Program-made: the position numbers and the translations under genes | Notes under the pieces: generated by a model | Told to the model about the DNA's origin: nothing | The model's input: only the letters and a program-made list of their open reading frames with translations | Databases searched by the model: none | From: Vicinamibacteria bacterium | Lineage (GTDB): Bacteria > Acidobacteriota > Vicinamibacteria > Fen-336 | Reading direction: 5' to 3' | DNA: 17,334 nucleotides | NCBI GenBank assembly: GCA_041481445.1 | Contig: JBGPBV010000141.1 | Coordinates: 1 to 17,334, forward strand | Part shown: piece by piece, positions 1 to 17,334 of the stretch | How positions within the stretch are numbered: position 1 is the first letter of the stretch | How the letters are laid out: every line of letters begins with the position of its first letter

Positions 1-1
1 G

Positions 2-256
2 CTCAACCGCCGCGAAGGCGCGGACTTCCAGATCGCCGGGATCGCGGACAGCAAGGACCCGAGCGTGGGCCGCAAGCTCCTCTATCTCTGGCAGACGGGA
101 CCGGACGAGGTCGCGACCATGAGCGTCTGGGACCTCCACACGGGGACCGTGGTGTACGCGTACGCCACCCGCAAGAAGAACTCGGCCCACGGCAAGCAGA
201 GCTCGGCCGAATCGCTGGCCAAGCACCTCAAGGCGCACATCGAGGGCCGCGAGTAG
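2..256 (+). CDS. 3' end of a CDS that starts upstream of the window (about 84 C-terminal codons visible); product unassigned
   Basis: The frame is open from the window edge to TAG at 254-256. Third codon positions are strongly G/C-biased, as in the other real genes. The 63-aa M-initiated ORF in the track is only its tail. I do not recognise a family from the C-terminus. Confidence 0.45.
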   Translation, partial: LNRREGADFQIAGIADSKDPSVGRKLLYLWQTGPDEVATMSVWDLHTGTVVYAYATRKKNSAHGKQSSAESLAKHLKAHIEGRE

Positions 257-272
257 CCGCGGCGCCAGGCGG

Positions 273-2771
273 CTATTCGTACCGCAGCGCCTGCTGCGGG
301 TCGATGCGAGTCACTCGATGGACGGGGACCCAGGCCGCGGCCAGGGCCGCCGCCAGCATCAGCGCGCCGATGCCGGCGAAGACCATGGGGTCGGCGGAGG
401 TCAGCTCCCAGAAGATGCGGTTGAGGAGACGGCTCAGGCCGAAGCCGCCGAGCGCGCCCAGGGCGAGCCCGACCAGGATGGGCCGCAGCGACTGCCCGAG
501 CAGCATCGTCACCACGTCGCGGGCGCGCGCCCCCAGCGCCATGCGGATGCCGAACTCGCTCGTCCGCTGGCTGACGACCCACGACATCACTCCGTAGACG
601 CCGACCATCGCCAGGAGGATGGCCAGGACGCCGAAGGTGGTGAAGAGAGAGGCGAAGAAGCGGCTGTTCGTGACCGACGGCGAGCTCGCGACCCGCTGGT
701 CCATGGTCATGAAGTCGTGGGCGGCCTGGTCTTTGTCCACCTCGTGGAGGGCGCCCTCGATGGAGTGGACGAGGGTCAGCGGGTCCACCGATCCCCGCAC
801 GACCAGGGCCTTGCGGGTGTGGATCCACTCGTCCTCGCGCCCGTATTGCCAGACGTGCTGCCGGAAGGGGACGTAGACCGCGGACGGAGTCTCCCGGAAG
901 AAGCTCGGATAGCCGACATTGGCCACGATGCCGACGATCTCCCGGGGCTGCGGCTCCTCCACCGTGCCCGATCCGCCGGGCCCGATCGAGAGGCGGATGG
1001 CCTGGCCGATGGGATCCGCGCCGGGAAAATGCTTGTCCGCGAACGCCTTGTTCACGACGGCCACCCAGGGAGAGCTGGCCACGTCGCGCTCCTGGATCGA
1101 CCGGCCGCGCAGCAGCTTGATCCCGAGGGTGTCGAAGAACTGGGAGTCCACCTCGCTCAGGTCGGCCTGGGGCTCCTTGCCCGGCTCGGGCACGGGCCGG
1201 CCCACGATGGCGAACGGGTGCGTCCAGACGCTCTGGGGAAGCCGGCTCCCGATGCCCGCCCGCGCCACGCCCGGGATCGCGCGCACCTTCTCGAGGAGAC
1301 CGTCGTAGAAGAGCTCCACCTGCGGCGTCACCAGGTTCATGTCCTGGGGCGTCTTGTCGAAGTACTTGGTCCCGCCGAGGAGGATGTCGGCGGTGAGCAG
1401 GTTCCGGGTGTCGAAGCCCGGGAGGCTGCGCTGCTCGCGCAGCAGCGCGCGCATCATCAGGCCCGCGCCCACGAGGAGGACCATCGACAGCCCCACCTCC
1501 GCGACCAGCAGCGCGCCCCGGCCCCGGCGGCGCCCGCTTCCGCCCCGGCCGCCCTCCTTCATGATCTCGACGAGGTCGATCCGGGAGGCGCGCAGCGCGG
1601 GCACGAGGCCGAAGATGAGGCTCGAGGTCACGGACACGAGGAGGGCGAAGCCGAGCACGCGCCCGTCGACGTGGATGTCGCGCAGCAACTCGGGGAAGTC
1701 GGTGGGCACGATGAGGGCGAACAGGCGCGTCCCCCAGAAGGCGACGATGAGGCCGCACCCGCAGCCGACCAGCGACAGGAGCAGGTTCTCGGTGAGGAGC
1801 TGCCGGACCAGCCGGCCGCGGCTGGCCCCGGTGGCCGCCCGCAGGGCCAGCTCCTTCTGCCGGGCCGCCCCCGCGGCCAGGAGCAGGTTGGCCACGTTCG
1901 CGCAGGCGATGAGCAGGACGAAGCTGACCGCGCCGAGCAGGAACTTGAGCACGACCTCCGGCCGCCCGAACATGGCCTCGTGGAGCGGCACCACCCGCGC
2001 TCCACGCTTGCCGGGCTTCTCGCCCCGGGCCTCGAGCACCTGCCGGCTGATCCTCGTGGCCTCCGCCTCCGCCGCCGCCATCGAGACCCCCGGCTTCACG
2101 CGGCCGATGGCGGTCATCCAGCGCGCCTGGGGGATCCGGCTGAGGTCGTTCGCGGCCCAGAACGCGATGTGGTCTGCCCAGGGGATGAGCTTGAACCCGC
2201 GCGGCATCACCCCGATCACGGTCCGCGGCTCGCCGTCCACGTGGAAGGACGACCCGATCACGTCCTTGATCCCGCCCAGGCGGCGCTGCCACGTGTCGTA
2301 CGCGATGACGATGGACCGGGCCTCCTTCTGCTTGATCAGGTCGCCGAAGTCCTCCGGCCGGTAGACGCGGCCGAGCAGGGGTGCCACCCCCACGACGGAC
2401 AGGCCGTTCACGTCCACCGGCATCTGCAGCACCCGGCTCGCTTCCGCGGTCCCGGCCAGGGTCACCGGCGCCCCGCCGAGCTGGGCCATCCCGAAGGACT
2501 CGAACGAGCTCCCGTCCTTGAGGATGGCCTGCACGATCTCCCACGTCGGGGCGTCCTCCTGGTTTCCCCGCTCCGGATCCGTGCTCCAGAGGATCACCAT
2601 GCGGTCCACGTCCTTGAACCCGAGGTCGTAGTGGGCGACCCGGTTCACGACGCTGTACATCGTGGTGGTCGCCCCCACGCCGAGGCCGAGGGAGAGCCCG
2701 GCCACCACGACCACGGTGGGATGGCGCTTCCAGAGCCGCACGGCGTAGCGCAGGTCGGTGAGCACACTCAT
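273..2771 (-). CDS. ABC-transporter permease of the FtsX/MacB type, ADOP family (duplicated FtsX domains, 832 aa)
   Basis: The N-terminus MSVLTDLRYAVRLWKRHPTVVVVAG is the characteristic start of Acidobacterial duplicated orphan permeases. There are two TM/FtsX-like hydrophobic blocks separated by large periplasmic domains. A GGAGG motif (RC of 2778-2782) lies 6 nt upstream of the ATG. No ABC ATPase gene is adjacent, so it is an orphan. The alternative overlapping ORF 82..2808 translates to RG/P-rich junk. Confidence 0.9.
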   Translation of the reverse strand: MSVLTDLRYAVRLWKRHPTVVVVAGLSLGLGVGATTTMYSVVNRVAHYDLGFKDVDRMVILWSTDPERGNQEDAPTWEIVQAILKDGSSFESFGMAQLGGAPVTLAGTAEASRVLQMPVDVNGLSVVGVAPLLGRVYRPEDFGDLIKQKEARSIVIAYDTWQRRLGGIKDVIGSSFHVDGEPRTVIGVMPRGFKLIPWADHIAFWAANDLSRIPQARWMTAIGRVKPGVSMAAAEAEATRISRQVLEARGEKPGKRGARVVPLHEAMFGRPEVVLKFLLGAVSFVLLIACANVANLLLAAGAARQKELALRAATGASRGRLVRQLLTENLLLSLVGCGCGLIVAFWGTRLFALIVPTDFPELLRDIHVDGRVLGFALLVSVTSSLIFGLVPALRASRIDLVEIMKEGGRGGSGRRRGRGALLVAEVGLSMVLLVGAGLMMRALLREQRSLPGFDTRNLLTADILLGGTKYFDKTPQDMNLVTPQVELFYDGLLEKVRAIPGVARAGIGSRLPQSVWTHPFAIVGRPVPEPGKEPQADLSEVDSQFFDTLGIKLLRGRSIQERDVASSPWVAVVNKAFADKHFPGADPIGQAIRLSIGPGGSGTVEEPQPREIVGIVANVGYPSFFRETPSAVYVPFRQHVWQYGREDEWIHTRKALVVRGSVDPLTLVHSIEGALHEVDKDQAAHDFMTMDQRVASSPSVTNSRFFASLFTTFGVLAILLAMVGVYGVMSWVVSQRTSEFGIRMALGARARDVVTMLLGQSLRPILVGLALGALGGFGLSRLLNRIFWELTSADPMVFAGIGALMLAAALAAAWVPVHRVTRIDPQQALRYE

Positions 2772-2777
2772 GCCGGA

Positions 2778-2782
2778 CCTCC
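2778..2782 (-). promoter_or_regulatory. Shine-Dalgarno (GGAGG) for the ADOP permease gene
   Basis: The reverse complement reads ctGGAGGtccggcATG, a 6-nt spacer to the start at 2771. Confidence 0.5.
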
Positions 2783-2848
2783 AGGGAAGGCTGTGCGGTT
2801 AGACGCACGCCGCCCGGCGGGAGTTCCGGAAATCGAGAGGTCCGGGAG

Positions 2849-4138
2849 CTAGGCCGTCCGGCGTCGCGAGCCCGGACGCGCGGACGGGCGCCTGGACGGA
2901 CGCCCGGACGGACGCCCGGACGAGTGCCGGTCGCTTCTCACGTGGCTTCGGTTCCCCGGACGCATCCGGGCGAAGCGCTGCGCCAGCGGCACCTCGAGCT
3001 TCTCGGCGGGCCTCCTCGAGTAGTCGAAGCCCGGCAGGGTGACCCGCGGCAGCCGCTGCCCGATGGCACGCTCGATGGACTTGAGGTCGGACTCTTCGGC
3101 GGGGGACACGAGCACGAACGCCGCGCCCGTGGCGCTGGCGCGCGCCGTACGGCCCACCCGGTGCACGAAGTCCTCGGCGTTGTTCGGAACGTCGAAGTTG
3201 ACGACGTGCGAGAGGGCGTCGACGTCGATGCCGCGCGCCGCGATGTCCGTCGCCACCAGCACCGGGAAGCGGCCGGCCTTGAAGCCGGACAACGCCTCCG
3301 TGCGCTGCGACTGGCTCCGGTTGCCGTGGATGCGCCCCACCGAGACCCCGTTGCGCGCGAGGTAGTCGGCCAGGCGGTTGGCCCGGTGCTTCGTGCGCGT
3401 GAAGGCGATCACGCTGCGCACCTGGCCGCTCTTGACCAGCTCCACCAGGAGCGCCGATTTGAGCTCGGCGGCCACGGGGTAGGCGGAGTGGGTGATCCCG
3501 GTGGCGGGGCGCGTCGCCGGCTCCAGGGTGACCGTGACCGGGTCGCGCAGCATCTGCCGCGCCAGGGCCGTGATCGGCGGCGGTATCGTGGCCGAGAAGA
3601 AGAGGGTCTGACGGTGGGCGGGCAGGTGGCGCAGGATGCGGCGCACGTCGGGCAGGAAGCCCATGTCGAGCATGCGGTCGGCCTCGTCCAGCACCAGGAC
3701 CTCGATGCCGTCCAGGCGGGCGTAGGGGAAGCGCAGGTGGTCGAGGAGCCGCCCCGGAGTCGCCACGATCACGGAAACGCCGTCACGGAACGCCCGCTCC
3801 TGGGGACCCATGCCGACGCCCCCGATGACGGTCGCCCCGGAGAGACGAGAGTTCGGGCTGAGCGCCCTCAGGTGCTCGCCGATCTGCACGGCCAGCTCGC
3901 GCGTGGGCGTGAGCACCAGGGCGCGCGTGCGGCGCGCCGGCTGATCGATCAGGCGCTGCAGGATCGGGAGCAGGAAGGCGGCGGTCTTGCCGCTGCCCGT
4001 CATGGCGCAGGCGAGGACGTCCCGGCCCGCGAGCGCGGGCGGGATCGTGTGCTCCTGGACGGGAGTGGGGCGGGTGAAACCGAGCTGGCGGACGCCGCCG
4101 AGCACGTCGGGGCGGAGCCCCAGGGATGCGAAGGGCAT
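2849..4138 (-). CDS. rhlE: DEAD-box ATP-dependent RNA helicase (RhlE-like) with an Arg/Ser/Gly-rich C-terminal tail
   Basis: The start MPFASLGLRPDVLGGVRQLGFTRPTPVQ is the Q-motif. AMTGSGKTAAF is motif I, VLDEADRMLDMGF is the DEAD box, FSAT is motif III, and HRVGRTAR is motif VI. The N-terminus is collinear with E. coli RhlE. The C-terminal 40 aa are RG/RPS repeats. Confidence 0.9.
   Translation of the reverse strand: MPFASLGLRPDVLGGVRQLGFTRPTPVQEHTIPPALAGRDVLACAMTGSGKTAAFLLPILQRLIDQPARRTRALVLTPTRELAVQIGEHLRALSPNSRLSGATVIGGVGMGPQERAFRDGVSVIVATPGRLLDHLRFPYARLDGIEVLVLDEADRMLDMGFLPDVRRILRHLPAHRQTLFFSATIPPPITALARQMLRDPVTVTLEPATRPATGITHSAYPVAAELKSALLVELVKSGQVRSVIAFTRTKHRANRLADYLARNGVSVGRIHGNRSQSQRTEALSGFKAGRFPVLVATDIAARGIDVDALSHVVNFDVPNNAEDFVHRVGRTARASATGAAFVLVSPAEESDLKSIERAIGQRLPRVTLPGFDYSRRPAEKLEVPLAQRFARMRPGNRSHVRSDRHSSGRPSGRPSRRPSARPGSRRRTA
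2895..2924. repeat. Tandem 12-nt repeat (ggacggacgccc x2 plus a partial copy) inside the helicase tail coding region
   Basis: Read directly: 2895-2906 and 2907-2918 are identical, 2919-2924 is a partial copy, and a degenerate copy sits upstream at about 2883. It encodes the GRPSGRPS repeats of the basic tail. Confidence 0.7.
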
Positions 4139-4221
4139 GGAAAGGCACTCTGCTTTCAGATCGCGGGTCCCGCTCGTGCGGGGCCGGCCGGCAGGGTCAG
4201 ATCAACGGGGGAGTCGCCGGA

Positions 4222-4245
4222 AGAGCCGCCGTGGCACGCGGCTCT
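4222..4245. other. Perfect 8-bp inverted repeat (agagccgc-N8-gcggctct) in the helicase/epimerase divergent intergenic region
   Basis: Seen directly in the 231-bp, comparatively AT-richer spacer between the divergent starts at 4138 and 4370. It could be an RNA hairpin in the helicase 5' leader or a dyad operator. Confidence 0.3.
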
Positions 4246-4369
4246 ATCGAGGAGAGGCGCGAAACACCGACAGTATCCCATCCAAGGTGGACGAAAGCAA
4301 GCGGGCCGCGGTCACGAAGGCATAGGTTTCCGTCCGCCGCTTGATCTAACCTATCGGCCGAAAGCGCCC

Positions 4370-5407
4370 ATGAGAACGACATCCCGGCTCGGCCTCTGCC
4401 TCCTCGCCGCGGTCACGGTCGCCGCCGAGACTCCGCCCGCCGCCTACCGGGCGGAGCAGGTCGGCCAGACCGTGCGGCTCACCGACACCGGCCGCGACGT
4501 CGTCGTGTCGATCGCGCCCTCTCGCGGAAACGTCACCTTCCAGATGCGGGTGAAGGGACACGACGTCCTGTACTTTCCGGTCGCGTCGATCGACGACCCG
4601 CGGGCCGGGCAGTTCGGCATCCCGTTCCTCGGCCCCTGGGCGAACCGGCTCGACGAGACCGCCTTCTACGCGGGCGGCCGGCGCTACGCGTTCGACATGG
4701 AGCTGGGCAACGTCAAGGGCGCCGTCCCGATCCACGGCTTCCTCGGGAGCGCCCAGTGGCAGGTGGTCGAGGCCCGCGCGGACGCCGACGCGGCCTGGGT
4801 GACGAGCCGTCTCGAGTTCTTCCGCGGTCCGCTCTGGATGAAGCAGTTCCCCTTCGCGCACACGATCGAGATCACGCACCGGCTGGCCGACGGCGTGCTC
4901 GAGGTACGCACGCGCATCCAGAACCTGAGCCTCGAGCCGATGCCGGTGAGCATCGGGTTCCACCCGTACTTCCAGCTGACGGACTCGCCCCGCAACGACT
5001 GGACGGTCTCGATCGGGGCGCGCCGCCAGTGGCTGCTGGCCGAGAACAAGATCCCCACCGGCGAGACGCAGCCGATCGAGCGCCTGTTCCCGAACCCGCA
5101 GGCGGTGGCGTTGAAGGACTACGACCTCGATCACGTCTTCGGCGACCTCGTCCGCGACGCGCAGGGCCGGGCCGTCATGAGCGTGAAGGGCCGCTCCCAG
5201 CGGCTCGACGTGACGATGGGCGGCAAGTACCGCGCCGCGGTCGTCTACGCGCCCGCCCCGGACCGCGGCTTCATCTGCTTCGAGCCGATGGTGGGCATCA
5301 CGAACGCGATGAACGCCGCCCACAAGGGCCTGTACACGGAGCTGCAGAGCATCCCCGTCGGGGGCACCTGGGAAGAGAGCTTCTGGGTGCGCCCGAGCGG
5401 GTTCTGA
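4370..5407 (+). CDS. Aldose 1-epimerase (galactose mutarotase-like) family protein, secreted
   Basis: GFHPYFQL is the family signature, CFEPMVG carries the catalytic-Glu motif, and [11 protein letters not shown] is also present. The N-terminal Sec signal is [19 protein letters not shown]. The track ORF 2924..5407 is the same frame with a spurious N-terminal extension antisense to the helicase gene. I take the ATG at 4370 as the start. Confidence 0.85.
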
Positions 5408-5420
5408 CGATCTCCGGCCT

Positions 5421-5426
5421 GAGGAG
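5421..5426 (+). promoter_or_regulatory. Shine-Dalgarno (GAGGAG) for the SDR gene
   Basis: The sequence is GAGGAGcagaacaATG, with the start at 5434. Confidence 0.55.
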
Positions 5427-5433
5427 CAGAACA

Positions 5434-6212
<779 letters not shown>

Positions 6213-6213
<1 letters not shown>

Positions 6214-7781
6214 TGTCTCGAGTCACCGTGGGCGCGGCGGCGGCGCTCGGGTTCCTGGTCGGCTGCACACCCCGCCCGCAGGCGGTTGCGGGCTGGCGCA
6301 TGGCCGACCGGACGCTCGACGTCCTGACCGATCGGCCGCCCGGCGAGCCCGACGCGCCCGGGCCCGACGGCTTCGTGGACGACTACGACAACGCGCAGGG
6401 GCGGCTGATCCGCGGCGTCAACGGCAATATCTCGACGAAGTTCCCGGAGGACGGACGGTACGAGGTCGTCCTCGATGCCTGCGCCTCGAGCTGGGCCCAC
6501 GACTTCTCCTGGTCGGTGGACGGCGGGCCACCGCAACCGGCGACGTCGTGCCTGCACACGGTGCGCCTTGCCGAAGGCATGCATCAGGCCGAGCTGATCG
6601 CGCGGAACGCCTCCGGAGACGAGAGCCGGGCCACTCGGACGCTCAGCGTGAGGAACCTCGTGGTGGTCGGCCTGGGCGACTCCTACTCCGCGGGCTCCGG
6701 GAACTCACGCAACGGCCTGGTGTCCATCGACTACGACCAGATCCAGTGCACGCGCACCGGACGCTCGGGCCAGGCGGCGGCCGCCCTCGCGCTGGAGAAG
6801 GCCGACGAGGAGACCTCGGTGACCTTCATCCACCTGGCCTGCGGCGGCGCGCGCGCCACCACCGGCTTCTTGCGCGCCCACAACGGCCAGCCTCCCCAGA
6901 TCCTGGAGCTCGAGCAGATCCTGCCCCCGGGCAAGGCCGTCGACTTCGTCTCCTTCAGCATCGGCGGCAACGACGTGCGCTTCTCGGAGGTGATCGAGCA
7001 GTTGATCAAGGAGCCGGATGCTCCGCTCTCGCTGCTCGACGGCGAGCGCCTGCACGACCGGGTGCAGCGGCAGCTCGGAGAGCTGCGCGAGACCATGGCC
7101 AGCGTGGCCGCCTGTTTCGACTCCGGTTTCGAGGGCCGGCCCTGCGAGGTCACGGGCCCGTCCGGACGGGACGACGACGCCCAGGTGCTGATCATCCCGC
7201 GGATTCCCCTCGTGGCCCAGGATCGCGTGGTCCCGGTGACCTACCCGGATCTCAGCACGCGCTTCGTGAAGGACGGCCAGGGCCGGCCCGTCCTCGACGG
7301 GAGCGGCCAGCCGCGAGTCGAGACCTGCCCGAGCGGCGCCGTCGACGAGCCGGGCGATCTCCTCGACGGAGTGCCCGACGGCCTCATCGACGGGCGGCCG
7401 CTCGGGGATCCTCGTCCTCCGCGGCTCAGCGAATCGGAATGGGCCTGGGGCGGCACGGCCCTGCTCGGGCTCTCCGATCCGGCTCCCGACAACCGTGTCC
7501 CCGGCGTCTACGCCTACACGCCGGAGGCGGGCGGGGCGGCGGTGCCGCTGCCGTTCGTGGACACCTTGAACGCGCTGATCCTGGAATCCCGCGGACGCTT
7601 CGGCTGGAGCGCCTCCGACCGCTGGTTCAGGGACTCACGCGGCCACGGGTATTGCTCGACGCCGGACGACAACTGGTTCCTGCGCTCGATCTTCCACCCG
7701 AACGTCGCCGGCTACGACGGCGAGGCCCAGGGCCTCCTCGCGGAAGCACGGCGACTGGGACTGAAGGTGGACGGACTCTAG
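6213..7781 (+). CDS. SGNH/GDSL-hydrolase family lipoprotein with an N-terminal Ig/PKD-like domain and a large insertion
   Basis: The ATG overlaps the SDR stop (TGATG at 6211-6215). The lipoprotein signal is MSRVTVGAAAALGFLVGC, with lipobox LVGC. VVVGLGDSYSAGSG is SGNH block I, FSIGGNDV is block III, and a C-terminal FHPN is the His block. The SGNH blocks are separated by about 250 aa of extra sequence. Confidence 0.75.
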
Positions 7782-8992
7782 CCGGCGGGCTCCAGCGGCG
7801 TGTGGGAGTCGAGGAACAGCCAGCAGAGCGCGCCCGCCGCGTAGATGAGAGCCGAGATCAGGAACGTGAGCGTCCAGTCCTTCCCGGTCCAGGTCAGCAG
7901 GTATCCGACGACGATCACCGACGACGCTCCCGCCACGCTGCCCAGCGTGTTCATGGCGCCCGACACCGTGCCGGAGTAGCGGCCGCCCACGTCCATGGCG
8001 CCGGCCCAGGCCGCCGGCATCACGAAATCGTTGAAGAAGCCGGCCAGACCCAGGACGAGCATCGCGCGGACGGGATCGGCGACCTTCGTGAACGCGACGA
8101 TCGAGGCGGAGGCGCCGATGAACCCGGTGAGGGCGACCAGGCGGCGCGCGCGGGCCACGCCCGTCCGGCGGGCCAGGCGCGGGATCGCGGCCGCCGAGAC
8201 GAGGCAGCCGGCGCCTCCCATCAGGAGGGGCAGGCCGGCGAGCAGGGCGCCCATCTTCAGGCTCGTGCCGCGCGCCTCGCGCAGGTACGTGGGCAGCCAG
8301 TTGATGTAGAACCACCAGCCGTAGGCCAGGCACATGTACTGGAGCGACAAGAGCCAGACCGCGCGCGACGTGAAGATGCGCCGCCAGGGGACACGGGCGG
8401 CCACCGCCGACTCGCGTGCCGGCGGCAGCAACGCCCGCTCGGCGGCATTCATCCGCGGATGCCGGCTCGGGTCGTCCCGATACCAGCGATGGAAGAAGAG
8501 CGCCCACACCATCCCGATCGCCCCGAACACCTCGAAGGTGCGGCGCCAGGTCAGCCCTCCGATCATCAGGGCGACCAGGGTGGGTGTGAAGGCGCCGCTC
8601 ACGCGCGTGGCCAGCCACACCACGGCCTGCGCCCGCTCGCGCTCGCCCGCGGGCAGCCAGACGGTCAGGATCCGCGTCAGGTTGGGGAAGGCCCCCGCCT
8701 CGCCCGCGCCGAATAGCGCGCGCGTGACGATCAGCGAGCGCGGGCTCCAGGCCCAGCCCGTGAACGCGGTGAAGAACGACCACCAGAGGACGATGCGCAT
8801 CAGCACGCGGCGCGGTCCGATGCGGTCGCCCAGCCACCCGCCCGGGATCTCGAACAGCGCGTAGGCCCAGCCGAAGACGGACAGGGCCCAGCCCATCTGC
8901 ACGAGCGACAGGCCCAGGTCGCGGCGGATGTCGGCCGCGGCCACCGAGATCGCCACGCGGTCCATGTACGTGATCAGGGCCAGCAGCACCAC
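7778..8992 (-). CDS. MFS transporter, anion:cation symporter (ACS) family, DgoT/GudP-like sugar-acid transporter
   Basis: ALITYMDRVAISVAA...GWALSVFGWAYALFEIPGGWLGDRIGPRRVL is nearly collinear with E. coli DgoT TM1-TM2 and the loop motif. The product is hydrophobic throughout, with about 12 TM segments. The start is GTG at 8992, the first canonical start. The N-terminus would be more typical if it began a few codons upstream, where only a CTG is available. Confidence 0.85.
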   Translation of the reverse strand: MVLLALITYMDRVAISVAAADIRRDLGLSLVQMGWALSVFGWAYALFEIPGGWLGDRIGPRRVLMRIVLWWSFFTAFTGWAWSPRSLIVTRALFGAGEAGAFPNLTRILTVWLPAGERERAQAVVWLATRVSGAFTPTLVALMIGGLTWRRTFEVFGAIGMVWALFFHRWYRDDPSRHPRMNAAERALLPPARESAVAARVPWRRIFTSRAVWLLSLQYMCLAYGWWFYINWLPTYLREARGTSLKMGALLAGLPLLMGGAGCLVSAAAIPRLARRTGVARARRLVALTGFIGASASIVAFTKVADPVRAMLVLGLAGFFNDFVMPAAWAGAMDVGGRYSGTVSGAMNTLGSVAGASSVIVVGYLLTWTGKDWTLTFLISALIYAAGALCWLFLDSHTPLEPAG

Positions 8993-9153
8993 GAACGCGA
9001 GGGTGACGTAGCGGGCCCGCGTCGGGGCCGCGGTGTCGGCCGCTGGAATTGCCGCGTCGTCCAGGAGAGCCTCCGGTCAGTGGGCGCGTAACGCTAACAC
9101 GGCGCGGAGCCGCCAGACGCGAGGCTGGCCGTTCGTGGTAGGGTCCCGCGCCA

Positions 9154-9160
9154 AAGGAGA
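9154..9160 (+). promoter_or_regulatory. Shine-Dalgarno (AAGGAGA) for the Gfo/Idh/MocA gene
   Basis: The sequence is ccAAGGAGAagtctgATG, with the start at 9167. Confidence 0.55.
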
Positions 9161-9166
9161 AGTCTG

Positions 9167-10402
9167 ATGACCGACAGGCCCGATCCGTCCGGCCGGCGCC
9201 GGTTCCTCCGCACGTCCCTCGGCGCGACCACGGCCCTCCTGGCCGGCGCGCGCCTGGCCCCCGCCTCCGTTCTGGGCGCGAACGATCGCATTCGCATCGG
9301 CGTGATCGGCACCGGCGGGCGGGCCCGTGGCCTCATGCAGCAGCTCCAGGAGCTGCCCGGCCAGGAGATGGTGGCGGTGTCGGACGTCTACGAGCCGCGC
9401 TTGCTGGAGGCGGCGGACATCACCGCGGGCAAGGCGGCGAAGGTCCCCGACTACCGCCGCATCCTCGACGACAAGGCGGTCGATGCCGTCCTCATCGGCG
9501 CCCCCGACCACTGGCACAAGACGATGACGCTCGAGTCGCTCGCCGCCGGCAAGGACGTCTACGTGGAGAAGCCGGTCTCGCATTCGCTCGAAGAGGGCGA
9601 GGCGATGGTGAAGGCGGTCGAGGCCTCGAAGCAGGTCGTGCAGACGGGGACGCAGCAGCGGAGCTGGGACCACTGGATCCTGGGCAAGCAGATCGTGGAT
9701 TCGGGCAAGCTGGGCCGGGTGACCTTCGTCAACACCTACTGGTATCAACTGGCGAGGGGCGGGCCCCTGCCCGAGGTGGAGACGGCCAAGCTCGACTGGA
9801 AGGGCTGGCTCGGCCCCGCCGCCCTTCAGCCATTCGATGCCGAGCGCTTCCTGCGCTGGCGGCACTTCAAGCCGTTCGGTGGCGGCATGCTGACCGACCT
9901 GCTCACCCACTGGATCGACGTCGTGCACTGGTACATGGGCGTGGAGGCGCCGCTGTCCGCCGCCACCACCGCCCGCAAGTACCGCATGAAGAGCTGGGAC
10001 TGGCCGGACGCGGTGACGGCCACCCTCGAGTATCCCGGCGAGCTCATGGTGACCCACACCGGCAGCTACGGCAGCAGCATCGACGACGGGGGGCTCGAGT
10101 TCCGCGGCGATCTGGCCACGCTCAAGATCGACCGGGAGAGGCTCCTCGTCTTCAACGAGGGCTCCCCGCGGGTGGAAGGGCAGTACACCCCCGAGCCCGA
10201 GATCCAGGTGCGCTCGCAGGGCGACGGCACCACCAGCCACCTGCGCAACTGGCTCGACTGCATCCGCAGCCGGAAGACGCCGACCGCCCCGATGCGCGTG
10301 GGCCACCAGGCGGTGCGCGCCGCCCACATTGCCAACGCCTCCATGGGCCTCGGCGCGGCCGTGCGCTACGACGCCCGCACGGGAAGGATCGAGCGGTCCT
10401 GA
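9167..10402 (+). CDS. Gfo/Idh/MocA-family NAD(P)-dependent oxidoreductase with a twin-arginine (Tat) signal peptide, periplasmic
   Basis: The Tat motif is SGRRRFLRTSLGATTALLAGARLAPAS. IRIGVIGTGGRARG is the N-terminal Rossmann motif, and EKP and AVEASKQ are family motifs. Export and architecture are analogous to Zymomonas glucose-fructose oxidoreductase. Confidence 0.9.
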   Translation: MTDRPDPSGRRRFLRTSLGATTALLAGARLAPASVLGANDRIRIGVIGTGGRARGLMQQLQELPGQEMVAVSDVYEPRLLEAADITAGKAAKVPDYRRILDDKAVDAVLIGAPDHWHKTMTLESLAAGKDVYVEKPVSHSLEEGEAMVKAVEASKQVVQTGTQQRSWDHWILGKQIVDSGKLGRVTFVNTYWYQLARGGPLPEVETAKLDWKGWLGPAALQPFDAERFLRWRHFKPFGGGMLTDLLTHWIDVVHWYMGVEAPLSAATTARKYRMKSWDWPDAVTATLEYPGELMVTHTGSYGSSIDDGGLEFRGDLATLKIDRERLLVFNEGSPRVEGQYTPEPEIQVRSQGDGTTSHLRNWLDCIRSRKTPTAPMRVGHQAVRAAHIANASMGLGAAVRYDARTGRIERS

Positions 10403-10403
10403 C

Positions 10404-11204
10404 TCACTGGTCGCGCGGGGGCGGGGCCGGCACGGCCAGGAGCGCGTCCGCCGGCCGATGGCCGGCCCAGGCGATACCGCGCAGGACGATCTCCCGGGGG
10501 ACCTCCTTGAGGAAGTTCGCGGTGTGGTGTCCCTGCATCCAGACGAAGGACCGATAGGGCTGGCCGCCCGGCAGCGTCCTCTCGTACGACCAGGCCTGCG
10601 GGTTCACCTGGCCATCCTGCGGAAGCGGCGCCTCCACGAGCACGTGCATCCCGGGGGCCTTGCGCAGCAGGAAGAACGCCTCGTCGTCGATCTCGAAGTC
10701 GCCGAGGCCGCGCGTGACCGGATGCTCGCGGTCGACGAAATGCACCTTGACCTGTCCCTGCGACCAGTTCATCTCGCCGTGCTGCTTGGCGGCGCCGGCG
10801 ACCTGGGAGAACCAGCCCGGATCGTCCGAGCACATTCCGTCGTGGAGCACGACCAGCCCGCCGCCGCGCTTGAGGTACGGGTCCAGGGCCGCCCGCTCGG
10901 CCGGGCGGCAGCTGCCGCCGTCCCCCTTGTAGATGATGAGGACGTCCGTCCGGGCCAGCTCGTCCGCGGTGGGGAAGTGGAGCGCGCCGTCCACGGTGAC
11001 GCCGCGTTCGAGCAGGATCTTGCTCCAGTCGGCCAGGAACGCCGGATAGTCGTGCACCCCGTTGCCGACCGGGTTGTGCGTCTTCTCCCCGGCGCGGATG
11101 AACACGCGCAGCGGCCGCGCGGGCTCCTGCGCGCCGAGGCGGGCGGCCAGGGGGACCGCGACCGCGACCGCGGCCAGCAGCACGAGCGTCATCTTCGGTT
11201 CCAT
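10404..11204 (-). CDS. ThuA-like (trehalose-utilisation domain, class-I glutamine-amidotransferase-like fold) protein, secreted
   Basis: LKRGGGLVVLHDG and SYERTLPGGQPYRSFVWMQGHHTANF...IAWAG match ThuA-domain conserved blocks. I chose the ATG at 11204 (MEPKMTLVLLAAVAVAVPLAA, a Sec signal) because GGGAGGA lies 3-4 nt upstream. The longer track ORF starting at 11294 adds a non-signal Arg/Cys-rich extension and overlaps the upstream gene. Confidence 0.75.
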   Translation of the reverse strand: MEPKMTLVLLAAVAVAVPLAARLGAQEPARPLRVFIRAGEKTHNPVGNGVHDYPAFLADWSKILLERGVTVDGALHFPTADELARTDVLIIYKGDGGSCRPAERAALDPYLKRGGGLVVLHDGMCSDDPGWFSQVAGAAKQHGEMNWSQGQVKVHFVDREHPVTRGLGDFEIDDEAFFLLRKAPGMHVLVEAPLPQDGQVNPQAWSYERTLPGGQPYRSFVWMQGHHTANFLKEVPREIVLRGIAWAGHRPADALLAVPAPPPRDQ

Positions 11205-11207
11205 GGA

Positions 11208-11214
11208 TCCTCCC
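11208..11214 (-). promoter_or_regulatory. Shine-Dalgarno (GGGAGGA) for the ThuA-like gene
   Basis: The reverse complement reads GGGAGGAtccATG. Confidence 0.5.
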
Positions 11215-11247
11215 GCGACCTCGTCGCATCCGGCGTTGATGGGAGCC

Positions 11248-13809
11248 TCACCTCGGCAGCGCGCGCAGCTCCTCCGCGCTCCAGGGGCGCGCACGCCGCC
11301 TGGTCAGACCGCGGATCTCCTTGACCGCCTCCGGCTCGACCGCGGAGCCGGTGTTGCCCCACGCCCGGCGCACGTAGGTCAGGACCGATGCGATCTCGTC
11401 GTCGCCGAGCGCGGCCAGGGGCGGCATCAGGCCGATGTCGCCCTCCTTGCCGGCCAGGACGATGCGGACGGGAACGCCCGCCTCGCCGACGAGCAGGGAC
11501 GACCCCACGAGGCTGGGGCCCTGGTGCTCTCGCCCGCGGCCGTCTTCTCCGTGGCAGGAGAGGCAGAGGTTGCCGAAGAGCTTGTGGCCGGCCTCGAACC
11601 GGGCGTTCTCGCTGGCGGTCAGCGGCGGTGCCTCGACGCGCGCCACGGGCTTGCCCGGCCAGTCGAGCCGGGCCGCGACCGCCTTGGCCAGTGCGCCGAT
11701 CTCGCCCGTCTCCGCCGTCATGCTCCGCAGCGACCGGGGTGGGGCGGACAGCCTCACGGCGCGGGGGGGCCCCGTGCGCGCGGCGGGGCCACCGGGCTCG
11801 CCGCGCTCGCCGCCGCCGAGGCCGGCCTCCAGGCCGCGCAACAGCGCCGCGCGCTGCCAGGGCGGCCGATCGGTGGTCCCGGCCTGCTCGAGCAGGCGCG
11901 TCACGGCCGCGGGCGCGCGCGACCGCGCCAGGGCTCCGGCCAGCATGGCGACCCCTTCCGCGGTCTCCGCGTTCCCCTCGCCCTCCAGCAGCCGCCCGAG
12001 AACGTCGGCCTCCATCCCCGCGAGCCCGCTCACGACGGCGTCGACGGTGATCGGATCGCCGCCGTAGCGCCGGAGCATGCCCAGGGCCGGCTCGAGGCGC
12101 ACGGTGCGGGGCAGCTCGCCGATCGAGGCGGCGAGCTGGCGGCGGACGGTCCAATGCGGATCGTCCATCAGGCGGAGCACGGTGGCGGCGAGCGGATGGC
12201 CGGGCTCGGCCAGCCACGTCTCGGACCATCGAATCGCCCATGCGCGCACGTCGGGTGAGGGATCGGAATAGAGCTGCTGGAGGGTCGGCGCGTCGAGCGC
12301 ACCCAGCCCGCCGAGCGTGCCCAGCGCGTGCAGCTTCGTCCGCCACTCCGTCGCCGAGCGCAGGAGGTCCCGCAGCGCCGGCACCACGGCGCGGTCGCCG
12401 CGCTGGACGAGGAGCTGCTGCGCGGTATCCCGCCACCACCCGTTCGGATGGGCCAGGTACGGGACGAGGGAGGCCGAGGTCTCCTTCGACAGCGCCGGCC
12501 GGTGGTCGCGCTGGGTCGTGTCGTGCCGGAGGCGCCAGATGCGTCCACGGTTCGTGGGCTGGACGAGCTTGTTCCGCTTGATGTAGTCCTGCAGGTATTC
12601 GGTCTGGTAGGCGGCGTCCTGCACCACGCCGCGGTACATGTCGACCACGTAGAGGGTGCCGTCGGGGGCGGAGGCCGCGCTCACCGGCCGCACGCGCTCG
12701 TCGCGGGAGGCGAAGATCTCGCCCTTCTTGAAGCCGTTGCGCGCGGTCAGGCGGCCCTGGCCGTCGTCCTCGATCACGAACCAGTGCAACATGTTCGTCG
12801 TGCAGTCGGTGATGAACACGCCGCCCCGCAGCTCGTAGGGCAGGCGATCGCCGCGGTAGACGACGGGGGTGGCCGCGCTCTGCAGGATCCGCGAGGAGCC
12901 GTCCGGCCGGAAGAACTGGTCGCGGTAGCCGCGATTGACGCCGCGCGTGGGCCGCACCGGCCAGACCTCGGCTTCGGAAAGGGAGATGAGCGAGGCGTAG
13001 AGGCCGCGCGTCTGCACGACGCCCGGGTTCCTCATGAAGTAGCGGGCGGGCGTGTAGTCCACGAACAAGGGCGAGCTGTTGACGTTGCGAAAGACGCGCC
13101 CGGCGTCGTCGATGGAGCCGCCCCACTGCCCGCGGTTGAGGGTCGGCATGACCTCGAAGCCGCCGCCGCGCCGGTACCGCAGGTGCCAGTCGTGCTCGGA
13201 GGTGTAGAGCCAGTTGTCGAGTCCCCAGATGAGGCTGTTCGCGTTGTGCTCCGGGTTCCCCTCCCGGCGGCCGAAGGTGTCGCTCACCAGCGTCTTCTCG
13301 TCCATCTTCAGGTCGCCGTTCGTGTCGCGCATCCACCACAGGTACGGCGGCTCGCCCACGAGCACGCCGCCGGCCAGGGTCTTGATCGCGCGCGGCAGGA
13401 CGAGCTTGTCGGCGAAGACGGTCCGGCGGTCCATCGTCCCGTCGTCGTCGAGGTCTTCCAGGACCACCACCCGGCAGATCCCCTCGCGTGAGTCCTTCAT
13501 CCCCTCGCCCGCGGCGAAGGCCGGCATCTCGACCACCCACAGGCGGCCGTCGGCGTCGAAGTCGATCAGGATGGGGTCCTCGACCAGGGGCTCCTTCGCC
13601 ACCAGCTCGACCCGATAGCCGGGGGGGACGACGATCGTCTTCCGGGACTCCTCCGCCGAGAGCTCCGGCGCGCCCTTGTCCTCCGGCACCACGGGGGGCG
13701 GCCAGGGCTGGCGCTCGACCTGGCCGCGACAGCCGAGGGCGGCACCCGTCGCGAGGAGCACCGCCGCCAGGGTGAAGACGGTCGCGAGACGTCCGCTCCT
13801 GGCCTGCAT
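11248..13809 (-). CDS. PVC-type heme-binding CxxCH lipoprotein: N-terminal membrane-bound-dehydrogenase domain, central HEAT repeats, C-terminal cytochrome c domain
   Basis: The lipoprotein signal is MQARSGRLATVFTLAAVLLATGAALGC. The N-terminal block IVVPPGYRVELVAKEPLVEDPILIDFDADGRLWVVEM is typical of the TIGR02604-type dehydrogenase domain of Planctomycetes/Verrucomicrobia/Acidobacteria. HEAT-like repeats span residues ~480-600 (ALRDLLRS..., LYSDPSPDVRAWAIRW..., LRLMDDPHWTVRRQLA...). The C-terminus carries GNLCLSCHGEDG, a CxxCH heme c site. Confidence 0.85.
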   Translation of the reverse strand: MQARSGRLATVFTLAAVLLATGAALGCRGQVERQPWPPPVVPEDKGAPELSAEESRKTIVVPPGYRVELVAKEPLVEDPILIDFDADGRLWVVEMPAFAAGEGMKDSREGICRVVVLEDLDDDGTMDRRTVFADKLVLPRAIKTLAGGVLVGEPPYLWWMRDTNGDLKMDEKTLVSDTFGRREGNPEHNANSLIWGLDNWLYTSEHDWHLRYRRGGGFEVMPTLNRGQWGGSIDDAGRVFRNVNSSPLFVDYTPARYFMRNPGVVQTRGLYASLISLSEAEVWPVRPTRGVNRGYRDQFFRPDGSSRILQSAATPVVYRGDRLPYELRGGVFITDCTTNMLHWFVIEDDGQGRLTARNGFKKGEIFASRDERVRPVSAASAPDGTLYVVDMYRGVVQDAAYQTEYLQDYIKRNKLVQPTNRGRIWRLRHDTTQRDHRPALSKETSASLVPYLAHPNGWWRDTAQQLLVQRGDRAVVPALRDLLRSATEWRTKLHALGTLGGLGALDAPTLQQLYSDPSPDVRAWAIRWSETWLAEPGHPLAATVLRLMDDPHWTVRRQLAASIGELPRTVRLEPALGMLRRYGGDPITVDAVVSGLAGMEADVLGRLLEGEGNAETAEGVAMLAGALARSRAPAAVTRLLEQAGTTDRPPWQRAALLRGLEAGLGGGERGEPGGPAARTGPPRAVRLSAPPRSLRSMTAETGEIGALAKAVAARLDWPGKPVARVEAPPLTASENARFEAGHKLFGNLCLSCHGEDGRGREHQGPSLVGSSLLVGEAGVPVRIVLAGKEGDIGLMPPLAALGDDEIASVLTYVRRAWGNTGSAVEPEAVKEIRGLTRRRARPWSAEELRALPR

Positions 13810-13824
13810 CCCTGGATCTCGAGG

Positions 13825-15309
13825 CTATTCGATCGGATCGAGGCGCACCACGACGCCGGGCGTGGACGACGACAGCTTGACCCCTGGCAGCTGCAGGGCC
13901 ACGTAGAGCAGCCCGTCGGGGCCGGTCACGACGTCACGCACACGGCCGTAGCGGTTGAAGAGCACCTCCTCGTGCGTGGCCTGGCGGCCTTTCACCTCCA
14001 GGCGCCGCAGGGCGGTGCCGCCGAGGCCGGTCACGAACAGGTCGTTGCGCCAGCCCGGATAGCGATTCCCCGAGTAGAAGTGGATCCCGCTGGGCGCGAT
14101 GGTCGGGTTCCAGTACACGATCGGCGGCTCCATGCCCTCGTGCGCCGTCTGCGTGATGCCGGGCTCGAGGCCGTGCGAGATCACGGGCCAGCCGTAGTTG
14201 TGGCCGGGCTCGAGGATGTTGAGCTCGTCGCCGCCCATCGGCCCGTGCTCGGACTCCCACAGGAGGCCGGTCACCGGATCGATCGAGAAGCCCTGGGGAT
14301 TGCGATGGCCGTAGGTCCAGATGGTCGGCACCGCACCGGCGCGGCCCGCGAACGGGTTGTCGGAGGGGACGGTCCCGTCGTCGTTGATGCGGTGCACCTT
14401 TCCCAGCGGGCTTCCGAGGTCCTGGGCGGCCGTTGGCTGCCCCCGGTCTCCGATCGAGTACAGGAGCTTGCCCTGTCGATCGAAGACGAAGCGCGAGCCG
14501 TAGTGGTAGTTGAGGGGACCGAAGAGCGCCGGCGGCGGCCGGTAGAGGGCCTGCTCGTCGACCCACCGGTTGTCCTTGACCCGCCCGCGGACGATCGCGG
14601 TCATCGACGTGTCATCGGGCCCGGCGGCCGCGTACGAGAGATAGATCCAGCCGTTCTCGGCGTAGTTCGGATGCACCTCGACGTCCAGGAGTCCCCCGTC
14701 CTGGACGGTCCAGGGCCTGGGCGTGCCCGCGACCGCCTCCGGCAACAGGCGGCCCTTCTCCACGATCCTCAGCCGGCCCGGCCGCTCGGTGACGAGCATC
14801 CGCCCGTCCGGCAGGAACGCGATCCCCCAGGGCGTCTCCAGGTCGCGCGCCACCACCTCGAGCTTGAAGGCCTGCTTCTCCGACCGGATCACCTGGCCTT
14901 CGGGGTCGACGATCGTCGGCGGATGTTCCCGGGCTTCGGCCGCCTCCTGGCGGATCAACACCACGAGCTGCCAGATCTGCTCCTCCGTGAGCACGTCCTT
15001 GAAGGCGACCATCGCGGTGCCTTTGCGGCCGTCGCGGATGGTCTCGACCACGTGCGCGTCGTCGCCGCCGAACTTCCACTCGTCGTCGACCAGGCTGCTC
15101 GCCGCGCCACCCTCGAGGGACCGGCCGTGGCAGGCCACGCAACGCTGGTCGTACACGGCCCAGGTCTTCACCATCGGATCGCCCGGCCCGCGTCCGGCCC
15201 GCGGGTCGCGGGGTGGGCTCGGCGCGGACGGCGGACCCTGCGCGGGGGGGACGGTGAAGGCGAGCGTGGCCGCGGCGGCCAGGGGCCAGACGGCGGCGGC
15301 GCGAGTCAT
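13825..15309 (-). CDS. Cytochrome c-fused PQQ-dependent soluble sugar (glucose/sorbosone) dehydrogenase, secreted
   Basis: The signal peptide is MTRAAAVWPLAAAATLAFTVPPAQG. The N-terminal domain has CVACHG (CxxCH). The beta-propeller body has sGDH/YliI-family blocks: WGIAFLPDGRMLVTER, GGLLDVEVHPNY, GHRNPQG, LWESEHGPMGGDELN and GHNYGWP. It lies 15 nt upstream of the PVC gene, so they are probably co-transcribed. Confidence 0.9.
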   Translation of the reverse strand: MTRAAAVWPLAAAATLAFTVPPAQGPPSAPSPPRDPRAGRGPGDPMVKTWAVYDQRCVACHGRSLEGGAASSLVDDEWKFGGDDAHVVETIRDGRKGTAMVAFKDVLTEEQIWQLVVLIRQEAAEAREHPPTIVDPEGQVIRSEKQAFKLEVVARDLETPWGIAFLPDGRMLVTERPGRLRIVEKGRLLPEAVAGTPRPWTVQDGGLLDVEVHPNYAENGWIYLSYAAAGPDDTSMTAIVRGRVKDNRWVDEQALYRPPPALFGPLNYHYGSRFVFDRQGKLLYSIGDRGQPTAAQDLGSPLGKVHRINDDGTVPSDNPFAGRAGAVPTIWTYGHRNPQGFSIDPVTGLLWESEHGPMGGDELNILEPGHNYGWPVISHGLEPGITQTAHEGMEPPIVYWNPTIAPSGIHFYSGNRYPGWRNDLFVTGLGGTALRRLEVKGRQATHEEVLFNRYGRVRDVVTGPDGLLYVALQLPGVKLSSSTPGVVVRLDPIE

Positions 15310-15451
15310 GGAGCCGGATTATGGCCCACTCGCGATCCCGCCCAGGGGAACACCTCCGCCCGGTGAGATGGGTGCGGTCCACGAACGCTTCCGGGCGGCG
15401 GTCGAACCCACACATTGCGGTCCGGCGGCATTCGGCCGTACCTTTAGGCGC

Positions 15452-15458
15452 AAGGAGG
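15452..15458 (+). promoter_or_regulatory. Shine-Dalgarno (AAGGAGG) for the PAS-domain gene
   Basis: The sequence is gcAAGGAGGctgcccGTG, with a GTG start at 15465. Confidence 0.5.
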
Positions 15459-15464
15459 CTGCCC

Positions 15465-16046
15465 GTGTTCTCGAAGACATCCGCCGAGGACCTTCGGGCG
15501 GTGCTGGCCGCCTATCGGACGGTCAAGAACGGGTCCTGGCCCCAGCTCCACGCGGCCATGGATCGTCGCGCCTCGCACTGGGCGATGGCGGCGGAGACGG
15601 AGCTGGCCGCCGAGCTCGCGGGCTATCTGAAGGAGGCGGACGTGCCCGACGGCGTCGTGCGCGTGTTCTGGAAGCTCGGACCCAGGTTCATCTTCGCCGG
15701 TTGCAACGAGCGCTTCGCCCACGACGCGGGTGTGCCCGCGGCCGAGCTCATGGGCATGGACGACTTCGACTCGCGGCTGCCCTGGGGCGCGCAGGCCTCC
15801 AAGTACCGCGCGGACGACGCGGAGGTCTTCAAGGCCGCCGCCCCCAAGCTCGACATCGTGGAGCGTCAGAAGTCGGCCTCCGGTGACATCGTCTGGGTCC
15901 GCGTCGGCAAGGCGCCGATCCTGGCCGCCGGCGGCAGCGCTCGGGGCGTCCTGGGCATGTACGACCTCCTCGCCGACAAGGAGGCGAAGAAGATCGTGTT
16001 CACGCGCACGACACAGACGTTCAAGATCCCACCGTCCGGGCGGTAG
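15465..16046 (+). CDS. Small stand-alone PAS-domain protein (~193 aa), no recognisable output domain
   Basis: FAGCNERFAHDAGVPAAELMGMDDFDSRLPWGAQASKYRADDAEVFKAAAPKLDIVERQKSASGDIVWVRVGKAPILAAGGSARGVLGMYDL follows the PAS consensus (N-x-F...G-x-x-x-x-EL-G...D...Y...D...V...G...E...G...W...K-P...G-x-x-GV-G...D). I chose the GTG at 15465 because of the strong SD. The ATG at 15321 in the track would add a non-coding-looking leader overlapping the divergent promoter region. Confidence 0.6.
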   Translation: MFSKTSAEDLRAVLAAYRTVKNGSWPQLHAAMDRRASHWAMAAETELAAELAGYLKEADVPDGVVRVFWKLGPRFIFAGCNERFAHDAGVPAAELMGMDDFDSRLPWGAQASKYRADDAEVFKAAAPKLDIVERQKSASGDIVWVRVGKAPILAAGGSARGVLGMYDLLADKEAKKIVFTRTTQTFKIPPSGR

Positions 16047-16148
16047 GCCCGCAGGAAGGGTCGGGCGGCGGCGCGCGCGTCCGGCCCACCGCTCGCGCGC
16101 TACCTCACGACGGAGCCGCCGGGATCGCAGGCCGCCGGCCTCCTGGTC

Positions 16149-16163
16149 ACCGCTCCGGGAGCG
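16149..16163. terminator. Candidate bidirectional hairpin (CCGCTC-cgg-GAGCGG) between the convergent PAS and SPFH genes
   Basis: A perfect 6-bp GC-rich stem with a 3-nt loop, seen directly. There is no T-tract, which is expected in a 70% GC genome. A second possible stem is gcgcgcg(16073-16079)/cgcgcgc(16094-16100). Confidence 0.25.
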
Positions 16164-16199
16164 GCGCGTCGTGCCCGCGCCGCCCCCGGAGGGGTCCGC

Positions 16200-17306
16200 C
16201 TACAGCAGCTTCACGACACGGTCGGCGAGGCCCTTCTCGCCGAGCACGACCGTCAGGTTGGCCTTCTCCGACACCTTCTCCAGGACCTCGAGCTCACGCA
16301 GGCGCATCAGGGTGGGGCTCGACTCCAGGATCTTGGCCGTGTTGGCCTGCGAGCGCATGGCCGCCGTCTCCTCCCGGCGCGTGATGAGGGCGGCCTCGGC
16401 CGCCTTCTTGGCCTCGGTCACCTTGTTCATGAGGTCCTTCATCTCGCCGGGCAGGATCACGTCACGGATGCCGAGGGCGACGACGTCCACGCCGAAACCG
16501 GCGACGCGCTCCCGCACGATGCCGTCCAGCTCCCGCGCGACCGCGTCCTTGTCGCTCAGCAGCACGTCCAGCTCACGCGTGCCGACCACGCCCCGCAGCG
16601 CGAGCTGCGCCTCGCGGTAGAGGGCCTGACGGTAGTCCTCCACCGTGGTCACGGCCACGAGGGGATCCGCCACCTTGTAGGTCACGACGGCGTTCAGGCG
16701 CAGCGTGACCTTGTCCGCGGTCATGATCTCCTGGCCGGCCACGTCCACGACCTGCTCGCGCAGGTCGACGTCCAGGACGCGGGCCTTGGCCACGCCCTTC
16801 CAGAAGGCGTGCGGTCCGGGAGCGAGCGTGGCCTCGTGACGGCCGTCCTTGAAGAAGAGGCCGGCGTGGCCGGCCTCGACCGTCGTGGCCTCGATCAGCG
16901 GCGCGGCGCCGCGGGCCTGGACGATCGCGGCCAGGTCGGTGTGATCGAAGCGCAGCGTGCGCGCATCGAAGGTCTCCACGCGCACGTCGTGGAAGACGGT
17001 CCAGAGCGCGTACAGGCCGGGCTTGAGCACCGCCTCGACACGGCCGTCGACCCACACCACGGCCCGCTCGTGGTCCTTCAGGTCGACCACGCGCGCCTCG
17101 TCGCCGAGGGCGCCCGACTTCGCGATCACGTCCAGGTCCTTGTGGTCGAGCCAGACGTTGCGGACGGAGACGACGTCGATGCGGGCCTTGAGGAGAGGGT
17201 CCCGAATCCAGTGGCGGCCGGGACCCAGCACGCGCTCGAACTCACGATCGCGGAAGAGCAGCCCGCGCTCGTGCTCACGAACCTTGAGACGACGCAGCAC
17301 CATCAA
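16200..17306 (-). CDS. SPFH/Band-7 domain protein, slipin-like, with an N-terminal beta-rich extension of about 150 aa
   Basis: The start MMVLRRLKVREHERGLLFRDREF is a slipin-type N-terminus. The SPFH core is VVDVAGQEIMTADKVTLRLNAVVTYKVADPLVAVTTVEDYRQALYREAQLALRGVVGTRELDVLLSDKD...EMKDLM. The C-terminal coiled-coil is AKKAAEAALITRREETAAMRSQ. The start is ambiguous: the first TTG is at about 17306 with an ATG immediately after it, and an AGGTGG lies 6-9 nt upstream. Confidence 0.85.
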   Translation of the reverse strand: MMVLRRLKVREHERGLLFRDREFERVLGPGRHWIRDPLLKARIDVVSVRNVWLDHKDLDVIAKSGALGDEARVVDLKDHERAVVWVDGRVEAVLKPGLYALWTVFHDVRVETFDARTLRFDHTDLAAIVQARGAAPLIEATTVEAGHAGLFFKDGRHEATLAPGPHAFWKGVAKARVLDVDLREQVVDVAGQEIMTADKVTLRLNAVVTYKVADPLVAVTTVEDYRQALYREAQLALRGVVGTRELDVLLSDKDAVARELDGIVRERVAGFGVDVVALGIRDVILPGEMKDLMNKVTEAKKAAEAALITRREETAAMRSQANTAKILESSPTLMRLRELEVLEKVSEKANLTVVLGEKGLADRVVKLL

Positions 17307-17334
17307 TGTGCACCACCTTTCAGAAGAGGCCTCC

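Follow-up and report, generated by a model that had tools for sequence, protein, structure and literature searches.

The question raised by this locus is whether the genes around a PQQ sugar dehydrogenase in a soil acidobacterium belong together, and if so in what process. The window, meaning the whole stretch of 17,334 nt that was analysed (contig JBGPBV010000141.1 of a Vicinamibacteria bacterium), has a GC content of 71%. Reading frames were picked by GC3 (~0.93), and protein families were assigned with Pfam and NCBIfam models. The span studied here, 4370–15309, has four transcription units: G3-G4-G5 on the plus strand, G6 on the minus strand, G7 on the plus strand, and G10-G9-G8 on the minus strand. 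No operator-like motif common to the promoters of the four units was found. The initial annotation of the span listed five genes, those for a mutarotase, a PQQ dehydrogenase, an MFS transporter, an SDR and an SGNH lipoprotein. All five were found where they had been placed, in three of the four units; G7, G8 and G9, which lie in the same span, had been left out. The locus is a real functional neighbourhood, which probably oxidises free sugars outside the cytoplasm via a haem-linked PQQ enzyme and imports the sugar acid. For the span as a whole, a periplasmic, respiration-linked sugar oxidation joined to uptake of the resulting acid is the reading we hold with moderate confidence.

The dehydrogenase G10 (13825–15309, minus strand) has a GSDH domain (PF07995, 396.7 bits, 1.1e-118) and an N-terminal cytochrome c domain (Cytochrome_CBB3, 7.7e-12) with a CVACH haem motif and Met100. 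The exported GSDH had been recognised earlier, without mention of the fused cytochrome. Across 12 homologues, C57, C60, H61 and M100 never vary, and the cytochrome c-GSDH fusion is common to the top matches listed from a search with 8000 scored homologues. The PDB matches include two of the Asd/YliI type (7cdy, 8e-77; 2g8s, 7e-73), and the HYGSR, HRNPQG and EHGPxGGDE motifs are kept. By sequence, G10 is a predicted exported Asd/YliI-type PQQ aldose sugar dehydrogenase fused to a c-type cytochrome – that is, a quinohaemoprotein. An Acinetobacter sGDH-type identity was rejected, as the match to 1c9u (1e-33) is only distant compared to those with the Asd/YliI enzymes. The earlier label of a 'beta-anomer-type' enzyme is for the same reason unfounded; the sequence gives no basis for it. 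We know of no physiological role for Asd/YliI enzymes.

The tightest conserved partners of G10 are G9 and G8, two of the omitted genes. G10 is the first and G8 the last gene of an operon with intergenic gaps of 15 and 43 bp. G9 (11248–13809, minus strand, 853 aa) consists of a six-bladed DUF7133 propeller (309 bits), a HEAT solenoid (HEAT_2) and a C-terminal class I cytochrome c (Cytochrome_CBB3) with a CLSCH haem site and an invariant LMPP Met. Its TIGR02604 score (202 bits, cut-off 122) assigns it to the predicted PVC-type haem-binding proteins. In an AF2 model (pLDDT 79), the propeller is structurally closest to two PQQ sugar dehydrogenases, 3a9g and 6jt5; hhalign gave a weak, collinear alignment with the GSDH domain (E = 4.8e-4), in which the GSDH catalytic His has no clean counterpart. 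The model suggests a second, distant GSDH-like propeller, structurally like PQQ sugar dehydrogenases. G8 (10404–11204, minus strand) is a ThuA-like protein (PF06283, 96.9 bits) with a signal peptide that is present in every orthologue as well.

Conservation was assessed in about 22 related loci anchored on the dehydrogenase, plus four transporter-anchored look-ups; many of these loci come from related MAGs, so the locus counts given here are not counts of independent events. G9 orthologues were found in 11 loci and G8 orthologues in nine, plus EF-hand-ThuA variants in four. The G10-G9-G8 operon is kept in seven loci (L003, L004, L008, L010, L012, L016 and L022). There are also natural in-frame fusions of GSDH with DUF7133 (P0149) and of DUF7133 with ThuA (P0140), neither of which contains an internal signal peptide. 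Because the operon is conserved and both pairs of neighbours occur fused, G10, G9 and G8 behave as one unit.

The first of the plus-strand genes of the span, G3 (4370–5407), encodes an aldose 1-epimerase (PF01263, 91.7 bits, 7e-26) of the YoxA/3OS7-like subgroup, with the PDB relatives 3os7 and 4bzf, the catalytic motifs IHGF, GFHPYF and FEP, and a Sec-type signal peptide ([19 protein letters not shown]); it is a secreted mutarotase, as first described. G4 (5434–6213) encodes a classical SDR (adh_short_C2, 1.6e-67) with no signal peptide and with [12 protein letters not shown] and YASAK motifs. Its best models are PRK06124 (246 bits), gluconate 5-dehydrogenase (242) and KduD (233), all under cut-off; FabG models (219) are about 25 bits lower than the best sugar-acid models. 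The top PDB matches, 1vl8, 5u9p and 4ibo, are labelled gluconate 5-dehydrogenase. The likeness to gluconate-5-dehydrogenase/KduD noted earlier for this cytoplasmic protein thus holds by a slight lead over FabG, with every equivalog cut-off missed. G5 (6213–7781) overlaps the G4 stop by 1 nt, suggesting translational coupling. It encodes an SGNH/GDSL lipoprotein with a weak Lipase_GDSL_2 match (38.3 bits, cut-off 32.9), an LVGC lipobox, and GDSYS and GGND blocks; the sole PDB match, a marginal one, is a Streptomyces rimosus lipase (5mal). No G5 orthologue was found in any of about 85 related loci searched. The lipoprotein is present as annotated, but the lactonase role proposed for it does not fit a protein that no related locus conserves and that resembles Streptomyces-type lipases and esterases; G5 appears to be an accessory esterase specific to this genome and not a core component. 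The recurrent lactonase candidates in related loci are MBL-fold or Amidohydro_2 proteins.

G6 (7778–8992, possibly up to 9064, minus strand) is a member of the MFS (MFS_1, 1.4e-54; TIGR00893, 242 bits, cut-off 395). Its closest match is DgoT (6e9n), at 1e-40, improving to 2e-45 with upstream extension, when it aligns from DgoT residue 20. The canonical start is a GTG at 8992. Since TM1 reaches further upstream, the start may be CTG 9064 or ATT 9049; no canonical start codon stands where the orthologues begin, so G6 could also be impaired in this genome. Close relatives are 416–444 aa long and carry the JGI name 'ACS family glucarate transporter'. In an NJ tree the G6 clade is sister to LgoT, DgoT, GarP and GudP, and the equivalents of DgoT D46, R47 and E133 are kept. 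NarK nitrate models scored poorly, as did aromatic-acid transporter models, at only 69–79 bits. The sugar-acid assignment made earlier is upheld by this placement, made with a reference set that contained no phthalate transporter. G6 is predicted to be a DgoT/GudP-like, ACS-family organic-anion:H+ symporter.

Orthologues of G6, G4 and G3 recur near the dehydrogenase. Those of G6 (66–75% identity) are found in L005, L007, L011, L012 and L015, with fragments in L016, and one of 42% identity in the cultured Sphingomonas tabacisoli (L013). Those of G4 (60–91%) are found in L003, L005, L008, L015 and L016, with one of 48% in L013; by Pfam only, an SDR gene also lies beside the transporter gene in L087 and L090. 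Epimerase orthologues (53–78%) lie by the GSDH gene in L003, L004, L014, L021 and L030, directly downstream in L014, and in L013 a GalM-type exported epimerase follows it. The dehydrogenase system was recovered in all four transporter-anchored look-ups, and in L089 the transporter gene lies 12 bp after DUF7133 on the same strand. Because the three kinds of orthologue recur in several arrangements and all four look-ups led back to the dehydrogenase, their association with G10 exceeds chance, and G3, G6 and G4 are evolutionarily linked to the G10-G9-G8 unit. There are at least five different gene orders among related loci, which argues against simple inherited synteny. The nearest relative (L003, 84% identity) has neither the MFS, SGNH nor Gfo gene, so the block is modular, and the uptake gene may lie elsewhere or uptake may not be needed.

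Related neighbourhoods also repeatedly carry genes for the next steps of sugar-acid breakdown. Five loci have IlvD/Edd dehydratases that fall in the sugar-acid clade, and one of these enzymes scores 871 bits with the L-arabinonate dehydratase equivalog (cut-off 882), compared to 460 with housekeeping IlvD. Regulators of the GntR/FCD type and LRA6-like FAH hydrolases (412–415 bits) also recur, as do GlcD/F-like genes and hydrolases of the Amidohydro_2 and MBL kinds. The non-phosphorylative aldonate pathways are typified by IlvD/Edd dehydratases together with LRA6-like enzymes that hydrolyse diketo acids, and the set in relatives agrees with Route III as described in PMC6336799. The cytoplasmic keto-acid pathway foreseen in the initial annotation is matched by these neighbourhoods of relatives. 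The window, and the 8 kb of the contig read past its end at G12, have neither a dehydratase for aldonates nor a KDG kinase, an aldolase, an FAH hydrolase or a regulator.

In the proposed mechanism, G3 would equilibrate the anomers of free aldoses in the periplasm and G10 would oxidise them at C1 to aldonolactones, passing electrons through its own haem domain, and possibly the haem of G9, to the aerobic respiratory chain. The lactone would open spontaneously or by an accessory hydrolase. G6 would then import the aldonate, or a further-oxidised keto-aldonate formed by G7 or G9, and G4 would oxidise or reduce the imported acid: it would be a 2-keto-3-deoxy-aldonate 4-dehydrogenase, the activity used in the Route III pathways that adjoin the system in relatives, or else resemble Gluconobacter Gno and reduce a keto-aldonate. 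Genes for the rest of the cytoplasmic pathway would lie elsewhere in the genome. PQQ is probably scavenged; PqqU-type scavenging has been reported in Vicinamibacteria (PMC12124388).

G7 (9167–10402, plus strand) suggests a different, though unlikely, account – a periplasmic 3-keto-glycoside route, in which G7 with G8, and possibly G9, would oxidise glycosides or disaccharides at C3 and pass electrons to c-type haems. Cleavage would fall to an enzyme of the DUF1080 or xylose-isomerase-like kind whose gene lies elsewhere, G10 and G3 would process the released reducing or 3-keto sugar, G6 would import the keto-acid, and G4 would reduce the keto group. G7 has Gfo/Idh/MocA N- and C-terminal domains and a twin-arginine motif (SGRRRFLR), and among named proteins its nearest relatives are 3-dehydrogenases for glycosides, C-glycosides and levoglucosan (weak PDB relatives: 8tdf/8tdh, DgpA, and inositol and levoglucosan dehydrogenases). 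There are precedents in rhizobial ThuA, which with the Gfo-family ThuB forms 3-keto-disaccharides, and in BT2158, a TAT-Gfo glycoside 3-dehydrogenase (PMC8121099). However, the BT_2158 family, the best NCBIfam model for G7, scores 113 bits against a cut-off of 750, and related loci have no G7 orthologues, only TAT-Gfo paralogues (27–33% identity) adjoining the GSDH gene in L004, L007 and L008. In L087 a Gfo gene precedes the GSDH gene. Other families of this chemistry recur in relatives: an exported 3keto-disac_hyd (DUF1080) gene lies upstream of the transporter gene in L007, L011, L015 and L088 and, at a distance of 6 bp, in L087 and L090; in L004 it is a neighbour of GSDH, and in L008 it comes after DUF7133. 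An AP_endonuc_2 gene comes after ThuA in L016 and lies close by in L005, and in L003 and L089 a LacAC-like GMC + Gluconate_2-dh3 pair is found in place of the Gfo gene or alongside it. The window itself has no DUF1080 or AP_endonuc_2 gene, and G7 is convergent with G8, not co-transcribed. Characterised 3-keto-glycoside pathways never include an anion transporter or a C1-oxidising Asd-type enzyme, and a mutarotase is sensible only for free reducing sugars. The recurrent TAT-Gfo, GMC and DUF1080 families point to 3-keto-glycoside chemistry as a putative extra to the oxidation of free sugars.

A still less probable account is that only G10-G9-G8 is a functional unit, as a respiratory periplasmic dehydrogenase possibly acting on a non-sugar substrate, and that the other units are mere neighbours; in a variant, the system would serve plant phenolic esters and the transporter would import an aromatic or aliphatic acid. 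The four separate units and the lack of a common operator motif would fit this, as would the block between ThuA and the SDR gene, which differs even in the closest relative, and GSDH homologues of less than 48% identity outside Acidobacteriota and Sphingomonas, which lack all of these partners. Genes for tannase and PF00756 esterases turn up repeatedly close to the GSDH gene (L009, L010, L014, L016 and L018), and in L087 and L090 the cluster is flanked by genes of the protocatechuate pathway. Against this, the linkage is reciprocal – GSDH- and transporter-anchored searches find each other across the different gene orders, and in L089 the transporter gene is inside the operon. The epimerase genes directly downstream of GSDH in L014 and L013, the recurrent sugar-acid dehydratases and LRA6-like hydrolases, and the grouping of G6 with sugar-acid carriers over the aromatic-acid models also argue against it.

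Least probable is the initial annotation's exact scheme, in which a mutarotase supplies the beta-anomer of a glucose-type aldose, an sGDH-like enzyme forms the lactone, the SGNH protein opens it, the MFS imports gluconate or another aldonate, and the SDR, as a gluconate 5-dehydrogenase or KduD, feeds a KDG-type pathway: its five families are present, its dehydrogenase, mutarotase, carrier and SDR are linked in relatives, G5 is coupled to G4, and the top G4 labels are gluconate 5-dehydrogenase or KduD, but G5 is conserved in no related locus and resembles Streptomyces SGNH lipases, no KDG kinase or aldolase lies nearby, G10 is of a type without known anomer specificity, G4 misses the equivalog cut-offs, and the scheme leaves out three conserved genes of the span – the DUF7133-HEAT-cytochrome c protein and ThuA, which are the most conserved partners, and the TAT-exported Gfo protein – together with the c-type haem route for electrons.

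The general strategy of the favoured reading, oxidation of free sugars outside the cytoplasm with import of the acid, is already known from Pseudomonas and acetic acid bacteria; what is new is that an uncharacterised module of three proteins stands at its centre. In Pseudomonas and Gluconobacter, aldoses are oxidised in the periplasm and gluconate or ketogluconates are imported, and Acinetobacter calcoaceticus has an exported mutarotase alongside its periplasmic PQQ glucose dehydrogenases, a precedent for G3. The Pseudomonas Gcd-Gad-KguT/GntT, Gluconobacter and Acinetobacter sGDH/mGDH systems share with this locus, as read here, PQQ-dependent C1 oxidation outside the cytoplasm with electrons passed to the respiratory chain, a secondary carrier for the acid, and a cytoplasmic SDR-type (keto)aldonate oxidoreductase. 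Gcd is membrane-bound and eight-bladed and reduces ubiquinone, whereas G10 is predicted to be a soluble, six-bladed Asd/YliI-type enzyme fused to cytochrome c. Nothing in those systems corresponds to ThuA or to the DUF7133-HEAT-cytochrome c protein, the carrier here is of a separate ACS-family MFS clade, and the lineage is Acidobacteriota (Vicinamibacterales). The E. coli Asd/YliI (2g8s), Pyrobaculum (3a9g) and 7cdy enzymes are likewise exported and soluble, and the G10 catalytic domain aligns over its full length with 2g8s and 7cdy, with the HxGxR, RNPQG and EHGPxGGDE motifs; the characterised enzymes are stand-alone with no known physiological partners, whereas G10 has a fused cytochrome c and a conserved genomic context.

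Relatives of the G10 cluster share a COG0129 (IlvD/Edd) dehydratase, an SDR and an LRA6-like FAH hydrolase with the Route III pentose/deoxyhexose pathway (Watanabe et al., PMC6336799), and their GlcD/F-like genes could oxidise its glycolate or lactate product. In Route III the sugar enters through an ABC system, and an NAD(P)-dependent aldose 1-dehydrogenase carries out the first step in the cytoplasm; at this locus that step would take place in the periplasm with PQQ and haem, and it is the acid that would be imported. The window itself has neither the dehydratase nor the hydrolase. As in rhizobial ThuAB, Caulobacter LacABC and Bacteroides BT2156-BT2159, a ThuA-family protein adjoins a Gfo/Idh/MocA protein, with a TAT signal as in BT2158, and related loci have DUF1080, xylose-isomerase-like, and GMC and small-subunit genes. 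G7 falls outside the BT_2158 family by score, the ThuA protein is exported and co-transcribed with haemoproteins instead of ThuB, and, unlike those pathways, this locus has no ABC sugar importer and no DUF1080 gene in the window. With its propeller, HEAT and cytochrome c domains, G9 resembles the PVC-type haem-binding CxxCH proteins (TIGR02604/DUF7133) of Planctomycetes, Verrucomicrobia and Acidobacteria. To our knowledge, this 'putative membrane-bound dehydrogenase domain' family has no characterised member. New for the family are a propeller that appears structurally GSDH-like and an operonic association, sometimes a fusion, with a cytochrome c-GSDH and ThuA.

The GC content of the window is 71%, and mechanical lists of open reading frames are therefore crowded with shadow frames. 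Genes were chosen by third-position GC (about 0.93), giving 12 genes, G1 to G12, and these choices match the gene calls on a public copy of the sequence (GCA_041499675.1, contig JBGQKR010000017.1, in which 4331–21664 is the window). Families were assigned with Pfam and NCBIfam cut-offs; the close homologues that bear names are from the Vicinamibacterales, Acidobacteriota. There are eight genes between 4370 and 15309, in four transcription units. The first, on the forward strand, consists of G3 (4370–5407), an aldose 1-epimerase with a Sec signal peptide; G4 (5434–6213), a cytoplasmic classical SDR; and G5 (6213–7781), an SGNH lipoprotein that begins on the last nucleotide of the G4 stop (a 1-nt overlap). 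G6 (7778–8992, reverse strand), an ACS-type MFS transporter, and G7 (9167–10402, forward strand), a Gfo/Idh/MocA oxidoreductase with the twin-arginine signal SGRRRFLR, each form a unit of their own. The fourth, on the reverse strand, is G10-G9-G8, with gaps of 15 and 43 bp: G10 (13825–15309) has a GSDH domain with a fused N-terminal cytochrome c; G9 (11248–13809) has a DUF7133 domain, HEAT repeats and a C-terminal cytochrome c; and G8 (10404–11204) is an exported ThuA-like protein. The initial annotation proposed a five-gene pathway, and those five genes are indeed present, in three of the four units; the three genes it omitted include two members of the tightest operon.

No operator motif common to the three promoter regions was found above shuffled controls, and scans against Rfam and for tRNAs gave no hits. 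A perfect 8-bp inverted repeat, AGAGCCGC-N8-GCGGCTCT, lies at 4222–4245 between G3 and the divergent G2 (a DEAD-box helicase); it may serve as an operator or form a hairpin in the 5' UTR. An orphan gene, G11 (15465–16046, forward strand), diverges from the G10 operon; it encodes 193 aa with only a sub-threshold PAS_4 match, has no ortholog in the related loci, and could be a sensor or regulator. It is followed by G12 (16200–17303, reverse strand), an SPFH/Band-7 protein with an N-terminal extension of about 140 residues.

The best-supported reading of the region is a periplasmic, cytochrome c-linked sugar oxidation module, G10-G9-G8, fed by the exported mutarotase. Judged by sequence, G10 is a soluble Asd/YliI-type PQQ aldose sugar dehydrogenase with six blades, for which PQQ binding and oxidation at C1 are predicted. 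The GSDH domain (PF07995) reaches 396.7 bits (cut-off 25) over profile positions 1–322 of 332, and the protein matches 7cdy (8e-77) and E. coli Asd (2g8s, 7e-73) in the PDB. Three segments – NYHYGSRFVFD, YGHRNPQG and EHGPMGGDELN – align with identical motifs in both structures and are invariant in 12 homologues; we take these to be the catalytic His and the PQQ/Ca2+-binding segments of the Asd and sGDH structures. The N-terminal domain matches Cytochrome_CBB3 (7.7e-12, residues 50–117), and its C57, C60, H61 and M100, a CxxCH motif with a distal Met, are invariant in the same number of homologues, which marks G10 as a quinohaemoprotein. The dehydrogenase had been labeled as a beta-anomer type, a specificity established for the Acinetobacter-type sGDH. 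Since the model for that type (TIGR03606, non_repeat_PQQ) reaches 136.6 bits, far below its cut-off of 434.55, and Acinetobacter sGDH (1c9u) matches residues 139–378 only (1e-33), the sequence gives no justification for that label. Lanthanide dependence was not inferred either: the 2026 preprint on six-bladed PQQ enzymes covers a CcPDH-like class, not the Asd type.

G9 is, by its domain scores, a PVC-type haem-binding CxxCH protein (TIGR02604, 201.9 bits against a cut-off of 122.2; DUF7133, 309 bits), and its C-terminal haem site – C749, C752, H753 and M795 – is invariant. An AlphaFold2 model (pLDDT 79) has a six-bladed propeller at about residues 50–430, a confident HEAT solenoid at 445–668, and a cytochrome c domain. 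In structural comparison the predicted propeller came closest to two PQQ sugar dehydrogenases, 3a9g and 6jt5. When full-length profiles of G9 and G10 were compared, nothing but their cytochrome c domains aligned, and the propellers gave no global hhalign alignment; a permissive local alignment restricted to the propeller domains was weak and collinear (E = 4.8e-4), with the RNP and PDGxLYV motifs coinciding but not the catalytic His. As modeled, G9 is a second, distant GSDH-like propeller, putative as a catalyst. The third member, G8, scores 96.9 bits against the ThuA domain and adjoins the Gfo gene G7.

Two homologous proteins join these components in a single chain. P0149 (1376 aa) is an in-frame natural fusion of cytochrome c-GSDH with DUF7133-HEAT-cytochrome c, and P0140 (1083 aa) is a similar fusion of DUF7133-HEAT-cytochrome c with ThuA. 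A gene-calling artefact was rejected, as both are in frame and collinear and have no internal signal peptides. The pair is Rosetta-stone evidence suggesting that the products of G10, G9 and G8 act together. A search for literature on the combination of ThuA, DUF7133, HEAT and cytochrome domains found nothing relevant; homologue searches returned 8000 sequences for G10 and 7121 for G9.

Conservation of the neighborhood was examined in a set anchored on G10: five homologue contexts and 80 genome loci obtained by pattern scan, against which every protein of the window was searched. Partner counts cover about 22 Acidobacteriota and Sphingomonas loci with a GSDH identity of at least 48%. The DUF7133 protein (48–80% identity) was present in 11 loci, and ThuA (42–82%) in nine, with EF-hand-ThuA variants in four more. 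The MFS transporter (66–75%) was found in L005, L007, L011, L012 and L015, fragmented in L016, and at 42% identity in Sphingomonas; the SDR (60–91%) in L003, L005, L008, L015 and L016, and at 48% in Sphingomonas; and the epimerase (53–78%) in L003, L004, L014, where it is directly downstream of GSDH, L021 and L030. A GalM-type exported epimerase directly follows GSDH in Sphingomonas. The Gfo protein had only paralogues, at 27–33% identity (L004, L007 and L008), and the SGNH protein had no counterpart in any locus. Orthologs of the MFS, SDR and epimerase were absent beside GSDH homologues of other phyla with less than 48% identity. Since the partners are arranged in at least five distinct gene orders, inherited synteny alone does not account for their association. 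Linkage holds in the other direction too: when look-ups were anchored on the MFS instead, all four homologues, picked solely for long contigs, sat in the same system. One locus (L089) has Gluconate_2-dh3, GMC, GSDH, DUF7133 and MFS in that order, all on the same strand, and 12 bp separate the MFS from DUF7133.

A fuller cluster is found in a cultured alphaproteobacterium, Sphingomonas tabacisoli CGMCC 1.16275 (L013, NZ_JBHUDY010000001.1, 915824–937185). Its first part encodes MFS-SDR-ThuA, two eight-bladed PQQ dehydrogenases, cytochrome c-GSDH, the exported GalM-type epimerase and MBL hydrolases; the remainder encodes an LRA6-like FAH protein, a GntR regulator, an IlvD/Edd dehydratase, and a large unannotated gene (1031 aa). 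Elsewhere in the window, 273–2771 (reverse strand) encodes an 832-aa duplicated MacB_PCD/FtsX permease with no adjoining ATPase gene, presumably of the 'ADOP' type, which is expanded in Acidobacteria. Paralogues of about 31% identity lie near GSDH homologues in L003, L006, L026 and L065, which probably reflects the great abundance of this permease family.

The mutarotase G3 is assigned by its sequence to the YoxA/3OS7-like subgroup of aldose 1-epimerases. It scores 91.7 bits against Aldose_epim (PF01263, cut-off 27), its alignment with 3os7 shows the catalytic His/His/Glu motifs IHGF, GFHPYF and CFEP, and the GalM-type equivalog NF011719 is far from its cut-off (45 against 251 bits). The sugar acid formed by the G10-G9-G8 module would then be imported by G6 and undergo a cytoplasmic SDR step by G4. 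In its general logic – oxidation outside the cell, then import of the acid – the initial annotation agrees with this reading.

G6 belongs by sequence to the ACS family (TC 2.A.1.14), as a distinct clade whose substrate class is predicted from kinship. Of the models compared, TIGR00893 scored highest (242 bits, short of its subfamily cut-off of 395); the runner-up reached 149 bits and NarK 28. The best PDB match was DgoT, and JGI names relatives at 73–90% identity 'ACS family glucarate transporter'. Among E. coli K-12 carriers, identity was 30% to LgoT and DgoT, 28–29% to GarP and GudP, 24–25% to ExuT and RhmT, and 22% to GlpT, and in a neighbor-joining tree the G6 clade was sister to LgoT/DgoT/GarP/GudP. 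The expected placement with sugar-acid rather than non-sugar-acid carriers was thus borne out among the E. coli K-12 carriers named here. G6 and its acidobacterial orthologs in L005 and L007 keep the equivalents of DgoT D46, R47 and E133, taken to be the proton-coupling Asp and Glu (D46 and E133) and the carboxylate-binding Arg of the DgoT structure; the Sphingomonas ortholog has Gln at the D46 position. The N-terminus of G6 as called appears short, with 404 aa against 416–444 aa in orthologs, and the 28 residues upstream of the GTG at 8992 (reverse strand) align with DgoT TM1 and with ortholog N-termini. There is no ATG, GTG or TTG between that GTG and an in-frame stop at 9079–9077. Translation may begin at a non-canonical codon, CTG (9064) or ATT (9049); the other possibility is that the source genome carries a copy damaged at its N-terminus.

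The roles originally given to the other two genes of the first unit fared less well. G4 had been likened to gluconate 5-dehydrogenase or KduD, an assignment left unsupported by its scores, all of which miss the cut-offs: 246 against 303 for PRK06124, 242 against 279 for PRK08213 (the gluconate 5-dehydrogenase model, among the best-scoring), and 233 against 339 for TIGR01832 (KduD). FabG models score 218–219 bits, about 25 bits behind the best. Around residues 40–47, after the second beta-strand, G4 has Ala-Gly-Arg-Thr-Arg in place of an acidic residue. In classical SDRs a non-acidic residue at this point usually indicates a preference for NADP(H), and such a preference would fit G4 as a keto-acid reductase better than as the NAD+-dependent 4-dehydrogenase of Route III, a non-phosphorylative pathway. 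For G5, the suggestion of a lactonase fails on two counts: it is not conserved beside the dehydrogenase, with no ortholog in about 85 related loci searched, and it has no similarity to known lactonase families in Pfam, NCBIfam or the PDB. It passes Lipase_GDSL_2 (38.3 against 32.9), and its GDSYS and GGND align with a Streptomyces SGNH lipase (5mal), its sole and marginal PDB relative. SGNH/GDSL blocks I (GDS), III (GxND) and V (His) are all represented, the last by FHPN near the C-terminus, although the Asp of DxxH is not evident. G5 is a genome-specific accessory rather than a conserved lactonase.

ORFs were called in 21 of the loci, clustered and then annotated in order to find recurrent families. 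IlvD/Edd dehydratases of sugar-acid subfamilies occur in five loci (L006, L008, L011, L012 and L013), one of them reaching 871 bits with the equivalog for L-arabinonate dehydratase (cut-off 882) and 460 with housekeeping IlvD. A housekeeping role was rejected: TIGR00110 gave 460 and 337 bits, below its cut-off of 618, while aldonate-dehydratase subfamilies pass. FAH hydrolases nearest to 2,4-didehydro-3-deoxy-L-rhamnonate hydrolase (412–415 bits) are found in four loci, and FAH genes are also present in the MFS-anchored L087, L088 and L090. Exported MBL-fold hydrolases lie directly after GSDH in L008, L013 and L021 and adjoin the MFS in L087 and L090. Further recurrent neighbors include a second FAH family, Amidohydro_2, GntR/FCD regulators, GlcD/GlcF-like pairs and xylose-isomerase-like TIM barrels. 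A dehydratase, an SDR and an FAH protein, with glycolate or lactate as product, are the trio of the non-phosphorylative 'Route III' (PMC6336799). Of this set, the window and the 8 kb beyond its G12 end contain only an SDR candidate; no dehydratase, aldolase or hydrolase gene of the kind sought downstream is present there. Tannase or PF00756 esterases recur near GSDH in L009, L010, L014, L016 and L018, and protocatechuate/beta-ketoadipate genes (Dioxygenase_C, Lyase_1 and Abhydrolase+CMD) flank the cluster in L087 (13652–18840) and L090 (13757–19047). These neighbors may be a link to plant phenolic esters, or a coincidence.

A second periplasmic dehydrogenase (Gfo or GMC) conserved near the module, together with DUF1080 beside the transporter, leaves room for 3-keto-glycoside chemistry, as a rival or a complement. 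In the closest relative (L003, 14840–19017; GSDH 84% identical), a GMC and Gluconate_2-dh3 pair follows epimerase-SDR and takes the place of the SGNH-MFS-Gfo block of the window, which shows that the periphery of the neighborhood is modular; in L089 the same pair precedes GSDH. It seems that enzymes of differing classes occupy one slot, that of a second periplasmic sugar dehydrogenase. Exported DUF1080 proteins, of the 3-keto-disaccharide hydrolase family, are encoded upstream of the MFS in six loci (L007, L011, L015, L087, L088 and L090). The DUF1080-MFS stretches are at 9178–11278 in L087, 9189–11281 in L090 and 9045–11272 in L088, and the gap is 6 bp in L087 and L090. This arrangement pairs a periplasmic 3-keto-sugar enzyme with an anion transporter. 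DUF1080, TAT-exported Gfo, a GMC pair, ThuA and a TIM barrel are together a hallmark of 3-keto-glycoside pathways (PMC8121099). G7 itself has the TAT motif, yet by score it is not a BT_2158-type glycoside 3-dehydrogenase: NF058561 gives 113 bits where 750 are required, and the match is confined to the first 286 of its 487 positions, at the N-terminal end. Its best named relatives, all weak, are glycoside, C-glycoside and levoglucosan 3-dehydrogenases and inositol dehydrogenases, and a search for literature on PDB entries 8TDF and 8TDH found nothing relevant.

It is conceivable, though improbable, that G10, G9 and ThuA form a periplasmic multi-enzyme complex for the respiratory oxidative cleavage of di- or oligosaccharides, partnered by DUF1080 enzymes and by a Gfo enzyme exported through TAT (or else a GMC flavoprotein), with uptake by an ACS transporter. 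The reducing end would be oxidized at C1 to an aldobionic acid, the glycosyl unit would be oxidized at C3, and elimination or hydrolysis would follow; the freed aldonate would be imported by the dedicated ACS transporter, and all electrons would pass via two c-type haems to oxygen. If true, soil Acidobacteriota would widely possess a way of breaking down glycans that has not been described before, and Asd/YliI-type enzymes, DUF7133 proteins and exported ThuA proteins would gain their first physiological role.

The sugar oxidation module fed by the mutarotase remains the better-supported reading. Its PQQ is probably scavenged, as Vicinamibacteria that lack genes for PQQ biosynthesis are reported to have PqqU (PMC12124388). 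The main value of the module is a testable physiological context for three abundant families, more than a five-gene pathway sketch. All three – the Asd/YliI-type PQQ dehydrogenases, the 'PVC-type' DUF7133 haemoproteins and the ThuA-like proteins – occur in very large numbers in soil members of the Acidobacteriota, Verrucomicrobiota and Planctomycetota, and none is known to have an established physiological role. Organisms that carry the module may conserve energy via cytochrome c from the oxidation of free sugars outside the cell, lower the pH around them and take up the acids, which would bear on carbon turnover in soil, mineral and phosphate solubilization, and dependence on PQQ as a shared resource. 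The fuller cluster in the cultured S. tabacisoli makes the question open to experiment.

The known ThuAB system combines ThuA with the Gfo-family ThuB and a thuEFGK ABC importer. In the window, G8, with its ThuA domain, likewise adjoins a Gfo gene; the two genes are convergent, both proteins are exported, and no ABC importer is present. Periplasmic sugar oxidation combined with import of the acid has precedents in Pseudomonas, Gluconobacter and Acinetobacter, so the strategy is already known and its implementation here is new: a predicted soluble Asd-type quinohaemoprotein shares a conserved unit, fused in some cases, with an exported ThuA and a DUF7133-HEAT-cytochrome c protein, and is accompanied by a distinct clade of ACS transporter in a poorly studied phylum.

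What the first reader, a model, noticed from the sequence alone, without database searches (positions are those of the whole stretch)
9167..11204. Tat-exported Gfo/Idh/MocA oxidoreductase and ThuA-like gene are tail-to-tail with stop codons 1 nt apart
**Seen in sequence.**
- The plus-strand TGA ends at 10402.
- The minus-strand stop TGA (reverse complement of TCA at 10404-10406) starts 1 nt later.
- There is no room for any terminator, so the two transcripts must overlap or terminate inside each other.

**Established knowledge.** In the characterised thuAB system, the ThuA partner ThuB is a Gfo/Idh/MocA oxidoreductase, and the two genes are co-directional and cytoplasmic.

**Inference.** Here the same two families are both exported and convergently arranged. 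This is a variant of the ThuA/ThuB pairing that may act on a periplasmic glycoside through a 3-keto-sugar type of oxidation.
Basis: partly seen in the sequence, partly recalled or inferred. Interest (0 to 1): 0.55.

Follow-up and report, generated by a model that had tools for sequence, protein, structure and literature searches.

The report
Convergent periplasmic sugar-oxidation gene pair
Two genes for exported sugar-oxidation proteins (a Tat-signal Gfo/Idh/MocA dehydrogenase and a ThuA-like protein) end 1 nt apart on opposite strands of a soil acidobacterial contig; this spacing is normal for the lineage, and the ThuA-like gene belongs mainly with an upstream cytochrome c-linked dehydrogenase operon, not with the Gfo gene.

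Summary
The plus-strand TGA is at 10400-10402, C at 10403, and the minus-strand stop (TCA) at 10404-10406. Both ORFs have coding-type GC3, Shine-Dalgarno motifs and the claimed Pfam families.

The 1-nt spacing is not special. Seven of 17 convergent gene pairs in this window and related contigs have a gap of at most 1 nt or a 4-nt overlap.

The ThuA-like gene is the last gene of a minus-strand operon: cyt c-GSDH, then DUF7133-HEAT-cyt c, then ThuA. DUF7133-cyt c is next to this ThuA subfamily in 13 of 23 lineages. The Gfo orthologue is next to it in only 3. A relative with 83% identical ThuA has no Gfo gene at all; there ThuA runs directly into the MFS gene.

The Gfo enzyme is a distant relative of BT2158-type periplasmic glycoside 3-dehydrogenases with a conserved twin-arginine motif. 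Among Tat-Gfo relatives, ThuA is the second commonest neighbour family (4 of 83 loci). True co-directional Tat-Gfo + exported ThuA + 3-keto-disaccharide hydrolase operons exist (L007, L099), but they use another ThuA subfamily.

So 3-keto-type periplasmic sugar oxidation is plausible, and a "ThuAB variant" is only partly supported. This is a new member of known kinds, of modest interest.

The parts
9154..9160 (+). Shine-Dalgarno-like AAGGAGA, 6 nt upstream of the Gfo start codon
   Evidence: Sequence read (reverse complement shown there).
9167..10402 (+). Gfo/Idh/MocA-family oxidoreductase, 411 aa. It is a distant relative of BT2158-type glycoside 3-dehydrogenases.
   Evidence: GC3 is 0.95. 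Pfam PF01408, PF02894, PF22725 and PF19051 all match. The best NCBIfam match is BT_2158_fam at 113 bits, far below its 750-bit cut-off. The best PDB matches are 8tdf/8tdh, with the EKP and D-x-x-x-H motifs aligned.
9167..9280 (+). Predicted twin-arginine signal peptide, residues 1-38 (SGRRRFLRT, hydrophobic core, VLGA|ND)
   Evidence: R10, R11 and F13 are invariant in 15 orthologues. The BT_2158_fam alignment starts at residue 10. Pfam TAT_signal gives only 11.3 bits. The cleavage site is inferred.
10400..10406 (.). Tail-to-tail junction TGA-C-TCA: the two stop codons are separated by 1 nt
   Evidence: Sequence. No terminator-like site is found, and folding is no better than shuffles.
10404..11204 (-). 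ThuA-domain protein, 266 aa, called 'subfamily A' here. It is the last gene of the minus-strand operon.
   Evidence: Pfam ThuA scores 97.4 bits. The AlphaFold model has pLDDT 92.5. The closest solved folds are the ThuA-like proteins 4e5v and 4jqs. GGGAGGA precedes the ATG at 11204.
11130..11204 (-). Predicted Sec-type signal peptide of the ThuA-like protein, residues 1-25 (MEPKMTLVLLAAVAVAVPLAARLGA|QE)
   Evidence: A hydrophobic N-terminus is present in all 15 homologues of A1. The model shows a helix at residues 5-24 ahead of the first strand of the domain. The cleavage site is inferred.
11248..13809 (-). DUF7133 (beta-propeller dehydrogenase-like) + HEAT repeats + C-terminal cytochrome c, 853 aa, with a signal or lipoprotein-like N-terminus. 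It lies 43 nt upstream of the ThuA gene.
   Evidence: Pfam PF23500 scores 309 bits, with HEAT_2 and Cytochrome_CBB3 also matching. TIGR02604 scores 201.9 against a 122.2 cut-off. The N-terminus was read. This protein is next to the ThuA subfamily in 13 of 23 lineages.
13825..15309 (-). Cytochrome c + GSDH (PQQ-type glucose/sorbosone dehydrogenase), 494 aa. It is the first gene of the operon, 15 nt upstream of the DUF7133 gene.
   Evidence: Pfam GSDH scores 396.7 bits, and Cytochrome_CBB3 also matches. The signal-like N-terminus was read.
8993..9166 (.). 174-nt divergent intergenic region between the Gfo gene and the MFS gene. It presumably holds both promoters.
   Evidence: The region is largely conserved with L001/L002, including the block GTGTTAGCGTTACGC. 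No sigma-70 consensus is found.
7778..8992 (-). MFS transporter similar to D-galactonate and sugar-acid transporters, transcribed divergently from the Gfo gene
   Evidence: Pfam MFS_1 scores 185.8 bits. TIGR00893 scores 242 bits. In L003 and L113 the homologue follows ThuA co-directionally.
4367..5407 (+). Aldose 1-epimerase with a signal peptide; part of the same sugar-oxidation island
   Evidence: Pfam PF01263. The N-terminus [20 protein letters not shown] was read. In L036 the homologue lies between DUF7133-cyt c and ThuA.
5434..6213 (+). SDR resembling KduD or gluconate 5-dehydrogenase; part of the island
   Evidence: Pfam and NCBIfam matches. SDR genes recur beside ThuA-A loci.

Best explanation
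The two genes are separate transcription units that happen to abut inside a periplasmic sugar-oxidation island of a Vicinamibacteria (Acidobacteriota) genome.

**The ThuA-like gene.** It is the terminal gene of a minus-strand operon: cyt c-GSDH, a 15-nt gap, DUF7133-HEAT-cyt c, a 43-nt gap, then ThuA. Its products are exported. I infer that it works with c-type-cytochrome-linked sugar dehydrogenases. Its own chemistry is unknown.

**The Gfo gene.** It is monocistronic and transcribed divergently from a sugar-acid-type MFS transporter gene. It encodes a Tat-exported Gfo/Idh/MocA dehydrogenase. I infer that this enzyme folds around a tightly bound NAD(P) before export and oxidises a sugar or glycoside hydroxyl in the periplasm, most likely at C3, as BT2158/AL3-type enzymes do.

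**The spacing.** The 1-nt stop-to-stop distance reflects the general compaction of convergent genes in this high-GC lineage. Stop codons are rare there, and the poorly conserved C-terminal tails run on until the first stop. Transcripts must end by read-through into the opposite gene or by factor-dependent termination.

**The link between the two.** Any functional tie is loose (same island, possibly the same pathway). It is not an obligate ThuAB-like pair.
For: **Gene map.** GC3 analysis and Pfam give the map. The gaps of 15 and 43 nt and the Shine-Dalgarno motifs are read from the sequence.

**ThuA-A neighbourhood.**
- DUF7133-cyt c is adjacent in the window, L001, L003, L006-L009, L011, L013, L021, L023, L036 and L112, which is 13 of 23 lineages.
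- GSDH-cyt c or PQQ-ADH-cyt c lies beside it in L005-L008, L011 and L012.
- In L112, ThuA-A is fused to a cytochrome P460 domain.
- The gene downstream of ThuA-A varies: Gfo, MFS, SDR, a GltD-like gene, glyoxalase, AP_endonuc_2, a second ThuA, and others.
- L003 (83% ThuA) has DUF7133-cyt c, then ThuA, then MFS, with TAG followed directly by ATG and no Gfo gene.

**Gfo orthologues.** Orthologues at 63-77% identity sit in unrelated contexts in L024, L025 and L028-L035.

**Spacing.** Tight convergent pairs make up 7 of 17. No terminator or unusual structure is detected.

**Gfo enzyme.** The RR-F motif is invariant. The best matches are BT_2158_fam, 8tdf/8tdh and DgpA. The literature describes Tat-signal Gfo enzymes with tightly bound NAD acting as periplasmic glycoside 3-dehydrogenases (PMC8121099; bioRxiv 10.1101/2024.03.25.586180).
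Against: **Signs of a closer link between the pair.**
- The convergent ThuA-A/Gfo adjacency reappears in L036, a much more distant relative (ThuA 55%, Gfo 63%) with otherwise rearranged flanks. That hints at selection for proximity.
- ThuA is the second commonest neighbour family of Tat-Gfo relatives (4 of 83 loci).
- One orthologue of this Gfo (L027, 66%) has a co-directional ThuA gene 19 nt upstream.

**Limits of the evidence.**
- Export is inferred from motifs only; Pfam TAT_signal is below its threshold.
- The Gfo enzyme is far below the BT_2158_fam cut-off (113 against 750 bits), so its substrate and regiochemistry are unproven.
- There are no expression data.
Confidence: 0.6

Rival explanations
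1. This is a genuine periplasmic ThuA/ThuB analogue. The exported ThuA-like protein is a working partner of the Tat-exported Gfo dehydrogenase, for example by helping to form or process 3-keto-glycosides or by re-oxidising the enzyme's bound NAD(P)H. The convergent layout keeps the two genes together.
For: - The adjacency is kept in L001/L002 and in the distant L036 despite rearranged flanks.
- ThuA is the second most frequent neighbour of Tat-Gfo relatives.
- Co-directional operons of Tat-Gfo, exported ThuA and 3keto-disac_hyd exist in L099 and L007. Tat-Gfo + ThuA pairs exist in L072 and L027.
- A rhizobial plasmid carries a co-directional Gfo-ThuA pair 17 nt apart.
- ThuAB is reported to form 3-keto-disaccharides (cited in PMC8121099).
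Against: - The ThuA proteins in those co-directional operons belong to other subfamilies, at most 30% identical to the window protein.
- ThuA-A lacks any adjacent Gfo orthologue in 20 of 23 lineages, including the 83% relative L003.
- The Gfo orthologues at 76-77% identity (L024, L028, L029) have no ThuA nearby.
- Convergent genes cannot be co-transcribed.
Confidence: 0.2
2. The juxtaposition is pure coincidence. The two genes serve unrelated substrates and pathways, and they sit together only because both families are abundant in Acidobacteriota and sugar genes cluster.
For: - Downstream neighbours of ThuA-A are highly variable and include clearly unrelated genes, such as the GltD-like gene at a 1-nt gap in L021 and glyoxalase.
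- Contexts of Gfo orthologues are equally variable.
- The Gfo gene is present or absent between ThuA and MFS in close relatives (window against L003).
Against: - The same convergent pair recurs in L036.
- There is a family-level excess of ThuA next to Tat-Gfo genes: 4 of 83 loci, against roughly 1% expected if ThuA genes are at most 0.5% of genes. That frequency is my own rough assumption, not a measured value.
- The whole locus is thematically coherent: exported aldose epimerase, SDR, sugar-acid MFS, GSDH. In L001/L002 it also holds GMC, Gluconate_2-dh3 and AP_endonuc_2.
Confidence: 0.15
3. The 1-nt tail-to-tail layout is itself regulatory. Read-through from each gene makes antisense RNA to the other, so transcriptional interference makes expression of the Gfo gene and the ThuA operon mutually exclusive.
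For: - There is no terminator-like element and no space for one.
- L001/L002 even overlap by 4 nt.
Against: - The same tight spacing is seen for 7 of 17 convergent pairs of unrelated genes in these genomes, so it is a genome-wide habit and not a feature of this locus.
- L036 keeps the pair with a spacer of about 170 nt.
Confidence: 0.05

Closest known systems
BT2158 / AL3-type periplasmic glycoside 3-dehydrogenases (Gfo/Idh/MocA with a Tat signal and tightly bound NAD; Bacteroides thetaiotaomicron BT2156-BT2160 pathway)
   Same: - It has the same Pfam architecture and an N-terminal twin-arginine motif.
- This family is its best NCBIfam and PDB-sequence match.
- The EKP and D-x-x-x-H motifs align.
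- Relatives of the window Gfo often sit beside AP_endonuc_2 and 3keto-disac_hyd genes, as in the BT and AL clusters.
   Different: - It scores only 113 bits against the 750-bit family cut-off, and the PDB alignment covers only residues 39-262.
- The window has no DUF1080 hydrolase, no xylose-isomerase-like lyase and no second Gfo gene.
- The host is an aerobic soil acidobacterium with cytochrome c-linked partners nearby, not a gut anaerobe.
ThuA/ThuB of the rhizobial and Agrobacterium thuEFGKAB trehalose-utilisation operon
   Same: The same two Pfam families lie next to each other. ThuAB is reported to make 3-keto-disaccharides (cited in PMC8121099). A rhizobial plasmid example shows Gfo followed by ThuA 17 nt apart beside a sugar ABC transporter.
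   Different: - The window genes are convergent, not co-directional.
- Both window proteins carry N-terminal export signals that the rhizobial pair lacks.
- Identity is about 30% over 92 residues (ThuA) and 23% over 206 residues (Gfo).
- The window ThuA does not detect rhizobial ThuA by tblastn at 1e-3.
- The window has no ABC transporter.
PVC-type heme-binding CxxCH / DUF7133 'membrane-bound dehydrogenase' proteins with adjacent ThuA-domain genes (Planctomycetota, Verrucomicrobiota, Acidobacteriota; function uncharacterised)
   Same: The window ThuA directly follows a protein that matches TIGR02604 and PF23500 and carries HEAT repeats and a C-terminal cytochrome c. This pairing recurs in 13 of 23 lineages, including a Verrucomicrobia MAG (L013).
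   Different: No member of this set has a tested function, so this is a resemblance of context only. Some relatives lack the DUF7133 partner altogether (L004, L010, L019/L020, L113).
Zymomonas mobilis glucose-fructose oxidoreductase (Gfo), the founding Tat-exported NADP-containing periplasmic enzyme of the family
   Same: It is a Gfo/Idh/MocA fold exported by Tat with a pre-bound cofactor (as described in PMC8121099). The window protein has the same domain set and a twin-arginine motif.
   Different: Gfo oxidises C1 of glucose and reduces fructose in a ping-pong cycle. The window enzyme's closest matches are 3-dehydrogenases and inositol dehydrogenases. No direct comparison with the Zymomonas sequence was run.

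Membership tests
Gfo/Idh/MocA oxidoreductase family (Pfam PF01408 + C-terminal domains) | N-terminal NAD(P)-binding Rossmann domain above the Pfam gathering score | tested here: met
   PF01408 scores 73.6 bits against a 24 cut-off over residues 42-161. The GxGxxG-like motif is GVIGTGGRA.
Gfo/Idh/MocA oxidoreductase family (Pfam PF01408 + C-terminal domains) | C-terminal alpha/beta domain with the EKP motif and a catalytic Asp/His | tested here: met
   PF02894 scores 55.1 bits and PF22725 scores 50.8 bits. E134-K135-P136 and D244...H248 are invariant in 15 orthologues and align to the same residues of 8tdf/8tdh.
BT_2158_fam glycoside 3-dehydrogenase (NCBIfam NF058561, equivalog) | Whole-protein score at or above the curated cut-off (750 bits) | tested here: not met
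   The score is 113 bits and covers only model positions 2-286 of 487. It is the best-scoring family but not a membership.
BT_2158_fam glycoside 3-dehydrogenase (NCBIfam NF058561, equivalog) | Oxidation of glycosides at C3 with a tightly bound NAD | not testable with these tools
   This needs an enzyme assay. There is only context support: AP_endonuc_2 and 3keto-disac_hyd are enriched beside relatives.
Tat (twin-arginine) exported proteins | S/T-R-R-x-F-L-K motif, followed by a hydrophobic core and an A-x-A-type cleavage site | tested here: inconclusive
   SGRRRFLRT, a hydrophobic stretch and VLGA|ND are present. R10, R11 and F13 are invariant in orthologues. However, Pfam TAT_signal gives 11.3 bits against a 22.7 cut-off. 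No dedicated signal-peptide predictor was available.
ThuA domain family (Pfam PF06283) | Pfam gathering score met over most of the domain | tested here: met
   The score is 97.4 bits against 33.4, with residues 61-247 matching model positions 24-209 of 209.
ThuA domain family (Pfam PF06283) | Class-I glutamine-amidotransferase-like fold as in the solved ThuA-like proteins | tested here: met
   The model has pLDDT 92.5. The top Foldseek PDB hits are the ThuA-like proteins 4e5v and 4jqs/4pxy (E 1e-9, TM about 0.6), followed by GATase domains.
ThuAB system (thuEFGKAB-type) | thuA and thuB co-directional and adjacent in one operon with a sugar ABC transporter | tested here: not met
   The window genes are convergent. 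The window has no ABC sugar transporter. The rhizobial comparison locus L111 does show the co-directional layout.
ThuAB system (thuEFGKAB-type) | Orthology to rhizobial ThuA and ThuB | tested here: not met
   Against the L111 pair, identity is 30% over 92 residues (ThuA) and 23% over 206 residues (Gfo). There is no rhizobial hit by tblastn at 1e-3. The reference was a Rhizobium sp. SL42 Gfo-ThuA pair, not the S. meliloti proteins themselves.
ThuAB system (thuEFGKAB-type) | Conserved pairing of the two genes across relatives | tested here: not met
   Only 3 of 23 ThuA-A lineages have the Gfo orthologue adjacent. Contigs with Gfo orthologues at 63-77% identity mostly lack ThuA.
PVC-type heme-binding CxxCH / DUF7133 dehydrogenase operon | TIGR02604 / PF23500 domain plus a cytochrome c domain in the neighbouring protein, co-directional with ThuA | tested here: met
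   TIGR02604 scores 201.9 against 122.2. PF23500 scores 309 bits. Cytochrome_CBB3 matches residues 737-813. The gap to ThuA is 43 nt. The pairing recurs in 13 of 23 lineages.

The most novel reading that the evidence does not exclude
Exported ThuA-domain proteins may be the missing redox partners of periplasmic Tat-exported Gfo/Idh/MocA glycoside dehydrogenases. These enzymes carry a non-exchangeable NAD(P). ThuA would take reducing equivalents from the enzyme-bound NAD(P)H, or from the 3-keto/enediol intermediate, and pass them to c-type cytochromes. In this window those would be the DUF7133-HEAT-cyt c and cyt c-GSDH proteins. Glycoside 3-oxidation would then feed the respiratory chain.

The window would be one such node, with ThuA placed between a cytochrome c fusion protein and the Tat-Gfo gene.

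The evidence does not exclude this reading:
- ThuA is linked to haem proteins by operon position and by a cytochrome P460 fusion.
- ThuA is linked to Tat-Gfo + 3-keto-disaccharide hydrolase operons in L007 and L099.
- The cofactor-recycling problem, and cytochromes as one possible answer, are raised in 10.1101/2024.03.25.586180.
Probability: 0.12. Interest if true: 0.7.

Novelty: new member of a known kind. Interest (0 to 1): 0.3.

Why it matters
The finding as stated, a 1-nt tail-to-tail junction, does not matter much. It is normal packing in this lineage.

The context is more useful. The survey shows that exported ThuA-domain proteins, a large family with no established biochemical role, fall into subfamilies with two distinct habitual partners:
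- cytochrome c-fused beta-propeller dehydrogenases (DUF7133, GSDH);
- Tat-exported Gfo enzymes together with 3-keto-disaccharide hydrolases.

This gives a concrete hypothesis for the role of ThuA in periplasmic 3-keto-sugar metabolism. It also bears on how periplasmic Gfo enzymes with a locked-in NAD are re-oxidised in respiring soil bacteria, which is an open point in the recent literature on glycoside 3-dehydrogenases. For that question, loci such as L007 and L099 are better test cases than this window.

Tried and rejected
- **Hidden bidirectional terminator or conserved structure at the junction.** Rejected. No terminator-like site is found and folding energy equals that of shuffles.
- **The 1-nt spacing is unusual.** Rejected by the census of convergent pairs, 7 of 17 tight.
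- **Strict conservation of the pair.** Rejected by the ThuA-seeded scan of genomes, the contig look-ups and the Gfo-seeded scan of metagenomes.
- **My own iterated ThuA HMM might miss divergent ThuA neighbours.** Checked with a Pfam census of 142 neighbour ORFs, which found the same four loci.
- **Orthology to classical ThuAB.** The window ThuA finds no rhizobial ThuA in PLSDB by tblastn. The comparison with a rhizobial Gfo-ThuA pair is weak. I could not retrieve the S. meliloti ThuA and ThuB sequences themselves.
- **Literature searches for ThuA with cytochrome c or DUF7133.** These returned only noise. The one functional mention of a ThuA-domain protein (deoxynojirimycin degradation, PMC11494336) gives no mechanism.
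- **Pfam TAT_signal on the isolated N-terminus.** Below threshold, so Tat export rests on the motif and its conservation.
- **Inverted repeats in the Gfo-MFS intergenic region.** Only one weak 18-nt pair, 72% complementary. Not pursued.


Full report
**Observation**

The window is a 17,334-bp, roughly 71% GC contig. It is identical to an NCBI metagenome-assembled contig, and its closest named protein homologues come from Vicinamibacteria, Acidobacteriota.

The junction reads ...cggtcc TGA c TCA ctggtc.... The plus-strand stop is at 10400-10402, C is at 10403, and the minus-strand stop (as TCA) is at 10404-10406.

Both ORFs show the coding signature of high-GC DNA, with GC3 of 0.95 and 0.92 and GC2 of 0.49. 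The overlapping alternative ORFs do not. The ATG at 9167 follows AAGGAGA, and the ATG at 11204 follows GGGAGGA.

**Gene map**

| Coordinates | Strand | Gene |
|---|---|---|
| 273-2771 | - | FtsX/MacB permease |
| 2849-4138 | - | DEAD-box helicase |
| 4367-5407 | + | aldose 1-epimerase with a signal peptide |
| 5434-6213 | + | KduD-like SDR |
| 6213-7781 | + | GDSL-like protein |
| 7778-8992 | - | sugar-acid-type MFS transporter |
| 9167-10402 | + | Gfo/Idh/MocA oxidoreductase |
| 10404-11204 | - | ThuA-domain protein |
| 11248-13809 | - | DUF7133 + HEAT + cytochrome c |
| 13825-15309 | - | cytochrome c + GSDH |
| 15321-16046 | + | weak PAS match |
| 16200-17306 | - | SPFH protein |

On the minus strand the gaps are 15 nt (GSDH to DUF7133) and 43 nt (DUF7133 to ThuA). 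ThuA is therefore the last gene of a three-gene operon. All three products have signal-like N-termini.

**Is the 1-nt spacing special?**

No.
- No terminator-like or promoter-like site is found in 8800-11500.
- The junction folds no better than shuffled sequence on either strand (z -0.42 and -0.32).
- In the same window the GDSL and MFS genes overlap tail-to-tail by 4 nt.
- In gene calls on related contigs plus the window, 7 of 17 convergent pairs have a gap of at most 1 nt or a 4-nt overlap.
- Two of those pairs involve the same families with unrelated partners. The ThuA of L021 abuts a GltD-like gene with a 1-nt gap. The Gfo orthologue of L025 overlaps a zinc-ADH gene by 4 nt.
- The C-terminal tails of both families are poorly conserved. 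This fits ORFs running on until the first stop in stop-poor DNA. That last point is an inference.

**Is the ThuA/Gfo juxtaposition conserved? The ThuA side**

A genome scan and contig look-ups give 23 lineages of the window's ThuA subfamily, which I call ThuA-A (47-86% identity).
- DUF7133-cyt c is adjacent in 13 of them.
- GSDH-cyt c or PQQ-ADH-cyt c lies beside it in several others.
- In L112 the ThuA-A protein is itself fused to a cytochrome P460 domain and overlaps the upstream DUF7133-cyt c gene by 4 nt.
- The downstream neighbour varies: Gfo (window, L001/L002, L036), MFS (L003, L113), SDR, a GltD-like gene, glyoxalase, AP_endonuc_2, a second ThuA, DUF6807, and others.
- L003, with 83% identical ThuA, has the ThuA TAG followed directly by the ATG of the MFS gene. 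Relative to L003, the Gfo gene of the window sits as a single antisense gene between ThuA and MFS.

**The Gfo side**

A metagenome scan returned 80 Tat-Gfo relatives at 30-76% identity.
- Orthologues at 63-77% identity in L024, L025 and L028-L035 have no ThuA neighbour.
- L036 is the exception. Its Gfo is 63% and its ThuA 55% identical to the window proteins. It keeps the convergent pair with a spacer of about 170 nt, although the flanks are rearranged: ILVD_EDD then Gfo on one strand, facing ThuA, AldEpi and DUF7133-cyt c on the other.
- L027 (Gfo 66%) has a frameshifted ThuA of another subfamily, co-directional and 19 nt upstream.

**Family-level association**

I ran a Pfam census of 142 immediate-neighbour ORFs from 83 Tat-Gfo loci.

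| Neighbour family | Count |
|---|---|
| AP_endonuc_2 | 10 |
| ThuA | 4 |
| aldo-keto reductase | 3 |
| Gfo/Idh/MocA | 3 |
| 3keto-disac_hyd | 2 |

Several glycoside hydrolases also appear. The four ThuA cases are the same loci that my own iterated HMM had found.

Two loci are striking:
- L099 encodes Tat-Gfo, then an exported ThuA, then 3-keto-disaccharide hydrolase, then an MFS and an SSS transporter, all co-directional.
- L007, a Luteitalea MAG, encodes SDR, GSDH-cyt c, an MBL-fold protein, ThuA-A, DUF7133-cyt c, 3keto-disac_hyd, a second ThuA, Tat-Gfo and ILVD_EDD, all on one strand.

The ThuA proteins that pair with Tat-Gfo in L007 and L099 are 38% identical to each other. They show little or no similarity to ThuA-A: L007_2 gives 23% identity to the L036 protein and no reportable hit to the window protein. 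An exported ThuA + Tat-Gfo module is therefore real in environmental bacteria, but it uses a different ThuA clade from the one in the window.

**What the proteins are: Gfo**
- Full Gfo/Idh/MocA domain set.
- Best NCBIfam match is BT_2158_fam glycoside 3-dehydrogenase, at 113 bits against a 750-bit cut-off. It is not a member.
- Best PDB-sequence matches are 8tdf/8tdh, then DgpA and the inositol dehydrogenases. The EKP and D-x-x-x-H motifs align.
- The twin-arginine motif SGRRRFLRT has R10, R11 and F13 invariant in 15 orthologues. Pfam TAT_signal is sub-threshold.
- Published work describes Tat-signal Gfo enzymes (BT2158, AL3) as periplasmic glycoside 3-dehydrogenases with tightly bound NAD. 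It notes that how the cofactor is re-oxidised in vivo is unsettled, and suggests cytochromes as one possibility (PMC8121099; 10.1101/2024.03.25.586180).

**What the proteins are: ThuA-A**
- Pfam ThuA at 97 bits.
- Confident model, pLDDT 92.5.
- Closest solved folds are the uncharacterised ThuA-like proteins 4e5v and 4jqs, followed by class-I amidotransferases.
- Across exported and cytoplasmic ThuA subfamilies only a handful of residues are universal: window H121, G137, P162, E175, W205, R218 and G225-H226. The chemistry they perform is unknown.

**Comparison with classical ThuAB**

A Rhizobium plasmid shows the co-directional cytoplasmic layout, with Gfo followed by ThuA after a 17-nt gap, beside a sugar ABC transporter.
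- Both of those proteins begin where the mature parts of the window proteins begin. They lack the signals.
- Identity to the window proteins is low, 23-30% over partial lengths.
- The window ThuA finds no rhizobial ThuA by tblastn.
That fits this layout and my own knowledge of the ABC-importer operon. PMC8121099, however, refers to ThuAB as periplasmic and cytochrome c-dependent. I could not resolve this discrepancy.

**Conclusion**

The best explanation (confidence about 0.6) is that two separate transcription units sit in a periplasmic sugar-oxidation island. ThuA-A belongs to the cytochrome c-linked dehydrogenase operon. The Gfo gene is a monocistronic Tat-exported dehydrogenase, probably a glycoside or sugar 3-dehydrogenase, transcribed divergently from the MFS gene.

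A real working partnership between the two (about 0.2) is not excluded, because of L036 and the family-level association. Pure coincidence (about 0.15) and antisense regulation (about 0.05) are the other rivals.

On novelty, these are new members of known kinds. The most interesting reading still open is that exported ThuA proteins couple periplasmic Gfo dehydrogenases to c-type cytochromes (probability about 0.12).

Noticed in passing
window 7778-7781: The GDSL-like gene (+, 6213-7781) and the MFS gene (-, 7778-8992) are also convergent, and their stop codons overlap by 4 nt. This is a second tight tail-to-tail pair in the same window.
   Followed up: yes
window 6213-7781, compared with L001 13441-16727 and L002 4305-7591: The window has a 522-aa GDSL-like protein between the SDR and MFS genes. 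The 86%-identical relatives carry GMC oxidoreductase + Gluconate_2-dh3 + AP_endonuc_2 there instead, a set that looks like a flavin glycoside 3-oxidase/lyase module. The island has swapped a cassette.
   Followed up: partly
window 8993-9076 (minus strand, upstream of the MFS ORF start at 8992): The conserved N-terminal coding sequence of the MFS protein (..AAPTRARYVTLAF..) extends upstream of the first canonical start codon. Between the in-frame TGA and 8992 there is no ATG, GTG or TTG. The relatives L001 and L003 start earlier, so the window gene may use a non-canonical start or be N-terminally shortened.
   Followed up: partly
window 9090-9104 (block GTGTTAGCGTTACGC, minus-strand reading) in the Gfo-MFS intergenic region: This 15-nt block is perfectly conserved with L001/L002 inside an otherwise variable stretch of the divergent promoter region. 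It could be an operator or promoter element.
   Followed up: no
L007 401-12733 (Luteitalea sp. MAG WHTZ01000014.1): One-strand cluster: SDR, GSDH-cyt c, MBL-fold protein, ThuA-A, DUF7133-cyt c, 3-keto-disaccharide hydrolase, a second ThuA, Tat-Gfo, ILVD/EDD dehydratase. It joins the cytochrome-linked module and the 3-keto-glycoside module in one putative operon.
   Followed up: partly
L099 4322-10030: Co-directional operon: Tat-Gfo (SRRDFLKL motif), then an exported ThuA, then DUF1080 3-keto-disaccharide hydrolase, then an MFS and an SSS transporter. This is the clearest example found of a periplasmic ThuA + Gfo + 3-keto-hydrolase module.
   Followed up: partly
L112 3497-8203: A ThuA-A homologue (67% identity) is fused to a cytochrome P460 domain. 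Its gene overlaps the upstream DUF7133-cyt c gene by 4 nt and is convergent with an AP_endonuc_2 gene 10 nt away.
   Followed up: partly
L027 5805-6981: The ThuA gene upstream of a 66%-identical Gfo orthologue is split over two reading frames. This is either a sequencing frameshift or a pseudogene.
   Followed up: no
L005 8732-10372 and L006 6222-7301: A second, divergent ThuA paralogue lies directly downstream of ThuA-A. The two paralogues are 78% identical to each other, and the one in L005 also has an EF-hand match.
   Followed up: no
window 6211-6215: The SDR stop codon and the GDSL-like start codon overlap (TGATG), which suggests translational coupling of these two genes.
   Followed up: no

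Follow-up and report, generated by a model that had tools for sequence, protein, structure and literature searches.

Do three adjacent genes for exported proteins in a soil acidobacterium (Vicinamibacteria bacterium) encode a self-contained electron-transfer chain, or do they belong to a wider sugar-oxidising system? The genes lie co-directionally on the minus strand, at positions 10404–15309 of a 17,334-nucleotide stretch of DNA (the window). An earlier note had read them as a linear chain running from substrate through PQQ and two hemes c to an acceptor. Gene 1 (13825–15309; PF07995, PF13442) encodes an exported 494-residue protein combining cytochrome c with a PQQ-type aldose dehydrogenase. 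Gene 2 (11248–13809; PF23500, TIGR02604) encodes an exported protein of 853 residues with a DUF7133 propeller, a HEAT solenoid and a class I cytochrome c, and gene 3 (10404–11204; PF06283) an exported, 266-residue ThuA-like protein with a class I glutamine-amidotransferase-like fold. GC3 was of coding type (0.92–0.95) across all three open reading frames. These frames and their minus-strand spacers of 15 nt (13810–13824) and 43 nt (11205–11247) matched the earlier description exactly, the longer spacer depending on a ThuA start at ATG 11204 with the Shine–Dalgarno sequence GGGAGGA, held in the spacer, just upstream. A GTG at 11294, which opens a mechanically called frame (10404–11294), falls within the preceding gene and was rejected as the ThuA start.

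Export signals were visible on each product, and the two separate c-type heme sites proposed earlier, CVACH and CLSCH, each fell within a cytochrome c domain. Profile searches for PQQ sugar dehydrogenase, TIGR02604 and PF06283 all passed curated cut-offs. The suggested TIGR02603 type for gene 2 did not hold, as an NCBIfam scan gave no TIGR02603 match at E ≤ 0.01. The description of two of the three families as functionally uncharacterised stands. Profile scans found no pqq genes among the 12 genes of the 17-kb window, in agreement with the earlier failure to see pqqABCDE, and no terminal oxidase is encoded in the window.

The placement of gene 1 among YliI/sGDH-type beta-propellers with a cytochrome c was borne out alike by PF07995, sequence motifs and PDB matches. 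Behind an N-terminal Sec signal, residues 50–120 (14950–15162, minus strand) form the cytochrome c domain (Cytochrome_CBB3, 45.8 bits; PF13442, 7.7e-12), with the heme site CVACH at residues 57–61 (15127–15141) and a Met ligand in TAMVAF (residues 98–103). The GSDH six-bladed propeller spans residues 157–471 (13897–14841, minus strand). It matched PF07995 at 396.7 bits (cut-off 25; E = 1.1e-118; profile positions 1–322 of 332) and aligned end to end with the sGDH/YliI propellers (1C9U, 2G8S, 7CDY), the PDB matches reaching 8e-77 for 7cdy and 7e-73 for E. coli YliI (2g8s). Alignment to 5min_A paired H269 (in NYHYGSR) with sGDH H144, R336/N337 (in GHRNPQG) with R228/N229, and RVRDV with R406-Y-R408-D-V. 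We take His144 of sGDH to be the catalytic base, and Arg228/Asn229 and Arg406/Arg408 to bind PQQ. Gene 1 thus shares with YliI and sGDH the catalytic His, HRNPQG, R-x-R and the loop EHGPxGGDE; its own metal loop, EHGPMGGDE (residues 354–362), has the counterpart EHGPRGGDE in YliI and 7cdy. By sequence, this loop would be of the Ca type, as opposed to the NERD...D lanthanide signature of a 2026 preprint. TIGR03606 gave 136.6 bits where its cut-off asks for 434.55, leaving gene 1 outside the A. calcoaceticus sGDH subfamily and nearer to the YliI/Asd branch.

YliI and sGDH lack a cytochrome, whereas gene 1 has a class I cytochrome c domain at its N-terminus. Six-bladed PQQ enzymes dock cytochromes c, either adjacent or fused (preprint 10.64898/2026.07.10.737718), and cytochrome-fused enzymes of this kind were already noted there. 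The fungal quinohemoprotein CcPDH (6JT5/6JWF), an AA12 domain with a cytochrome, is among the nearest known systems. In the same preprint, the signature combines a metal motif (NERD...D or HGRD...E) with nine PQQ residues; it suits the type of gene 1 but not DUF7133, which has no metal loop. Neither the HEAT-linked architecture of gene 2 nor a ThuA partner is mentioned there.

Gene 2 belongs to a family that NCBIfam names 'PVC-type heme-binding CxxCH protein'. Its DUF7133 domain (residues 51–430; 12520–13659, minus strand) matched PF23500 at 309.4 bits (cut-off 27; 5.7e-92; profile positions 1–384 of 385), and TIGR02604 scored 201.9 bits against a cut-off of 122.2. A helical solenoid of HEAT repeats follows at about residues 447–665 (11815–12471, minus strand; PF13646, PF02985; HEAT_2, 1.8e-13). 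It was all-helical with pLDDT above 90 in an AF2 model of overall pLDDT 80.7 and pTM 0.82. The C-terminal domain (residues 735–834; 11308–11607, minus strand; PF13442/PF00034) scored as a generic Cytochrome_CBB3/Cytochrom_C, with the heme site CLSCH at residues 749–753 (11551–11565) and the Met ligand in GLMPP. C749, C752, H753 and M795 were invariant in 50 homologues. The domain also matched the cytochrome c domain fused to the Ralstonia pickettii Cu nitrite reductase (6.8e-12). A lipobox noted earlier is present (ALGC, residues 23–26) but not conserved; its Cys is missing in 46 of 49 aligned homologues, so lipidation is uncertain.

DUF7133 shares, by remote but detectable homology, the fold of a six-bladed PQQ dehydrogenase (hhalign 91%, E = 1.3e-7), namely a diverged sGDH-like propeller. 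PF07995 reached its gathering score on one member of the gene 2 family and gave no match at E ≤ 0.01 on the window protein, and DUF7133 of gene 2 had no PDB match by sequence or profile. R372-x-R374 is conserved in 100% of the family, the hhalign register being one residue off at this motif, and the family-invariant polar residues include Arg, Asp, Glu and Gln; Trp is invariant too. The sGDH His and Arg-Asn positions are kept in 82%, 82% and 68% of family representatives, and the sGDH metal loop is an alignment gap. A canonical PQQ enzyme was rejected on these grounds, with the metal loop gone and R372-x-R374 the only invariant part of the PQQ-binding set. PQQ binding by DUF7133 is accordingly only putative, given the lost loop and the partly kept His and Arg-Asn positions.

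These features bear on the linear chain, in which gene 1 would be the sole enzyme, gene 2 a membrane-tethered heme carrier and ThuA an accessory or acceptor. The two class I cytochrome c domains, the lipobox on the window protein, and close adjacency together with a natural gene 1–gene 2 fusion (below) all fit such a relay. We nevertheless consider it unlikely, since about 400 residues of gene 2 form a conserved propeller that is homologous to the dehydrogenase fold and carries family-invariant polar residues. The unconserved lipobox also weighs against a tethered carrier, as does the size of the gene 2 family, for which a library of 1.84 billion proteins yielded at least 5,605 clusters (50% identity, E ≤ 1e-10). 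At E ≤ 1e-3, DUF7133/TIGR02604 reached 9,767 such clusters in the same library, and 20 copies of TIGR02604-type proteins were reported in one planctomycete (PMC7397252).

The sole TIGR02604 family member with published biochemistry is Lac161_ORF7 (AGW45552), which has the architecture of gene 2: TIGR02604, HEAT_2 and a cytochrome c with CxxCH (PMC5342196). It comes from a Chthoniobacter-like soil cosmid and from another phylum, and is likened to gene 2 by domain architecture. The purified protein hydrolysed lactose (Km 1.8 mM) and was reported as a beta-galactosidase (PMC5342196). Gene 2 might accordingly be a periplasmic beta-propeller glycoside hydrolase, freeing monosaccharides from an oligosaccharide or glycoside, with gene 1 oxidising them and the gene 2 cytochrome serving only as electron acceptor for gene 1. 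The family has been handled as putative glycoside hydrolases (PMC7397252), members are fused to the hydrolase-like Ceramidase_alk and DMFA2_C and to Laminin_G_3, and sialidase-like BNR_2 genes neighbour one related locus (L074). We regard this reading as quite unlikely.

The third protein meets PF06283 at 97.4 bits (cut-off 33.4), has a ThuA-like fold and carries a Sec signal. Its nearest structures are structural-genomics entries that lack annotation. ThuA-like matches numbered 3,174 at E ≤ 1e-5 among 8,000 candidates scored.

Comparison of related loci, which are metagenomic and phylogenetically non-independent, showed that linkage of the trio is real within one clade. At gene 2 identities of 75–100%, the dehydrogenase lay upstream in 10 of 11 loci and ThuA downstream in all 12. 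The counts were 14/22 and 11/21 at 55–75% identity and 10/27 and 8/29 at 45–55%, and linkage to either gene fell to none below 45%. The predicted neighbourhood conservation thus holds for close homologues and disappears for distant ones. Both flanks could be assessed in 56 loci, of which 18 had the full trio, 6 the dehydrogenase only, 4 ThuA only and 28 neither. Loci with gene 1 strongly tended to have ThuA as well (odds ratio 21, Fisher p = 4e-6, a statistic that ignores kinship). The 28 loci lacking both partners point to a function of gene 2 in its own right; they count against a linear relay and also against the module that we favour below.

Gene fusions provided separate evidence of association. 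In P0029, an in-frame fusion joins cytochrome c, GSDH, DUF7133, HEAT and cytochrome c, with ThuA as the next gene; in P0020, DUF7133, HEAT, cytochrome c and ThuA are fused in frame, with the cytochrome c–GSDH gene upstream. In P0158, ThuA is joined to a CFACH heme domain, and a gene 2 homologue is adjacent. The internal signal peptide is deleted in these fusions. Conserved gene order and these fusions back the single operon proposed earlier. That the trio are mere neighbours of unrelated functions would accord with the loss of linkage below about 45% gene 2 identity. Promoter-like and terminator-like sites tell neither way; none was found in 9000–16300, where the search was uninformative at 71% GC. 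We disfavour this explanation as highly improbable, because gene order is kept across gene 1 identities of 46–91% and ThuA identities of 47–89%, two independent in-frame fusions exist, the spacers measure just 15 and 43 nt, and gene 1 and ThuA co-occur so strongly.

The trio is also not self-contained, being embedded among conserved sugar genes. An exported, Sec-signalled aldose 1-epimerase-like protein, or mutarotase (4370–5407, plus strand; PF01263, 1.1e-25), shares an operon with the gene 1–gene 2 pair in four related loci (L025, L030, L051, L086). Next to it lies a cytoplasmic SDR of gluconate 5-dehydrogenase/KduD type (5434–6213, plus strand; PF13561, 2.2e-67), which matched NF006070 (7.2e-72) and TIGR01832 (3.8e-69), both under their cut-offs, and is a recurrent neighbour in related loci. 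A D-galactonate-type MFS transporter (anion:cation symporter; 7778–8992, minus strand; TIGR00893, 8.6e-72) directly follows ThuA in L003 and L056. Finally, a ThuB-like Gfo/Idh/MocA oxidoreductase with the twin-arginine motif SGRRRFLRTS (9167–10402, plus strand; PF01408, PF02894, PF22725) is encoded convergently with ThuA, the stop codons lying 1 nt apart. Its gene holds the same position in six close relatives (L009, L013–L016, L034) and is missing or replaced in four others (L003, L010, L012, L033). Relatives add genes for GMC with Gluconate_2-dh3 (TAT-exported), exported AP_endonuc_2 and IlvD/Edd; the GMC, small-subunit and AP_endonuc_2 genes do not occur in the window.

This setting resembles ThuA/ThuB of Sinorhizobium and Agrobacterium, where a ThuA-family protein likewise accompanies a Gfo/Idh/MocA oxidoreductase. 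ThuAB forms 3-keto-disaccharides and has been described as cytochrome c-dependent (PMC8121099). Here, by contrast, both proteins are exported (Sec and TAT) and their genes convergent, ThuA is linked or fused to a DUF7133–cytochrome protein rather than to ThuB, and the thuEFGK transporter is absent. A system for oxidative cleavage of glycosides through 3-keto-glycosides can be envisaged in which ThuA and the TAT-exported Gfo/Idh/MocA enzyme oxidise C3 of a glycoside, the gene 2 heme re-oxidises them and gene 1 takes the aldose set free. The ThuB-like gene beside ThuA, the relatives' LacA/LacC-like GMC and Gluconate_2-dh3 genes with exported AP_endonuc_2, the known ThuAB products and the top NCBIfam match of the Gfo protein, BT_2158 glycoside 3-dehydrogenase, would suit it. 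That match reached 113 bits, far under the cut-off of 750, the Gfo gene is inconstant, AP_endonuc_2 is missing from the window, and the window and annotated related loci contain no DUF1080 3-keto-glycoside hydrolase. We judge such a system very unlikely.

Instead, we give about an even chance to a reading in which the trio, conserved in Vicinamibacteria-like Acidobacteriota, works as one module that oxidises sugars in the periplasm and passes the electrons through c-type hemes to aerobic respiration. In the first step, for which sequence support is good, gene 1 would act as a Ca-type PQQ dehydrogenase, oxidising the anomeric C1-OH of a free aldose to the aldonolactone, with the His/Met heme c at its own N-terminus as electron acceptor. 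The nearby exported mutarotase would provide the reactive anomer, and PQQ would have to be scavenged or synthesised from elsewhere in the genome. Gene 2 may contribute a second, diverged sGDH-like propeller held by the HEAT solenoid beside heme c, its Arg-rich pocket most likely binding a carboxylate-rich cofactor or substrate. It could serve as a second dehydrogenase or relay that docks the products of genes 1 and 3 and sends electrons towards cytochrome c oxidase. ThuA would be an assembly subunit, partnered, as in rhizobial ThuAB, by the TAT-exported Gfo/Idh/MocA enzyme or, in relatives, by GMC plus small-subunit flavoprotein dehydrogenases without a cytochrome subunit, with the c-type hemes of both gene 1 and gene 2 as a common electron outlet. 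Judging from the neighbouring genes, aldonates or keto-sugars may then be imported by the galactonate-type MFS transporter and handled by the KduD/gluconate-5-dehydrogenase-like SDR. Besides the loci lacking both partners, several observations oppose the module: DUF7133 has lost the metal loop and keeps the sGDH His and Arg-Asn positions in part, neither pqq genes nor a terminal oxidase are encoded in the window, the Gfo/Idh/MocA gene is inconstant among close relatives and lies on the opposite strand, and the Lac161_ORF7 assay recorded hydrolysis of lactose, not dehydrogenation (PMC5342196).

Periplasmic quinoprotein/cytochrome c sugar oxidation is an already known kind of locus, here holding two large uncharacterised families. 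Both DUF7133/TIGR02604 and ThuA-like proteins are abundant in soil Acidobacteria and also in PVC bacteria (TIGR02604 family name, PMC7397252), and neither has an accepted biochemical role. Conserved order and two reciprocal fusions join both to a PQQ quinohemoprotein, which makes for unusually clean comparative evidence and defines a three-protein set suited to expression and assay. Were the module real, soil bacteria would have a further route for extracytoplasmic sugar oxidation with direct respiration of the electrons, and the hydrolytic or oxidative nature of the 'beta-galactosidase' activity published for the gene 2 architecture would be clarified. If not, the locus remains an ordinary, correctly annotated sugar-oxidation island.

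A bolder combination, which we hold to be distinctly improbable with all its parts taken jointly, is that DUF7133–HEAT–cytochrome c proteins and ThuA make up a dehydrogenase complex of the periplasm whose class has so far gone unrecognised. The Arg-lined pocket of DUF7133, devoid of a metal loop, would then house PQQ or a different redox cofactor rich in carboxylates, and ThuA would partner the propeller as an obligatory subunit. The complex would act as a general cytochrome c-linked electron outlet for those TAT-exported sugar dehydrogenases that bring no cytochrome themselves, namely GMC flavoproteins and Gfo/Idh/MocA enzymes that hold NAD(P) tightly. It would explain how these enzymes are re-oxidised in the periplasm and give a first biochemical role to two very large families heavily expanded in Planctomycetes, Verrucomicrobia and Acidobacteria.

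Three-subunit flavoprotein–cytochrome c dehydrogenases for sugars, such as LacABC glucoside 3-dehydrogenase, gluconate 2-dehydrogenase and fructose dehydrogenase (7W2J), likewise face the periplasm and deliver electrons to c-type heme, and their GMC and TAT small-subunit genes are also present in relatives of this locus. In L009, L010 and L074, the GMC and Gluconate_2-dh3 genes have no adjacent cytochrome gene of their own. Relatives lack the tri-heme subunit of the three-subunit enzymes, and each cytochrome here is instead a mono-heme domain joined to a propeller. Against the cytochrome subunit of fructose dehydrogenase, the cytochrome domain of gene 2 gave a weak match (2.2e-4).

At a window GC content of 71%, third-position GC values of 0.92–0.95 picked out three minus-strand genes: gene 1 (13825–15309, −) for a cytochrome c–GSDH dehydrogenase of the PQQ type, gene 2 (11248–13809, −) for a DUF7133–HEAT–cytochrome c protein and gene 3 (10404–11204, −) for a ThuA protein. 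Spacers of 15 nt (genes 1 and 2) and 43 nt (genes 2 and 3) were measured, as the earlier note had claimed. Gene 3 starts at ATG 11204, which has a GGGAGGA Shine-Dalgarno sequence in front of it; GTG 11294, proposed by a mechanical ORF finder, was rejected as lying inside the preceding gene. Scanning positions 9000–16300 for promoter and terminator consensus sequences returned none, which is uninformative at this GC content, and neither Rfam nor tRNA scans gave a match in the window. The N-termini of all three products resemble export signals, in keeping with the predicted export of the whole set.

The dehydrogenase assignment of gene 1 (494 aa) was borne out by HMM search, with 396.7 bits for Pfam GSDH (cut-off 25) and 45.8 bits for Cytochrome_CBB3. 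Its propeller matched solved aldose/glucose dehydrogenases (7cdy, 8e-77; E. coli YliI, 2g8s, 7e-73). Alignment to A. calcoaceticus sGDH placed H269 at His144, the general base, and R336/N337 of the HRNPQG motif at R228/N229; an R-x-R pair equivalent to R406/R408, which bind the PQQ carboxylates in sGDH, is retained. The heme site CVACH (aa 57–61) is followed downstream by the Met-ligand motif TAMVAF. At the level of sequence, the PQQ-dehydrogenase active-site signature of gene 1 is thus intact, and its heme is class I. A lanthanide-dependent enzyme was rejected, since the metal loop EHGPMGGDE is of the YliI/7cdy type, not the NERD...D signature defined in a July 2026 preprint (10.64898/2026.07.10.737718). 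That preprint catalogued approximately 22,000 six-bladed PQQ enzymes, noted heme-domain fusions and adjacent cytochromes among them, and tied them to carbohydrate loci; the gene 1 type is already known.

The gene 2 product (853 aa) scored 201.9 bits against TIGR02604 (cut-off 122.2) and 309.4 bits against PF23500/DUF7133. TIGR02603, which had been named alongside TIGR02604, gave no match in the NCBIfam scan. Between this domain and the C-terminus lie HEAT repeats and, last, a class I cytochrome c domain that carries CLSCH and GLMPP motifs and resembles that fused to the copper nitrite reductase of Ralstonia pickettii (6.8e-12). The two c-type heme sites proposed earlier were thereby recovered, CVACH in gene 1 and CLSCH in gene 2, each with its Met-ligand motif. 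Of 8,000 candidates scored, over 7,000 were homologues of the gene 2 protein (E ≤ 1e-10), and its nearest named relatives come from Acidobacteriota/Vicinamibacteria metagenome-assembled genomes. The lipobox reported for gene 2 is real as a motif (ALGC, aa 23–26), but a conserved lipoprotein was rejected, as the cysteine is missing in 46 of 49 aligned homologues. At this position close relatives are signal-anchor-like, with a hydrophobic segment followed by basic residues, and distant relatives carry ...VHGAQ signal-peptidase-I sites; lipidation of gene 2 is therefore uncertain.

DUF7133 has no solved structural relative detectable by sequence or profile: PDB searches with a single sequence and with a 30-sequence profile matched nothing but cytochrome domains, apart from calmodulin-like or Tudor-like fragments due to chance. 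The weak calmodulin matches arise from a conserved motif of the DUF7133 propeller, DxDxDGxxD (DLDDDGTMD, aa 119–127), that resembles a calcium loop; for six-bladed PQQ enzymes, the 2026 preprint describes a similar motif as a structural metal site, the second in these proteins (10.64898/2026.07.10.737718). When 30 diverse DUF7133 domains were compared with 26 cytochrome c–GSDH sequences from related loci, profile against profile (hhalign), the propellers aligned over their whole length (probability 91%, E 1.3e-7, 329 columns); local alignments were weaker (37–70%). One DUF7133 family member also reached the GSDH gathering score, and a confident AlphaFold model of the whole gene 2 protein gave a pLDDT of 80.7 and a pTM of 0.82. 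Matches of an iterated GSDH HMM to every gene 2 homologue, in two places, were not counted towards homology: in the course of iteration, this profile had taken up the cytochrome domain and the first blade.

Conservation was assessed across 114 DUF7133 family representatives of 39–60% identity. Invariant residues were E94, R140, N191, G227-Q228-W229-G230, D234 and N244, together with D370-E371-R372-x-R374-P375, D390, G394, R423 and R426. The R372-x-R374 ... PDG segment matches R406-x-R408 ... PDG of sGDH, with the hhalign register off by one residue. Equivalents of the catalytic-site His and Arg-Asn are conserved in only 82%, 82% and 68% of the representatives, and the canonical metal loop is absent from the hhalign alignment to GSDH; DUF7133 was accordingly not filed as a canonical PQQ enzyme. 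We read it as distantly related to the PQQ six-bladed dehydrogenases, from which it has diverged, and as having its own conserved, Arg-rich polar site. A catalytic or cofactor-binding role of some kind is likely, and PQQ binding possible. Full-text literature searches found nothing on DUF7133 as a metal-loop-less relative of the sGDH propeller. A competing assignment, that gene 2 encodes a glycoside hydrolase, goes back to one report, in which purified Lac161_ORF7, whose domain architecture is that of gene 2, was found to hydrolyse lactose (Km 1.8 mM; PMC5342196); the hydrolase reading was later adopted in PMC7397252. We judge it quite improbable for gene 2.

Conservation of the gene order was examined in 90 loci gathered through gene 2, with neighbours scored by tblastn and then by HMMs. 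Scanning a genome collection with the single gene 2 protein gave eight loci, and an alignment-based metagenome scan supplied the numbers for statistics. At 75–100% gene 2 identity, a cytochrome c–GSDH gene lay directly upstream in 10 of 11 loci and ThuA was the next gene in all 12. The dehydrogenase was directly upstream in 14/22 loci at 55–75% identity, 10/27 at 45–55% and 0/11 at 30–45%; ThuA was found in the available flank of 11/21, 8/29 and 0/12, respectively. Among the 56 loci assessable on both sides, 18 held all three genes, six the dehydrogenase only, four ThuA only and 28 neither (odds ratio 21; Fisher p 4e-6, a value that ignores relatedness and overstates independence). Partner identities ranged from 46 to 91% for the dehydrogenase and from 47 to 89% for ThuA. 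The BLAST-counted ThuA linkage is an underestimate, because tblastn with the window ThuA overlooked a divergent gene of about 500 aa, EF-hand plus ThuA, directly after the middle-protein gene in two loci (L021, ~9050–10550; L023, 10640–12136); HMMs recovered both.

Two natural fusions were also found. One (P0029, 1,376 aa) joins cytochrome c–GSDH to DUF7133–HEAT–cytochrome c and is followed by ThuA with a 4-nt overlap; the other (P0020, 1,083 aa) joins DUF7133–HEAT–cytochrome c to ThuA and is preceded by cytochrome c–GSDH. An internal signal peptide is missing from both. Conserved order at high gene 2 identity and these fusions uphold the proposed linkage within one clade. Judged from these comparisons, the trio is a real module of that clade, its genes co-inherited and fusible, and its three products probably touch each other. 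Full-text searches found no description of a conserved, fusible partnership of these three proteins. The gene 2 family as a whole, by the same evidence, pairs with varied partners. Its DUF7133–HEAT–cytochrome c core carries N-terminal fusions to Ceramidase_alk, DUF6807, DMFA2_C or EF-hand domains, and in one library representative Big_7 and Laminin_G_3 replace the cytochrome (representatives P0274, P0312, P0363, P0368, P0369 and P0331); the family resembles a module that is joined to one partner domain or another. The earlier picture of gene 2 as only a heme electron carrier for gene 1 is weakened both by the conserved DUF7133 propeller and by the occurrence of the family independently of its partners, and we now consider it unlikely.

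Gene 3 (266 aa) was confirmed as a ThuA family member (PF06283, 97.4 bits; cut-off 33.4). We know of no cofactor for this family. Residues H43, H51, H121, M124, C125, H142, H161 and H226 are invariant across 35 sequences, the window ThuA and its homologues (57–100% identity to it), a His/Cys/Met set that hints at a metal site. In one locus (L091, 10001–11242), a ThuA homologue of 67% identity bears its own C-terminal CFACH heme domain (Pfam Cytochrome_P460) and lies directly after a DUF7133–HEAT–cytochrome c gene, with an AP_endonuc_2 gene following. From this arrangement, ThuA itself would seem to require a heme partner. A paper on silkworm DNJ and one on Thermogutta held no mechanistic information on ThuA or DUF7133, and searches on ThuA with PQQ and cytochrome c, or on the GMC/3-keto context, found nothing relevant.

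Sugar-related genes surround the trio. An exported aldose 1-epimerase-like protein (4370–5407), a cytoplasmic KduD/gluconate-5-dehydrogenase-like SDR (5434–6213) and an MFS transporter of the D-galactonate family (7778–8992; TIGR00893, 8.6e-72) are followed by a Gfo/Idh/MocA oxidoreductase (9167–10402, +) with a clear twin-arginine signal, SGRRRFLRTS. The latter is convergent with ThuA, with 1 nt between their stop codons, so the two transcripts must either overlap at their 3' ends or stop within the adjacent gene. This gene set recurs around the trio elsewhere, in a single operon ordered GSDH–gene 2–epimerase–SDR–...–ThuA in L025 and L030 and in a similar operon with no detectable epimerase in L031. 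In these three sister-clade loci, the operon that carries the dehydrogenase and middle-protein genes also encodes, between SDR and ThuA, a NIPSNAP protein and a metallo-beta-lactamase-fold protein (L025, 12368–14150). Both are exported, and the second is a candidate lactonase. The MFS gene directly follows ThuA in L003 and L056, and an IlvD/Edd sugar-acid dehydratase is nearby in L042. Close relatives add a GMC oxidoreductase with a TAT small subunit (Gluconate_2-dh3) and an exported AP_endonuc_2 protein; the GMC pair occupies the Gfo slot in L010, L012 and L033. Where the GMC and small-subunit genes lack a cytochrome gene of their own (L009, L010, L074), the only nearby c-heme domains are those of genes 1 and 2.

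We propose that gene 1 would oxidize free aldoses to lactones, reducing its own heme, with the exported mutarotase supplying the anomer. Gene 2 would dock with both the gene 1 product and ThuA and act as a second dehydrogenase/relay unit, passing electrons on towards a cytochrome c oxidase. Rhizobial ThuAB makes 3-keto-disaccharides and has been described as dependent on cytochrome c (PMC8121099); by analogy, ThuA may couple the gene 2 unit to adjacent TAT-exported dehydrogenases that lack a cytochrome. The galactonate-type transporter would import the oxidized sugars for processing by the SDR. Taken as a whole, we give this composite an even chance of being correct. More confidence is due to its general core, in which three cooperating proteins couple periplasmic sugar oxidation to c-type hemes, and less to the roles assigned to gene 2 and ThuA individually. 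A 3-keto-glycoside pathway would fit ThuA and Gfo as well as the GMC and AP_endonuc_2 genes of relatives, but a DUF1080 hydrolase is missing and Gfo scores poorly (113 bits; cut-off 750), and we strongly doubt it.

Two further genes had no counterpart in the related loci. Between the SDR and MFS genes sits a predicted GDSL-like lipoprotein of ~520 aa (6213–7781, +; weak GDSL-like lipase/acylhydrolase match, 2.8e-9), with no NCBIfam match and a counterpart in none of the related loci. A 241-aa ORF of PAS-like sequence (15321–16046, +), whose ATG is only 11 nt from that of gene 1, has no Pfam or NCBIfam match, and none of the 90 related loci contains it. Coding-type third-position GC begins only near 15480, so the real start codon probably lies further downstream (about 15438 or 15582); the product could be a locus-specific sensor or regulator. 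Ordinary genes flank the region (273–4138 and 16200–17306), encoding a permease of the MacB/FtsX type, a DEAD-box helicase and an SPFH/Band 7 protein; in L034, too, gene 1 has Band 7 as its upstream neighbour.
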